Assembly: GCA_043826565.1 (NCBI GenBank) | Contig: JBDRPX010000003.1 | Location: 147,293 to 206,323 of the forward strand | Length of the DNA stretch: 59,031 nucleotides | Reading direction: 5' to 3' | Source of the DNA: Candidatus Omnitrophota bacterium | Lineage (GTDB): Bacteria > Omnitrophota > Gorgyraeia > B26-G9 | Made by a program: the position numbers and the translations under genes | The notes under the pieces: model-generated | The model's input: only the letters and a program-made list of their open reading frames with translations | The model's database searches: none | What the model was told of the DNA's origin: nothing | In this document: one piece after another, positions 1 through 59,031 of the stretch | How the letters are laid out: each line of letters begins with the position of its first letter | Position numbering within the stretch: the first letter of the stretch is position 1

Positions 1-161
1 GGGTTGTAATTCCCAAAGAAGATTATTTCGGGATAGCGCATATGGATCCGGGAACACTGGATAAATATATTAATTTACTTAATAATAATTTTGAAATGTT
101 GTCTTTCTGGGAATCTAATAAAATTAAGGTATATCTTTCTCAGGGTGATTTAAAGAATTAA
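1..161 (+). CDS. 3' end of a CDS truncated by the window edge (hypothetical)
   Basis: Open frame from position 3 (VVIPKEDYFGIAHMDPG...SQGDLKN) to TAA 159-161, directly upstream of the next gene. Confidence 0.6.
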   Translation, partial: VVIPKEDYFGIAHMDPGTLDKYINLLNNNFEMLSFWESNKIKVYLSQGDLKN

Positions 162-192
162 AACTAAGGTATTAGCATTTTTAGGTACAGGC

Positions 193-1632
193 ATGGTTAA
201 AAAAATTTTACTAATAAATCCCAATTTTCATTATTTCCCCGGATGGGGGCAAACGGTTCTTGATTATAAACAGCTTCCCTTAGGACTTGCGTATATTGCT
301 TCGTATATTAAATACTATTTCAATAATCAGATAGATGTTATGGTTTGTGATGCGGCATTAGAGAATTTTGATGTAAGCAATGTCGTTAATTATATTGGGA
401 AAGTTAACCCGGATGTTGTCGGGATATCTGTTCACACAGCTACGGTAACATTTGTGCGCAATGTGGTGAGTAAAGTTAAACGATTATATCCGCAGGTATT
501 CGTGGTTTTAGGGGGGCCGCATATAACAGCATTACCTCTTGAAAACCTGGATATTGCCGATGTTTGTGTGGTCGGAGAAGGGGAACATACTTTTGCTGAA
601 CTGCTGCAGAACCTTAAACAAGGTCTTCCTTTTGATAATGTAAACGGTATAGCTTTTAAAAAAAACGGAAACTGTTATATGAGTCAGAAACGTAAGCTGA
701 TAGATAATTTGGATGAGTTGCCGTTTCCGGCGCGTGAATTATTTTCAAGCAGTGGGTATAAATATCATTATCCGTATAAATTTAAAAATCCGTATTATGA
801 AACGATCATTACCTCTCGTGGCTGTTCTTTTGATTGTGACTTTTGCTTGAATGACAAAATGTGGGATAAACAGGTAAGATATCGTAGCTTGGACAATGTT
901 TATGCGGAGCTGGAAGAGTTGATGAAGTCTAAGGAATTATCCTTGGTGCATATAGGGGATGATAATTTTACTGGAAATATTGAAAGAGTATTAGAGTTTT
1001 GTCACAGGAAACAAAAATATTTTTCTGATTTAAAATGGATTTGTCATGTTCGTGCGGATTCTTTAACGGAAATATTGTTAAAAGAAATGAAAAAGTCGGG
1101 CTGTTTAGAAGTACAAATGGGGGCAGAGAGCGGTGATGATGAGATTTTAATGAATTGCGGCAAGAAGTTAAAGACAGCTACGATTCATAAAGCTTCTCAG
1201 ATGTTAAAAAAAGCGGGTATAAATAACTGGTCGACTTTTATGATCGGTAATGAAAAAGAGTCTGAGAGTAGTGTGGAAAAGACTATCCAATTTGCAAAGA
1301 AAATCGACCCCACTTATTGCTCATTTTTATTTTTATCTCCTTTTCCCGGAACCAGATGTTTTGATAGATTTAAAGCTAAAAGATATTTAAAAACATTCGA
1401 TTGGCAGAAATACAATTTTCATGCTGAGCCGGTTTTTGAGACAGAATTATTGTCCGCAAAAAAAATGATGCAGCTTAGAAAACGCGCGTATAGAAAGTTT
1501 TATTTGCGTCCTAGGATAATATTTCGGTATGCTTTAGTTTTGTTAAAAAGCGGTCAGTGTAGATTGGTGCTGGCTAATAGTTTTCTTTTATTAAGATTTT
1601 TGTTAGGGATGATTGAAAAAAGGGAGAGGTGA
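193..1632 (+). CDS. B12-binding-domain radical SAM protein (class B methyltransferase-like)
   Basis: N-terminal cobalamin-binding features (PLGLAYIAS, GGPH, GEGE); TSRGCSFDCDFC CxxxCxxC; DDNF. Confidence 0.9.
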   Translation: MVKKILLINPNFHYFPGWGQTVLDYKQLPLGLAYIASYIKYYFNNQIDVMVCDAALENFDVSNVVNYIGKVNPDVVGISVHTATVTFVRNVVSKVKRLYPQVFVVLGGPHITALPLENLDIADVCVVGEGEHTFAELLQNLKQGLPFDNVNGIAFKKNGNCYMSQKRKLIDNLDELPFPARELFSSSGYKYHYPYKFKNPYYETIITSRGCSFDCDFCLNDKMWDKQVRYRSLDNVYAELEELMKSKELSLVHIGDDNFTGNIERVLEFCHRKQKYFSDLKWICHVRADSLTEILLKEMKKSGCLEVQMGAESGDDEILMNCGKKLKTATIHKASQMLKKAGINNWSTFMIGNEKESESSVEKTIQFAKKIDPTYCSFLFLSPFPGTRCFDRFKAKRYLKTFDWQKYNFHAEPVFETELLSAKKMMQLRKRAYRKFYLRPRIIFRYALVLLKSGQCRLVLANSFLLLRFLLGMIEKRER

Positions 1633-3044
1633 TGAGTTCGAAAAAAGTAGTGTTAATTGTTCCTCCGACAATGTTACTAACAGCGACATTTCCTTTTGGC
1701 TTGGGGTATATGGCTGCTATTTTAAATAATCTTGGGCATTCTGTATCTATTTGTAATTTTACGCAAAATAAATATTCCTTGCCCAGAGTAATTAAAAAAA
1801 TCATTGAGTTAGCTCCGGATGTCTTAGGGATAACTGTATACAGTTTTAGTTATCGTGAGTGCAGAGATATTGTGCATGGTGTTAAGCGGATTAATTCGAG
1901 GATCACTATTGTTGTTGGCGGTCCGCATATCTCTGTATTACCTAAAGAAAGCCTGGAAGATTTGAAAGCAGATTTTGCTGTTGTTGGTGAGGCGGAAAGA
2001 ATATTTCCGAAATTAATCGCTCAGGCCGGAGATGTAAATAGCAGTTTTGAGGGCATTTCCGGATTAGCTTATTGGTTAAAAGGACAAGCAGTTTTAAACG
2101 AGGGGCATAATATTATAGACGATTTGGATAGTTTGCCTTTTCCGGCCTGGGAATTAATGCCTCCGGATAAATATAATGATTTTGCATCAGAAATAAGTAG
2201 TATGCGTATGCCGGTTGCTCCAATCTTGACTTCCCGAGGATGCCCTCATAGATGTACTTTTTGCACGGCACATTTTGTTACGGGATACAAACAAAGAATG
2301 CGGTCTGCTAAAAATGTTATTGATGAAATGGAATGGCTGATTAGAAAGTACAGGGTGCAGGAGTTTTTGATTTTTGATGATAATTTTACTGGCGACAAAT
2401 CACATGCGGTTAGCATTTGTGAAGAGATATTAAAACGCGAGTTAGATATCGTATGGAGATGTGCCGTTGGGGTAAGAGTGAATAGTTTGGATGCGGAATT
2501 ACTTGAACTTATGAAAAAGTCTGGCTGTTATCAATTATCCTTAGGGATTGAAACAACTTCGGATGATGTGTTGAATAGATCCAGGAAATCGCTATCATTT
2601 AGTACTACAAAAGAAAAGCTTTCTTTAATAGAGAAATTTGGATTTGAAACTGTAGGTTTTTTTGTTTTCGGATTGCCCGGGGAAACAACCCAGAGCATTA
2701 AAGATACAATAAGTTTTGTGCGAAATTCGAATATTGATCTTCCGGTATTTTCTAAGTTTGTTCCCTTTCCCGGGACAAAGTGTTTTAAAGAAAAATTTAA
2801 GGGGAAGATGTTAAATGATATTAACTGGAATCAATTTTTTGTTTATGGAAGCCAGGAATCAAGTTTTTGTAGTGTGAGGGCTAAGGACTTAGACTGGTTC
2901 TGTTTTTATGCATATTTTTTAACTTATACTAATCCGTTTAGGTTATTTAAACTCATCAAAAAGCTAGTGAGCAGTAAAAATGTAAGATACAATAAATTTT
3001 TTAAATTTATTAAATGTATAATTAGTAGCTTGGTAAAACCATAA
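1629..3044 (+). CDS. B12-binding-domain radical SAM protein
   Basis: PFGLGYMAA, GGPH, GEAE, TSRGCPHRCTFC, DDNF; GTGA overlap with the upstream gene. Confidence 0.9.
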   Translation: MMSSKKVVLIVPPTMLLTATFPFGLGYMAAILNNLGHSVSICNFTQNKYSLPRVIKKIIELAPDVLGITVYSFSYRECRDIVHGVKRINSRITIVVGGPHISVLPKESLEDLKADFAVVGEAERIFPKLIAQAGDVNSSFEGISGLAYWLKGQAVLNEGHNIIDDLDSLPFPAWELMPPDKYNDFASEISSMRMPVAPILTSRGCPHRCTFCTAHFVTGYKQRMRSAKNVIDEMEWLIRKYRVQEFLIFDDNFTGDKSHAVSICEEILKRELDIVWRCAVGVRVNSLDAELLELMKKSGCYQLSLGIETTSDDVLNRSRKSLSFSTTKEKLSLIEKFGFETVGFFVFGLPGETTQSIKDTISFVRNSNIDLPVFSKFVPFPGTKCFKEKFKGKMLNDINWNQFFVYGSQESSFCSVRAKDLDWFCFYAYFLTYTNPFRLFKLIKKLVSSKNVRYNKFFKFIKCIISSLVKP

Positions 3045-3088
3045 AGGGATCAATTTGTAGTTTTGTATCTAGGATAAGGGGATAGGTT

Positions 3089-4330
3089 GTGGATAAAGAA
3101 AATAAGAATATTAATTGGACAAGGCGGGATTTCCTTAAAAATGGATTAAAAGCTGCGGGGTATGTTAGTGCCGGAGTTTTATGCGGGAAATTATGCATGT
3201 ATGTTAGTGGAAAAAAACAATTGCCGGACAATTATGATGAGCTTAAAGAAGCGTGGTATTATGAAAAGTTGTCAAATAATAAGGTGAAGTGCTTATTATG
3301 TGTGTGTGATTGTATTATCGAAGAAGGACAAACCGGTTTTTGTAAAGCGCGTATAAATTTAAAGGGGGGGCTTTACTCATTAGTTTATGGAGCTATTTCC
3401 TGTGATTCTTTTTTCTTAAATGTGGCACATTCACTCATATTTAGTTCTTCAGAAGAGACATGGTCAGTAATTGGGACTGCGGGATGTAACATGAGATGTA
3501 AATTTTGTTTAAACTGGACGATGAGTCAGGCAGATCCCGCAGAGGTTGAGATAGTGCCTTTTATTCTTAATGAAGATCCAATGGATGAGAAGCAAAAAAA
3601 AATTCATAAAGGTAAAAAAATGCTGGTAAGTCCAGAGCAACTTGTTTCAGCGACGATTCAGAGGGGCAATAGCATAATAGGTTATAATTACAATGAGCCG
3701 ACAGTTTACTATGAGTATATGTTTGAAACTGCAAAGCTGGCTAAAAATAAAGGATTGATCAATTTGATCGCGACAAATGGCTATATGCATGAAAAGCCAT
3801 TGCTTGATTTATTACCCTATATGGATGCTGTTAGTATCGGAATAAAAGGATTTGACGATGAAATATATCGTAATTATTGCGGGGCAAGGTTAGATCCGGT
3901 ACTTAAAACTTTAAGAATATTGAAAAGAGAAAATATTCTGTTTGAAATAACTTATGTGTTAATTCCTGCGGTTAATGATGATATGGAACAGATAAAAAAA
4001 ATGTGTGTTTGGATAAGAGATAACCTGGGACCGGAAATTCCGCTGCATTTTTATCGATTTTCACCTAATTATCTCATGCCTAACCTCCCGCAGACCCCCA
4101 TATCCCTTTTAGAAAAAGCACAAAAAATAGCATGGCAATCCGGGATAAAGTATGTGTATATTTATTTTTTGGGAAAATATCTTGATTCTACGATTGAAGA
4201 AAAAATTTATTGTCCGAATTGTAATAAGTTACTTTTACACAGGAAGGATATGCGCGGTTTATTAGAAAATAATACTGTGCGAGGCAAATGTAAGTTTTGC
4301 GGAGAAAAAATCTTATTCTATGTTAAATGA
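3089..4330 (+). CDS. AmmeMemoRadiSam/PFL-activase-like radical SAM enzyme with N-terminal twin-arginine-like motif
   Basis: TRRDFLK; N-terminal CLLCVCDC..GFC; GCNMRCKFC; YNEP; TNGY; C-terminal CPNC...CKFC. Confidence 0.8.
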   Translation: MDKENKNINWTRRDFLKNGLKAAGYVSAGVLCGKLCMYVSGKKQLPDNYDELKEAWYYEKLSNNKVKCLLCVCDCIIEEGQTGFCKARINLKGGLYSLVYGAISCDSFFLNVAHSLIFSSSEETWSVIGTAGCNMRCKFCLNWTMSQADPAEVEIVPFILNEDPMDEKQKKIHKGKKMLVSPEQLVSATIQRGNSIIGYNYNEPTVYYEYMFETAKLAKNKGLINLIATNGYMHEKPLLDLLPYMDAVSIGIKGFDDEIYRNYCGARLDPVLKTLRILKRENILFEITYVLIPAVNDDMEQIKKMCVWIRDNLGPEIPLHFYRFSPNYLMPNLPQTPISLLEKAQKIAWQSGIKYVYIYFLGKYLDSTIEEKIYCPNCNKLLLHRKDMRGLLENNTVRGKCKFCGEKILFYVK

Positions 4331-4976
4331 AATGAAAACAAAGACGATTAGTATTTCTAATTTATTTTTATGGCTGCATTATTGGCTCCAATACTTAGTT
4401 ATCCCCATTAGAAAGCATGAGTGTTTTATCAAAAATATAGTAAATAAGTATGCTCGGGATCAGCGTGTTAAAGTTTTGGATTTTGGCTGTGGGGAGGGTG
4501 TTTTTTCTAAGCTTTTTTTACGTATGGCTAATGTGGATTATGTGGGCTATGATAAGAATTATGTTTGTTTGCAATTTGCTCGGAAGTTTGCGAAAGATAG
4601 CAAATTTGTTTTAGGAAATGAACAGTTATGTATCCCAGGCGAAGTATTTGATTTTGTTCTTTTGCATAATGTGATGCATCATATGAACGACCGCGAAGTA
4701 TGTGTTTTGGTTTCAGAGTTAAAACGTATTCTAAAGCAAGGCGCTTTTGTTATTGTTGTTGAACTAACCATACGAAAAAATCAGAAAGGTTTATTTTTTA
4801 GATTTGTTACATTTTGGGAGGAGCGTCTAAAGAAGATAAGATATTGCGGCGATAGCTTTTTTAGTAAGTTTTTTGCTCCGCATTTTGAAGAGATTTATTC
4901 AGAGAAGATAAGTGCCAATTTTTTGTTTAGATTATTTAAAATTTCTGGGGGAAGTCAGGAGATCTCTAAGAACTGA
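4320..4976 (+). CDS. Class I SAM-dependent methyltransferase
   Basis: VLDFGCGEG motif I; FDFV...VMHH; start may be 4332. Confidence 0.85.
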   Translation: MLNEMKTKTISISNLFLWLHYWLQYLVIPIRKHECFIKNIVNKYARDQRVKVLDFGCGEGVFSKLFLRMANVDYVGYDKNYVCLQFARKFAKDSKFVLGNEQLCIPGEVFDFVLLHNVMHHMNDREVCVLVSELKRILKQGAFVIVVELTIRKNQKGLFFRFVTFWEERLKKIRYCGDSFFSKFFAPHFEEIYSEKISANFLFRLFKISGGSQEISKN

Positions 4977-4982
4977 AAAAGA

Positions 4983-5011
4983 TTGACATTAATCAATTAT
5001 TGTTTTAATAT
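4983..5011 (+). promoter_or_regulatory. Sigma70-type promoter for the small peptide ORF
   Basis: TTGACA (4983-4988)-N17-TAATAT (5006-5011); RBS GAGGT at 5018-5022. Confidence 0.75.
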
Positions 5012-5028
5012 GTATTTGAGGTAAAAAA

Positions 5029-5112
5029 ATGACTATAAAAAAAATTAATAAAACCACAAAAGAGAAGAAAAAACTTTCTCGCTACTGCCGTTCCGGACGA
5101 GTTCTCTGGTAA
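5029..5112 (+). CDS. 27-aa peptide MTIKKINKTTKEKKKLSRYCRSGRVLW; putative RiPP precursor
   Basis: Translated by hand (below the ORF-track size cutoff); GAGGT RBS 6 nt before ATG; dedicated promoter; stop 3 nt from the stop of a SPASM rSAM. Confidence 0.7.
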   Translation: MTIKKINKTTKEKKKLSRYCRSGRVLW

Positions 5113-5115
5113 TTT

Positions 5116-6618
5116 TCAATAAAGCTCGTTACCTCTTTTCCCGGCAGGGTCAAATCCAAATAGTTCTTCCAGTTTATCGGGGATCTTTTCTGATAGAATC
5201 GCTAATGTCGCAATAGCCAATTTTAATTTTTCCTGAAAAAGGGCGCAGCTTTGCGCGTGTGGTTTTGCCGGATTTCCGTTAAAATAATGATTCATATTCA
5301 GGCAGGAACCGGTACTTCGGCAGATGCTGAATATCGGACAGTTACGGCAGAAGTCAAAACGTTTGTTGACTGTGTTGATAAATTTGTTGTATAAATTTTT
5401 CTCTATTCCAGAGAGTACATTTCCCAGCCGGAATTCTTCAATTCCGAGAAAAGATGTGCATGGATAAATATCTCCGTCTGCAGAGACAGCGATTTGTCCT
5501 TTGGCTGCCGGACAGCCGCCGGTTACTTCATAATTGTAATATAATCTTTGCATTAGCTTGAAAAATCTATTAAAGAAAGTTTTGCCGTAGTCAAGATTGC
5601 CGTTAGCAACTTCATCTATATATAGTAAAGATAATTTTTCGTATTCTTTATAGAGGTTGTCATATTGTTTGATTGAATGGAAGAATACTGATTCTCTCTG
5701 GGGTGTAATCTTGTGGCAGGCATCCTCGCTTTCAAAAAGCTCAATTCTCTCAAATCCAAGGTCGCGCAGATGGTGATACAATTTTGTCATATCTGTATAT
5801 GCCGGTGTTACTGTTGTTCGTCCGACAAGCCGTTTGCGGAGTTTTTCCGGCATGTTTTTTAAGTTTGCCGCGATTTTTTCATAACTGCCGGTTTTATCAA
5901 GGAACGGTCTATTCTGGTCATGTACCGATGCCGGACCGTCGATACTTACGGCAATCTGAACTCCTTTGCTGAGCAGTTCTTCGGCTACTTCAGGAGTTAA
6001 TAAAGTTCCGTTTGTTGCCAGAAGAAAATGAAAATTTACATTCCATCCGGATTCATTTTTGCGGCAATAATCGACTGTGGATATAAGCGTAGCCAGGTTA
6101 AGCAGAGGCTCTCCTCCGTAGAAATCTACAACAAGATCCCGGTCTTCTTTACAATTTGCCACCAAAAGGTCTACTGATTTTTGAGCTATTTCCATGTTCA
6201 TTTTATCTTTAGCGTCACTGTCGGGCAGGTACGCAGGGGCAGTATTTCTAAAAGATGTATTTGTGTATTTGCCTTGATCATTCCAGCAGTAAATACATTT
6301 TAAGTTGCACTCTGATGTTAGGTTAAGGGTAAGATCAGTGATCTGAGTGCTGATTTTTTCTCTTTCTAAGAGTTGATTGTCTTTGCGCAAAGGAAAACGC
6401 TTGGTTATTTCCTCGGGTATTGAGCATTCCCGGGCTATTTGATAGAGGTCCTCAGGAGTAAGCGATTGTTCTGATTCTGCTGATTTTTTAAGCCAGTTAT
6501 TAAGCGCATCAAATGCTTCTGCGGATAAATCATAGAAATCACCTGTAGCCGTGGAAATTGCGATATGACGGTCTAATTTTTTAAAAAGATATATCGGTGG
6601 TTTTAGGGAATTTTTCAT
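5116..6618 (-). CDS. Radical SAM/SPASM peptide maturase-like enzyme with putative N-terminal RRE (CteB/anSME-like)
   Basis: CNLKCIYC; FYGGEPLLN; TNGTLL; SIDG; SPASM Cx12Gx4C...Cx2Cx5Cx5Cx18C; about 90-aa N-terminal extension with RRE-like pattern. Confidence 0.85.
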   Translation of the reverse strand: MKNSLKPPIYLFKKLDRHIAISTATGDFYDLSAEAFDALNNWLKKSAESEQSLTPEDLYQIARECSIPEEITKRFPLRKDNQLLEREKISTQITDLTLNLTSECNLKCIYCWNDQGKYTNTSFRNTAPAYLPDSDAKDKMNMEIAQKSVDLLVANCKEDRDLVVDFYGGEPLLNLATLISTVDYCRKNESGWNVNFHFLLATNGTLLTPEVAEELLSKGVQIAVSIDGPASVHDQNRPFLDKTGSYEKIAANLKNMPEKLRKRLVGRTTVTPAYTDMTKLYHHLRDLGFERIELFESEDACHKITPQRESVFFHSIKQYDNLYKEYEKLSLLYIDEVANGNLDYGKTFFNRFFKLMQRLYYNYEVTGGCPAAKGQIAVSADGDIYPCTSFLGIEEFRLGNVLSGIEKNLYNKFINTVNKRFDFCRNCPIFSICRSTGSCLNMNHYFNGNPAKPHAQSCALFQEKLKLAIATLAILSEKIPDKLEELFGFDPAGKRGNELY

Positions 6619-6724
6619 ATTATATATATAACATCCCCTTGGTGAGAATTCAAGTTAAAAGTGTCTTAACAGTTGAAAAAACCCTAACAGATTGATTTTT
6701 AAAAACATAGGTAAATTCTCTGGA

Positions 6725-6753
6725 TTGAATAGAACTATATTTTATGTTAGTAT
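6725..6753 (+). promoter_or_regulatory. Putative sigma70 promoter of the glycosyltransferase operon
   Basis: TTGAAT-N17-TAGTAT with extended TG. Confidence 0.5.
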
Positions 6754-6841
6754 AGTATTTAATTGCCGGTTTTTAAGGCAAAACTTTGGTTGTTTGCATT
6801 ACTTCAATCTTATTAATTAATTTCGGGAGCGAGTTTTATTT

Positions 6842-7531
6842 ATGAAAATATCAATTATAATCCCAGTATATAATGAGGGGAAAACGCTCAGTGAATTATT
6901 GCATAAAATTTTAAAAGTTGATCTTGATGATGTATTTAAGGAGATAATCATAGTTGATGATTATTCTGATGATCTAACCGGAAAAATTCTTCAAGAATTT
7001 TTATCTCTTGATAATTTTATTATCCTATCTCACGATAAACAAAAAGGTAAGGGGCAGGCGATCAGAACCGGGTTAAGGGCAGCTACCGGAGATATGATCA
7101 TAATCCAGGATGGCGACTTGGAATATGACCCGGAAGATTATAAAAAGCTTATATTTTGTATGCAGGAAAGCGGCGCCGAAGTTGTTTATGGTTCCCGGTT
7201 TATGGGGACAGCAATAAGATGCCGGCTTATTTATTATATCGCTAATCGTTTACTTACTAAATTAACTAATTTAATATATAGGAGCGCGCTGACGGATATG
7301 GAGACCTGCTATAAGTTGTTTAAGCGTGAAGTAATAATGGGACTGGGGCTGACCTCTCAAGGTTTTGAATTTGAGCCGGAAGTAACGGCAAAAATTCTCC
7401 TTAAGGGCATAGTCATTAAAGAGGTTCCGATCCAATATAATGCCCGGGATAAGCGCTGGGGGAAAAAGATCCGGTTTAGCGATGGATTAAGAGCAATAAA
7501 CATGCTTTTGAAATGTAAAATCAAAGGATAA
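6842..7531 (+). CDS. Glycosyltransferase family 2 (DPM1-like, polyprenol-phosphate sugar synthase)
   Basis: [43 protein letters not shown]. Confidence 0.9.
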
Positions 7532-7536
7532 ATCTT

Positions 7537-8505
7537 GTGGACTATTCTGTAGCAGGAATTATTACGACTGCCGCTAGGCGGGAAAATGATTTACTGAATT
7601 TATTATCAGCTTTGGAAGAGTTAACTATTCCGCTGCAGAAAATTTATATTATTTATGACGGTACTGTTTCTTTATCGGAACGGATTTTAAAAAGTGGTTT
7701 AACTCAAGCGGTAGTTTGGATTCGGTCTGCCTCGCAGGTTCCCATAACTTTTGAGCAAAATAAAGTGATTTCTCAAATAAGTCAAAAATATATCTTATTG
7801 ATGAATGATGATATTATCCCGGACCCGTATTTTTTGCAGTTTTTAATTTCTTCTTTAGAGCAAATGAATGAAGTCGGGATGGGGTGCGGAAAATTAATCC
7901 GGATGGATAAACAGACAATCGACAGCGCCGGACAAATAATTTCCCGAAGCCGTCGTCCGATAGACCGGGGGTATGGGGAAAAAGACCGGGGGCAGTTTGA
8001 TACTCCCGGTTTTGTTTTTGGCTGTTGCGGAGCTGCGGTTTTATATCGGCGGGATATGCTGCAGGATATATCGATCAGCCCGGGGGAATATTTTGATAAT
8101 GAGTATAATATGTTTTATGATGATTTGGATATCTCCTGGAGGGCCCAAAATCAGGGATGGAAAGCTTTCTATAATCCGAAAGCAATTGCGTATCACCATC
8201 GGGGCTTAACTGCGAAGATAAATAAGCCGAAATTAAAGTTTTTGGAAAAATACAGTTTTGCCTGGCTTTCCAGCAGACTTAAAAGTGACCTGGTAAAAAA
8301 CCGTTATATGACAATCATTAAAAACGATAATTTAAAGGGGTTTATTTTAAATTTGCCTTTTATCTTTTTATATGATTTAAAGTTGTGGACATACCTGCTC
8401 ATTTTTGATTTAAGAGCTGCAGGGATGCTTCTAAAAAAGACCAAAGTTATTTTAAAAGCGTGGGAGAAACGCCGGATTATCTTTGAAAATATGAAAAAGT
8501 CATGA
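7537..8505 (+). CDS. Glycosyltransferase family 2
   Basis: LMNDD, GCCGAAVLYRR, MFYDDLDISWR, AYHH. Confidence 0.85.
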   Translation: MDYSVAGIITTAARRENDLLNLLSALEELTIPLQKIYIIYDGTVSLSERILKSGLTQAVVWIRSASQVPITFEQNKVISQISQKYILLMNDDIIPDPYFLQFLISSLEQMNEVGMGCGKLIRMDKQTIDSAGQIISRSRRPIDRGYGEKDRGQFDTPGFVFGCCGAAVLYRRDMLQDISISPGEYFDNEYNMFYDDLDISWRAQNQGWKAFYNPKAIAYHHRGLTAKINKPKLKFLEKYSFAWLSSRLKSDLVKNRYMTIIKNDNLKGFILNLPFIFLYDLKLWTYLLIFDLRAAGMLLKKTKVILKAWEKRRIIFENMKKS

Positions 8506-10148
8506 TTTATTTATTGTTAATTTTATTAAGTCTGCGTCCGTTTATTTGTGAACAGACAGCGGTAAAAGATGAAATGTTTTTTAACGCATTCCTTTTTTTG
8601 CTTATATTTATTTCTTTTTTTATCAAGAGAAAGATAGTTATCAAGAGTTCGGGGGGGTGCTGGGCATTAATTCCGCTCGTAACTTTTTTGCTTGGTTCAT
8701 TATGTTTTTCTAAGACGTATATTAGTTTTAATGAAATTATCCAGGTTTTAACTAATGTGTGTTTATTTGTTTTTGCGCTTACTTTAAATAAGAAAGAACT
8801 GCGTTTTTTTATTTCTGCGGCAATCTTAGTGGGCATTGTGATTTCATCAAGGGCAATATATCAGTATGTTCACGGGTTCGCGTATATTGCGGAACATAGC
8901 AGTATTGCTGCTGCCGGGTTTTACGCCCAAGATATGATCAGCCAGCGAAGAGTCGTGGGGTGGTTTTCCGGGCCGAATATTTTAGCCGGATATATTCTCA
9001 TGTTGGCGGCGGTATGCTTTGCCCATATTGTTGAATTCTTAAAAGAGGGAAATAAAAGGCAATTAAGAGCTTTTTGTTTTGCGGGTTTATTTTTATTTGC
9101 CGCATTGCTGGCGACAAAAGCGGTTAGTGCGATATTTAGCCTGATTGCTGGGTTATCGGTGTTTGCTGTTATTATCCTGAAAAAAAATATACTGCTGCGA
9201 AAAATAATTATCGGAATGATTTTTTTTATGATTTGTTGTTCGGGCTTTGTCTTTATGAATAGGATAAATTGTTTTTTAAATCTTAATAATTCTAATAATT
9301 CGTTAACCCAAAGAGTAAATTATTGGACAAGCAGTATTTTGATGATAAAAGAAAATCCGATTGCCGGAGTGGGGGCGGGCAATTTCGGATTGGTTTATCC
9401 GCGCTTTAAAAAAACTTCTGCAAATGAAACAAATTATGCGCATAATCTGTTTTTACAACTATGGGTAGAGAATGGGATTTTTTATCTGGCATGCTTTGTT
9501 TTGTTCTTAATGTGCTTGTTTAAACACTTGTTTTCTGAGAAGGAAGATTGTCTGAAACTGGGCTTGGCATTAGGATGTGCTGCTTTTTTGATTTATAATA
9601 TGTTTGATTTTAGTTTTTTTGTTTCTCAAGCATCACATCTTTGGTGGATTTTTGCTGCCTGTGGATTAGCCTGGGGAAAAGAAGATGGACGCATTGAACA
9701 CGGCCAAAATAATGAAAAAAAAGAAATATTTTTTAAATTTGTATTTTGCGGAATAATTTTGTTTCTTACTTTTAATTTTTTTATTCGCTATTCTTCTGAA
9801 TGTGAATTGAATAAGGGGATAGATTTTTTAAAAGATAAGAAATATGATCAGGCATCTTTGGCAATACGAAAATCCTTGAGAGTAACCCCGAAAAATGATT
9901 ACGGTCATTACCTGCTGGCGATTACTTATGAAAAAAGCAATAGCGGGATATTTTCTGATGAAGTTATTGAACAATACAAAAAAGCGATTTCCCTAAATCC
10001 GGGGTATGCATATTATTATTATTACCTGGCTGATTATTTTAGAATAAATAAAAAATATCAAGAAGCTCAAGAATTTTTAAAAAAAGCACTTATTTTTTAC
10101 CCTCAAAATGATAAATTTTTGTCCGAAATGAAATCCCTGGAATATTAG
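8502..10148 (+). CDS. O-antigen ligase (Wzy_C)-family membrane protein with C-terminal TPRs
   Basis: Many TM segments; PNILAGY; QRVNYW; GVGAGNF; YAHNLFLQLWVENG; TPR-like tail. Confidence 0.85.
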   Translation: MIYLLLILLSLRPFICEQTAVKDEMFFNAFLFLLIFISFFIKRKIVIKSSGGCWALIPLVTFLLGSLCFSKTYISFNEIIQVLTNVCLFVFALTLNKKELRFFISAAILVGIVISSRAIYQYVHGFAYIAEHSSIAAAGFYAQDMISQRRVVGWFSGPNILAGYILMLAAVCFAHIVEFLKEGNKRQLRAFCFAGLFLFAALLATKAVSAIFSLIAGLSVFAVIILKKNILLRKIIIGMIFFMICCSGFVFMNRINCFLNLNNSNNSLTQRVNYWTSSILMIKENPIAGVGAGNFGLVYPRFKKTSANETNYAHNLFLQLWVENGIFYLACFVLFLMCLFKHLFSEKEDCLKLGLALGCAAFLIYNMFDFSFFVSQASHLWWIFAACGLAWGKEDGRIEHGQNNEKKEIFFKFVFCGIILFLTFNFFIRYSSECELNKGIDFLKDKKYDQASLAIRKSLRVTPKNDYGHYLLAITYEKSNSGIFSDEVIEQYKKAISLNPGYAYYYYYLADYFRINKKYQEAQEFLKKALIFYPQNDKFLSEMKSLEY

Positions 10149-10253
10149 TAGTGTTTTTTACTCCACTCTACCACATTATATTGTGCTTCAAATTGAGATA
10201 ACCCCCTGTAAATAGTATAATTAAATATTTTTAAAAAAAGTTGCATTTTTTTG

Positions 10254-10282
10254 TTGACAGATACTTTTATATAGCGTATATT
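10254..10282 (+). promoter_or_regulatory. dcw (mraZ) promoter
   Basis: TTGACA (10254-10259)-N17-TATATT (10277-10282). Confidence 0.75.
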
Positions 10283-10290
10283 AAGTATCA

Positions 10291-10321
10291 GGTGGTGAAA
10301 AGTGGAGGAGAGTGGAGTAAA
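10291..10321 (+). promoter_or_regulatory. MraZ-binding direct repeats
   Basis: GTGG at 10292, 10302 and 10312 (10-nt period) immediately before mraZ. Confidence 0.8.
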
Positions 10322-10323
10322 TT

Positions 10324-10764
10324 ATGTTCTATGGTGAATTTGAACACTCATTAGACAGAAAAAGCCGCATTATCATTCCTGCTAAGTTTCGCGAGGCATT
10401 GAAGGTCAGTTATGTGGAGAAATTCTTTATGACCCGCGGACTTGATACCTGCTTGTTTCTATTTACTGAAGAAGAGTGGAGAAAGCAGGAACAAAAATTT
10501 AAAGCCTTATCTTTCACTAAACCGGAAGCGAGAAGATTTAACCGATTGTTCTTTTCCGGGGCAAGTGAAGTTGTTTGTGATACCCAGGGCAGAATCTTAG
10601 TCCCCCAATATTTAAAGGACTTTGCCCAGATAACTAAAGATGTTGTAATTATCGGTGTTTCAAACCGGATAGAAATATGGAGCAATGTGAAGTGGAAGGA
10701 ATTTTATGAAAATTCTCGAGAGACCTTTGAAGATACTGCCGAAAAACTCATGGATTTGGAATAG
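10324..10764 (+). CDS. mraZ: Division/cell wall cluster transcriptional repressor MraZ
   Basis: MFYGEFEHSLD, TRGLD, DTQGRI, GVSNRIEIW. Confidence 0.97.
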   Translation: MFYGEFEHSLDRKSRIIIPAKFREALKVSYVEKFFMTRGLDTCLFLFTEEEWRKQEQKFKALSFTKPEARRFNRLFFSGASEVVCDTQGRILVPQYLKDFAQITKDVVIIGVSNRIEIWSNVKWKEFYENSRETFEDTAEKLMDLE

Positions 10765-10774
10765 AGAAGGAGAA

Positions 10775-11662
10775 ATGAGCCGACACACCCCTGTTATGGT
10801 CGAGGAAGTTTTATCGTACTTGCAGCTTTCGCCAGGGAAGGTGATTGTTGATTGTACTTTGGGGGAAGGGGGGCATAGTGAAGGCATATTGAGAAAGATA
10901 ACGCCAGGTGGGAAGCTTATAGGCATAGATCAGGATGATGATGCTTTAAGTATCACCCGCCTGCGTCTTTCTCGTTTCGAAGGGTCTTTTGATTTGGTGC
11001 ATTCCAATTTTAGAAATTTTCGGGAGATTTTGTTTCAGTTAGGGGTCGACCAGGTTGATGGGGTGGTTTTTGATTTAGGAGTTTCCATGATGCAGCTATC
11101 CACCCCAGAGCGTGGTTTTAGTTTCCGTCATGACGGTCCTTTAAATATGCGCATGGATAAATATGCCCAGATAACGGCTTTTGATCTGGTGAATAATCTT
11201 TCTGAAGAAGAGATTGCTAATCTTATTTATACGTTTGGCGAGGAAAGATATAGCCGCAGGATAGCCCGTCGGATTATCGAAGAACGGACAAAAAATGCGA
11301 TAGCCACAACCGGGCAGTTAGCGGACATTGTGATGAAATCGTACCCATATCACGATCGGTATCGTAAAATTCATCCGGCAACCAGGACTTTTATGGCTCT
11401 CCGGATTGCTGTAAACAGAGAACTGGAGGTTTTGCAGTCGGGAATTTGCGATGCGATTAATATGCTTAGAAAGGGAGGTAGAATCTGTGTGATTGCCTTT
11501 CATTCTTTAGAGGATAGAATTGTTAAGAATGAGTTCAGGGCCCAGGCAAAAAATGGAGTTTTAAGTTTAATTACTAAAAAGCCTCTTGTGCCCACAGAGG
11601 ATGAGATGCTGCGCAATGCACCTAGTCGTAGTGCGAAATTGCGTGTTGCGGAAAAACTATAA
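10775..11662 (+). CDS. rsmH: 16S rRNA m4C1402 methyltransferase
   Basis: HTPVM, DCTLGEGGHS, DLGVS, HPATRTF, FHSLEDR, RSAKLR; start moved to ATG 10775 after AGGAG. Confidence 0.97.
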   Translation: MSRHTPVMVEEVLSYLQLSPGKVIVDCTLGEGGHSEGILRKITPGGKLIGIDQDDDALSITRLRLSRFEGSFDLVHSNFRNFREILFQLGVDQVDGVVFDLGVSMMQLSTPERGFSFRHDGPLNMRMDKYAQITAFDLVNNLSEEEIANLIYTFGEERYSRRIARRIIEERTKNAIATTGQLADIVMKSYPYHDRYRKIHPATRTFMALRIAVNRELEVLQSGICDAINMLRKGGRICVIAFHSLEDRIVKNEFRAQAKNGVLSLITKKPLVPTEDEMLRNAPSRSAKLRVAEKL

Positions 11663-11692
11663 CAGCTTTTTCTCTTAAAAAGGGAAACCCCT

Positions 11693-12064
11693 ATGAAATT
11701 GAAGACAATAATAATCTATGCAGTGATTACTACGGCTGTTTGCATAGGATATGTCCATCAGCAGGTTACAATTATTACTTACGGATATAAACTGCGGATG
11801 AAGGAGAGAAAACTTTGTGAGGTTGTTGACCGCAGCAGGGTTTTATTATACAATAATACCAGCTTAAAGGCTCCCCAGTATTTGGCAGGCCGATTGAAGG
11901 AAAACGAAATTGACTTGCAAATTCCTGACACTGAGTCAGTTGCAAGAATTCGGATTGTGCGCCACAAAATGGAAGATTTAGCCAAGGCTTCTAATAACGG
12001 GTGGGGAGCACGCCTATTTGATATGGTGGTGCCTAAAGCTCAAGCAGCATTGAATATTAGATAA
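11693..12064 (+). CDS. ftsL: FtsL-like cell division protein
   Basis: Position between rsmH and the PBP; single N-terminal TM followed by a coiled-coil. Confidence 0.6.
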   Translation: MKLKTIIIYAVITTAVCIGYVHQQVTIITYGYKLRMKERKLCEVVDRSRVLLYNNTSLKAPQYLAGRLKENEIDLQIPDTESVARIRIVRHKMEDLAKASNNGWGARLFDMVVPKAQAALNIR

Positions 12065-12126
12065 TAGTTTCCGCCAGCGCATCAAAATTTTTTAAACCTA
12101 ACATTAATAAGGATTGATCTATCAAA

Positions 12127-13845
12127 GTGTATAAAAAGGCGCAAAAATTCCGCCTGATGTTCATTTTTTTCTCTTACCTCTTCTTTTTGTTTGTTATTCT
12201 GATTCGCTTGTTTAACATCCAGGTATTACATAACCGCAATTATATAAAACTGGCTGATTCCCAGCATAACCTTACGCTCACACTTTATCCGCAAAGAGGA
12301 ATGATCTATGACCGTAATATGAAAATGTTCGCATTAAGTCTGAAAGTATATTCAGTATATGCGGAACCGCGGATTATGGAGAATAAAGAGCAAATCAGCC
12401 AGAAATTATCGGAAATCTTAGGGGTTGAGCAGGATAAAATATACAGCCGTTTGAAAAAAGATAAGTTTTTTGTTTGGATAAAAAGGAGAATTACTGAGGA
12501 AGAAGCGGAAAATATTAAGGCTCTTAACTTGCATGGTATCGGGCTGTTAAATGAAAACAAGCGTTATTATTCGAATGGCTCATTAGCTTCTCATGTTTTG
12601 GGTTTTGTCGGCTTGGATGAGCAGGGGCTGGAGGGGCTGGAGTTAGAATACAATAATTATTTAAAAGGCGAATTAGGATGGCGGTCTTTGATCAGGGACG
12701 CAAAACAAAGAATGCTTCCTGCTTTTGAGTATGAATTTGTTCCCGCTATTGATGGAAATAATTTATTACTGACGATTGATGAAGTTATTCAGCACATAGT
12801 TGAAGAAGAATTGGACAAATCATTCGAAAAGAGTAAAGCGATAGGTGCCTCTGTCGTGGTGATGGACCCCGCTACAGGAGAAATTTATGCTTTAGCCAAC
12901 CGGCCTTGTTTCGATCCGAATTCTTTTGGGAAATCCTCTGCGGATCAGCGTAGAAACAGAGCTGTATGCGATTATTTTGAGCCGGGGTCAACATTTAAAG
13001 CAATAACAGCTTCGGCTGCATTGGACAAGGGGGTTGTTAAGGTTGAAGATAAATTTTTTTGTGAGAACGGGTCTTATCGCATTGCCGGGCACACATTACA
13101 TGATCATAGACCCCATGGTAACTTGACTTTTGCTGAGATTGTTGAAAAATCAAGTAATATCGGGATTGCCAAGGTTGCTCAAAAAATGGGAGAAAAAACT
13201 TTATACAGTTATATTAAGAAGTTCAGATTTGGGGATCTTACCGGAATTGATTTACCCGGAGAAACCAATGGGTTTATAAGGCCGGTTGAGCAATGGTCAA
13301 AGCTTTCTATAAGTGCTATCCCCATGGGGCAGGAGATCTGTGCTACGGTAATTCAGATGGCCCGGGCAATGGCGGTAATTGCCAATGGCGGATATTTAGT
13401 TAAACCCAGGATCGTGCAGAAGATTTTTGATAATAATGATGAAGTTATCCGGGAGTTTAAGCAGGATTCTTATGAACAGATAATTACTCCGGAGACTGCG
13501 GCAACTATGCGCAAGATATTGCAAAAAGTGGTGGAAAGCGGGACCGGGGGGAATGCCCGGATTTCCGGATATACCGTAGCGGGGAAGACCGGGACAGCAC
13601 AAAAAATCGAACCGGGAGGAGGATATTCTCACCATAACTTTATTGCTTCTTTTATCGGCTTTGCTCCGGTAGAGAATCCTCGTTTTGTTATTGCTGTTGT
13701 TTTTGACCAGCCGCGGCCTTATTATTATGGGGGGCTAGTGTGTGCTCCGGTATTTAAGAATATTAGCGAGAAAGTACTTAGATATCTTGATGTTCCCAAG
13801 TCGAATATTATTAATAATAAAAATAAAGAAGAGGTGTTTGATTAA
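12127..13845 (+). CDS. ftsI: Class B penicillin-binding protein (FtsI/PBP3)
   Basis: RGMIYDRN, EPGSTFK (SxxK), SSN, KTGT. Confidence 0.92.
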   Translation: MYKKAQKFRLMFIFFSYLFFLFVILIRLFNIQVLHNRNYIKLADSQHNLTLTLYPQRGMIYDRNMKMFALSLKVYSVYAEPRIMENKEQISQKLSEILGVEQDKIYSRLKKDKFFVWIKRRITEEEAENIKALNLHGIGLLNENKRYYSNGSLASHVLGFVGLDEQGLEGLELEYNNYLKGELGWRSLIRDAKQRMLPAFEYEFVPAIDGNNLLLTIDEVIQHIVEEELDKSFEKSKAIGASVVVMDPATGEIYALANRPCFDPNSFGKSSADQRRNRAVCDYFEPGSTFKAITASAALDKGVVKVEDKFFCENGSYRIAGHTLHDHRPHGNLTFAEIVEKSSNIGIAKVAQKMGEKTLYSYIKKFRFGDLTGIDLPGETNGFIRPVEQWSKLSISAIPMGQEICATVIQMARAMAVIANGGYLVKPRIVQKIFDNNDEVIREFKQDSYEQIITPETAATMRKILQKVVESGTGGNARISGYTVAGKTGTAQKIEPGGGYSHHNFIASFIGFAPVENPRFVIAVVFDQPRPYYYGGLVCAPVFKNISEKVLRYLDVPKSNIINNKNKEEVFD

Positions 13846-15335
13846 TGAAAGCTTCTGAGATTATTAAGTTATTAGGGAAAGAGCCGGAATTTTTAACTGG
13901 TGAGGATTTTCCGGTTAAAGGGATCAGTATTGATTCCCGAAAAGTTGTTCCGGATAGCTGTTTTGTTGCTATTGAGGGAGTTCATGCCGATGGACATGAT
14001 TTTATTGAACAGGTGTTTTTACGTGGAGCGCGGATAATTATTTATAATATTTCTAAACAAGAAAAGATATCCTTGCTAAAAAATAATCAGCAGATTGTTT
14101 GTGTCGGGGTAGATAATACAAGAAAGGTATTAGGGATGTTGGCGGCAGAGTTTTTTGGCCAACCGGCCCGGAAATTAAAAATGATCGGGATTACCGGTAC
14201 TAATGGAAAAACAACAACTTCTTTTTTAATTGAGAATATGCTTAAGAATTGCGGGTTTAAATCCGGAGTGATCGGAACTATTTACTATAAAATAGAGGAT
14301 AAGTTTATAAAAGCGCATAATACGACCCCGGATGCGATAACATTGAATTCCTTGTTTTTAGAAATGGTGCAGAAAAAATTAACCCATGCTGTAATGGAGG
14401 TATCTTCCCATGCACTGGATCAACAGAGAATCGGCGGGATAGGATTTAATATTGCTTTGTTTACTAATCTTACGCATGACCATCTCGATTATCACCGGGA
14501 TATTGAAGATTATTTTTCGGCAAAAGCAAAGCTGTTTACGGAATTAGATAAAAGCGGATATGCCCTGATAAATGGAGATGATGAGTATGGTAAGCGTTTA
14601 AAAACAATGACTCGGGCTAAAGTGATTGATTATGCTATTATTGACCGGCAAGCAGCTGTTCGCGCGGAAAATATTCAATTAACCGCTCAGGGCACAAGTT
14701 TTACGGTAGTTACTTTGCCGGGGAGCGGATATGTAAAAACAAAGCTTATCGGTAAGCACAATATTTATAATATTCTCGGTTGTATTTGTGTTGGTTTATG
14801 CCAGGGAATTGAGTTACAATCTATATGTGATACGATGAGTAAGGCGGAAACAGTGCCGGGTAGGTTAGAGCAGATTTCTTCTGCGGAGCCGTTTGAAGTT
14901 TTCATTGACTACGCGCATACTGATGATGCTTTAAAAAATGTACTCAGTGCCTTGCGCGAAATAAAACCCAAAAAAATTATAACAGTTTTCGGCTGCGGCG
15001 GAGATAGAGATAAAAAGAAACGGCCGTTGATGGGTAAGATCGCCAGCCGGATGTCTGATTTTGTGATTATTACCAATGATAATCCCCGCACTGAGGAGCC
15101 GGAAGAGATTATTTCTCATATCAAAAACGGTTTTGATCGTGAATTTGAAAATTATAAAGTAATTCCGGATCGCAAGCAGGCAATTAAAGAAGCTGTCCAT
15201 AAGGCTGAAGCCGGAGATTTTGTTTTAATTGCCGGTAAAGGTCATGAAACTTATCAGATTTTTAAAGATAAGACAATTGACTTTGATGACCGCAAGGTGG
15301 TTAGGGAGATATTGGATTCAGTACACAGGATATAG
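13845..15335 (+). CDS. murE: UDP-MurNAc-tripeptide synthetase (DAP type)
   Basis: GITGTNGKTT, MEVSSH, DYAHT, DNPR, AGKGHE. Confidence 0.97.
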   Translation: MKASEIIKLLGKEPEFLTGEDFPVKGISIDSRKVVPDSCFVAIEGVHADGHDFIEQVFLRGARIIIYNISKQEKISLLKNNQQIVCVGVDNTRKVLGMLAAEFFGQPARKLKMIGITGTNGKTTTSFLIENMLKNCGFKSGVIGTIYYKIEDKFIKAHNTTPDAITLNSLFLEMVQKKLTHAVMEVSSHALDQQRIGGIGFNIALFTNLTHDHLDYHRDIEDYFSAKAKLFTELDKSGYALINGDDEYGKRLKTMTRAKVIDYAIIDRQAAVRAENIQLTAQGTSFTVVTLPGSGYVKTKLIGKHNIYNILGCICVGLCQGIELQSICDTMSKAETVPGRLEQISSAEPFEVFIDYAHTDDALKNVLSALREIKPKKIITVFGCGGDRDKKKRPLMGKIASRMSDFVIITNDNPRTEEPEEIISHIKNGFDREFENYKVIPDRKQAIKEAVHKAEAGDFVLIAGKGHETYQIFKDKTIDFDDRKVVREILDSVHRI

Positions 15336-15370
15336 AATACAGTTAAAAGATAAAGAAATTTGAAAAACCT

Positions 15371-15395
15371 GTAGGGGCGGGGCTAGTCCCCGCCC
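15371..15395 (+). repeat. GTAG-type REP-like hairpin
   Basis: GTAGGGGCGGGGCTAGTCCCCGCCC; near-identical copy at 24109. Confidence 0.7.
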
Positions 15396-15409
15396 GAGAC
15401 AAAGATTCT

Positions 15410-15435
15410 GTAGAGAACGGGCTTGCCCGTTCTGT
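15410..15435 (+). repeat. Second GTAG-type REP-like hairpin
   Basis: GTAGAGAACGGGCTTGCCCGTTCTGT; stem AGAACGGG/CCCGTTCT. Confidence 0.6.
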
Positions 15436-15456
15436 GACCGTTAATTAGGGACATAA

Positions 15457-16845
15457 ATGATTAGTATCAAAGAAATTATCCAAGCTGCTGACGGGATCCT
15501 AATAGTCGGGAAGCCGGAAGATATTATTAAACGGATATCTATAGATTCGCGGACGCTTTGTGAACAGGATTTGTTTATTGCTATTAAGGGAGATAATTTT
15601 GACGGGCATGATTTTATCTCTGCGGCTTTGGATAAAAAAGCTGCCGGAATAATTGTTTCCGCAAGGTGGTTCAGGGATAATCAGAATAAATTAGAAAAAG
15701 CTGAACAGACAGTTATTAGAGTCGAAGATACGACAATTGCTTTGGGAAAAATAGCGGGGTTTTATCGTAAGAAGTTCAACATTCCGGTAATCGCCGTGAC
15801 CGGATCCAATGGAAAAACAACAACAAAAGAAATGATTTTTACGGTTTTATCCGCGAAGTATAAAGTATTAAAAAGCCAGAGTTCTTTTAATAATCATATC
15901 GGCGTACCGCTTACTTTGTTACAGCTTACCCCGGAACATCAAGTTGCGATCCTGGAGATAGGGATGAATCACAAAGGGGAGATTCGTACTCTTAGCGGCA
16001 TTGTTTCTCCTAATATCGCGGTAATAACAAATGCTGCGGAAGCGCATATGGGATTTTTTAATTCTGTATCCGAGATTGCTCAGGCAAAGTGTGAATTGCT
16101 GGAAAAATCAGATTTATTGGAAAAGGCAATTATAAACGCTGACTCTAAAGAACTTTGGGAAACTGCTTCTAAATATAGAAATAATATTATTGGTATTGGA
16201 ACCAAAGACAATCTCAAGTACTGGGCTTCTAATATTAAGACTGTAGATAATGGTGTGGAATTTAAATTAAATAATAAATACTCCGTTAAACTGAAAATTC
16301 TCGGTGAGCACAATGTGGGGAATGCTTTAGCGGCAATAGCCGTGGCTGACCAATTGGGAATAGATATGGCGGTAATCATTGATCAGCTTGCGTGTTTTGA
16401 GTCTGCCTCTTTGCGGATGCAATTAATTGATATCGGCAATATTAGTGTTATCGCGGATTGCTATAATGCTAACCCTCAGTCAATGAGCGCGGCACTTAAA
16501 ACAATACATGGAATTAAAAGTCGCAGACGTAAAATTGTGGTTGTTGGAGATATGCTGGAGTTAGGAAAATTTAGTGAACAGCATCATCGACGTATTGGTG
16601 AATTAGTTGCTGAATATAAAGTGGATCTGTTTATTTCTGTAGGAAAAGAAGCAGCATTTGCTGCGCAGGGAGCGTTAGCCGCAGGAATGGATAAAAATAG
16701 TGTTTTTAATTGTAGTACGTCTGAAGATGTATATAATATTTTATCCAAACAAATGAAAGATAAAGATTTGATTCTTTTTAAAGGATCGCGAGGAATGCGG
16801 CTGGAGAAGATAATAAGTAGATTGAAAAATATAAGTTACAGGTGA
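15457..16845 (+). CDS. murF: UDP-MurNAc-pentapeptide synthetase
   Basis: TGSNGKTTTK, NNHIGVP, EIGMNH, DCYNANP, GDMLELG, KGSRG. Confidence 0.97.
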   Translation: MISIKEIIQAADGILIVGKPEDIIKRISIDSRTLCEQDLFIAIKGDNFDGHDFISAALDKKAAGIIVSARWFRDNQNKLEKAEQTVIRVEDTTIALGKIAGFYRKKFNIPVIAVTGSNGKTTTKEMIFTVLSAKYKVLKSQSSFNNHIGVPLTLLQLTPEHQVAILEIGMNHKGEIRTLSGIVSPNIAVITNAAEAHMGFFNSVSEIAQAKCELLEKSDLLEKAIINADSKELWETASKYRNNIIGIGTKDNLKYWASNIKTVDNGVEFKLNNKYSVKLKILGEHNVGNALAAIAVADQLGIDMAVIIDQLACFESASLRMQLIDIGNISVIADCYNANPQSMSAALKTIHGIKSRRRKIVVVGDMLELGKFSEQHHRRIGELVAEYKVDLFISVGKEAAFAAQGALAAGMDKNSVFNCSTSEDVYNILSKQMKDKDLILFKGSRGMRLEKIISRLKNISYR

Positions 16846-16942
16846 CAGGTCGCAGGTTACAAACAAGAAGCAATTTAGTGTTATTTCTATTCTTTATTTT
16901 TTGTTTTGACTTGGAACTTGTGACATGTGGCTTGGGACTGTA
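16833..16942. repeat. 7-nt-periodic imperfect inverted repeat arrays
   Basis: (aagttac)(aggtgac)(aggtcgc)(aggttac) ... (gacttgg)(aacttgt)(gacatgt)(ggcttgg). Confidence 0.75.
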
Positions 16943-16972
16943 CTTTTACATAACACATAATTAGGAGAGAGT

Positions 16973-18064
16973 ATGTTTTATTATTTTTTATATCCATTGA
17001 GGGATTGGTTTTTCGGATTTAATGTCTTTAAGTATATTACATTCAGAGCCGCAGGTAGTAGTATTACCGCTTTTCTGATAAGTGCGCTTATTGGTGGTCA
17101 TGTTATAAAACTCTTAAAAAAGATGAAAATCGGAGAAAGTGTCAGGAAGGGGAAAGACTGCGCGTCACTTTATGAACATCATAAGGACAAAGAAGGAACT
17201 CCGACCATGGGAGGGATATTGATATTGGGCACAATTTTTATTTCTGTGTTTTTGTGGGCTGATCTTTCGAATAAGTATATCTGGATTACGATTGCTTCAA
17301 CTTTATGGCTGGGATTGGTAGGGTTTGTCGATGATTATATAAAGCTTACCAGGAAAAAATCCCGCGGATTGACGGCGGCGGTTAAACTTACCGGGCAGAT
17401 GTTCCTAGGTATTGCGGTGGGATTTATGCTTTATAACGATCCTAATGTTGGTGATCGCTTAGATATCCCCTTTTTCAAAAACCTAGTTGTGCATCTGGGA
17501 GCAGCGTATGTCTTTTTTTCAGCGCTGGTAATTATCGGAACTTCCAATGCGGTTAATCTTACTGATGGGCTGGACGGATTAGCTATAGGATGTGTGTCAA
17601 TTGTGGCCGTAACCTATGGCGGTTTTAGTTATGTGACCGGTCATTTTAATTTTAGTGATTATTTGCATATTATGTATATCCCTCAGATCGGAGAGTTGAC
17701 GGTATTTTGTGCGGCGATGTTTGGTGCCGGCCTGGGGTTTTTATGGTATAACTGTCATCCGGCAGATGTGTTTATGGGGGATACCGGGGCTTTGGCTTTG
17801 GGCGGAGCTATCGGGACAATTGCTATTCTAATCAAAAAAGAATTATTGCTTTTGTTAGTCGGCGGGATATTTGTTGTGGAGGCAATATCGGTTATAATTC
17901 AAGTTATCTCTTTTAAGTTTCGCGGTAAAAGAGTGTTTTTAATGGCTCCGCTGCATCATCATTTTCAGCTTAAAGGCTGGGCGGAATCAAAAATAATCTT
18001 TCGTTTTTGGATTGTGGCGATCATATTGGCTTTGGTCAGTCTATTAACATTAAAATTAAGATAG
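16973..18064 (+). CDS. mraY: Phospho-MurNAc-pentapeptide transferase
   Basis: GTPTMGG, DDYIK, NAVNLTDGLDGL, FMGDTG, MAPLHHHF. Confidence 0.98.
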   Translation: MFYYFLYPLRDWFFGFNVFKYITFRAAGSSITAFLISALIGGHVIKLLKKMKIGESVRKGKDCASLYEHHKDKEGTPTMGGILILGTIFISVFLWADLSNKYIWITIASTLWLGLVGFVDDYIKLTRKKSRGLTAAVKLTGQMFLGIAVGFMLYNDPNVGDRLDIPFFKNLVVHLGAAYVFFSALVIIGTSNAVNLTDGLDGLAIGCVSIVAVTYGGFSYVTGHFNFSDYLHIMYIPQIGELTVFCAAMFGAGLGFLWYNCHPADVFMGDTGALALGGAIGTIAILIKKELLLLLVGGIFVVEAISVIIQVISFKFRGKRVFLMAPLHHHFQLKGWAESKIIFRFWIVAIILALVSLLTLKLR

Positions 18065-18066
18065 AA

Positions 18067-19476
18067 ATGAAAAATATTAAAGGGAAAAAAATCTTAATTA
18101 TCGGCTTGGGAGTTTCCGGTTTTGCCGCGGCATTATTGGCAAAAAAAAAGAAAGCCCGGGTATTTGTCTCTGATGAGTCTAAAAATAAGGCGGCAAAAGA
18201 TAAAGCGGGTATTTTACGCAAGAAGGATATTTTTGTAGAACTTGGCGGTCATAGCGCTTCTTTTTTTGAAAGAGCAGATTTGGTTATTATTAGTCCGGGA
18301 GTGAAAAATAATGCGCAGCCGCTTATTTGGGCCAAAGATAATAATGTGCCAATAATCAGTGAAATAGAATTTGCCAGTTGGTTCTGCGCTGTTCCGATAG
18401 TGGCGATCACCGGGACTAATGGAAAAACCACAGTAACAACGCTTATCGGAAAAGTATTTAAAGATGCCGGTAAACGTGTTGCTGTTTGCGGAAATATCGG
18501 CAATTCGTTCAGCAAGGTCATGCTGCATCCGAAAAATGCTGATGTAGTGGTTTTGGAAGTAAGCTCTTTTCAGCTGCAATATACTCAGAATTTTCGTCCT
18601 AAAGTTAGCATTATATTAAATGTGTCCCGTAATCATCTGGATCATCATGCGACAATGGACGAATATTTTGAAGCTAAAGCTAAGATTGTGTCTAACCAAA
18701 AAGCAGACGATTTTGCAATCCTTAATTTTGATGACCCGAAAGTTCGCCGATTAAGCAAAAAAACACAGGCCAAAATATTTTTCTTTGGTAAAAATAAAAA
18801 GGATTATGCAGTATATCGTAATGTTTATGGGGCTTGCTGGTTAGAGGATCGGACCATAACCGGAGAGTGGAAGAATAAGACAATTAAATTCTTATCCCAG
18901 GAACAACTGAAATTAAAAGGTATGCATAATCTGGAAAATGTAATGGCGGTAATTCTGGCGGCAAAAGCTCAGAGTATAAGTAACGATAATCTTATTAAAA
19001 CGCTGAAAGGTTTTAAGGGGTTACATCATCGATGTCAAAGAATAACTTCAATTAAAAGTATAGATTTTTTTAATGACTCCAAATCAACGACAGTAGATGC
19101 TACCAGCAAGGCTCTGGCTATGTTTTCAAAAAAATCGGTATTACTTATTTGTGGGGGGCGTGATAAAGGCAGCGATTTTAGGCCGCTTGGTAAGTTGGTT
19201 AGAGATAAGGTATTATTGGTTATTCTGATCGGTGAGGCAGCAAAAAAGATAAATCAGGCTTGGATCGGTCATGTATTAATTAAAGTTGTCCCGACACTTA
19301 AAGCCGCAGTGCGACTTGCGTATTCACGGGCAAAAAAAGGAAACAGTGTACTGCTTTCACCTATGTGCGCGAGTTTTGATATGTTTAAGAGTTATAAGCA
19401 TAGAGGGGAAGTGTTTGTAAAAGAAGTTAAAAGTCTCAAGTTACAAGTCTCAAGTCACAAGCAAAAACAGAAGTAA
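18067..19476 (+). CDS. murD: UDP-MurNAc-L-Ala--D-Glu ligase
   Basis: GLGVSG, GTNGKTT, EVSSFQL, NDSKST, SPMCASFD; start moved to ATG 18067. Confidence 0.97.
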   Translation: MKNIKGKKILIIGLGVSGFAAALLAKKKKARVFVSDESKNKAAKDKAGILRKKDIFVELGGHSASFFERADLVIISPGVKNNAQPLIWAKDNNVPIISEIEFASWFCAVPIVAITGTNGKTTVTTLIGKVFKDAGKRVAVCGNIGNSFSKVMLHPKNADVVVLEVSSFQLQYTQNFRPKVSIILNVSRNHLDHHATMDEYFEAKAKIVSNQKADDFAILNFDDPKVRRLSKKTQAKIFFFGKNKKDYAVYRNVYGACWLEDRTITGEWKNKTIKFLSQEQLKLKGMHNLENVMAVILAAKAQSISNDNLIKTLKGFKGLHHRCQRITSIKSIDFFNDSKSTTVDATSKALAMFSKKSVLLICGGRDKGSDFRPLGKLVRDKVLLVILIGEAAKKINQAWIGHVLIKVVPTLKAAVRLAYSRAKKGNSVLLSPMCASFDMFKSYKHRGEVFVKEVKSLKLQVSSHKQKQK

Positions 19477-19535
19477 AAATAATATATCACAAATTTTTTC
19501 TAAACGCTATGCGCTTAACGCTAAACGCTGAACAT
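19424..19535. repeat. Two 7-nt-periodic arrays of different unit sequence
   Basis: (aagttaa)(aagtctc)(aagttac)(aagtctc)(aagtcac) inside the murD 3' end; (taaacgc)(tatgcgc)(ttaacgc)(taaacgc) at 19501-19528. Confidence 0.75.
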
Positions 19536-19546
19536 AGGAATATGTT

Positions 19547-20635
19547 ATGTCTTTAAAACAATCCAGAATAAACGTTGCCGGGATTACTATTGTTTTGCTG
19601 TGTGTCGGGATTGTTATGATATACAGTGCCAGCGCAATTTATGCATATGAAGTTCTCGGAGACAGTGCTTATTATATCAAGCGGCATCTGATATATGTTT
19701 TAATCGGAATTGTCTGTGCTTTAGGCGCCATGTGGATGGACTATGAATATTTGAGAAAGATAGCTAAGCCTCTTTTATTATTTTCACTGTTTTTACTGAT
19801 TTTGCTTCTTGTCCCGGGGGTGGGCCGGCAGGTAGGAGGCGCAAAACGCTGGTTCCGGTTAGGGATTATTAGTTTTCAGCCTTCGGAGCTGGTAAAATTT
19901 GCGATGATTGTTTATACTGCTGATTTTCTTTCCCGCAAAAAATCATATATTCATTCCTTTTTGTACGGATTTCTCCCGGTCTTATTAATTATGTTTGTTG
20001 TCGGAGGAATGATTTTAATTCAGCCTGACCTGGGTACGGTAATGGCCATATTTAGTATTTGTTTTATAATGTCTTTTATCGGAGGAGTTAAACTGACACA
20101 TATGGCCGCAGTAGTATTGAGTTCTTTGCCGGCAATATATATATTAATTTTTAGTGTTCCATATCGGCGTAATCGAATTTTGGCTTTTTTGGATCCGTGG
20201 AAAGATCCCAAAGGTACCGGGTTTCAAATTATTCAGTCTTTAGTGGCTTTGGGCTCGGGAGGAATTTGCGGAGTCGGGCTGGGACATGGTAAACAGAAAT
20301 TATTGTACTTGCCCGCGTCATATACGGATTTTATTTTTTCTATTCTGGGGGAAGAAATGGGGTTTTTAGGAACCTCAGCAGTTATTGTTTTGTTTGCTTT
20401 ATTTCTTTTGGAAGCGACAAAAATCAGTCTCAAAGCGAAAAACTCTTTTGGGCAAATTCTTTCATTTGGGCTTATTTCATGTTTGGTTATTGAAGCAATT
20501 ATTAATATGTGTGTAGTGACAAGTATCTTCCCGACAAAAGGCTTGCCGATTCCTTTTATCAGTTATGGCGGGACGTCATTAATATTTAATATGATTTATG
20601 TTGGGTTGATCCTGAACATAGGAAGAAATAAATAA
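19547..20635 (+). CDS. ftsW: SEDS peptidoglycan polymerase FtsW
   Basis: MIYSAS, GAKRW, QPSE, QPDLGT, TDFIF, PFISYGG. Confidence 0.96.
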   Translation: MSLKQSRINVAGITIVLLCVGIVMIYSASAIYAYEVLGDSAYYIKRHLIYVLIGIVCALGAMWMDYEYLRKIAKPLLLFSLFLLILLLVPGVGRQVGGAKRWFRLGIISFQPSELVKFAMIVYTADFLSRKKSYIHSFLYGFLPVLLIMFVVGGMILIQPDLGTVMAIFSICFIMSFIGGVKLTHMAAVVLSSLPAIYILIFSVPYRRNRILAFLDPWKDPKGTGFQIIQSLVALGSGGICGVGLGHGKQKLLYLPASYTDFIFSILGEEMGFLGTSAVIVLFALFLLEATKISLKAKNSFGQILSFGLISCLVIEAIINMCVVTSIFPTKGLPIPFISYGGTSLIFNMIYVGLILNIGRNK

Positions 20636-20636
20636 A

Positions 20637-21758
20637 ATGAAAATAGTGATTTCCGCGGCAGGGTCCGGGGGGCATATATATCCGGCATTGAGCTTGGCAA
20701 AACATCTTAAAGAGAGATATTCTGCGGAGGTAGTTTTTTTTAGTACGAAGAAGGCTTTGGGGAGGAAAATTTTTAATTCCAGCGGCTATTCGGTTATTAC
20801 TACCGGGCTAAGGTCTTTTTCCTCGAGGGAAAGGCAGAATCTTCTCATTTTCCTCTTGAAGAATTTCTATTTTTTGATACAATTTATAAGTGAGGGAGTG
20901 AGGACAGTCTTTCTTCTGTGGAAGATTAAACCGGAAGTTGTTGTTGGGTTTGGTGGAATAAGTTCAATTCCGGCAGTTCTGGGAGCAAGATTGTTAAATA
21001 TCCCGACATTGATTCATGAGCAAAATGTGGTTCCAGGTTTAGCTAATCAATGTCTTTCCTGTTTTTCGACAAAGATTGCGGTTAGTTTTAGAAAAAGCAG
21101 CAAATATTTTAAACACAGAGAAGTATTATTTACCGGCAATCCTGTCCGTTATGATTTAAAAAGGATTGAAAAAGATAAAGCCAGAAGTTTGCTCGGGGTT
21201 CATGGATCAAAATTCACCCTGCTGATCTTTGGCGGTAGTCAGGGCTCAGAATATATTAATAAGGTATGCGTTGCGCTTGTTGCCCAGTTGAGTGATGTTC
21301 AAAAAAATCAATTGCAGGTTATCCACATAAGCGGAGATAAAGATACTGAATCGATAAAGCAGGGATATACAGCAGCCAAGGTAACCGCGAAGGTCTTTTC
21401 TTACATCGAAGATATGAGTCCGTTATATTGTGCTGCGGATTTGATAATTTGCCGTGCCGGAGCCGGCACATTAAATGAAATAAAATTTTTTGCGAAAGCG
21501 TCAATACTAATTCCGTATCCATATGCGCATGCGCATCAAATAGCGAACGCAGAAATAATGCTAGAGGAAAAGGCGGCTTTTGTGGCAATTCAGGACGAGT
21601 CTTTGCCGGATGTGCTTAAGGATTTTATCGGCGCGGGAATGAAAGATCCCATGTTGTTGGAAAAATTAGCCGGTCAAGCTTATCGGTTAAGCAGCGATTC
21701 TGCCGTAGATTTATTGGCAGGTTTAGTTAAAGAATTAGCGGATAGAAAAAAATATTAA
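20637..21758 (+). CDS. murG: Lipid II GlcNAc transferase
   Basis: GSGGHIYP, HEQN, GNPVR, GGSQG, RAGA, HQIANA. Confidence 0.96.
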   Translation: MKIVISAAGSGGHIYPALSLAKHLKERYSAEVVFFSTKKALGRKIFNSSGYSVITTGLRSFSSRERQNLLIFLLKNFYFLIQFISEGVRTVFLLWKIKPEVVVGFGGISSIPAVLGARLLNIPTLIHEQNVVPGLANQCLSCFSTKIAVSFRKSSKYFKHREVLFTGNPVRYDLKRIEKDKARSLLGVHGSKFTLLIFGGSQGSEYINKVCVALVAQLSDVQKNQLQVIHISGDKDTESIKQGYTAAKVTAKVFSYIEDMSPLYCAADLIICRAGAGTLNEIKFFAKASILIPYPYAHAHQIANAEIMLEEKAAFVAIQDESLPDVLKDFIGAGMKDPMLLEKLAGQAYRLSSDSAVDLLAGLVKELADRKKY

Positions 21759-21767
21759 AGGACTAAT

Positions 21768-23171
21768 ATGCAATCAATTACTCAAATAATGCCGCACAAA
21801 AAAATACATTTTATCGGTATTGGAGGTGTGGGAATGAGTGCTCTTGCCCAGATTTTGCTTGCTAAAGGGTATCAGGTAAGCGGATCTGATCTGAAAGAAA
21901 CCCCCATAACCAGCCGGCTGGTAAACCTTGGAGCAAAAATATTTTTTGGACATAAAGCAGAAAACATTTCTGAGGTTGATATTGTTGTCTATTCCTCGGC
22001 TATCCCGGAAAATAATCCGGAAGTTTTGAGGGCTAAAGAAAAAAATATAAACTTGATGCGGCGGGCAGAGTTGTTAGCCAGTTTAATGAAAGGCAAAACA
22101 GGAATAGCTATTGCCGGAGCCCATGGGAAGACAACGACCACTGCTCTTATTGCGTATTTATTAAAAAGTAGCGGATCAGATCCCAGTTTTGCCGTGGGAG
22201 CTGATGTCAGTGTCTTAGGGGGGAATGCTCAGGATGGAGGAGGGGATTATTTTGTCGCGGAAGCCGATGAAAGTGATGGATCTTTTTTATATCTTAATCC
22301 TGAACACGCTGTCTTAACTAATATTGATAAGGAACATCTTGATTATTATGAGAATATGCAGCATATAATCGATACTTATGCGCAATTTGTGAAAAACCTA
22401 AGTCCGCGGGGTATGCTTTGTTGTTATGGAGAAGATGTTAATATTATTCGTGCGTTAGAGCAATATGAAGGTAAAATTATTAGATATGGATTTAATGCCC
22501 AGTGTGATTTATCAGCCTTTGATATCCATTGTACAGGAATGAGTTCTACTTTTAATTGCCGCTATAAGGGGAATGATTTGGGTGCGTTCAATTTGCAGAT
22601 TCCCGGAGAACACAATGTTTTAAACGCATTAGCCTGTATTGGTATTGGTATAACACTAGGGATAGATATCAGTATTATTAAGCAGGCATTAGCTGATTTT
22701 CACGGTGTGTATCGCAGATTTCAAATAAGACACAGCAGCGGGCAAATAACCATAATTGATGATTATGCCCATCATCCTACAGAGATTGAAGCTACTTTAA
22801 AAGCGGCAAAGGCTTATACTGACCGGAGAATAGTCGGAGTATTTCAGCCTCATCGCTACAGTCGCACTAAATTTCTTAAAGAAGAATTCGGGCGCTGTTT
22901 TGCTCTGGCTGATTATGTGGTGGTTACAGATATTTATGCCGCAAGCGAGGATCCCATAGAAGGTGTTGCGGCAAAAGTAATTTATGAGCAGATCAAAAAA
23001 AATGGGCATAGAGATGTACATTTATTGCCTAAAGAAAAGGTTAATGAACATTTAGCCGAAATTGCTCAAGAAGGTGATGTTCTAATGATGTTAGGCGCAG
23101 GCGATATTAATACCTTAGCTGATGATTTGATCAAAAAACTCTCGGCAAAACACATGTGTTGTTTAAAATGA
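21768..23171 (+). CDS. murC: UDP-MurNAc--L-Ala ligase
   Basis: GIGGVGMS, GAHGKTTTT, EADESD, DDYAHHPTE, FQPHRYSR. Confidence 0.98.
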   Translation: MQSITQIMPHKKIHFIGIGGVGMSALAQILLAKGYQVSGSDLKETPITSRLVNLGAKIFFGHKAENISEVDIVVYSSAIPENNPEVLRAKEKNINLMRRAELLASLMKGKTGIAIAGAHGKTTTTALIAYLLKSSGSDPSFAVGADVSVLGGNAQDGGGDYFVAEADESDGSFLYLNPEHAVLTNIDKEHLDYYENMQHIIDTYAQFVKNLSPRGMLCCYGEDVNIIRALEQYEGKIIRYGFNAQCDLSAFDIHCTGMSSTFNCRYKGNDLGAFNLQIPGEHNVLNALACIGIGITLGIDISIIKQALADFHGVYRRFQIRHSSGQITIIDDYAHHPTEIEATLKAAKAYTDRRIVGVFQPHRYSRTKFLKEEFGRCFALADYVVVTDIYAASEDPIEGVAAKVIYEQIKKNGHRDVHLLPKEKVNEHLAEIAQEGDVLMMLGAGDINTLADDLIKKLSAKHMCCLK

Positions 23172-24112
23172 TATTCAGCGGACTAGATAAAAAAATTAAA
23201 AAGTTTTTTAAAGGCGAAGTAAGGGGTAATGAATTCCTCGCCGGTCACACTTCTATGAGAATAGGCGGGCCGGCAAAGTTGTTTCTCATTCCTGAAGATA
23301 TTGATGATTTGTCGGCAGTATTAAAATTTTTAAATGCGAAGAAGATGAAAACAATGGTTATCGGAGCAGGGACTAATCTTTTAATAGATGATCAGGCTCT
23401 GGCGGCGGCGGTTTTAAAATTAGAAGCACCTTTTTTTAAGCAAATAACGCAGAAGGATAATATTCTTTTTGCTTACGCGGGTGTCAATTTGTTATCGTTA
23501 ATAAATTTTGCTAAAATGTGCCGTCTCTCCGGGTGTGAATTTTTATGCGGAATTCCCGGAACTGTAGGCGGGGCATTGTTTATGAATGCCGGTACCCGGG
23601 ATGTTAATGATCCGCAAGGGGTACAGTATAAATGTATTGCCGATATTGTCAAAAATGTTCAGGTTACAGATAGAGCGGGAAATGTATCGATATTGACAAA
23701 AGAGGAATTGAGTTTTGGTTATCGCTGCTCGAATTTAAGGGATTATATTATTTTAGGGGCCTGGTTTGAATTATCTCCGGAAACAACTGATAATATTCAA
23801 AAGTTGATTAATAGATTTTCTTTACACAGGAAAAATACACAGTTTATAAATTTACCTAATGCCGGATGTGTTTTTAAAAATCCGGATAAGGCTCAAATTA
23901 GTGCGGGCAAGCTTATTGAGGATTGTAATTTAAAAGGGCAATCAGTTGGAGATGCGCAAATTTCTGATGTTCATGCTAATTATATTGTAAATAAAGGTAA
24001 TGCCCGGTTTTCTCAGGTTAAAGAGTTGATCGGTAAGGTTCAGAAGGAAGTATACCAGCAGTTTTCTGTCTCTCTTGAGCCGGAAATAGAAATATGGGAA
24101 AACAAAACGTAG
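23168..24112 (+). CDS. murB: UDP-N-acetylmuramate dehydrogenase
   Basis: IGGPA, GAGTN, GIPGTVGG, MNAG, AGCVFKNP, HANYIVN; ATGA overlap with murC. Confidence 0.96.
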   Translation: MIFSGLDKKIKKFFKGEVRGNEFLAGHTSMRIGGPAKLFLIPEDIDDLSAVLKFLNAKKMKTMVIGAGTNLLIDDQALAAAVLKLEAPFFKQITQKDNILFAYAGVNLLSLINFAKMCRLSGCEFLCGIPGTVGGALFMNAGTRDVNDPQGVQYKCIADIVKNVQVTDRAGNVSILTKEELSFGYRCSNLRDYIILGAWFELSPETTDNIQKLINRFSLHRKNTQFINLPNAGCVFKNPDKAQISAGKLIEDCNLKGQSVGDAQISDVHANYIVNKGNARFSQVKELIGKVQKEVYQQFSVSLEPEIEIWENKT

Positions 24113-24133
24113 GGGCGGGGCTTGCCTCCGCCC
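24109..24133 (+). repeat. GTAG-type REP-like hairpin supplying the murB stop codon
   Basis: GTAGGGGCGGGGCTTGCCTCCGCCC; TAG 24110-24112 is the murB stop. Confidence 0.7.
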
Positions 24134-24154
24134 GAACCAAAGAAAATTAAATAT

Positions 24155-25096
24155 ATGCAAGTAAAGAAAATTGGCGTACTCATGGGTGGTTTCTCCAGTG
24201 AACGGGAAATTTCATTAAAATCAGGGAATGCGGTTGTGCAGGCACTCCAATCTTGTGATTTTGATACAGTAATTTTTGATTTTCAGTCTCCTGGGGAACT
24301 TATTGATAAAATAAAGAAAAGTAATGTGGATTGTGTTTTTAATGCATTGCACGGAACTTTTGGAGAAGACGGGCAGGTGCAGCAAATTCTGGACGATTTG
24401 GAGATCCCTTACACCGGTTCCGGAGTTCAGGCTAGTCAGTTAGCTATGGATAAAACAGAGTCACATAATATTTTTAAGGCTAATGGCATTTCTGTCCCGG
24501 AATATGTAGTATTTCGTCCGGGAGACCATTTATCAGAAGAGTGGTTATCATATTTTCCGCTGGTTGTTAAGCCGGCGCATGAAGGCTCAAGTATAGGATT
24601 ATCAATTATCGAAGATGCGGATGATTTGCCGTTGGCCTTAGAAGAAGCTTTTAAATTTGATAAAAAAGTGCTTATTGAACGTTATATAAAGGGAAGAGAA
24701 ATAACTGTCGGCATATTGGAGGATGAGCCTTTACCGGTTATTGAAGTAATTCCTAAGAATAAATTTTATGATTTTCAAGCTAAATATACATTGGGTATGA
24801 CTGAATATAAGGTTCCCGCGTTTTTGCCGGAAACAACTTATTTGCAGGCGCAGTCCTTAGCTCTGAAAGCACACCGGATTTTGGGATGCCGTTGTTTTTC
24901 ACGGGTAGATATGCTTATCGGTCAGGGGGATAAGTTGTTTGTTTTAGAAGTCAATACTATTCCCGGATTTACTTCGACGAGTTTATTGCCTAAAGCTGCC
25001 GCGGCCAGGGGGATTAGTTTTCCGGAGTTATGCCGAAAGATGGTTTTATCTTCAGTCGAAATATTCTCTGAAAAATCTGTTAAATATTCAGAATAA
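24155..25096 (+). CDS. ddl: D-alanine--D-alanine ligase
   Basis: GGFSSEREIS, LHGTFGEDG, GSSIG, YDFQAKY, EVNTIPG; start moved to ATG 24155. Confidence 0.97.
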   Translation: MQVKKIGVLMGGFSSEREISLKSGNAVVQALQSCDFDTVIFDFQSPGELIDKIKKSNVDCVFNALHGTFGEDGQVQQILDDLEIPYTGSGVQASQLAMDKTESHNIFKANGISVPEYVVFRPGDHLSEEWLSYFPLVVKPAHEGSSIGLSIIEDADDLPLALEEAFKFDKKVLIERYIKGREITVGILEDEPLPVIEVIPKNKFYDFQAKYTLGMTEYKVPAFLPETTYLQAQSLALKAHRILGCRCFSRVDMLIGQGDKLFVLEVNTIPGFTSTSLLPKAAAARGISFPELCRKMVLSSVEIFSEKSVKYSE

Positions 25097-25117
25097 TTAA
25101 TAGGAAGGAATTGTGAT

Positions 25118-25954
25118 ATGGCAAGAAGCAGAGGTAAAAGAGGCCGGAATAAGAAGAACATACATCTATTCAATGTTAAAAAAATTAAAATGGCTATACA
25201 GAAAAATGGGTTCCATCTTTTATTTGGTGTTTTGGGAGTTGCTTTTGCTGTGTTTATTATCATAAATATGAGGTCTTTTATTTTTGCTTCCGAACACTTC
25301 AAGGTATATGAAATTGAAATTATTGATAAATATCCGGAAAAGGTAAGTTATCCGTTATCAAAGGTAAACGGCCAAAACATATTTGAAGTAGATTTGAATA
25401 AGGTTGCCCAGGACATTGAAAGACGGTATCCGTATATCCAGAAGGTTATCGTTCAACGGATTCTTCCTAATAAACTATTGATTGAGGTATTGCGCCGCAG
25501 TCCGATAGCTCAAATAGCGATAAATCAAGGACAGAATAAAAATGGGGGGTATTGTTTTTTTAGTGTTAACGATGATGCTTATATCTTAGCTGATCTGGGC
25601 GCACAGCCTAAACAAAGGTTGCCGATTATTTACGGAACAGGATTAAATTTAAATGATGTAGAAATTGGGAAAAGTTACAAAAAATCAAACTTAGAATGTG
25701 CGGTATCTTTTCTTGACGCACTTGGGGAAAATGGTTTTTTAAAACGATATTTAGTTACAAAAATTGATGTCACGGAAATGCCTAATCTTTCTTTCTATAT
25801 TGATAATCGATTGGAAGTGAGAATCGGTAATAGAAATTGGAAAAGAAGAATAGAAACTCTTTGTGGTGTTTTGGAAGATGAAGAGATAGATTCTTCGCAA
25901 GATTATTATATTGATGTACGTTTTAAAGATATCGTGTTTGGAAAGAAATCATAA
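25118..25954 (+). CDS. ftsQ: Cell division protein FtsQ/DivIB
   Basis: Basic N-terminus, one TM, POTRA-like region, C-terminal YIDVRF; position in dcw. Confidence 0.85.
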   Translation: MARSRGKRGRNKKNIHLFNVKKIKMAIQKNGFHLLFGVLGVAFAVFIIINMRSFIFASEHFKVYEIEIIDKYPEKVSYPLSKVNGQNIFEVDLNKVAQDIERRYPYIQKVIVQRILPNKLLIEVLRRSPIAQIAINQGQNKNGGYCFFSVNDDAYILADLGAQPKQRLPIIYGTGLNLNDVEIGKSYKKSNLECAVSFLDALGENGFLKRYLVTKIDVTEMPNLSFYIDNRLEVRIGNRNWKRRIETLCGVLEDEEIDSSQDYYIDVRFKDIVFGKKS

Positions 25955-27237
25955 TGAGAGATCAAATTCCGGTGGTCAGTTTAGATATTGGCAGTGCTAA
26001 GACAACTGTATGTATCGGCAATTTGGATAATGCCGGGCGTGTAGAAATATACACTGCGGTTATGGTCAAGACCAGAGGTCTTGAAAGAGGAATTATTACT
26101 AATCTGGGGGAAGTAGCTTCCGGAATAGAAGAAGCTCTGAGAAAAGCCGAGGCAAAATTTTATACTAGTGAGCATAATAATTTACCGGCGATTAAAAAGA
26201 ATTTCCGGATCGGTTCAGTTTATGTAACGATTAGCGGAGAGCATGTCCTGGGTAACAATACTAAGGCGATGCTAAGTTTGTCCAACCGTTCGGTTGAAAT
26301 AACGCATAATGATTCACAACGGGCAATTGATTCGGCAAAATCTTTGACAACTTCTATTGACCGGGAAATTTTACACGCACTAGCTCAGGAGTTTGTTGTT
26401 GATGGCTATAAAAGGACAAAAGAACCTTTAGGTATTTTCGGAACAAGACTGGGGGTTAATCTGCATATTATCAGCTGTGGAGTGTCTTTTGCCAATAGCT
26501 TGGTAAAAGCAGTTAATCGGGCTGGATTTGATGTTGACGGTATCGTATATTCCGGACTGGCGACAAGTATGGCCATACTTACTGAAGAGGAAAAACAAAC
26601 CGGAGTTATCTTGCTGGAATTGGGCGCCGGGACTACGAATATTCTTTTTTTCATAGAGGGTAGTTTGCAGTATACCAGCGTGATACCCTTAGGCGGCAAT
26701 GATATAACTAAAGAGATTTCGCAGCGATTAGGTATTGATGAGGCCCAGGCGGAGCAGTTAAAAATGCAGTATAAAAATGTCTGTGTCTATTCCGGTAGTA
26801 ATCACCAAGAATGTGATGATAAACTGATCCTGAAAAAGAATTCTTCGAGTTATGAAAGTATTAGTCGCCAGGAGCTGGCATTAATTGTTGATGCAAAGCT
26901 TGGTGATTTGTTTACTCTGGTTAAGAAGGAATTAGATCTTGTGGGAATTACGCAAAGAGCAAAAGGAGGGATTATTATCTCTGGTGGAATGTCCTTTATG
27001 GATGGTATTATAGAGAAGTTGGAAGAATATATTAAACTTCCCGTACATTTAGGCATAATGCGCGGTTTTGTTAGTGGATTTTCCGGATTAAGTAACAGTT
27101 TTTATGCGACGGGTATCGGATTAATAATGCATGCATTAAATGAAAGAACTACGAATGTTCGAACCCGATGTTCAAATAAGGGTATATTAGGCCAGTTATT
27201 ATCTAAGCTTAGGGGTGTTTACGAAGAATACTTCTAA
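25954..27237 (+). CDS. ftsA: Cell division protein FtsA
   Basis: LDIGSAK, ELGAGTT, GGNDIT, SGG, YATGIGL, C-terminal amphipathic helix. Confidence 0.93.
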   Translation: MRDQIPVVSLDIGSAKTTVCIGNLDNAGRVEIYTAVMVKTRGLERGIITNLGEVASGIEEALRKAEAKFYTSEHNNLPAIKKNFRIGSVYVTISGEHVLGNNTKAMLSLSNRSVEITHNDSQRAIDSAKSLTTSIDREILHALAQEFVVDGYKRTKEPLGIFGTRLGVNLHIISCGVSFANSLVKAVNRAGFDVDGIVYSGLATSMAILTEEEKQTGVILLELGAGTTNILFFIEGSLQYTSVIPLGGNDITKEISQRLGIDEAQAEQLKMQYKNVCVYSGSNHQECDDKLILKKNSSSYESISRQELALIVDAKLGDLFTLVKKELDLVGITQRAKGGIIISGGMSFMDGIIEKLEEYIKLPVHLGIMRGFVSGFSGLSNSFYATGIGLIMHALNERTTNVRTRCSNKGILGQLLSKLRGVYEEYF

Positions 27238-27252
27238 TAAAGGAAAGAAAAG

Positions 27253-28203
27253 ATGAAAGAGGATACTTTTATTCTAGTTATTGATGATGAGCAGAGTGTT
27301 CTGGAGAGTTTTGCCGAAGTTTTTGAAAAAGAGGGGTATCAGGTTACTCTATCTGAGACTTGGGCCCAAGCATATGAAGAATTAAAAAGACGAAAATTTA
27401 ATCTTGTAATAACGGATGTAAATATGCCGGATGTAGGGTATGAGCAAGTTATCAAAGATGTTAAGCATTCGAATAAGTCGACATATGTTCTGACAACAGC
27501 CGGGTATTCGGATATTGATAAAGCGATGGATTCCCTGCATCATGGAGCACAGGATTATATTAGTAAGCCTTTTGATCCGATTGATATTATTAACTCAATG
27601 CGTAGAATTGTGGAAAAGCAGAAATTGCAGAGTGATAATATCCAACTTTTTGAAACGATTAAGGCTCTGGCGATGGCATTGGATGCTCGTGATCATTATA
27701 CTCATGGGCATTCGCAACAGGTGACTGATTATTCCGTGGCAATTGCCACGGAAATGGACTTGAGTCTAGAGGATATCGAACGAATACGTGACGCGGGATT
27801 ACTGCATGATATCGGAAAAATTGGGATCGCCGATGCGGTTTTACTTAAACCGGGCCGGCTTACCGATGAGGAATATGCCCAAATTAGAAAACATCCGGAA
27901 ATCGGCAAGAAAATTCTTTCTCCGGTACGTTCTTTAACTGATAAAATTCCTTTGATTTATCACCATCATGAACGTTATGATGGTGGAGGCTATCCGGATG
28001 GGTTAAAAGGGGAGAATATCCCCTTGGGGGCAAGAATTTTAGCAGTTGCCGATTCCTATCAGGCCATGACATCAGATCGTCCGTATAGAAAAGCGTTACC
28101 AATGGAAGTGGCCATAAGTGAATTGAATAAGGGCAGAGACAAGCAATTTGATACAAAAATTGTTGATATATTCATAGAAGTATTAAAGAAAAATGTGTTT
28201 TAA
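27253..28203 (+). CDS. Response regulator with HD-GYP phosphodiesterase domain
   Basis: REC (IDDE, TDVNMP, KPF) plus HS..V, HDIGK, HHERYDGGGYP, DRPYR. Confidence 0.93.
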   Translation: MKEDTFILVIDDEQSVLESFAEVFEKEGYQVTLSETWAQAYEELKRRKFNLVITDVNMPDVGYEQVIKDVKHSNKSTYVLTTAGYSDIDKAMDSLHHGAQDYISKPFDPIDIINSMRRIVEKQKLQSDNIQLFETIKALAMALDARDHYTHGHSQQVTDYSVAIATEMDLSLEDIERIRDAGLLHDIGKIGIADAVLLKPGRLTDEEYAQIRKHPEIGKKILSPVRSLTDKIPLIYHHHERYDGGGYPDGLKGENIPLGARILAVADSYQAMTSDRPYRKALPMEVAISELNKGRDKQFDTKIVDIFIEVLKKNVF

Positions 28204-28239
28204 CCGCGTAAGAAAGAAACCGGACTAGGGGGGAATGCA

Positions 28240-29337
28240 ATGGATATAGATTTAGTAGAAGTTCTAAAATCGATGGTGGGACAGGACGCCTCTGATGCGC
28301 ATTTTAAAGTCGGCCGTACTCCGATTTTTCGTATAAAGAAAGAATTGCTTAATTCCGCATTTCCAATTTTATCAAATAAGGATATAGAAAAGATTGCATA
28401 TTTTATGATGCGTGAGCGGCATCGCCGCGAATTTGAACGCAAGAATGAAATAGATTTTTCTTATCAATTGCCGGATGTCGGAAGGTTTAGAGTGAATGTT
28501 TTTAGACAACGGGGAGATGTCGGGATAGTTATGCGTATTGTAAAAAGCAAAATTCCCAGTTTTGAGGATTTGAGTATCCCAAAAATTTTTGAACAAATTG
28601 CTATGTATGAAAGAGGTATTGTTTTAGTCACGGGTGCCAGTTCTATGGGGAAGTCGACAACTCTTGCGGCCATGATTGATTATATTAATTCGCACAAAAA
28701 ATCACATATTGTAACGATAGAGGACCCTATTGAATATGTGCATGATGATAAAAAATCTATTATTAATCAGCGTGAAGTTGGTTTGGATACGGAATCTTTT
28801 CAACAGGCTTTGCGTTATGTTATCCGGCAGGATCCGGATATAATCCTGATTGGGGAAATGCGTGATGCGGAGTCATTTCAAACAGCATTAGGTGCTGCGG
28901 AAACAGGCCATTTGGTATTTAGTACCCTGCATGCTTCGGACACTTCTCAGGTAGTAGACAGAATCCTGGACTTTTTCCCGACTCCGCAGCATGCTATGGT
29001 CCGGATGCAGCTTTCATTTAACTTAAAAGCAGTAACCTGTCAGCGTCTTATGCCTCTTCAAGACGGCAGTGGAGTTGTTCCGGCTGTGGAAATTATGCTT
29101 ATTAATCCTATGGTAATGAAACTTATTAGAGAAAACAAAACGGAACGGCTTCAGAGTACATTGCGTAGTTTTTCTGATCAAGGAATGATTACCTTCAACC
29201 AGTCATTGGTCAGCCTGGTTCAATCAAATCGTATTTCTTTAGAATCGGCACTAGCTAATTCTAGTAATCCGGAAGCATTAAAGATGAATATAAAAGGTAT
29301 TTACCTTGATGAGGACCGCAGGATTCTAGGTGAGTAG
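28240..29337 (+). CDS. PilT/PilU-family type IV pilus ATPase
   Basis: ASDAH, RFRVN, Walker A GASSMGKST, TIEDPIE, RQDPD, GEMRD, TGHLVFSTLH. Confidence 0.92.
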   Translation: MDIDLVEVLKSMVGQDASDAHFKVGRTPIFRIKKELLNSAFPILSNKDIEKIAYFMMRERHRREFERKNEIDFSYQLPDVGRFRVNVFRQRGDVGIVMRIVKSKIPSFEDLSIPKIFEQIAMYERGIVLVTGASSMGKSTTLAAMIDYINSHKKSHIVTIEDPIEYVHDDKKSIINQREVGLDTESFQQALRYVIRQDPDIILIGEMRDAESFQTALGAAETGHLVFSTLHASDTSQVVDRILDFFPTPQHAMVRMQLSFNLKAVTCQRLMPLQDGSGVVPAVEIMLINPMVMKLIRENKTERLQSTLRSFSDQGMITFNQSLVSLVQSNRISLESALANSSNPEALKMNIKGIYLDEDRRILGE

Positions 29338-30727
29338 CCACAATTATTCCTTCATTAATAAGGAAGTTAATACTGTTTTTCTTAAAAAGAATGCGCGTTT
29401 TAAAATTGCGCTTGTTTATCCGAATACCTACCATGTCGGTATGAGTAATTTGGGATTCCAGTCTATTTATAATCAATGGAACAGCCGTCCGGATACCTTA
29501 TGCGAAAGGTTTTTTTACGAACCGGCTAAAAAACAGCTATTATCCGTGGAAAGCAGAAGCCAGCTTAATTCCTATGATGTTGTTGCGTTTTCTCTATCCT
29601 ATGAGCTTGATTATGTGCATTTCTTGAGTGTTCTCCGAGGCGCGGGCTTATTAGGGGATCGTACCCAGCGTTCAATTATGCCGTTGATTATTGTCGGGGG
29701 AGTAGTTACTTCATTTAATTGTTTACCTCTTTCCGAATTTTGTGACGTGGTATTTGTGGGCGAGGCTGAGGAATCGATTAACGAATTTATGGACATCTTA
29801 GCTAATTATGCGCATATGGGAGGAGCATCTAAAAAGGAAAAATTTTTAACGCAAATTTCCCAAATGCCAGGAGTCTTTGTTTCCGGCTATTCTTTGACAA
29901 AAGACATCGCTCCCCGGATAGTCCAAGAAGTGGATCTTTATCCGACTTCTTCTCGTGTGCTTACCGCACATACGGAGTTTTCAAACATATTTTTAACCGA
30001 AATTTCCCGTGGCTGCCCCTGGGGGTGTAAGTTTTGTGCTACGGGTTCGGTTTTTAATAAATTCAGACCGCGGAGTTTAGATGTTTTAACCAGGGAAATT
30101 AGTATGGGGATGAAATATTCTTCCCGTATCGGACTTATTGGAGCGGCTATATCTGATCATCCGCAAATTGAAGGACTGGTAACTTTTTTAAAGCAAAAGA
30201 ATGCTAAAATTTCTGTTTCCAGTTTGAGAATTGAAACAGTAAAAAAACATTTACTTGAAGCTCTGTCTGAAACCGGGCAGCGGACAATTACGTTTGCTCC
30301 GGAAGCAGGGTCGGAACAATTACGCAGATATTTGAAAAAGAATATAAGCGATGAAGAGATTATGGAAAAAATTAATATGGCTAAAAAGGCGGGGATAAAA
30401 AAAATCAAGCTGTATTTCATGGTCGGTTTGCCTGTCGAGGAGCAAAAAGATATTGAGGCAATTGTTGGTCTTATAAAATCTTCGGCGCGGATCCTTCCGG
30501 TTAAGACCCATATCGGAATATTTGTTCCTAAACCGAAAACTCCTTTTGCCGGGGAGAAAATTGCTGATAAAAAGACGATTACTGCAAGAATGCGGTATTT
30601 ACAGCGTAATCTGGCTGCTGCTGAGGGCATTGAATTTTCTGCCAGAAAGGTGCGGGAAGCAATGCAGGAAGCGCAATTTTCTTCTGCTGATGAGAATTTT
30701 TTTGTAGATTTTGCAAAAAATCACTGA
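29330..30727 (+). CDS. Radical SAM protein (B12-binding-like N-terminus, TIGR03960-related)
   Basis: YPNTYHVGMSNLG, EISRGCPWGCKFC, APEAGS, KLYFMVGLP, FVPKPKTPF. Confidence 0.85.
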   Translation: MSSHNYSFINKEVNTVFLKKNARFKIALVYPNTYHVGMSNLGFQSIYNQWNSRPDTLCERFFYEPAKKQLLSVESRSQLNSYDVVAFSLSYELDYVHFLSVLRGAGLLGDRTQRSIMPLIIVGGVVTSFNCLPLSEFCDVVFVGEAEESINEFMDILANYAHMGGASKKEKFLTQISQMPGVFVSGYSLTKDIAPRIVQEVDLYPTSSRVLTAHTEFSNIFLTEISRGCPWGCKFCATGSVFNKFRPRSLDVLTREISMGMKYSSRIGLIGAAISDHPQIEGLVTFLKQKNAKISVSSLRIETVKKHLLEALSETGQRTITFAPEAGSEQLRRYLKKNISDEEIMEKINMAKKAGIKKIKLYFMVGLPVEEQKDIEAIVGLIKSSARILPVKTHIGIFVPKPKTPFAGEKIADKKTITARMRYLQRNLAAAEGIEFSARKVREAMQEAQFSSADENFFVDFAKNH

Positions 30728-30751
30728 TTGGATACGTAAAATTCGGCTTAA

Positions 30752-30781
30752 TTGACAAGAAGCCTCTCTCTGTGGTAATAT
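30752..30781 (+). promoter_or_regulatory. Putative sigma70 promoter of the two-component/DGC genes
   Basis: TTGACA-N18-TAATAT with extended TG. Confidence 0.6.
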
Positions 30782-30828
30782 GAAATATTAATGTAAGATA
30801 TTCTAAGATAGAATGTTATAGGATTAAT

Positions 30829-32151
30829 ATGCGAAATAAAATTATTTTTATATTCGGAATCTTAAGTTTAATATTCCTGGTCATACTCGTCAGCACAAAC
30901 ATTATATTTCATTTTCGGCATACGCTTGCTTTAGAGAAAGAAAAAGCCTGGGGATTATCTAAGATACTGGCTAAATCTTTGGACCTGCCCATGGTTGCCG
31001 GAGAAATGGATACGGTCGCCGAAATTCTTCTTGCTGTCGGGGAATTAAAGGATTTAAAGCGTGTTCATATAACTGATGCTGTTGGAGTAATCAGGTATAG
31101 TTCTGACCCCAGATTTGTGAATATCCCCAGCCAATCCGAGATTGTAAAAAGAGCGATTAATGAAAAGAAAAATATCGGAGATTTTGAGCAAAGAGGTAAT
31201 GATTATTTGTTCAGTTTAGCCCTGCCGCTGTTAAATGAAGAACGTTGTTATAGTTGTCACAGTGCGGAACATGATGTTTTGGGAGTGCTGAGAGTCGGGA
31301 TTGACTGGGATCCGGTACAGAATGATCTTATGAATATTGTGCAAAAGGATGTCATTATATCGGCAATATTCTATCTGCTGATTTTATTTTTATCGATTTT
31401 ATTTCAAAGATTTTACAATGCCGCACAATTGGCTTATAAGAATCTTGAAGAGGCTCAAGGACAGCTTATAAAAGCAGAAAAGATGGCGGCTATCGGGCAG
31501 ATGGCGGCAGCCATAAGCCATGATTTAAGAAACCCGCTTACCGGGATAAAGATGGCGACTTATTATTTAAGCAGTAAAATTGATAAAAATAAGATTGAAT
31601 TAGTAACGATACTCAAAGATATAGAGTTAGAGATTGATTACGCCAGTAATGTTGTGACGAATATTTTGACATATTCAAAACCCACAGAATTAATTTGCAC
31701 ATATGCTGATATAAATAAAGTGATAAAAGAGACAATGCCGTTTTTACATTTACCAAGCCGGGATTCAGATATAGTTTTAGTAACCAAGTATGCTTCAAAT
31801 ATACCGGAGATGCTTATGGATGTTAAGCAGATGAAACAGGTGATTGTTAATTTGCTGACAAATGCAGTGCAGGCAATGCCTAAAGGCGGAAAGCTGACCA
31901 TAAGTACATCTATAGTCGGTGAATTTGTCGAAATGATGGTAAATGATACGGGTGTCGGGATCTCCAGCGATGATCGAGAGAAAATATTTAATCCTTTTTT
32001 TACGACTAAAGCAAGAGGGGTTGGCCTAGGATTATCCATAGTATTTAATATTGTTAATCGTCATGAAGGGGCGGTAGACGTTTATACGGACAGAGGACGG
32101 GGGACAACATTTATTGTCAAGCTGCCGATGCGCCAACGAAGCCAGGATTAG
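30829..32151 (+). CDS. Membrane sensor histidine kinase with periplasmic CxxCH (c-type heme) motif
   Basis: Two TMs; CYSCH; HDLRNPL; NAVQAM; DTGVG; PFFTTK; GVGLGL. Confidence 0.9.
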   Translation: MRNKIIFIFGILSLIFLVILVSTNIIFHFRHTLALEKEKAWGLSKILAKSLDLPMVAGEMDTVAEILLAVGELKDLKRVHITDAVGVIRYSSDPRFVNIPSQSEIVKRAINEKKNIGDFEQRGNDYLFSLALPLLNEERCYSCHSAEHDVLGVLRVGIDWDPVQNDLMNIVQKDVIISAIFYLLILFLSILFQRFYNAAQLAYKNLEEAQGQLIKAEKMAAIGQMAAAISHDLRNPLTGIKMATYYLSSKIDKNKIELVTILKDIELEIDYASNVVTNILTYSKPTELICTYADINKVIKETMPFLHLPSRDSDIVLVTKYASNIPEMLMDVKQMKQVIVNLLTNAVQAMPKGGKLTISTSIVGEFVEMMVNDTGVGISSDDREKIFNPFFTTKARGVGLGLSIVFNIVNRHEGAVDVYTDRGRGTTFIVKLPMRQRSQD

Positions 32152-32171
32152 GCGGTAGTAAGGGAAAAGTT

Positions 32172-33044
32172 ATGAATTACCAAAAGATGAATAAGCTGAT
32201 AAAAGAAGCGAAAAATATAAGTTATTTGTGCGAAATTATTTTAAAAGGAATCGACGGCCTGGATGCCAAGCAGCGCAAACAACTGATGAAATCAATAAAT
32301 GTCAGAATAACGCAGTTGGACAAGAATGAAAAGGCTGAATTCGATGGTGTCCGTCGTTCGATCCATTCGGAACGTCTTGCGGCAATGGGGCATATGGCCG
32401 CGGCGATTAGCCATGAACTAAGAAATCCCTTAAGCGGTATAAAGGTTGCCGCGGAATATCTATTGAGAAAACTTAAGGCGGAGGCGGATGTCCGTGATAT
32501 TATAATAAATATTCATAATGAGGTAATTTTTGCTAATACGATTATCTCAAATATTTTAGAGCATGCGAGAATTGGGGTGCCTAGTTTAAAGAAAACATCA
32601 TTAAAAAAAGTTATCGAAGAGGCTTTGTTGACAGTCGCGCAACAGGGGTATTTTAATAATATTTCCATAAATAAGCAGATTCCCGGCGATCTTCCCCTAA
32701 TGAATCTTGATTCAATGCAGATACGGCAGGTGTTTATGAATCTATTTAACAACTCAGCGGAAGCAATGCTTGGCGGCGGGGAGTTAAAAATTAAAGTGGT
32801 TAAAGATAAAGGAACGGCAGTTATCACGATTGCCGATAACGGTGTGGGAATAGAAAAGGAATATGTTGAGAAATTGTTTGAACCGTTTTTCACTACGAAA
32901 GTAAAAGGTGTAGGGTTAGGGCTGGCTATAACGAAAGAGATTATTGAAAATCACGAAGGCCGGATAAAGGTGGAGAGTAAGCAAGGTAAGGGGGCTAAGT
33001 TTATTATCTGTCTGCCTCTGGCAAGGAAAAACAAAAAAGATTAA
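32172..33044 (+). CDS. Cytoplasmic histidine kinase lacking a recognisable sensor domain
   Basis: HELRNPL; NSAEAM; DNGVG; PFFTTK; no TM segment. Confidence 0.9.
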   Translation: MNYQKMNKLIKEAKNISYLCEIILKGIDGLDAKQRKQLMKSINVRITQLDKNEKAEFDGVRRSIHSERLAAMGHMAAAISHELRNPLSGIKVAAEYLLRKLKAEADVRDIIINIHNEVIFANTIISNILEHARIGVPSLKKTSLKKVIEEALLTVAQQGYFNNISINKQIPGDLPLMNLDSMQIRQVFMNLFNNSAEAMLGGGELKIKVVKDKGTAVITIADNGVGIEKEYVEKLFEPFFTTKVKGVGLGLAITKEIIENHEGRIKVESKQGKGAKFIICLPLARKNKKD

Positions 33045-33073
33045 AAGTGTTTGATAACCAAAAAGGCGCAGCA

Positions 33074-33454
33074 ATGGTGATTGAGGAGAAAAAATTGAAC
33101 ATATTGGTTGTTGATGATGAGGAAATAGTCAGGGAGACGATTAAGAGAATATTGAAAAGTGAAGGTTTTTGTGTAACAGTGGCTGAATGCGGTAATTCCG
33201 CAATAGAATTGGCCAAAACTAGTGAAATGGATGTCGCGCTTTTAGATATTAAATTACCGGGTATTGACGGGATAGATACATTAATAAAACTTAAGGAGAT
33301 TAACCCAAGGCTTGAAGCGGTTATGATGACAGCTTATGAGGTAACTGAGCGGATTGAAAAGGCATTTAAAGAAGGAGCGATTGCCTGTTTGCATAAGCCG
33401 TTTGACATCCAAACATTACTGGATATTTTTAATGAATTGAAAAAGAAAAAATGA
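33074..33454 (+). CDS. Single-domain response regulator
   Basis: VDDE, LDIKLP, TAY, KPF; start 33074 (or GTG 33047). Confidence 0.9.
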   Translation: MVIEEKKLNILVVDDEEIVRETIKRILKSEGFCVTVAECGNSAIELAKTSEMDVALLDIKLPGIDGIDTLIKLKEINPRLEAVMMTAYEVTERIEKAFKEGAIACLHKPFDIQTLLDIFNELKKKK

Positions 33455-34890
33455 AAGATAAAAATAATTTTTCTCCTAATATTTTGCTTGTAGATGATGA
33501 AAAAGTCATCAGAGAGACATTGTGTTCGATCTTAATAGAAGATGGATATCGCGTATCCACAGCAAAGTCAGGAAAAGAAGCTGTGGCTTTGTCAAAAGAA
33601 AGTAATTTTGACCTTGTGATTTTAGATTTAAAACTTCCGGATATCGGAGGACTGCAGGTATTGCGTGATATAAAGGGATATCAGCCGGATATCTGCGCGG
33701 TATTGATCACGGCTTACCCGACTACAGAATCGGCGATAATGGCCATACAGGAAGAAGCGTATGAATATATAACGAAACCGTTTGATATAAGCCATGTGAA
33801 ACTTGTTATTAAACGAGGTATCGAAGAGAAACAGCTTGCCTTTGAAAATAAAAAACTTCTTAATAATCTACAGGATGAAAAAGAAAAACTCGAAACCATG
33901 CTTCATATTGGACATCTGATGAGTTCTATCCTAAATCTCGATAAATTGGCCGGAGTTATTGTCCAGAAAATTGCGGATGTTTTAAAAGCCCGGATTTGTT
34001 CTCTGATGCTTTTAGATGAAGAGGAGGAGGTTCTGGTTATTAAAGCAGCGATTGGACTTGATGATGCGGTTGTCAGAACTACCCGGATAAAACTGGGACA
34101 GTCTATTAGCGGTTGGGTAGCCGAACGTGGAGAGTCGGTTTTGGTTAGTGATATTGAAACGGATATGCATTTTGGCCGGGCTAATCTTCCTAAATACGAA
34201 ACAAAATCGTTATTGTCGATACCTCTTAAAGCCAAGGGGCGGGTTTTGGGAGTTATTAATGTTGCGGACAAAAAAGTAATTGGGCAAACTAATGTTTTCA
34301 CTCAGGAAGATTTACAGTTTATTGCGGTAATTTGTAATTATGCAGCTATTGCTATAGAGAATGCACAGCTATACGGAGAAGTTAAAAATTTGGCGATAAC
34401 TGATGGTTTGACTAATTTATTTAACCATCGATATTTTCAAACACAGCTGCAAACTGAGGTTGCCCGTGTGCAGCGTTATCCTCATCCGTTGTCATTGATA
34501 ATGTTTGATATCGATTCCTTTAAACAATTTAATGATACCTATGGACACCCCATGGGAGATTTAGTGCTTAGCCAAATAGGAAAAACCATTAAAAAAACAG
34601 TTCGCAAAGTTGATATCGCCTGTCGTTATGGAGGCGAAGAATTTGCCGTGATCCTGCCGGAAACAAAAATTAAAGAGGCAATTGTCGTTGCGGAAAAAAT
34701 AAGGCTGGCTGTAGAAAAAATGAAGTTTGAAACCGGCAAAGAGTCGAAGAAAGAAAAGATGACGATAAGCGGCGGCGTGGCGGAATTTAGTAAAGGGATG
34801 ACCAAAGAAGAATTTGTTACATTAGCTGATGATGCCTTATACGAGGCAAAAAGCACCGGCAAGAATAAAATATGCGTTCATGGGAGATAG
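33451..34890 (+). CDS. Diguanylate cyclase (REC-GAF-GGDEF)
   Basis: REC; GAF; TDGLT, DIDSFK, I-site RKVD, GGEEF. Confidence 0.93.
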   Translation: MKDKNNFSPNILLVDDEKVIRETLCSILIEDGYRVSTAKSGKEAVALSKESNFDLVILDLKLPDIGGLQVLRDIKGYQPDICAVLITAYPTTESAIMAIQEEAYEYITKPFDISHVKLVIKRGIEEKQLAFENKKLLNNLQDEKEKLETMLHIGHLMSSILNLDKLAGVIVQKIADVLKARICSLMLLDEEEEVLVIKAAIGLDDAVVRTTRIKLGQSISGWVAERGESVLVSDIETDMHFGRANLPKYETKSLLSIPLKAKGRVLGVINVADKKVIGQTNVFTQEDLQFIAVICNYAAIAIENAQLYGEVKNLAITDGLTNLFNHRYFQTQLQTEVARVQRYPHPLSLIMFDIDSFKQFNDTYGHPMGDLVLSQIGKTIKKTVRKVDIACRYGGEEFAVILPETKIKEAIVVAEKIRLAVEKMKFETGKESKKEKMTISGGVAEFSKGMTKEEFVTLADDALYEAKSTGKNKICVHGR

Positions 34891-34894
34891 AAAA

Positions 34895-35026
34895 AAGTTA
34901 CAAGTCACAAGTTTCAAGTTTTAAGTAAAAGATAAAAATAAAAGATGGAAAAAGGATTGAAAGTTGACAGTTGATGGTTGGAATTAATATTTTTACAATT
35001 TTCAATATTCAACATTCAATATTCAA
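34895..35026. repeat. 7-nt-periodic arrays, including an inverted pair
   Basis: (aagttac)(aagtcac)(aagtttc)(aagtttt); (attgaaa)(gttgaca)(gttgatg) opposite (ttttcaa)(tattcaa)(cattcaa)(tattcaa). Confidence 0.75.
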
Positions 35027-35030
35027 TATA

Positions 35031-35738
35031 ATGATTCAAAAACGCTTAGAGTTTCTTAAAGAAAGAGTTAATCAAGCTGCTCAGAAAACCGGCAGGTCTT
35101 TAAACGATATAGAAATTGTTTGTGTAACAAAACAAGCTCGTTTAGAAGATGTTAGTATGCTTATAAAAGCAGGTTGTTTTCAAATAGCAGAAAATCGTCT
35201 TCAGAAGGCAGTGGAAAAAAAAGATTTTTTAAAACATACTCTGTCTGAAGATGATTTTTTACGTTTGCGTTGGCATTTAGTGGGACATTTACAGACAAAC
35301 AAAGTGTCCAAGGCCGTAAAGATGTTCCAGTTAATACAATCTGTGGACAGTTTGCGGCTGGCCTCTCTGATTAGCGAGCAGTCTCAAAAGCTTAAAAAAA
35401 AGATAGATATTCTTGTCCAAATTAATATTTCCGGCGAAGATTCTAAGTTTGGAGTGGACTTTGAACAGGCAAAAGAAATTATTCCGCAAACAATGAAATT
35501 GCCCGGATTGAATTTAAAAGGACTTATGGGAATTGGGCCGTTTATTGATGATCTTGATCAGATCAGGCTTTGTTTTCGGAGGCTGCGTGAATTTTATGAT
35601 CAAGAGAATAAAATGCTATTATTAAATTTTAAAGCAGAGATGTCGATATTATCAATGGGAATGAGCGATGATTTTGAGATAGCTATTGAAGAAGGCTCTA
35701 CCATGATCAGAGTGGGAAGAACAATTTTCGGAGGATAA
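35031..35738 (+). CDS. yggS: PLP homeostasis protein YggS
   Basis: VCVTK, ENR, WHLVGHLQTNK, SMGMSDDF, GSTMIRVG; start moved past the repeat to ATG 35031. Confidence 0.93.
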   Translation: MIQKRLEFLKERVNQAAQKTGRSLNDIEIVCVTKQARLEDVSMLIKAGCFQIAENRLQKAVEKKDFLKHTLSEDDFLRLRWHLVGHLQTNKVSKAVKMFQLIQSVDSLRLASLISEQSQKLKKKIDILVQINISGEDSKFGVDFEQAKEIIPQTMKLPGLNLKGLMGIGPFIDDLDQIRLCFRRLREFYDQENKMLLLNFKAEMSILSMGMSDDFEIAIEEGSTMIRVGRTIFGG

Positions 35739-35747
35739 TTAAACTAT

Positions 35748-36539
35748 ATGAAGATAGGAATAATCGGCGCAGGCAATATGGGAGAAGCCATAATCAGAGG
35801 GCTGGTTAAGAAAAAAGGAACAGTTGTCTGGGTATGCGAAAATAACAAAAAACGTCAGGATGAGATTTGCCGGGCTTACCGGGTAAAAAAGATTACTCTT
35901 GAACAATTTAAAAATATGTGTAATATAATTATACTTTGTGTTAAACCGCAAAATATGGACGAAGTTCTTTGTTCTCTTAGTTTCGGAGTAAATAAGAAGA
36001 ATTTGCTTATATCAATTGCTGCGGGGGTGACGACCTCGCATATTCAGAAATTTTTTAAATCGAAAGTTCCGGTAGTTAGGGTAATGCCGAATATGCCGGG
36101 AATGATCGGACAAGGGATCTCTGCTTATTGCCTGGGAAAATATGTCAGAGCTAAGGATGAAAAGAATACTAAGGCAATATTTTCTAATCTGGGGGAAACA
36201 CTTAAAACAACAGAAAATAAAATGAATGCTATAACTGCAGTAAGTGGTAGCGGTCCTGGGTTTCAGGCATATTTTATGGCTGGGTTGGAAGAAGCAGCGA
36301 GTGCTGTAGGATTAACTAAACAAGAAGCAAGACTTCTATCTATATCTGCAAGTGCTGGATCAGCTAATATGGTGAGTTTAGAAGGCAGTGATCCCTCAAA
36401 GATGGTAGAACGGGTTGCCTCTAAGGGTGGCACTACGGAAGCTGGGCTTAATGAGCTTATAAAGGGAAAATTTAAGAGAATAATTAAAAATGCCATTAAA
36501 TCAGCGGTCAAAAGAGCAAAGGAGTTAAGTAAGGATTGA
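35748..36539 (+). CDS. proC: Pyrroline-5-carboxylate reductase
   Basis: GAGNMG, VKPQ, SIAAG, RVMPN, SGSGP, SKGGTT. Confidence 0.95.
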   Translation: MKIGIIGAGNMGEAIIRGLVKKKGTVVWVCENNKKRQDEICRAYRVKKITLEQFKNMCNIIILCVKPQNMDEVLCSLSFGVNKKNLLISIAAGVTTSHIQKFFKSKVPVVRVMPNMPGMIGQGISAYCLGKYVRAKDEKNTKAIFSNLGETLKTTENKMNAITAVSGSGPGFQAYFMAGLEEAASAVGLTKQEARLLSISASAGSANMVSLEGSDPSKMVERVASKGGTTEAGLNELIKGKFKRIIKNAIKSAVKRAKELSKD

Positions 36540-36541
36540 TT

Positions 36542-39376
36542 ATGGATACACAGATTGACTATAAAAAAACAATTAATTTACCGAACACTGAATTTTCTAT
36601 GAAGGCTAATCTTCCTCAGAAGGAACCGAGTACTTTAGAAAAGTGGGAAGAGCAGAAACTTTATAAAAAAATGTTAGAACATTCTAAACATAAGCCTAAA
36701 TATGTTTTACATGACGGGCCTCCGTATGCTAATGGGAATATTCATATTGGGCATGCTTTGAATAAAATCTTGAAGGATATTATCGTTAAATACAAATCAA
36801 TGCGCGGTTTTTCTGCCGCCTATGTCCCGGGGTGGGATTGCCATGGGCTGCCGATTGAACACCAGTTGTTTAAAAAACTTAAAAAACATAAAGATGAAGT
36901 AGAACAGGTTGAGTTCAGAAAACAAGCCCATGATTTTGCGATGAAATATGTGGATATTCAAAGAGAAGAGTTTAAGAGATTAGGGGTCTTTGGCGATTGG
37001 GAAAATCCTTATATTACATTGAACCATGATTATGAAGCATCAATAATTCAGTCTTTCGGGGCCTTGGTTGAAAAAGGATATATTTATAAGGGGTGTAAGC
37101 CGGTTAACTGGTGCTGCAGCTGTGAAACAGCATTAGCCGAAGCAGAAGTCGAATATGAGGACCATACTTCACCTTCAATTTATGTAAAGTTCCAAGTAAA
37201 AGAAAATCAGAGTATCCTGGATATGGAGTTTTTCGAGGGCAGAAAAGTACATCTTGTGATTTGGACAACTACTCCGTGGACATTGATCGGTAATGTTGCC
37301 TGTGCGGTTCATCCTGAATTTATATATGTTTTTGTTTCGCTTGGTAATGAAATCTGGATTCTGGAAAAAAACCTTGCTCCGGCGGTATTGGAAAAAGCAG
37401 GAGTGAGTGATTATAAGATTATAAAGGAAGTTCCGGGGAAAGCATTAGAAAATATTGAATATACTCATCCGTTTGGTTTTCGTACGGGAAAAGTAGTACT
37501 TGCTGACTATGTCTCTAGTGAAGACGGCTCAGGCCTTGTGCATACTGCTCCCGGACATGGAGTCGATGATTTTAATACCGGTAAACGCTATGGCCTGGAT
37601 GTAGTTATGCAGGTAGATGAAAAGGGCCGGTTTTTTAAAGATGTTCCTCAGTTCGGCGGCCAGCATGTATGGAAAGCAAACCCGATGATTTTGGAGGCGC
37701 TTAAAGATAATGGCGCCTTAGTATTTGGCGGAGAGATACAGCATTCTTATCCGCATTGCTGGAGATGTAAGAAGCCGATTATTTTCCGGGCAACGGAACA
37801 GTGGTTTATGAGCATAGACCACAATAACTTAAGAAAAGATATCCTTAATGAGATTCCTAAGTTAAAATGGGTTCCGGCATTTGGGGAAAACCGCATAACG
37901 AGTATGGTAGAGAATAGACCGGATTGGTGTCTTTCCCGGCAGCGTTTATGGGGTGTGCCAATTCCAGTGTTCTATTGTTTGAGTTGTAATACGCCGGTTT
38001 TGGATAAAGATGTAATTACTCACTTTGCTAAAATAGTTGAAGAAGAGGGTACGGATAGCTGGTTTATCCGGCAAGCAAAAGATCTTTTACCTTCAGAATA
38101 TACTTGTGAAAAATGTAATAGTAGTGAATTTAGAAAAGAAACTGATATTCTTGATGTTTGGTTTGATTCCGGAGTAAGTCATCAGGCTGTGGTTAAGAAA
38201 AATTCTGACTTGCAATTTCCAGCAGACCTTTATCTGGAAGGATCAGACCAGCATCGCGGCTGGTTTCAGGCATCATTGATTCCCGGGATGGCCATAGAAG
38301 GATGCGCGCCTTTTAAAGGAGTTTTAACCCATGGGTTTACCGTTGATGGACAAGGGAAGAAGATGTCCAAATCGCGCGGTAATGTTATAGCTCCGCAGGA
38401 AGTTATAAAGCGTTTAGGTGCGGATGTCTTAAGATTATGGGTAGCTTCTTCTGATTATACCGGTGATATCAGGATTTCGGATGAAATATTGTCCCGCAAC
38501 AGCGAAAGTTATCGAAAGATTCGTAATACGCTGAAATTTATATTTGGCAATCTTTCTGATTTTAATCCGGAAAATGATTCTTTAGAGTATGAAGAGTTGC
38601 AGGAAATTGATCGCTGGGCATTATCTGAGTTGCATAGGTTGATAAAACAGGTTACCCAAGCCTATGATAAATTTGCTTTTTATCAGGTTAATAAGCTTAT
38701 ATATACTTTTTGTATTGTAGAAATGAGCTCGTTCTACTTAGATGTTTTAAAAGATCGTCTATATACTTTGTCAAAAAATTCTCCGGTACGCCGATCGGCG
38801 CAGACTGTTTTGCATGAAGTGGTGACTACAATTGTCAGGATTATTGCTCCGGTTTTGTCTTTTACCGCTGAAGAGGCCTATGGTTTTGTTCCGGGAGAGC
38901 ATCGAGAGAGTGTATTTTTAACGTCCTGGCCGGAATATAAAGATCAATATATTAATGAACAGCTTAATAATACCTGGAAGTTTCTTTTGGATGTTCGCAA
39001 CAGTGTGTTAAAAGAACTCGAGGAAGCACGGGGTAGTAAGCTTATTGGAAACAGCTTGGAAGCAAAAGTTATAATCTCTTATTCAGCGGGAGAAGGGGAA
39101 ATCGAGAAAGTTTTTAATGATCATTTTGAATGTTTGCCGGGGATTTTTATTGTATCTCAAGTTGGTCTTAATTCAGATATTGACAGTAGTAATACGGCAG
39201 TATATAATGTAGACCTTCTGAATAAGAATAATGAAATTGTGAACGGACAGATAAAAATACAGATTGAACGTGCCCAAGGCGATAAGTGTGTGCGTTGTTG
39301 GAATTACTCTGAAAGTGTGGGAACAATTGAGCAGCATCCGCTGTTGTGCGACCGTTGCCGAGCCAACTTAGAGTAG
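36542..39376 (+). CDS. ileS: Isoleucine--tRNA ligase (type 1)
   Basis: HDGPPYANG-HIGH, WDCHGLPIE, KMSKS, C-terminal CVRCW..CDRC zinc finger. Confidence 0.98.
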   Translation: MDTQIDYKKTINLPNTEFSMKANLPQKEPSTLEKWEEQKLYKKMLEHSKHKPKYVLHDGPPYANGNIHIGHALNKILKDIIVKYKSMRGFSAAYVPGWDCHGLPIEHQLFKKLKKHKDEVEQVEFRKQAHDFAMKYVDIQREEFKRLGVFGDWENPYITLNHDYEASIIQSFGALVEKGYIYKGCKPVNWCCSCETALAEAEVEYEDHTSPSIYVKFQVKENQSILDMEFFEGRKVHLVIWTTTPWTLIGNVACAVHPEFIYVFVSLGNEIWILEKNLAPAVLEKAGVSDYKIIKEVPGKALENIEYTHPFGFRTGKVVLADYVSSEDGSGLVHTAPGHGVDDFNTGKRYGLDVVMQVDEKGRFFKDVPQFGGQHVWKANPMILEALKDNGALVFGGEIQHSYPHCWRCKKPIIFRATEQWFMSIDHNNLRKDILNEIPKLKWVPAFGENRITSMVENRPDWCLSRQRLWGVPIPVFYCLSCNTPVLDKDVITHFAKIVEEEGTDSWFIRQAKDLLPSEYTCEKCNSSEFRKETDILDVWFDSGVSHQAVVKKNSDLQFPADLYLEGSDQHRGWFQASLIPGMAIEGCAPFKGVLTHGFTVDGQGKKMSKSRGNVIAPQEVIKRLGADVLRLWVASSDYTGDIRISDEILSRNSESYRKIRNTLKFIFGNLSDFNPENDSLEYEELQEIDRWALSELHRLIKQVTQAYDKFAFYQVNKLIYTFCIVEMSSFYLDVLKDRLYTLSKNSPVRRSAQTVLHEVVTTIVRIIAPVLSFTAEEAYGFVPGEHRESVFLTSWPEYKDQYINEQLNNTWKFLLDVRNSVLKELEEARGSKLIGNSLEAKVIISYSAGEGEIEKVFNDHFECLPGIFIVSQVGLNSDIDSSNTAVYNVDLLNKNNEIVNGQIKIQIERAQGDKCVRCWNYSESVGTIEQHPLLCDRCRANLE

Positions 39377-39392
39377 AAAGGAGCAGAGTAAA

Positions 39393-39764
39393 GTGAATAA
39401 AAATGAATCCAAGGAATTTAAGCAGAAACTGATCGATTTGCGCGGTAAAGTTACCGAAGAGATTAAACATTTAGGAGAAAATGGCATAAATAAATCACAA
39501 AGAGAGGCAAGTGGTGATTTATCCGCATATACTTTTCATATGGCTGATGTTGCTAGCGACAGCTATGACCGGGAACTTTCTTGGGACAGGGTAAGCGGTG
39601 AGCAAAAGGTGCTTTATCTGATTGATGAGGCTTTGAAAAAAATAGAAGAAGGGAATTACGGTGTGTGTGAGTCCTGTTCAGGTAAAATCAAAAAAGAGCG
39701 TCTTAAAGCGATACCTCATTGTAAACTGTGTCTGAAGTGTAAACAGCAACTTGAAAAAAAGTAA
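39393..39764 (+). CDS. TraR/DksA-family C4 zinc-finger regulator
   Basis: Coiled-coil with HMADVASD; CESC...CLKC. Confidence 0.88.
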   Translation: MNKNESKEFKQKLIDLRGKVTEEIKHLGENGINKSQREASGDLSAYTFHMADVASDSYDRELSWDRVSGEQKVLYLIDEALKKIEEGNYGVCESCSGKIKKERLKAIPHCKLCLKCKQQLEKK

Positions 39765-39783
39765 ATACATAGGCTGATATGCC

Positions 39784-40260
39784 GTGATGCTTAAATTTTT
39801 ATTAGCTGCTGTTCTCATTGTTGTTGATCAGGCTTCCAAACTTTTCGTTATAAAATGGTTACATCAAAACGAGAGTATTCCTGTCATTGCAGATATTTTC
39901 CATATAACCCTGGTTTATAATACCGGGTCTGCTTTCGGTATGTTTCGTGATCATAATTGGATATTAACTTATATCTCTGTCTTTGCAATAATTTTCATAT
40001 TATTATTATTGGTTCGCCGCCCGGGAGTTAAATCAGAGGGATATCATCGGCTATGGCAAACAGCTTTAGTTTTAATCCTCAGCGGTGCTGCCGGCAACCT
40101 TATCGATAGGCTAAAATTTGGTTATGTTGTTGATTTTTTGGATTTTCGCATATGGCCGGTTTTTAATTTCGCGGATAGCTTAATAACTTGCGGAGTTATA
40201 TTACTTGCATTTTTGTTTTTGAGAAAAGATGTGTTTATAGAAAATAACAACTTAAATTAA
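39784..40260 (+). CDS. lspA: Lipoprotein signal peptidase II
   Basis: DQASK, NTGSAFG, GNLIDR, VVDF, VFNFAD. Confidence 0.96.
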   Translation: MMLKFLLAAVLIVVDQASKLFVIKWLHQNESIPVIADIFHITLVYNTGSAFGMFRDHNWILTYISVFAIIFILLLLVRRPGVKSEGYHRLWQTALVLILSGAAGNLIDRLKFGYVVDFLDFRIWPVFNFADSLITCGVILLAFLFLRKDVFIENNNLN

Positions 40261-40387
40261 ATGCAAATATCAAAGATCAAAATGCAAAATGACAGATTGA
40301 AATGAAAAAATAATAAAATTAAAAAAATGATTTAATATTTTTGAATTTTGAATTACATTTTGATTTTTGCAGTTTGATTTTTGATTT
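40260..40387. repeat. 7-nt-periodic inverted repeat pair
   Basis: (aatgcaa)(atatcaa)(agatcaa)(aatgcaa) opposite (ttgattt)(ttgcagt)(ttgattt)(ttgattt). Confidence 0.78.
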
Positions 40388-40465
40388 AAAATATTATCTT
40401 AGCTATTCAAAGATGAGAAGATATGAAAGACTGAGATTTCTTATTAAAGGAGAGTTTATAATAAC

Positions 40466-41203
40466 ATGTATCCTGTCTTATGGAAAATCGGAAATATTTA
40501 TATATATTCATATGGATGTATGGTTGCCTTAGGGATTTTAGTTGCTACCTATTGCTGCCAATATCATGCTGCGCGCAGAGGGTTATCTGAAGAAAAGATT
40601 GTTGACCTGATATTTTGGGTTATTATTGCGGGATTGATCGGAGGGCGGCTCTTATATGTGTTATTGAATTTTGGAGATTACTCCGGCGATCTTGGAGAGG
40701 TTTTTAAATTATATAAAGGCGGTTTGGTCTTCCACGGAGGTTTTATTGCCGGTCTTATCGCAGCAATACTATTTATAAAAACTAATAAAATGCCTTTTTG
40801 GAAGACATTGGACCTGATTGTCCTTTATGTGCCTATAGGGCATGCTTTTGGCCGGATTGGATGTTTTTTAAACGGTTGTTGTTATGGCCGGGAGACTTCT
40901 TTGGGGCTGGGTATTGTTTTTCCGGGTAGTGATATGTGTGTTCATCCCACCCAACTATATTCTGCGGTATTACTTTTAATTTTATTTGTTGTTTTATTTT
41001 TTGTCGAGCGAAGAAAAAAGTATAATGGACAAATTGTATTTTTTTATTTTATCTTATATGGTATTATGCGGTTTTTTATGGAATTTTTGCGGGTAGATAA
41101 TTTTCCGGTACTGGGAGTGCTTTCCATTGCGCAAGTTATCAGTATCGGGCTTTTAATAGCCGGAATATTTTTCCATTTAAGATTCAGGAAAACAGCTGCT
41201 TAA
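40466..41203 (+). CDS. lgt: Prolipoprotein diacylglyceryl transferase
   Basis: YSYG, GGRL, GGLVFHGG, GRIGCFLNGCCYG, HPTQLY, RFFMEFLR. Confidence 0.95.
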   Translation: MYPVLWKIGNIYIYSYGCMVALGILVATYCCQYHAARRGLSEEKIVDLIFWVIIAGLIGGRLLYVLLNFGDYSGDLGEVFKLYKGGLVFHGGFIAGLIAAILFIKTNKMPFWKTLDLIVLYVPIGHAFGRIGCFLNGCCYGRETSLGLGIVFPGSDMCVHPTQLYSAVLLLILFVVLFFVERRKKYNGQIVFFYFILYGIMRFFMEFLRVDNFPVLGVLSIAQVISIGLLIAGIFFHLRFRKTAA

Positions 41204-41217
41204 GGACGGCTTAAAAA

Positions 41218-42141
41218 TTGAAAAAAAATTTTTCTTTTACAGTTGAAACAGCGAGTATTGATAAAAGGATAGATAAATATCTGGGAGAAAAACTCTCTGA
41301 GGATTTTTCACGCGCAAGCATAAAAAAGATTATCCAGAATAAGCAGGTGCTGCTTAATTCTAAAGTTGTTAAGCCAAGTCAGAAGTTAGGTGAAGGAGAT
41401 GATATCCTGGTTAATCTATCGGAGGCGGATTTGTCCTTGGGGGAACTTTCCGATGTCCAGGCGGTAGATATCCCGTTAGATATTATTTATGAGGACGATT
41501 ACCTTTTGGTAATTAATAAACCGGCCGGACTTGTTGTCCATCCCGCGCCCGGACATTTTCAGGACACTTTAGTCAATGCCTTGCTCTTTCACACCAAAAA
41601 ACTTTCCGAAACAAGTGGTGCTTTAAAACCGGGGATTGTTCACCGGCTGGATAAAGATACTTCCGGACTGTTGGTAGTTGCCCGGGATGATAAAACACAT
41701 AGAGCTTTAGCCGCACAATTTAAACAGCACAAAGTTAAAAAAATATATATTGCGCTTGTTAAGGGGAAAGTTGAGTATGATGAAGGGCTGGTGCAGGCTC
41801 CGATAGGCCGGAGTCCTTTTAATCGAAAAAAAATGTCTGTTTCCTCAGCTTCCGCGCGGCAGGCCGAGACTTTTTACCGTGTTCTTGAGCGTAAGAAGGA
41901 TTTTACGGTAGTGGAATTACATCCCAAAACTGGAAGAACACACCAGATTAGAGTACATATGGCGCATATCGGACACCCTCTTTTGGGAGACGGCAGTTAT
42001 GGACAGGGAGCGGACAAGAGATTTATAGATAGACATGCATTACATGCCAAGGTTCTTGGTTTTACTCATCCGCATACAGCGAAGTACATGGAGTTTGAGG
42101 CTCCGATGCCTTTGGATATGGCTAAACTTGCCGATGCGTAG
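41218..42141 (+). CDS. rluD: RluA/RluD-family pseudouridine synthase
   Basis: S4 domain; NKPAGLVVHP; GIVHRLDKDTSG; TGRTHQIRVH. Confidence 0.9.
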   Translation: MKKNFSFTVETASIDKRIDKYLGEKLSEDFSRASIKKIIQNKQVLLNSKVVKPSQKLGEGDDILVNLSEADLSLGELSDVQAVDIPLDIIYEDDYLLVINKPAGLVVHPAPGHFQDTLVNALLFHTKKLSETSGALKPGIVHRLDKDTSGLLVVARDDKTHRALAAQFKQHKVKKIYIALVKGKVEYDEGLVQAPIGRSPFNRKKMSVSSASARQAETFYRVLERKKDFTVVELHPKTGRTHQIRVHMAHIGHPLLGDGSYGQGADKRFIDRHALHAKVLGFTHPHTAKYMEFEAPMPLDMAKLADA

Positions 42142-42220
42142 CGACGGAATTTTTTAAAAGTCTTGCAAAAGAATTCGTCCAATGATAAAATAATTACAAT
42201 ACATTGATTAATAAGGAGTA

Positions 42221-42883
42221 ATGATGGAAGAAGAAGTCAAAATAACGGATTATGATATCATTAAGGAAGTGGGGAGTATTTGTGCGTGTAGTTCCACGCT
42301 TGTTTTCTCACAAATGATTGACCGTTCTATTGAACTGGAAGCGCCGAAACTTGATGTTGTTAGATGTGATAATATTGAAGCGGTTATAAAAACCGATAAT
42401 ACGATTGTTGTCGGGGTGCATACCCAAATTTTAACAGGGGTCAAAGGTCAAGTATCATTGCTGTTTACGGAAAAAAGTGCTTATGAATTTGTTTCGATTT
42501 TTAGGTCTAAGGAAAAAAAGCACAGCCTGCTAACGGCATTAGGAGTTTCTGCGATTAAAGAAGTTGGTAATATTGTGGTGTCTGCTTATTCCGGAGCAAT
42601 GAGTCTTCTTTTAGATGTACCGGTTATGCCATCTATCCCGATGCTTTCCAGCGGTCCTTTAAGCGAAGTTATTAAGTTTGGATTTAATTCTTTGGAAGGG
42701 AATCATGAGGAATTATATGTACATACGATGACGTTTAAGGATGAACTTAAGAAAATAAGCGGTTCATTTTATTTTTTAATTGAACCTGTTGCGGTAAAAC
42801 AAATTACGCAAACTTTACGATTGCAGCTTGGTAAAATTGAAACTGTTAAAGAAAAATTCAAAGGACTTAAAGGTTATAAATAA
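42221..42883 (+). CDS. CheC-like response-regulator phosphatase
   Basis: Duplicated CheC motifs KEVGSI and KEVGNI; PSIP. Confidence 0.8.
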   Translation: MMEEEVKITDYDIIKEVGSICACSSTLVFSQMIDRSIELEAPKLDVVRCDNIEAVIKTDNTIVVGVHTQILTGVKGQVSLLFTEKSAYEFVSIFRSKEKKHSLLTALGVSAIKEVGNIVVSAYSGAMSLLLDVPVMPSIPMLSSGPLSEVIKFGFNSLEGNHEELYVHTMTFKDELKKISGSFYFLIEPVAVKQITQTLRLQLGKIETVKEKFKGLKGYK

Positions 42884-42919
42884 ATCCTAGGTCATAGCCC
42901 GGTAACAAGATTTAAATCC

Positions 42920-43483
42920 ATGGCTAAAATTTCCGTTATAAAATTCCTGTCAAAAAAATATCTCATTCATTCCGCCACACTGATTCTAACAGCAATTTTT
43001 GTTTGCGCATATATCTTAGGATCACTTAATTATAAAGTTGCTTACAATAATGTTCTCGTCGATAGAGTGGTTGATGGGGATACTCTGAAATTAAATAATG
43101 GACAAAGGGTGCGTTTGTTAGGTTTAGATACTCCGGAGTATCATGAGTCAGATAAACTTTTTCGCGATAGCCGCCGCCTGAAAAAAGATGTCAAAGACAT
43201 TCAAGCTATGGGATATGATGCTTATCAATATACCAGGAAACTTGTTGAGAAAAAAATGGTAAAACTTGAATTCGATGTGGAAAAAGCAGATAAATACGGA
43301 AGATTATTAGCCTATGTTTACTTGAAAGACGGAACATTCGTTAATGCTTACTTACTGCGTGATGGGCAGGCTTCAGTATGTATTATTGAACCTAATGTAA
43401 GGTATAAGAAGATGTTTATAGGCCTGGAAGAGCAAGCTCGCGCAGAAAATCTGGGGATTTGGGCTGCGGGTAAATTATATTAA
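42920..43483 (+). CDS. Thermonuclease (SNase-family) with N-terminal membrane anchor
   Basis: VVDGDT, VRLLGLDTPE, DKYGRLLAYVY, GIW. Confidence 0.92.
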   Translation: MAKISVIKFLSKKYLIHSATLILTAIFVCAYILGSLNYKVAYNNVLVDRVVDGDTLKLNNGQRVRLLGLDTPEYHESDKLFRDSRRLKKDVKDIQAMGYDAYQYTRKLVEKKMVKLEFDVEKADKYGRLLAYVYLKDGTFVNAYLLRDGQASVCIIEPNVRYKKMFIGLEEQARAENLGIWAAGKLY

Positions 43484-43494
43484 GAAAGACAGGG

Positions 43495-43881
43495 ATGATT
43501 ATGCAAAGCTCACAAAGAGAAGTTATTTTTTTGGTTATTGCGGTTATTTTTACGTATATGTTACCGACATTTATCGTTGCTTTAAAAAATGATAAAAAAG
43601 CAAAAAATTTTTCCCTTTTAAATCTTCTCTTAGGCTGGACAATTATCGGATGGGTCATTCTTTGCGCGAACGGATTATATGAAGACATGAAAATAAGCAG
43701 AAAAAAAAGCATAAGTATTCCTTTAATTTTTTGTTTGTTTTATTTTGTGTTGGTCAGCCTTTCAAAAAGGTTTGATATTCATGGGGAATTGGGAACTATT
43801 TTATTGCTTGTTTTGCTGTCTTTGCCGGGTATATTGCTGTGGATATATTTGCGCCAGGGAGGATATCTTAAAAAGCTATGA
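43495..43881 (+). CDS. Superinfection immunity (T4 Imm-like) membrane protein with extra C-terminal TMs
   Basis: YMLPTFIVA...NLLLGWTIIGWV signature. Confidence 0.75.
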   Translation: MIMQSSQREVIFLVIAVIFTYMLPTFIVALKNDKKAKNFSLLNLLLGWTIIGWVILCANGLYEDMKISRKKSISIPLIFCLFYFVLVSLSKRFDIHGELGTILLLVLLSLPGILLWIYLRQGGYLKKL

Positions 43882-44630
43882 TTAAAGCCGCCTTTTTTGT
43901 TAAAATATGTTTGATTGCCTGTAGTATTGTTTTTATTGTTGCGGCTTATCAGAAGGACAAACTCCCCGGTACCGACGAAATTCTCAGTTCGCTTTATAAT
44001 TCGCCGAATCAAACACAGACAGATGCTGTGCCGTTTGAAGTTATAAAAAACAATATAACTTATACAATAACCCCATTATACAACTATGAATTGTATGGTT
44101 TGGTTGTCTCATATTTTCACACGGCTACCTGGTGGAATATATATCACAAGAATTGGAAAGATTTCATAAACAAAAAGGACCTTTGTTTAATTTGGGCAGA
44201 TAATATTACGAATAAATCATATCAGAAAATGAAATTTTCAAGCACTAGTTTTGAGTGTCATTATTCCACTAAGGATCTCCAAGCATGGAGAAACTTTAGA
44301 GGAAATTGTTTGTCGAATAATCATCTTTTGTCAGCTGATGAGAGTATCGGGGAAAAAATAATGGATGTTGGTAAGGGCGATCAAATCTATTTAAAAGGCT
44401 ATTTAGTGAAATATTCTCATAGCGGCAATACGTTTGAGAGAGGGTCAAGTACGACGAGAAACGATTCCGGCAGTGGAGCTTGTGAAACTATATTTGTTAA
44501 AGAGTTTAAGGTCATCAAAGCCGTCAATAAACAGTGGCGAAGCATTCATCTTTATGCGAAATATGCAATAATGTTTTTAATTATCCTGGTGATAATTTTA
44601 TGGTTTAAAAAACCGTTGTATGAAGATTAA
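43878..44630 (+). CDS. Hypothetical protein, extracytoplasmic domain between two TMs
   Basis: N- and C-terminal hydrophobic segments; SNNHL, GACE; ATGA overlap with the upstream gene. Confidence 0.7.
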   Translation: MIKAAFFVKICLIACSIVFIVAAYQKDKLPGTDEILSSLYNSPNQTQTDAVPFEVIKNNITYTITPLYNYELYGLVVSYFHTATWWNIYHKNWKDFINKKDLCLIWADNITNKSYQKMKFSSTSFECHYSTKDLQAWRNFRGNCLSNNHLLSADESIGEKIMDVGKGDQIYLKGYLVKYSHSGNTFERGSSTTRNDSGSGACETIFVKEFKVIKAVNKQWRSIHLYAKYAIMFLIILVIILWFKKPLYED

Positions 44631-44676
44631 TTTTTTCTTGTGAAGGTTGTTAATTAGTTGTAAACTGGGGATAAAG

Positions 44677-45447
44677 ATGAAATATATTGTTTTATCAACT
44701 CCATATTCATTGTCTATATACGTTATTGTTCTTATTGTGCTTGGCATAATAGGGGGATTAGCTTTAGCCAAGATTATTAAAGAACGCAATTTATTGCGTT
44801 TACTGTTGGAGGATTTAAAAGACGCTGATTGGCGTATCCATGAAAAAGCTATGAAGAAGCTGATAAGATTGGAAAAAGCCGCGGTAATCCCGCTTATTTC
44901 ACTTTTATCGAGTCGTTATGCACATTTAAGATGGCAGGCAGTAGAAGCATTGGGGAAGATAAAAGACAGCAGAGCAATTCCTTTACTTATTGATAAACTG
45001 GATGATCCGGAGGCAAAAGTTGTTGAAAAGTCGATCATTGCGCTTGCTTGTATCGGGGGAAAATCAATATCTTATTTAGGAGAGCAGTTTATAAACTGCG
45101 CATCGGATAAGAGAGACAAAATATTAACAGTGTTGGTTAAGATCGGCGCCCCGGCTGTTCCCGAGATAATTAAAATGCTTAATAGTCGTAATGGAGATAT
45201 CCGGTGGAGAGCAATTAAAGCGCTGGGGCAGATAAAAGATTCTCGAAGTATTCAAATTCTTTCACATATTTTATCCAGTAAAAATAAAGAAGGAGAAGAG
45301 CGTTGGTTGGCAGCTCAAGCTTTAGGAAATATCGGAGATAGCCGGGCTATTAAAATTTTAAAGATGGCTGCTGCTGATGATGATGTGCATTTGCAAAAAG
45401 CTGCAGTCAATGCATTGGCGATATTAAAGAAAACACAAAAAGAGTGA
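44677..45447 (+). CDS. Membrane-anchored HEAT/PBS-lyase repeat protein
   Basis: One TM, then repeats RWQAVEALGKI / RWRAIKALGQI / RWLAAQALGNI. Confidence 0.85.
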   Translation: MKYIVLSTPYSLSIYVIVLIVLGIIGGLALAKIIKERNLLRLLLEDLKDADWRIHEKAMKKLIRLEKAAVIPLISLLSSRYAHLRWQAVEALGKIKDSRAIPLLIDKLDDPEAKVVEKSIIALACIGGKSISYLGEQFINCASDKRDKILTVLVKIGAPAVPEIIKMLNSRNGDIRWRAIKALGQIKDSRSIQILSHILSSKNKEGEERWLAAQALGNIGDSRAIKILKMAAADDDVHLQKAAVNALAILKKTQKE

Positions 45448-45592
45448 AATCTGCCTCAGTTTCATCGACTATAATACTTCCAGTGTAAATTAATCATTGT
45501 AATTTACTTAGTCAAAATCTCAACACAAAATTCTATAACATGCTATAATTAAATGAATTATAGTTTTGTATTATCTCCAGATCAATTAAAAA

Positions 45593-45621
45593 TTGATTTT
45601 TGACCGGAACTGTATTATAAT
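45593..45621 (+). promoter_or_regulatory. Sigma70 promoter (near-leaderless transcript)
   Basis: TTGATT-N17-TATAAT ending 9 nt before ATG 45631. Confidence 0.6.
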
Positions 45622-45630
45622 TATGGGAAT

Positions 45631-46095
45631 ATGTATATAAAAGCAACCAACTTTTTTGAGGAAATAATACGAAATCGAGTCATCTGGTCTTCCTGTTGTT
45701 CCTGGGGGGTAGCTCAGGGAATAAAGGTTTTTTCCGGATTGATTAAAGAGAAACGTTTTGATTTTAAATGGATTATGGGTACTGGCGGGATGCCCAGTGC
45801 TCATTCAGCCGGGGTAAGCGCATTAGCTACGGCCGTGGGCCTATCTGAAGGTTTTGATACGATTGTATTTGCTATTACCGTGATTTTTGCTCTAATTATT
45901 ATGTTTGACGCTCAAGGATTACGCAGAAATACCGGACTTCAGGCCGAGGCTTTAAATAGAATTATTGAGGATATTTATCTAAATCGCGGGATTAAGCAGG
46001 AGCGTCTTAGAGAACTTATCGGACATACACTTATCGAAGTGTTTATGGGGGCGCTCTTAGGTATTGTTACCGCGGTTTTTGTGGTGACCTTATGA
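45631..46095 (+). CDS. Divergent PAP2 (DUF212) family membrane protein
   Basis: AQGIK, TGGMPSAHS, MFDAQGLR, ELIGHT. Confidence 0.9.
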   Translation: MYIKATNFFEEIIRNRVIWSSCCSWGVAQGIKVFSGLIKEKRFDFKWIMGTGGMPSAHSAGVSALATAVGLSEGFDTIVFAITVIFALIIMFDAQGLRRNTGLQAEALNRIIEDIYLNRGIKQERLRELIGHTLIEVFMGALLGIVTAVFVVTL

Positions 46096-46114
46096 TGGAA
46101 TTAAGGGGGAAACG

Positions 46115-47038
46115 ATGAGAAGGATCATTATTTATATAGTAGTTGTAATTATTGTTATCTTTGCTATGACCAGTATTGCCAAGCGAGGCAAAAACACAAA
46201 GACAAAAACTAAAATACCAATGGCTGCGTCTGAGGTTTTATTTAAGGAAGCGCAAGAGTCTAAGAGTAAATCACCTGATCAGGCGGTGGAACAATTTGAA
46301 AAGATATTATCAGATTTCCCGGAAAGTACACAGGCTCAATTGGCGCTTATGGATATAGCGCAGGTATTTCATGATAAAGATCAGAAATTGCAGGAGAAAG
46401 CTGCTTTAAAGCGTCTGGTTGATAATTATCCACAAGGGGGATTACTTTATGAGGCCCAGCAAAAACTATGGGCGCTTAATATCGCAATTTTGTTTTCACC
46501 GATCAAAACAGAAGACAGCTTTATGTATGTAGTGCAGGCAGGGGACTCTCTTTATAAAATAGCAAAAGAGCATCATACTACGGTTGAATTGCTCATGAGA
46601 AGCAATAATCTTTCGGATTCTCTGATTAGGCCGGGAATGAAGCTTAAAATTTCCAAAGCTGTATTTAAAATTGAAGTGGACAAATCAGATAATCTGCTTA
46701 CTCTAAGAACGGATCAGGAGATAGTTAAAATATATAGAGTGGCAACAGGCAAAGATAATTGTACTCCAGTGGGTAAGTTTAAAATTTTGACCGGACATCG
46801 TATTAAAGATCCTGTTTGGTATAAAACCGGAGCGATAGTACCTCCCGGAAGTCCGGACAATACGTTAGGTACGCGTTGGCTGGGATTATCCGAGCCGGGG
46901 TATGGGATACATGGAACAACAGATCCCGAATCTATCGGGAAGCAGGTTACCCAAGGGTGTGTAAGGATGAAAAATGAGCAGGTTGAAGAGCTTTTTGTAA
47001 TTGTTCCGGGCGAAACAGAAGTAATAATAACTGATTAG
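46115..47038 (+). CDS. L,D-transpeptidase with TPR-like and LysM domains
   Basis: TM; TPR-like helices; YVVQAGDSLYKIA LysM; YGIHGT...TQGCVRM. Confidence 0.9.
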   Translation: MRRIIIYIVVVIIVIFAMTSIAKRGKNTKTKTKIPMAASEVLFKEAQESKSKSPDQAVEQFEKILSDFPESTQAQLALMDIAQVFHDKDQKLQEKAALKRLVDNYPQGGLLYEAQQKLWALNIAILFSPIKTEDSFMYVVQAGDSLYKIAKEHHTTVELLMRSNNLSDSLIRPGMKLKISKAVFKIEVDKSDNLLTLRTDQEIVKIYRVATGKDNCTPVGKFKILTGHRIKDPVWYKTGAIVPPGSPDNTLGTRWLGLSEPGYGIHGTTDPESIGKQVTQGCVRMKNEQVEELFVIVPGETEVIITD

Positions 47039-47053
47039 GATAAATAAAAGACT

Positions 47054-48010
47054 ATGAATGGAACAGGATTAGATTTTGAAAAACCGATTCTTGAGTTGGA
47101 GCAAAAGATTTCTGAGCTTAGAAGTTTTTCTAAAGATCGGAAAGTAGACTTATCTGATGAAATTAAACAGTTTGAAGATAAGTTGGAGACACTTAAGAAG
47201 GAAATCTTCGGGAAACTGACCGCCTGGCAGAAAATCCAAATAGCTCGTCATCCTAAAAGGCCGTATACACTTGATTATATTGAATTAGTCATGACCGATT
47301 TTGTTGAATTACGCGGGGACAGAGCATTTCGGGATGATCCGGCGATTATTTGCGGATTAGCTAAGATAGACGGCCAAAAAGTAATGGTTATTGGTCACCA
47401 AAAGGGCAGAGATACTAAAGAGAATTTGTATAGAAGCTTTGGCAGTCCCCATCCTGAAGGATATCGTAAAGCGATACGCTTAATGAAACTAGCCGAGCGT
47501 TTTAAAGTGCCTATCGTGACTTTTATTGATACTCCGGGAGCATATCCGGGTATTGATGCCGAAGAAAGAGGACAAGCGGAAGCGATTGCTTTTAATTTGC
47601 GGGAAATGTCACAGATTGGGGTACCTATCGTAATTGTTGTTATCGGAGAAGGCGGTTCCGGAGGAGCATTAGGAATAGGGGTGGGAGATAGAGTTTGTAT
47701 GCTGGAAAATGCTTATTATTCGGTTATCTCTCCGGAAGGTTGTGCGGCAATTTTGTGGAGAAACCGGGCAAATGCTCCAGATGCGGCAGAGGCCTTGAAA
47801 ATAACCGCGGAAGATCTATTAAAGTTTAAAATTATTGATGAAATAATTCCCGAACCTCTTGGCGGAGCGCATCGTGATCCGAAGGCGACGGCTTTGTCGC
47901 TGAAAGCTTCACTTAAAAAAAATATTGAAGCACTTTCTCAGATATCCAAAACAAAACTTGTTGAAAAGAGATATAAAAAATTTCGTGTAATTGGTCAATG
48001 GGACGAATAA
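47054..48010 (+). CDS. accA: Acetyl-CoA carboxylase carboxyltransferase alpha subunit
   Basis: [39 protein letters not shown]. Confidence 0.97.
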
Positions 48011-48028
48011 ATCGGGTTATTATACTTA

Positions 48029-48133
48029 AGTAGAGAGTAGCAAGTAGCGAGTCCGCCAAGTGGTCGTTGTAAGCGGACAATGGCGAGACCTCGCCGTGGG
48101 CAGCTTCGAAGAAGTATCCCGGCGGGTAGAGAG
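48029..48133. repeat. AGTAGNN heptamer array interrupted by an insert
   Basis: (agtagag)(agtagca)(agtagcg)agt-[insert]-gtagag. Confidence 0.65.
48053..48125. other. 73-nt GC-rich structured insert (MITE-like or structured RNA)
   Basis: Terminal CCGCC/GGCGG, flanking GT duplication, three internal hairpins. Confidence 0.5.
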
Positions 48134-48171
48134 AAAAATAAATAATAAAAAATTGAAAAAGAGAGGAAAAA

Positions 48172-48768
48172 ATGCAGAAAACATTAAGTTGGTATCTTAC
48201 AAAGAAGGAATTTATTATTAATAAGACACAAATAAGAGCGGTGGGAATTATGTTTTTTCTGACGCTTACGGTACTCGGGGCTTTTGTCTATTTCCCCTTG
48301 CCGTTTACACCGGTGCCCTTTACATTGCAGACATTTTTTGTATTATTATGCGGAGCGTTCTTAAGCAAAAAAGATGGGGTAGCTACTCAGGCTGTGTACT
48401 TAGGCCTGGGAGTATCCGGGATACCTTTATTTAGTGCTCTGCAGGGAGGGTTCCTTAAACTTATGGGGCCTACCGGAGGATATATTATTGGTTTTGTTTT
48501 CGCAGCGTATGTGGTTTCTTCTGTAATTGATTATTTTAGAAGAAAAAACAGGTTGGAATTTTTCCCAGTTCTATTTGCCATGAGCTGTGGGATGCTTACG
48601 ATTTATTTTTTCGGCGGTTTATGGTTATCATTTTTTGTTAACTTTTCTCTCTCCCAGGTGTTTTTGCTCGGAGTTATGCCATTTATTCCCGGATGTATCG
48701 TGAAAACAGTTATAGCGGCATTGATTTATAGTAAAGCCAACGCGCAGTTAAAAGGCCTTTTTAGGTAA
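48172..48768 (+). CDS. bioY: Biotin transporter BioY
   Basis: PFTPVPFTLQT, GIPLFS, GPTGGYIIGF. Confidence 0.93.
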   Translation: MQKTLSWYLTKKEFIINKTQIRAVGIMFFLTLTVLGAFVYFPLPFTPVPFTLQTFFVLLCGAFLSKKDGVATQAVYLGLGVSGIPLFSALQGGFLKLMGPTGGYIIGFVFAAYVVSSVIDYFRRKNRLEFFPVLFAMSCGMLTIYFFGGLWLSFFVNFSLSQVFLLGVMPFIPGCIVKTVIAALIYSKANAQLKGLFR

Positions 48769-48798
48769 ATTTATAGGTTAGAGAATAGCAATCAATAG

Positions 48799-48823
48799 AA
48801 GGGCCGGCCGTGTGTCGGCCCTT
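48799..48823. repeat. GC-rich hairpin (REP-like or terminator)
   Basis: AAGGGCCGGC-CGTGT-GTCGGCCCTT. Confidence 0.5.
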
Positions 48824-48839
48824 AATAATTTAGGTGATT

Positions 48840-49502
48840 ATGAAGAAAGTTACCGCATCCCAAATGCAAGAGCTGGACCGAAGGGCACAGCAGGATTATG
48901 GAATTCCCGGATTAATTTTAATGGAAAATGCCGGTTTGCGTGCCAGTGAAACTGCGGTTTTCTTACTGAAAAAAAAATCAAACAAAAAGGTAGTAATTTT
49001 TTGCGGGCCGGGAAATAACGGAGGGGACGGTTTTGTCGTTGCCCGCCACATTCTAAATAAGGGATTAAAAGTAAAGATATTTATCCTGGGTGATGAAAAA
49101 AAGATAAAAGGTGATGCGCTTATTAATTTTATTATTCTAAAAAAAATGAGAGCGGATATAATCCGGCACCAAAATATTTTAAAAGAAGTTAACCCTGCTT
49201 TAAAAGGGGCGGGCATCGTGATTGATGCTATCTTTGGGATTGGCCTAAATAAGGAAGTCAAAGGGGTTTTTCGTGAAGTGATTAACTTCATTAATACTGC
49301 AGGGAAAACAGTCCTGGCTTTAGATACTCCCTCAGGATTATGCGCTGCGACCGGCAATATTTTTGGAGTATGTGTGCTTGCGCACACTACCGTAACTTTT
49401 GGGGCGGCAAAAAAAGGTTTTTATCTCAAAAAAGGCAAGCAATATGTAGGAAAACTGTTGATTGCGGATATCAGCTTTCCCCGGCAACTGCTTAATCCTT
49501 GA
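48840..49502 (+). CDS. nnrE: NAD(P)H-hydrate epimerase (stand-alone YjeF-N)
   Basis: LMENAG, CGPGNNGGDG, DAIFGIG, DTPSG. Confidence 0.92.
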   Translation: MKKVTASQMQELDRRAQQDYGIPGLILMENAGLRASETAVFLLKKKSNKKVVIFCGPGNNGGDGFVVARHILNKGLKVKIFILGDEKKIKGDALINFIILKKMRADIIRHQNILKEVNPALKGAGIVIDAIFGIGLNKEVKGVFREVINFINTAGKTVLALDTPSGLCAATGNIFGVCVLAHTTVTFGAAKKGFYLKKGKQYVGKLLIADISFPRQLLNP

Positions 49503-49697
49503 TCAGAATAACGTGTATACAAAGGGGACGACAGCTGTATTCGAAGTACAGACGATTAGAATAGTAATAAGCAAGAGTATTATTACAATAGGCATCATCC
49601 ACCACATCTTAAACTCCCATAAAAATCCTAAGAGTTCACGTATTGTTTTTAATCTGCCCAAAGAGCCGGTTAGCAGGTTTTTAAGTAATTTTTGCAT
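49503..49697 (-). CDS. Small membrane protein, DUF5989/SxtK-like
   Basis: ELLGFLWEFKMWWMMP...PFVYTLF signature; coupled to the carbamoyltransferase. Confidence 0.8.
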   Translation of the reverse strand: MQKLLKNLLTGSLGRLKTIRELLGFLWEFKMWWMMPIVIILLLITILIVCTSNTAVVPFVYTLF

Positions 49698-51475
49698 TAT
49701 ATCTCCTTTTGAATCACATAGTTTCCGATTACCAGCATATCCAGTCCGCTATTTTTGAATGTATTATACGCGTCTTGCGGGGAATTTGCAATAGGCTCGC
49801 CTTTTACGTTAAAAGAAGTATTTAATAAAATGGGAATACCTGTTTTTTCTCCGAATGCTTTGATTAATTGATAATAGAGAGGGTTCTGTTCTTGTAGAAT
49901 AGTTTGTACTCTTCCGGTTCCTTTATGATCTACCGCAGGGATAAACCGGCGTTTTTCTTCTAAAATCGGTAAAACCGAGAGCATAAAACGAAAAAGATAT
50001 TGATTTTCGTTACTTACTTTAAAGTAAGTATGAAGCTCTTCCTCTAAAATAACCGGGGCAAAAGGCCGGAATGGTTCGCGAAATTTAATTTTTAAATTAA
50101 CAATGTCTTTCATTTCGGCATTGCGTGGATCCGCAATTATGGAACGATTGCCTAATGCCCGCGGGCCCCATTCAAAACGTCCTTGTACCCATCCGATCAC
50201 TTTTTGCTGCATAATTGCTTCAACAGTTTTGTTAATCAATTCAGAATTATTGCTAAAATAGGTAAACGGGATCGATTTATTTTTCAGAAATTCTCCGACC
50301 TCTTCATTGCTGTAATCTTTGCCCCAATAAGCGTGTTCCAGTGTGAATTTTCTCGGGTGGTTCAATAGACAATTATATAAATATAAAGCCGCTCCGATCG
50401 CTCCGCCGGAATCGCCGGGAGAAGGGGGGATAAATATTTCTTTAAAAGGGCCTTCGTTGATGAGCCTTGCGTTTGCAACTGAGTTTAAAGCTACTCCTCC
50501 GGCAACACAAAGATTATCCAATCCGGTTATTTTGTGAAGATAATGCGCTTGCTTGAGGATTATTTCTTCTGTGACTTTTTGGATGCTGGCGGCAATATCA
50601 GCATAATGCTGGTTTATTCCTTTAAGTTTTTCAAAATTCCCGGGTTTTGTTCCAAAATAAGCAGGAAACCCTGTATCGGCAGTAAAAAAATGCTGGTCTA
50701 CAGGCCGAGGATTGCCAAAGAGTTTTACAAATTCTCTGCTAAAACTTTTTTTTACGGAATAAGGGAATGCAAAAAATTTCATGTTTAACTTAATTGATCC
50801 ATCGGTGTTTAAAGTTACGATTTTATCAAATATTTTGTCAGTGTATTTGGGTTGTCCGTAAGGAGCCATACCCATGACTTTGTATTCACCCTCATTGACT
50901 TTGAATCCTAAAAAGGCGGTGAAGGTGCTGTAAAGCAATCCGAGAGAGTTAGGAAAATTGAGCTGTTTAATTAGTTGTATTTGGGTTTCTTTTCCTGTGC
51001 CCATGGTTGCGGTAGCCCATTCCCCGACGCCGTCAATAGTTAATATCGCGGCTTCTTTAAACGGAGAAAGTAAAAAAGAGCTGGCGGCATGGGCGGCGTG
51101 GTGGTCAGTGAAAAATATTGTATCTTCGGATATGTTTAAGCGTTCTTTGATAATATTTTTAATCCAAAGTTTTTGATTAAACCAGTTTTTCATGGCGATG
51201 GTAAAAAGGCCGCAAGATCGAGGATAGGTATTAATTATTGTTTTTAAAATCCGTTCGAATTTTTGGAAAGGTTTTTCATAGAAAACCACATAGTCAAGAT
51301 CATTCGCTGAAATATTGGCAAATTCAAGGCAAAAACTTATGGCGTTTTTCGGGTATCCGGAATCATTTTTTTTCCGGGTGAAACGCTCTTCTTGAGCGGC
51401 ACATACTAATTGCCCGTCTTTTATTAAAGCTGCAGCCGCATCATGATAAAAACAGGAAATTCCTAAGATATACAT
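49697..51475 (-). CDS. Carbamoyltransferase (NodU/CmcH/SxtI family)
   Basis: ILGISCFYHD, QEERF, HHAAHA, DGVGE, EYKVMG, GGVALN, GPRALGNRS, NTSFN. Confidence 0.95.
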   Translation of the reverse strand: MYILGISCFYHDAAAALIKDGQLVCAAQEERFTRKKNDSGYPKNAISFCLEFANISANDLDYVVFYEKPFQKFERILKTIINTYPRSCGLFTIAMKNWFNQKLWIKNIIKERLNISEDTIFFTDHHAAHAASSFLLSPFKEAAILTIDGVGEWATATMGTGKETQIQLIKQLNFPNSLGLLYSTFTAFLGFKVNEGEYKVMGMAPYGQPKYTDKIFDKIVTLNTDGSIKLNMKFFAFPYSVKKSFSREFVKLFGNPRPVDQHFFTADTGFPAYFGTKPGNFEKLKGINQHYADIAASIQKVTEEIILKQAHYLHKITGLDNLCVAGGVALNSVANARLINEGPFKEIFIPPSPGDSGGAIGAALYLYNCLLNHPRKFTLEHAYWGKDYSNEEVGEFLKNKSIPFTYFSNNSELINKTVEAIMQQKVIGWVQGRFEWGPRALGNRSIIADPRNAEMKDIVNLKIKFREPFRPFAPVILEEELHTYFKVSNENQYLFRFMLSVLPILEEKRRFIPAVDHKGTGRVQTILQEQNPLYYQLIKAFGEKTGIPILLNTSFNVKGEPIANSPQDAYNTFKNSGLDMLVIGNYVIQKEI

Positions 51476-51694
51476 CTAAAATTGTCTCCGGGAGCTTTTA
51501 ATGTTTATTTTTTTTAAAGGAATATCAATCCAGGTTGATGAGGAAGTTTGTTTTGTTTTAAGTGAGGTGATTCTAAAAAATACAGCGTAAGGAAATAATA
51601 GAATAAAGTATATCGGCGGCAGTATCAGCTTAGTCAGGATATTAGCGACAATGGGAATAATTTTTATGATTATTTTCCAGATTTTTTTTATCAT
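51476..51694 (-). CDS. Small SxtJ-like membrane protein
   Basis: One hydrophobic segment (LILPPIYFILLFPY), S-W motif, C-terminal QF; abuts the carbamoyltransferase start. Confidence 0.6.
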   Translation of the reverse strand: MIKKIWKIIIKIIPIVANILTKLILPPIYFILLFPYAVFFRITSLKTKQTSSSTWIDIPLKKINIKSSRRQF

Positions 51695-51704
51695 TGTAGA
51701 AGTT

Positions 51705-51733
51705 ATTATAAAAGATAAAGGGGGGGAAGTCAA
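51705..51733 (-). promoter_or_regulatory. Sigma70 promoter of the carbamoyltransferase operon
   Basis: Minus strand TTGACT-N17-TATAAT; C7 run in the spacer. Confidence 0.7.
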
Positions 51734-51736
51734 TGA

Positions 51737-51895
51737 TGGTCTCAAGTCTCAAGACAAAAAAAGAAAGAATAAAGAGCAAAACATCTGGCGACCCGTCATG
51801 TCGACGGAACTGTTTTCTGCAGGATGTTTTATTTTAGTTTCTGCTTTTCTTTGATTTTTTTACTTGCAACTTGTGACTTGTGGCTTGGGACTTGT
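51737..51895. repeat. 7-nt-periodic inverted arrays enclosing a nested hairpin
   Basis: (tggtctc)(aagtctc)(aagacaa) ... (aacttgt)(gacttgt)(ggcttgg)(gacttgt); inner AAAACATC/GATGTTTT and CCGTC/GACGG stems. Confidence 0.7.
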
Positions 51896-51903
51896 AAAAG
51901 TAT

Positions 51904-51933
51904 TTGACAAATATTATTAATCTGTGCTAAAAT
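51904..51933 (+). promoter_or_regulatory. Sigma70 promoter (leaderless transcript)
   Basis: TTGACA-N18-TAAAAT with extended TG, ending 7 nt before ATG 51941. Confidence 0.65.
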
Positions 51934-51940
51934 AAAACAA

Positions 51941-52282
51941 ATGGCAAAAGCTGCCCTGCTTCTAATACTTGCCTTAATTATAGGCGGATGTGCCTCGTCG
52001 GGGAATTCGGCTAATTCCTCTAAAAACCGTTATGACTCTATTGATAAACAGACTTCTTTTGTTAGTGTGCGTTTTCCTATGGAATCGCAGGAGCTGGTAG
52101 GGAAGACCAGAAGCGAAATTAAAGGATTACTAGGTAATCCGGCGCGTGTGCAAAAAAAGAAAAGTCCCGCTAATAATGAATTGTGGATTTATTATCCCAA
52201 GGATACAAACAATTTTGTAGCGATTCTGATCACTTTTGTGGGCAATACCGTCAAAGAATGTTCCTATGAGTCTGTGATGTGA
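51941..52282 (+). CDS. Lipoprotein, SmpA/OmlA (BamE)-like
   Basis: Lipobox IGGC; GKTRSEIKGLLGNP...WIY pattern. Confidence 0.65.
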   Translation: MAKAALLLILALIIGGCASSGNSANSSKNRYDSIDKQTSFVSVRFPMESQELVGKTRSEIKGLLGNPARVQKKKSPANNELWIYYPKDTNNFVAILITFVGNTVKECSYESVM

Positions 52283-52294
52283 GGCTTAGTTTTT

Positions 52295-55200
52295 TTATTT
52301 AAATAAACCTTCCAGTAGTTTTCCCGCAGCTTTATTTAATAATGGATTTTTTTCTTTATCAATAAATTTATCTAATACCTGAGTTTGCGCTTGTTTAAGT
52401 GCTTCTTCTTTTAAAGCTTTTTCCATGTTTGGCTTGGTAAGTGTGCCTTCGATTGGGATGGTTTTAGAATACTTTTCGGTATCAAATGTAAAACTTTTTT
52501 CCAGTATATTTTGATTTGTTTTTGCGGCGCCGGAATCTGATAATATGATAGTAATAAAAAAGTCTTTTAAATTCTGGAAAAATGTTACGGTTCCTTTGGC
52601 CTGCATTTTTCCGTCCGGGCAGATAAGTTCAGTGTTTTCGGTGTAAACCTCGCTGTTTTTAATTATCAGGGTGCCGCTGGCCTGAGTTGCTTTTAAAGGA
52701 TTGAACGCGATGCCCAGTCCTTTAAGTAAACCAAAAATATTTTCAAGGAATATTTGCTTTGCGATTACTATTTCTTTGGTGTTGAACTCGATGGTTCCGG
52801 AGAGAGTATTTAAACTTTGGCCGACTCCTGAAATATCCGCGTTTACGGAAGCAATTCCCCGGTGCGGCTGAGGAATTATTTTTGATTCAGCGATAAGCAT
52901 TCCAAAATTCAGATTATTTATTTGAGCAGTTCCTTTATAGGTAAAGTCCTTAGGGAATTTTAAAAGGTCAGCCGTTAGATTAGCGGTTATAGTACCATCA
53001 TAAGAATCTGCCTGTGCTTTTCCGTTTAAAATACTATCAGCATAAGTTGCGTTTATATCAATATTGTTAATCGCTATATCTTTTATAGTTATTTTATCGG
53101 AAAGAGCCCGGGCATTGATTTTTAGTTTTGTCCAGTCAGTATTGGCAAATGGCCCCTGGGCTTCTAGCTGAGCCCGGAGTGTTCCGGCTAATTTTAACTC
53201 TGCAACTTCTGCGGGTAATTTTATAGGTAATGTTTTTAAATCCGCTAAGTCCAGACTTGTTTCCACAGATAGATCAAGCTGTGGGCTATCGAGCAGAGCT
53301 TTTATCCGGCCTTTAGCTTTTAATTCTATATTTTTATATATCAGGTCCAAGGAAAGTACTTCCAGATTAGTATTTTCGTAGTTAATGTTTGAAGATAATT
53401 GAGCTTCTCCGATGGAAACTTCTTGAGCGCTTGCGTTTTCGATATCGCTGGTAAGGAGAATTTTTGCATCCATAGATTTGGGGTCCAGCCCTTTTCCCAT
53501 AATGTTTAATCGGGATGAAAGCATGCCTTTAAATCCTAAGGGGATAAGTTTTGTTTGAATAGCAAATTGTTCTGTGTCCATATTTTTTAAATTCACGTTA
53601 GCTTGAAATTCCTGAGCATTTCCAGAGGTTAGAGCTATATTACCGTCGGCAGAGATCGATCCGCCGTATAAATCGGCAGATAAAGTGGAGATGGTTATCA
53701 TCATCTGTTCAAATAGCCCCTGGAGATTGCATTTATTGATAGACAACTGATTGATTTTTATTTCTTCAGAAGTAATTTGAAAGGGAACTCTCATCTTATC
53801 TAAAGCAGAAACAGGCCCTTTTAGAGAAAATCTTATTTCCGGTATTCCTAGTAATGATAAATTTTCCGGCAAGTTTAAGAAGTCATACTTGATTAAGTCT
53901 TTAATATCTCCCCGGACGCCTCCGGAAATGTCTAGGAAGGGGGATGAGATATTTGTTACTGAACCGGCCGCTTTTAAGGCTATTGTCGAGTCACTTATTT
54001 GTATGTCTTTAATGAATATATCGACAAGATTTTTTATAGTTAAGTTTCCCGATGATTTCACTGGAAAGGGAAGAGCTATTTTTTCGAAAATAATATTATT
54101 GGCTGCGGCAGTGTAATCAAGTTCAAGATTATTGGGATTTACGGCATTACCCTTGATTGATAATTCGGCATTGATGTTGCCGGAATAAGACTGTTGTGCT
54201 GGAAATTTTTCAGCTAAATTTTCAACTTTTAGATCAGTTAAAGCGATGGTTGTTGTAAAGGGAAGAGTTGTTTCCATTAAATGACAGATAGCTTGTATCT
54301 TTAGTTTGCTTTCAAATATTTCAGCTGTACCCTGGGTGATTTCCAGGAGGCCATTTAGCAGAGACACGTTGATATTTAGGTTATCAATATTGTAGTTATC
54401 AAAAGTCATTTTTTGTGACTGCACGACCATATTGGCATTAAGCTCAGCAATATCTTTAACTTGACCGGATACCTTTAGCTTAGCATCAAGCAGCCCCTGG
54501 GGATTTATCTTTAAAAGCAAAGGTTTTATTTCTAACGGGAGACTGGTTAGATCTGCTAGGTTGAGATTTATGTCCGCGTTTAAATCGACTGTTGGTTGTG
54601 TTTTTAGGTTTGAGATATTTCCTTGCGCACGGAGTTTAATTTTATTATATTTGGCCTCGAGGCTTTTGAGGTCTAATTTTTCTTCGGCTAAAGAGCAGAT
54701 TAAATCAACAGTTAGCGGTGTTAATTTTGCGTTTAGTGATAATTTTGGAGAATTAAGATCATCAAGCTTGAAAACCAGGGTTGCCGGAGCATTGTTTATC
54801 GTTCCTTCTATATCTTCAGAAATTATCGAGTTTTGTGAAATTATGATGTTTCCTTGCAGATTTTCAATACTCCCAAAAAATGGGATTTCCGAAACCTGGA
54901 ATTCGTGAAGTTGCATGATTCCTGTATATCTTGTTTTTAGGGGATCTTTTAAGTCAAAAGCCAATTCCCAATCAGAATGGATTGATCCGCTAATGCGAAT
55001 TGGAGGCTGATTGACGGCTAAATCGTTGATTTTAATTTTAAGCGGTAAATTGGGTTTATCCCTGTTCTTTAGTAAGGATTTAAATAGGGATTTATATGAT
55101 GGGGTTATTTGTATTTTTGCACAGTTAAAAAATTTGCTTTTCCCACTTTGGTCATAGAGAGTCGGAGCCTTGATATTTATGATACCCGCAGGGGTTAAGG

Positions 55201-55372
55201 TGATGCGATCGATTGTAACCGGCATTTCTAACGTTTTCTTAACTTGTTCAGCTAGCATCGGGATAAGTGACTTAGGGAAAAAAATCAGATTAAGGTAGAG
55301 ATAGCCCAAGATTATTGCGGCAAATATAGCTAAAAAACAATATAAGATTACTTTAGTTATGTTTTTTTTCAT
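52295..55372 (-). CDS. AsmA-like large periplasmic beta-rich protein
   Basis: N-terminal TM, long amphipathic beta-strand repeats (LYGGSI, YDGTI), C-terminal IEGTLTKP. Confidence 0.75.
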   Translation of the reverse strand: MKKNITKVILYCFLAIFAAIILGYLYLNLIFFPKSLIPMLAEQVKKTLEMPVTIDRITLTPAGIINIKAPTLYDQSGKSKFFNCAKIQITPSYKSLFKSLLKNRDKPNLPLKIKINDLAVNQPPIRISGSIHSDWELAFDLKDPLKTRYTGIMQLHEFQVSEIPFFGSIENLQGNIIISQNSIISEDIEGTINNAPATLVFKLDDLNSPKLSLNAKLTPLTVDLICSLAEEKLDLKSLEAKYNKIKLRAQGNISNLKTQPTVDLNADINLNLADLTSLPLEIKPLLLKINPQGLLDAKLKVSGQVKDIAELNANMVVQSQKMTFDNYNIDNLNINVSLLNGLLEITQGTAEIFESKLKIQAICHLMETTLPFTTTIALTDLKVENLAEKFPAQQSYSGNINAELSIKGNAVNPNNLELDYTAAANNIIFEKIALPFPVKSSGNLTIKNLVDIFIKDIQISDSTIALKAAGSVTNISSPFLDISGGVRGDIKDLIKYDFLNLPENLSLLGIPEIRFSLKGPVSALDKMRVPFQITSEEIKINQLSINKCNLQGLFEQMMITISTLSADLYGGSISADGNIALTSGNAQEFQANVNLKNMDTEQFAIQTKLIPLGFKGMLSSRLNIMGKGLDPKSMDAKILLTSDIENASAQEVSIGEAQLSSNINYENTNLEVLSLDLIYKNIELKAKGRIKALLDSPQLDLSVETSLDLADLKTLPIKLPAEVAELKLAGTLRAQLEAQGPFANTDWTKLKINARALSDKITIKDIAINNIDINATYADSILNGKAQADSYDGTITANLTADLLKFPKDFTYKGTAQINNLNFGMLIAESKIIPQPHRGIASVNADISGVGQSLNTLSGTIEFNTKEIVIAKQIFLENIFGLLKGLGIAFNPLKATQASGTLIIKNSEVYTENTELICPDGKMQAKGTVTFFQNLKDFFITIILSDSGAAKTNQNILEKSFTFDTEKYSKTIPIEGTLTKPNMEKALKEEALKQAQTQVLDKFIDKEKNPLLNKAAGKLLEGLFK

Positions 55373-55472
55373 TGTAATCTATATTATATTTAATTCATCT
55401 TTCAATTCAAAGATATATTTTAAGGGCGATAAAAGAGGGATTTGTTTTTGACGAGAGATTCTGATTTTTTTC

Positions 55473-55501
55473 TTGACAAAAAAGTAACTTTGTAATATCA
55501 T
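55473..55501 (+). promoter_or_regulatory. Sigma70 promoter of the PilZ gene
   Basis: TTGACA-N17-TATCAT; AAGGAG RBS downstream. Confidence 0.65.
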
Positions 55502-55529
55502 AAGTACCATGGGTGAAAGGAGTAGGGTT

Positions 55530-55943
55530 ATGAATAACACAAGGATGGTGTTTGAACGTAGGTGTGCTATGCGCACGAGTTTTGATCTGGCTGTAAAGCT
55601 TAAACAGGTTAAGGAAGATTTCTCTGCAAAAATCCACAATTCTTTTTCCAAGGATTTAAGTGAAACCGGAATTCAGTTGTCATCTTTTTATTTCTATCCA
55701 GTTAATTCTCGAATCATGTTAGAAACAGCGCTGCTTAAAGATGCTGAGCCGGTAACAATTGTGGGAAAAGTAGTATGGATTGAACAGTTTCCTTACCAAG
55801 AGCGTTATAAGGTAGGGGTTGAATTTGTCGATTTAAGCCAAGAGATTCAACTGCAATTAAGAGATAGCGTATTACAATGCCAAAGGCTTGAGAAACTTCC
55901 TGTCCAAGGTGAAAGTTTATGCAATATTTCTTATAATAATTAA
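55530..55943 (+). CDS. PilZ-domain c-di-GMP receptor
   Basis: RRCAMR (RxxxR), DLSETG (DxSxxG), GKVVW, GVEF. Confidence 0.88.
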   Translation: MNNTRMVFERRCAMRTSFDLAVKLKQVKEDFSAKIHNSFSKDLSETGIQLSSFYFYPVNSRIMLETALLKDAEPVTIVGKVVWIEQFPYQERYKVGVEFVDLSQEIQLQLRDSVLQCQRLEKLPVQGESLCNISYNN

Positions 55944-56011
55944 TCGATAATTTATCCTGCATTTAATGTTTATCAGAGAAGGTGTGTCTTTTTTTCTCCT
56001 CTCGGGACTGG

Positions 56012-56040
56012 TTGACATTACTATCCTGTTGTGATATAGT
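56012..56040 (+). promoter_or_regulatory. Sigma70 promoter of bamD-lptE-holA
   Basis: TTGACA-N17-TATAGT with extended TG. Confidence 0.7.
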
Positions 56041-56069
56041 TGTACCCACCTGAAAGGATAAAAAAGGAT

Positions 56070-56981
56070 ATGAAAAAGAAAGTTTTATTTGTAATAATAT
56101 TACTAATTCTTACCGCTCAAAATTGTTTTGGCTATTGGATTTGGTCTCCGAAAACAGGTAAATGGATCAATCCAACCTATAAAGTATTTGATACTCCCCA
56201 AGAACAGTTTGAATGGGCAAAACGCTATTTTGATGAAAATGATTACAAAAAAGCGGTTTTTGAATTCAAAAAAGTATTAAATAAATTTCCTAAAACCGAG
56301 TATGCTCCGGAAGCTAAATATTATATCGGTATTTGCGAAGAAAAACGTGGTAAACACTATAAGGCTTTTTTAACATATCAATCGGTTATTGAAATTTACC
56401 CGTTAAATGACCGCTTGGAGGAAATCGTCGAAAGGCAGTATCTTATTGGCGAAATATTTTTTGGCCGAAAGAATTATGAAAGAGCCCAGGAAATTTTTGA
56501 AAAATCTATATTAAATTCCCCTTATAGCAAAGTATCTGACGTAGCTCAGTATAAAATTGGGCTATGTTTACTGCGCATGCGGCAGTTTGATGAGGCCCGC
56601 GATGAATTCAATAAAGTTCTCGATGCATATTCATTTAGCCTTAATATCGATGATGCTAGTTTTAATGCGGCAATTTGTTCTTTTAAGCTTTCCTCTCTTA
56701 TTAAAGATTATGATGTCGAATTGTTGGATAGAGCGCAGGAAGATCTGAGTAGTTTTCTTCGAAGATTTCCCACGAGCGAATATGTGCCGCAAGCAGAAAG
56801 CTTATTGAATAAGATTATCAGCAAGAAAGCGGAAAAACTTTATCGAACCGCGTGTTTTTATGAGAAACAACACAAAACTTACGCGGCGATGAAATACTAT
56901 GAAGAGCTAATGTATTTTTACGAGCAGACGGGTTGGGCGCAACAGGCTAAGCCGAAACTTGACCGGCTTCGGAATAAATAA
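56070..56981 (+). CDS. bamD: TPR protein, outer membrane assembly factor BamD-like
   Basis: Signal peptide; TPRs; FLRRFPTSEY and FYEK...AAMKYY BamD-like C-terminus. Confidence 0.75.
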   Translation: MKKKVLFVIILLILTAQNCFGYWIWSPKTGKWINPTYKVFDTPQEQFEWAKRYFDENDYKKAVFEFKKVLNKFPKTEYAPEAKYYIGICEEKRGKHYKAFLTYQSVIEIYPLNDRLEEIVERQYLIGEIFFGRKNYERAQEIFEKSILNSPYSKVSDVAQYKIGLCLLRMRQFDEARDEFNKVLDAYSFSLNIDDASFNAAICSFKLSSLIKDYDVELLDRAQEDLSSFLRRFPTSEYVPQAESLLNKIISKKAEKLYRTACFYEKQHKTYAAMKYYEELMYFYEQTGWAQQAKPKLDRLRNK

Positions 56982-56983
56982 TT

Positions 56984-57487
56984 GTGAAAATAAATAAATT
57001 ATCCTACATCCTATATATTGTTTTTATTTTTATCCAGGGATGTGGATATACGACCAAAGCAAATTTTTTACCTACCCATATTAAATCGGTATATATTGAA
57101 ACATTTAAGAATAATACCGATCAGCCAAATTTAGAAAATGAATTTCGTACAAAAATGATCGCTACGGTCCAGGATGACGGTAATTTAATAATTGTTTCTG
57201 CGGATGAGGCGGATACTGTTTTAAAAGGGCAGATAATCAATTATTACCGTCAGGGATTACGCTATTCAAACGATGACGCTATCCGTGAGTATCGTTTGGG
57301 GATCGTAACGAGTTTTGAGTTTATCGATAATTCAACGGATAAGGCTATTGTTAAAGATCCCAGTTTTGCCGGAGACACGACTTTTTACGTGACCGGTACT
57401 TTATTAACTTCAGAGGATAATGCCCGAAAAGACGCGCTTAATGACCTCGCAACGCGAATGCTAAATAAAATACTTACGCTATGGTAA
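56984..57487 (+). CDS. lptE: LPS assembly lipoprotein LptE
   Basis: Lipobox QGCGY; LPTHIKSVYI; upstream of holA. Confidence 0.8.
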   Translation: MKINKLSYILYIVFIFIQGCGYTTKANFLPTHIKSVYIETFKNNTDQPNLENEFRTKMIATVQDDGNLIIVSADEADTVLKGQIINYYRQGLRYSNDDAIREYRLGIVTSFEFIDNSTDKAIVKDPSFAGDTTFYVTGTLLTSEDNARKDALNDLATRMLNKILTLW

Positions 57488-58482
57488 AATCCTTAACCTA
57501 TTGGGATGTTAAATCACATATAAAATCGGGGAAGATAGCGGGGGTATACTTATTTTCCGGCGAAGAAATATTCCTAATACGTTCAATTGAGGAAGAAATT
57601 AAAAATTCTCTTGTCCCCAAAGAATCTGTGCATTTTAACTTTGATGTTTTTTTCGCTGAAGAAGCTAATTTTGTGTCTGTATTAGATAGTGTTAAAACCC
57701 TGCCGTTTATGTCTGCGAAAAGAATGATCATCGTAAAAAATGTTGAAAAATTTTCTTCCTTTGAAGAGGAACTAATAACTTTTTTAAGCACTTCTGTTAA
57801 TAATGTCTGCCTGATACTGGAAACAAATAAAAAACTTGAAGACAAATTCATAAAGAAAATTGCTAAATATGCAATTCCGGTTGCCTTCCCGCGTCTGCAG
57901 GGAGTTGGTCTGAGAAAGTGGGTTGCTGATTACGTTTTAAATAATGGAAAAAGAATTGCTCCCGGTGCTGTCGAATTATTAATTGAAAATGCCGGCATAG
58001 AGTTGGATGCTTTGATAAATTCCCTGGATAAGCTTTGTACTTACTCCCTGGAGGAAAAAACGATATCAGAAGCGAGTGTCGAGGCTCTGGTCGGAAAAAC
58101 TACGACGGATACAAGATTTGCTTTAGTAGACGCTTTAGTGCAGAAGAAAGCAGATCGTGCCTTAATAATTGCTAATGAGCTTTCCCGGGATGGTAAACAG
58201 GCAACGGATATAATCGGGTTAATCAATTGGCAGTTAAAGAGAATTGAATCTGTTAAACAATTAGCGCAAAAGGGTTGTTCACAAGAAACAATGTCGCGAA
58301 AACTTAAAATGAGCCCGTATATCGTCAACATTGTTAAAAAACAGGCGGCTCGGTTTAGTTTTCGCGAATTAGATAAGGATTTGAGGCTTTTACTTGATTC
58401 TGATATCGCCATTAAACAGGGGCTTAAGCCCCCGTTATTGGCGTTGGAAACATTGATTGTTCGAATTTGTACTGAAAAATAG
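57481..58482 (+). CDS. holA: DNA polymerase III delta subunit
   Basis: YLFSGEE, TLPFMS, LDKL, DIAIKQG; position next to lptE and rpsT. Confidence 0.9.
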   Translation: MVKSLTYWDVKSHIKSGKIAGVYLFSGEEIFLIRSIEEEIKNSLVPKESVHFNFDVFFAEEANFVSVLDSVKTLPFMSAKRMIIVKNVEKFSSFEEELITFLSTSVNNVCLILETNKKLEDKFIKKIAKYAIPVAFPRLQGVGLRKWVADYVLNNGKRIAPGAVELLIENAGIELDALINSLDKLCTYSLEEKTISEASVEALVGKTTTDTRFALVDALVQKKADRALIIANELSRDGKQATDIIGLINWQLKRIESVKQLAQKGCSQETMSRKLKMSPYIVNIVKKQAARFSFRELDKDLRLLLDSDIAIKQGLKPPLLALETLIVRICTEK

Positions 58483-58487
58483 TTTTT

Positions 58488-58805
58488 TTACGCTGCTTTT
58501 TTTGCCGCTTTTGCCGCAGTTTTTGCGGAGGGTTTCTTAGCCGCGGAAAGTTTATTAATTCTCTTCATATAGCGGGATTTCTTGCGCGAAGCGTTTTTCT
58601 TATGAATTATTCCTTTTGACGCGGCTTTATCGACACTTGCGGCGAATTTATTAATCTCTGCTTTAATTTTGCCCAGGTCTTTTTCCTCAATCACGGCAAT
58701 CATCTTTTTTTCCGCAGTTCTTAACGCTTTTTTGCGCGCTATATTCTGTAATTGTTTCTTTTTCGATTTTTTAAGATCTTTTATCGCTGATTTTTTTGAA
58801 GGCAT
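58488..58805 (-). CDS. rpsT: 30S ribosomal protein S20 with Lys/Ala-rich tail
   Basis: MPSKKSAIK, DKAASKGIIHKKNASRKKSR; AAGGAG RBS; start moved to 58805. Confidence 0.92.
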   Translation of the reverse strand: MPSKKSAIKDLKKSKKKQLQNIARKKALRTAEKKMIAVIEEKDLGKIKAEINKFAASVDKAASKGIIHKKNASRKKSRYMKRINKLSAAKKPSAKTAAKAAKKAA

Positions 58806-58837
58806 GAACTTTTCTCCTTTCTTAATGAATTTGTAAG

Positions 58838-58867
58838 AATATACCATAGACCTAAGCGATTTGTCAA
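58838..58867 (-). promoter_or_regulatory. rpsT promoter
   Basis: Minus strand TTGACA-N18-TATATT with extended TG. Confidence 0.6.
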
Positions 58868-59031
58868 GAAATTTATGGGGAAAATCTATAACAAGTGAAT
58901 TGTAACTCATAGTGCGACATTGTCAAGATTTTGATCACTGTTATTTTGAAAATGCTCTTTTACCATTTGCTTCGCTGTCTTATAACCATGAATTTTTCTC
59001 GGATAATTATTTATCCATTTTTCGATTTTTT

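Follow-up and report, generated by a model that had tools for sequence, protein, structure and literature searches.

The ftsZ gene has been lost, not relocated, from an otherwise intact dcw cluster in an uncultured bacterium from groundwater that belongs to the phylum Omnitrophota, and the rest of the divisome, namely FtsA, FtsQ, FtsB, an FtsL-like protein, FtsW, FtsI and FtsK, is kept without FtsZ, as is MreB. The cluster lies in a stretch of 59,031 nt, here called the window, from a metagenome-assembled genome (MAG) of 39 contigs and 2.58 Mb, with a completeness of 91.06% and a contamination of 2.26%. Our favoured reading, which we regard as likely, is that ftsZ was lost near the root of the phylum while the divisome was kept, and that septal wall synthesis is independent of FtsZ and organised by FtsA and/or MreB.

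The dcw cluster and the junction after ftsA

The window carries mraZ-rsmH-(ftsL)-ftsI-murEF-mraY-murD-ftsW-murGCB-ddl-ftsQ-ftsA in intact, collinear order, all on the forward strand. NCBIfam and Pfam models name 14 of the 15 genes, ftsL being assigned by position only, which bears out an earlier sequence-only reading of the region from mraZ to ftsQ-ftsA as intact. The first two genes are mraZ (10324..10764; TIGR00242, 157.5 bits against a cut-off of 98.35) and rsmH, or mraW (10706..11662; TIGR00006, 342.5 bits). The open reading frame (ORF) that follows (11693..12064) predicts a small bitopic protein of 123 aa that matches no NCBIfam or Pfam family, and is called FtsL-like only from its position between rsmH and ftsI and its topology, the translation having a hydrophobic membrane helix at the N-terminus. 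The gene for an ftsI-type class B penicillin-binding protein (12127..13845) scores 568 to 317 bits with the SpoVD/PBP2/FtsI models, each time under the equivalog cut-off, and its name is also given by position. Scores above cut-off were obtained for murE, murF, mraY and murD (13845..19476; NF001126 604.5, TIGR01143 425.2, TIGR00445 383.8 and TIGR01087 429.2 bits), ftsW (19547..20635; TIGR02614 402.4 bits, cut-off 337.5), murG, murC, murB and ddl (20637..25096; TIGR01133 251.2, TIGR01082 527.8, NF010480 307.1 and NF002378 371.7 bits), and a full-length ftsA (25954..27237; TIGR01174 291.4 bits, cut-off 175.85). Between ddl and ftsA, ftsQ (25118..25954) is recognised by the Pfam domains POTRA_1 (2e-9, 38.1 bits) and FtsQ_DivIB_C (5.8e-4, 21.1 bits).

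Relative to the canonical E. coli cluster (mraZ...ftsQ-ftsA-ftsZ), the window has a like order from mraZ to ftsA and a like yggS...ileS block downstream, but ftsZ is missing after ftsA and seven other genes separate ftsA from yggS. In many bacteria yggS, proC and ileS form a block 3′ of ftsZ, and an extended form, ftsZ-yggS-sepF-yggT-divIVA-ileS, is known from Firmicutes and Actinobacteria. In the window the array resumes on the forward strand (34971..39376) with yggS (34971-35738; TIGR00044, 179.6 bits), proC (35748-36539; TIGR00112, 234.9 bits) and ileS (36536-39376; TIGR00392, 998 bits). Differing from the extended form, the window's genome gives no match to SepF anywhere and nothing over cut-off for DivIVA, and there is no yggT between proC and ileS because these two genes overlap. 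The earlier description of an array resuming without sepF, yggT and divIVA thus holds, for yggT at this locus only.

The stop codon of ftsA closes at 27237, and the following gene opens with an ATG at 27253. The intervening 15 nt (27238..27252, forward strand), TAAAGGAAAGAAAAG, occupy the usual start site of ftsZ and include no terminator-like site. Reading of the junction together with the Pfam domains confirmed that the next gene encodes a REC-HD-GYP protein, as had been proposed. An independently assembled contig of 23,953 nt (run X1, possibly the source sample of the window's genome) spans positions 25500-29000 with 0 differences at a word depth of 176. Likewise, the junction of ftsA with the next gene recurs in 8 of 8 close relatives, at a spacing of 13-63 nt, and in each ftsA is followed by ORFs sized as REC-HD-GYP, PilT, radical SAM and two kinase genes; the REC-HD-GYP assignment was confirmed by Pfam in both of the two relatives scanned. 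The junction is therefore real and not a misassembly, the outcome that would have removed the original observation.

Searches for FtsZ across the genome and the phylum

TIGR00065 has no match in the window's genome. The tubulin signature GGGTG[ST]G, already reported as missing from the ORFs of the window, is absent from all 10,343 six-frame ORFs of at least 60 aa in the whole 2.58-Mb genome. When the signature is relaxed only two ORFs match, both of ~295 aa and on contig C34, and these presumably encode phosphate-binding PstS-like proteins.

FtsZ was found in 0 of 41 relatives of the window's genome and, with the FtsZ model, in 0 of 201 Omnitrophota genomes. The genomes searched are a sample of the phylum and mostly MAGs; 151 of the 201 are at least 90% complete, and they appear to include G171 (1.55 Mb) and G176 (1.97 Mb), each a single contig. 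The same search recovers FtsZ in 13 of 14 control genomes, and the missing ftsZ in the window's cluster is more than chance. The sequence-only reading had left open whether ftsZ was relocated or lost, and the HMM search that it proposed for this genome and its sisters supports loss and not relocation.

Phylum-wide loss of FtsZ in Omnitrophota is already in print, briefly. A figure legend in Pende et al. 2021 (Nat Commun 12:3214, PMC8178401) gives FtsZ as absent from Planctomycetes, Omnitrophica and Chlamydiae, with FtsA and SepF also absent only in Planctomycetes and Chlamydiae. This is the same phylum and the same statement as here, made in one sentence that does not extend to synteny, FtsZ partners, the FtsA tail or subdomain 2B. 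In contrast, PVC reviews call Omnitrophica FtsZ-positive, which rests on the MAG OLB16, now assigned to another phylum.

Across Omnitrophota families, ftsA now adjoins yggS, proC, pilT or unrelated genes. We infer a single deletion of ftsZ at, or close to, the base of Omnitrophota, which would have removed it from an ancestral order ftsQ-ftsA-ftsZ-(pilT)-yggS-proC-yggT-...-ileS.

FtsA, MreB and the retained divisome

FtsA is detected at E<=0.001 in 200 of the 201 Omnitrophota genomes, apparently the same set as that searched for FtsZ given identical by-family tallies, and in 92 of 201 it scores over the cut-off. The FtsA of the window passes the TIGR01174 cut-off, and its best solved relatives are FtsA structures (PDB 7q6f, 4.1e-54; 7q6d, 2.3e-50). 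Its ATP motifs are near-intact, 81 of its residues align to subdomain 1C of E. coli FtsA (79 residues) and 77 to subdomain 2B (74 residues), and the 2B helices and hairpin are present in its AlphaFold model (pLDDT 88.4). The C-terminal tail, ...LLSKLRGVYEEYF, ends in VYEEYF, is modelled as a helix over residues 411-426, and is predicted to be membrane-helix-like, resembling the ...WLRKEF end of E. coli FtsA. The FtsA C-terminus is YF in 45 of 47 Omnitrophota sequences; of the other two, one has NF and one is truncated where its contig stops. Although columns of the alignment average only 36% identity, F427 never varies and Y426 is conserved at 90% or more, placing YF among very few invariant positions.

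Other parts of the protein vary. Between families FtsA is 17-31% identical, with scores of roughly 150-330 bits. Many FtsAs have a degraded phosphate-2 motif: 4 of 53 have G at the position of G214 (E. coli numbering), and 10 of 53 have T at that of T215. Across 45 Omnitrophota FtsAs, residues vary at the columns that match E. coli R300 and E303, which we take to be contact residues for the FtsZ tail. In all 18 short FtsAs (331-366 aa, five families) 2B is cut down to 8-24 of its 74 residues, and a model of one of these proteins (pLDDT 91.6) has a TM score of 0.78-0.83 to FtsA structures. Subdomain 1C has 80-83 residues in all tabulated FtsAs and 81-82 in all 18 short forms. In E. coli, deletion of 2B abolishes FtsZ binding, and 1C recruits FtsQ and FtsN (PMC4281207). 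The reduction of 2B in the short forms may thus reflect a relaxed need for FtsZ binding. Filaments also use 2B for their longitudinal contact (Nierhaus et al. 2022), so the lack of 2B speaks against FtsA as a filament scaffold in the families concerned. However, the window's FtsA keeps a full 2B of 77 residues along with its near-intact ATP motifs, and no known partner accounts for this retention if FtsZ is gone.

MreB scores 513.8 bits in the window's genome, which also has FtsK (231.7 bits) and FtsB (66.9 bits). Proteins acting on FtsZ were not found. MinC (over cut-off) and ZapA are each in 0 of 201 genomes, although these are weaker evidence than the absence of FtsZ because the controls recover MinC in only 6 of 14 and ZapA in only 4 of 14; in the window's genome the best MinD match reaches 59.5 bits where the cut-off is 212.9, and SepF gives the null result above.

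The Chlamydiae, in which MreB, RodZ and FtsK organise a septal peptidoglycan ring, resemble the window's genome in having no FtsZ but MreB, FtsK, FtsQ, FtsW, FtsI and peptidoglycan genes. They lack FtsA, which is nearly universal in Omnitrophota, and the dcw cluster is contiguous in the window's genome, unlike in Chlamydiae. The Chlamydia-type divisome also has RodZ, whereas a search of the window's genome for RodZ_C gave no hit (controls 5 of 14), which weakens the analogy. The Planctomycetota, which divide by budding or fission, are another case of ftsZ loss within PVC, but have also lost ftsA and ftsB and, in some orders, most mur genes and ftsW, all of which are present in the window's genome.

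It is conceivable but unlikely that division in Omnitrophota is driven by MreB as in Chlamydia, with FtsA a decaying remnant of little or no role. In 80 of 81 genomes MreB passes its cut-off, at about 500-530 bits throughout, and fast evolution of FtsA against such steady MreB scores would fit a reduced FtsA role, as would the low share of FtsAs over cut-off, the eroded phosphate-2 positions and the loss of 2B in some families. However, the FtsA ORFs among the matches listed have no internal stops, a relic would not be expected to persist across a whole phylum, and the parts that are kept, 1C and a C-terminal YF that ranks among very few invariant positions, argue against decay, as does the RodZ_C result. 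Septal synthesis organised by FtsA and/or MreB is thus preferred to MreB with a vestigial FtsA.

Genes at the ftsZ position and the remaining alternatives

The first gene after ftsA (27253..28203, forward strand) encodes a predicted response-regulator HD-GYP c-di-GMP phosphodiesterase (Pfam Response_reg 78.5 and HD_5 138.4 bits), in which the motifs HD (residue 185), HHHE (236-239) and GYP (246) are all present. It is followed on the same strand by genes for a PilT/PilU-family type IV pilus ATPase (28240..29337; TIGR01420 446.4 bits, cut-off 319.1), a radical SAM protein (29330..30727; Radical_SAM_N2 and Radical_SAM, TIGR03960-like), two histidine kinases (30829..33044; HisKA and HATPase_c), and a stand-alone receiver protein and a REC-GGDEF diguanylate cyclase with GGEEF at residue 394 (33047..34890). 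The block had been described as a signalling block; the signalling genes are there, but it is not purely signalling, as the PilT ATPase and radical SAM enzyme are part of it, and it is better described as a PilT-centred c-di-GMP/two-component module. In other families, none of 100 ORFs scanned downstream of ftsA is tubulin-like, and across the 35 loci with a gene past ftsA the first gene is yggS in 6, PilT-like in 4, gcvT in 3, proC in 2 and another gene in 20. In E. coli the PilT-like gene yggR adjoins yggS-yggT. A pilT-type gene beside yggS there too means that some of these genes were probably long-standing neighbours of yggS and not an insertion that replaced ftsZ. From gene order, the block was probably exposed by the ftsZ deletion and expanded in the window's family.

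The module is probably co-transcribed with ftsA, being on the same strand 15 nt away with no terminator, and its order is kept in the 8 relatives. In four other families (L023, L030, L053 and L054) and in L014, too, the gene immediately after ftsA encodes a PilT-like ATPase. These features would suit slot genes that stand in for the missing FtsZ step or control it, for example through ATPase-driven or c-di-GMP-timed constriction, but we think this very unlikely. The block is not phylum-wide, the first gene not being PilT-like in 31 of the 35 loci from other families, and of those loci only L042 shows an HD-GYP gene past ftsA, on the opposite strand. By its score, well over the cut-off, the ATPase is an ordinary PilT/PilU, and the yggR-yggS linkage in E. 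coli is independent of ftsZ loss. The module would control pilus retraction through c-di-GMP and would be no substitute for FtsZ.

Slightly less probable still is a very divergent FtsZ or tubulin-fold protein, encoded elsewhere in the genome and missed by sequence searches, that keeps division tubulin-based. Sequence methods have limits, and the window's FtsA retains 2B, the subdomain that binds the FtsZ tail; 2B is, however, deleted in several families, and the FtsZ partners MinC and ZapA were not found either. PF00091, PF12327 and PF13809 have no match in the window's genome even at E<=10, and an unfiltered phmmer run (--max) with E. coli FtsZ as query reaches a best E of only 0.62 among the six-frame ORFs, compared with 8.1e-52 for E. 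coli FtsA as a control query. Across 401 Omnitrophota genomes the Tubulin model finds two sporadic TubZ/RepX-like proteins (45.7 and 50.4 bits), showing that it detects divergent members. This pair is 71% identical across two families, lies outside the dcw cluster and is missing from 399 of 401 genomes, which suggests a mobile element and not a core gene.

An artefact, with ftsZ in the unrecovered ~9% of a 39-contig MAG or a misassembled ftsA/HD-GYP junction, was tested and rejected on the independent contig, the 8 relatives and the absence of FtsZ from all 201 genomes, of which 151 are at least 90% complete and G171 and G176, apparently in the set, are single contigs.

The loss of ftsZ had been put forward as a notable intermediate state; the loss stands, but as an intermediate it is neither recent nor local, the trait being phylum-wide. 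With ftsZ lost and the divisome kept, septal peptidoglycan would most likely be made independently of FtsZ by FtsW-FtsI with FtsQLB. The strongly conserved C-terminal helix of FtsA, ending ...YF, would anchor it to the membrane, where its subdomain 1C would recruit these septal synthesis proteins, and the highly conserved MreB may give circumferential guidance, by analogy with Chlamydiae.

Gene content of the cluster and the ftsA junction

The gene array was named from the ORF listing together with NCBIfam and Pfam scans, and all of its genes are on one strand (+). The first is mraZ (10324-10764, +), followed by rsmH, a bitopic ORF of 123 aa that occupies the position of ftsL (membrane helix seen, no family match), an ftsI-type PBP gene, murE, murF, mraY, murD, ftsW, murG, murC, murB and ddl. 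These are followed by ftsQ (25118-25954, +; POTRA_1 and FtsQ_DivIB_C) and ftsA (25954-27237, +), which predicts a protein scoring 291.4 bits with TIGR01174 (curated cut-off 175.85). The ftsA stop is 15 nt, TAAAGGAAAGAAAAG, from the start of a response-regulator HD-GYP (REC-HD-GYP) gene in which the HD, HHHE and GYP motifs are all present. Downstream on the same strand are genes for a PilT/PilU ATPase (TIGR01420, 446.4 bits), a radical-SAM protein (Radical_SAM_N2 and Radical_SAM), two histidine kinases, a lone receiver and a REC-GGDEF cyclase with a GGEEF motif, then yggS, proC, ileS, a DksA-like gene and lspA. The sequence-only reading had described an intact mraZ to ftsQ-ftsA segment, a REC-HD-GYP gene 15 nt past the ftsA stop, resumption of the array with yggS-proC-ileS, and no tubulin signature GGGTG(T/S)G in the window. 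All of its descriptive claims are correct, coordinates included, as the ORF listing and the NCBIfam/Pfam scans agree with them.

Between 24000 and 41000, neither promoter-like sites (54 vs 51.3 in shuffles) nor terminator-like sites (9 vs 12.0) are in excess. Two metatranscriptome runs matched this stretch of DNA only in short pieces of 90-95% likeness. Elsewhere in the window, positions 193-6618 carry a cluster of four radical-SAM genes, of which two encode B12-binding domains, and a methyltransferase gene, upstream of glycosyltransferase genes and a Wzy_C/TPR protein gene located just ahead of mraZ. A 1,025-aa ORF (52295-55372, -) has no Pfam family at E≤1e-8 and adjoins a PilZ-domain gene (55509-55943).

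Misassembly at the ftsA/REC-HD-GYP junction, a possibility raised by the sequence-only reading, is excluded. A 23,953-nt contig from a groundwater metagenome (X1), made with a different assembler, spans 25500-29000 with zero differences and a word depth of 176, though X1 is not an independent sample because it may be the source of the genome. A second run (X2) gave pieces of 151 nt only, none of which spans the junction. In all eight close relatives (FtsA 53-61% identical), ftsQ-ftsA is followed 13-63 nt later by same-strand ORFs with the sizes of the REC-HD-GYP, PilT, radical-SAM and two kinase genes, and REC-HD-GYP was confirmed by Pfam in both of the relatives scanned (2 of 8). Seven of eight FtsA-related loci from public genomes are titled Candidatus Omnitrophota, and the eighth [CAYTGV010000014.1] 'uncultured Planctomycetia bacterium'. 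The latter label is probably wrong, since the ftsA-REC-HD-GYP-PilT-rSAM-kinase order is the same and the FtsA is 57% identical to that of the window.

A wider set of 40 further loci was fetched. ftsA was located in 38 of them and at least one downstream gene in 35, and the first three ORFs after ftsA in each locus, 100 proteins, were scanned with Pfam, which revealed no tubulin-like protein. Immediately downstream of ftsA is yggS in 6 loci, proC in 2, a PilT-like ATPase gene in 4 (as well as in locus L014), gcvT in 3 and something else in 20, a group that includes giant proteins of 2,287-2,427 aa. yggS or proC is within the first three ORFs in 11/35 loci, the typical continuation being yggS-proC-yggT-PNP-ileS. 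What these loci share downstream of ftsA is the set of genes found after ftsZ in other bacteria, ftsZ itself being cleanly absent. A conserved unknown gene substituting for ftsZ in this position was considered and rejected, as the unknown ORFs differ between families.

The two giant ORFs, L021:1-7283 (-) and L052:1-6861 (-), are truncated where the fetched stretches end (≥2,427 and ≥2,287 aa), have no Pfam match at E≤1e-6, belong to two unrelated families, and are each separated from the upstream ftsA by one small ORF. The PilT-like ATPase and Radical_SAM_N2/Radical_SAM pair (window 28240-30727) recurs directly after ftsA in L030:5427-7917 (-), from a family (f54) of another class, where gcvT comes after the pair. 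In three further families gcvT-gcvH-gcvP is immediately 3′ of ftsA. In E. coli K-12 the PilT-type gene yggR directly adjoins yggS-yggT, and adjacency of pilT and yggS therefore occurs independently of ftsZ loss. Deletion of ftsZ would have joined ftsA to pilT/yggS, and the family of the window may later have gained the c-di-GMP and two-component genes around pilT.

Absence of FtsZ from the genome and the phylum

The genome that includes the window, as contig C3, is 2,581,971 bp in 39 contigs (91.06% complete, 2.26% contamination). It contains no match to TIGR00065, and none to PF00091 (Tubulin), PF12327 (FtsZ_C) or PF13809 (Tubulin_2) even at E≤10; the FtsZ, Tubulin and FtsZ_C models each detect their target in 13/14 control genomes. 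Dependence on the first-look filter of profile searches was avoided by phmmer --max searches of all six-frame ORFs of at least 60 aa (n = 10,343). With E. coli FtsZ [NC_000913.3] as query, the best match among these ORFs has E = 0.62 (8.4 bits), and E. coli FtsA retrieves the FtsA of the window at 8.1e-52. The GGGTG[ST]G signature has zero occurrences genome-wide. Two ORFs on contig C34 with the variant GGGSGTG were rejected as tubulins; they are ∼295 aa, match FtsZ at E = 23-25, and are presumably PstS-like proteins. Relocation of ftsZ within the recovered genome is ruled out, and of the two outcomes offered by the sequence-only reading, loss or relocation, it is loss that applies.

The same result extends to sister genomes, with FtsZ in 0/41 relatives and in 0/201 genomes across the phylum, a sample in which 151 genomes have a completeness of 90% or more and some consist of a single contig (1.55 and 1.97 Mb). 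In a search of 401 genomes with the Tubulin model, 341 of them of high quality, two matches exceeded the cut-off and two were weak. The two over the cut-off [L066:1012-2295 (-) and L067:1318-2517 (+)] are located outside the dcw cluster among unrelated genes. They predict proteins of 399-427 aa with a GGGTGSG loop and a TubZ-like C-terminal domain, have RepX as best solved relative, and reach only 50-54 bits with TIGR00065 (cut-off 295). Although from different families, they share 71% identity, and are probably sporadic, mobile TubZ-type proteins. Their recovery indicates that the search is able to detect divergent tubulins.

FtsA was found in 200/201 genomes, in 92 over the curated cut-off. 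This sample and that used for FtsZ are taken as the same set because the tallies by family are equal. MreB is over the cut-off in 80/81 genomes. ZapA was found in 0/201 genomes (4/14 controls only), and MinC over the cut-off in 0/201 (6/14 controls), with one 20.5-bit match in a 63-aa frame. In the genome of the window, searches for SepF and RodZ_C gave no match and DivIVA none over the cut-off, and the best MinD match is 59.5 bits against a cut-off of 212.9. FtsK (231.7 bits), FtsB/DivIC (66.9 bits) and MreB (513.8 bits) are present. The FtsE search gave an ambiguous result, its best ABC ATPase reaching 215.7 bits (cut-off 264.85). This genome also has, on contig C19 [L065:4004-6151 (+)], a gene for a second FtsA-like actin-fold protein of 715 aa (TIGR01174 109.6 bits, below the cut-off; Pfam FtsA 1.5e-9) with a ∼340-aa C-terminal extension that has no family match. 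It sits between cheB-cheA-cheC and topA-xerC-type genes.

Conservation of FtsA and erosion of subdomain 2B

The FtsA of the window is a conventional FtsA. Its best solved relatives are those of V. maritimus (4.1e-54) and E. coli (2.3e-50), subdomains 1C (81 residues) and 2B (77 residues) are full length, phosphate-1 and adenosine are unaltered among the ATP motifs and phosphate-2 shows only a D-to-E change, and the AlphaFold model has a pLDDT of 88.4. Among 53 aligned Omnitrophota FtsA sequences it is one of the conservative members for the ATP motifs. Phosphate-2 is eroded in many of them, the equivalent of E. coli G214 being G in 4/53 and that of T215 being T in 10/53, and 9/53 have Tyr or Phe in place of the phosphate-1 Asp.

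FtsA proteins from different Omnitrophota families share 17-31% identity, with a mean column identity of 36%. The C-terminus holds some of the few fixed positions, F427 being invariant and Y426 at least 90% conserved, and the YF ending is found in 45/47 sequences and in 13/13 further short forms. The modelled tail is helical and similar to the membrane-targeting end of E. coli FtsA (...WLRKEF).

Short FtsAs of 331-366 aa are found in other Omnitrophota genomes, in families f5, f11, f25, f26 and f44 [L041:7665-8726 (-), L043, L050, L052, L060 and L070-L082]. In all 18 sequences only 8-24 of the 74 residues of 2B are left, while 1A, 1C, 2A and the C-terminal YF tail are retained. A model of a short form (pLDDT 91.6) superposes on FtsA structures with TM 0.78-0.83 and is without the two 2B helices and the hairpin. 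In a rough FastTree with the 2B columns excluded, f5, f11, f25 and f26 group together and f44 is apart, suggesting that 2B was deleted independently at least twice.

In the text of PMC4281207 on the E. coli protein, deletion of 2B abolishes FtsZ binding, and 1C is responsible for self-interaction and for recruitment of FtsQ and FtsN. Loss of 2B with retention of 1C and the tail is the pattern expected if FtsZ binding is dispensable and the membrane and divisome-recruiting roles are under selection. As 2B is also described as part of the longitudinal FtsA filament contact (Nierhaus et al. 2022), its absence from several families counts against a role for FtsA as a filament scaffold.

Division without FtsZ in Omnitrophota

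The FtsZ-less dcw cluster is real, is rightly read as a loss, and is phylum-wide. The core fact is already in print, since the text of Pende et al. 2021 [PMC8178401] lists Omnitrophica with Planctomycetes and Chlamydiae as FtsZ-less; the same source gives FtsA and SepF as also absent from the latter two. A 2017 review and a 2025 iScience paper treat Omnitrophica/Omnitrophota as FtsZ-bearing or dcw-complete. OLB16, the sole 'Omnitrophica' with a reported FtsZ, is now in a separate phylum, Ca. Hinthialibacterota, and its reassignment removes this conflict. FtsZ, FtsA and MreB are not mentioned in the main text of the large survey of the phylum by Seymour et al. 2023, and a literature search, with Megrian et al. 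2022 (dcw evolution) outside its scope, found neither the locus nor FtsA analysed in Omnitrophota. The present contribution is large-scale confirmation together with a description of the locus, and not a first sighting of FtsZ absence.

In the two studied FtsZ-less groups, Planctomycetes and Chlamydiae, FtsA has been lost too, whereas Omnitrophota keep FtsA and the whole divisome. Retention of FtsA and of the complete cluster makes Omnitrophota a distinct variant compared with the studied FtsZ-less bacteria. As an intermediate state, the loss is neither recent nor confined to this genome, and it had been reported before.

ftsZ and its regulators have been lost, FtsA, MreB and the divisome components of the membrane and periplasm are retained, and the tail and 1C of FtsA are selectively conserved. 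Septal peptidoglycan synthesis by FtsW-FtsI and FtsQLB would then be organised without a Z-ring, FtsA serving as membrane adaptor and MreB probably providing the guiding filament. The PilT/c-di-GMP block appears to be a neighbour of ftsA, probably co-transcribed with it, and not a replacement for FtsZ. It is possible, if doubtful, that FtsA acts as an autonomous membrane-bound organiser of FtsQLB-FtsWI beside MreB, and not as an FtsZ tether, in an elongasome-like divisome. Under that same tentative proposal, in the family of the window, where 2B is intact and co-transcription of ftsA with the c-di-GMP/PilT genes is predicted, 2B might have a new partner and division might be coupled to pilus activity and to surface or host attachment.

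The phylum offers a graded series from a full-length FtsA, as in the window, to forms that lack the FtsZ-binding subdomain, and thereby concrete proteins to express and compare. Omnitrophota represent a third natural arrangement, in which the loss is limited to FtsZ and its regulators, and in which the role of FtsA itself is separable from its role for FtsZ.
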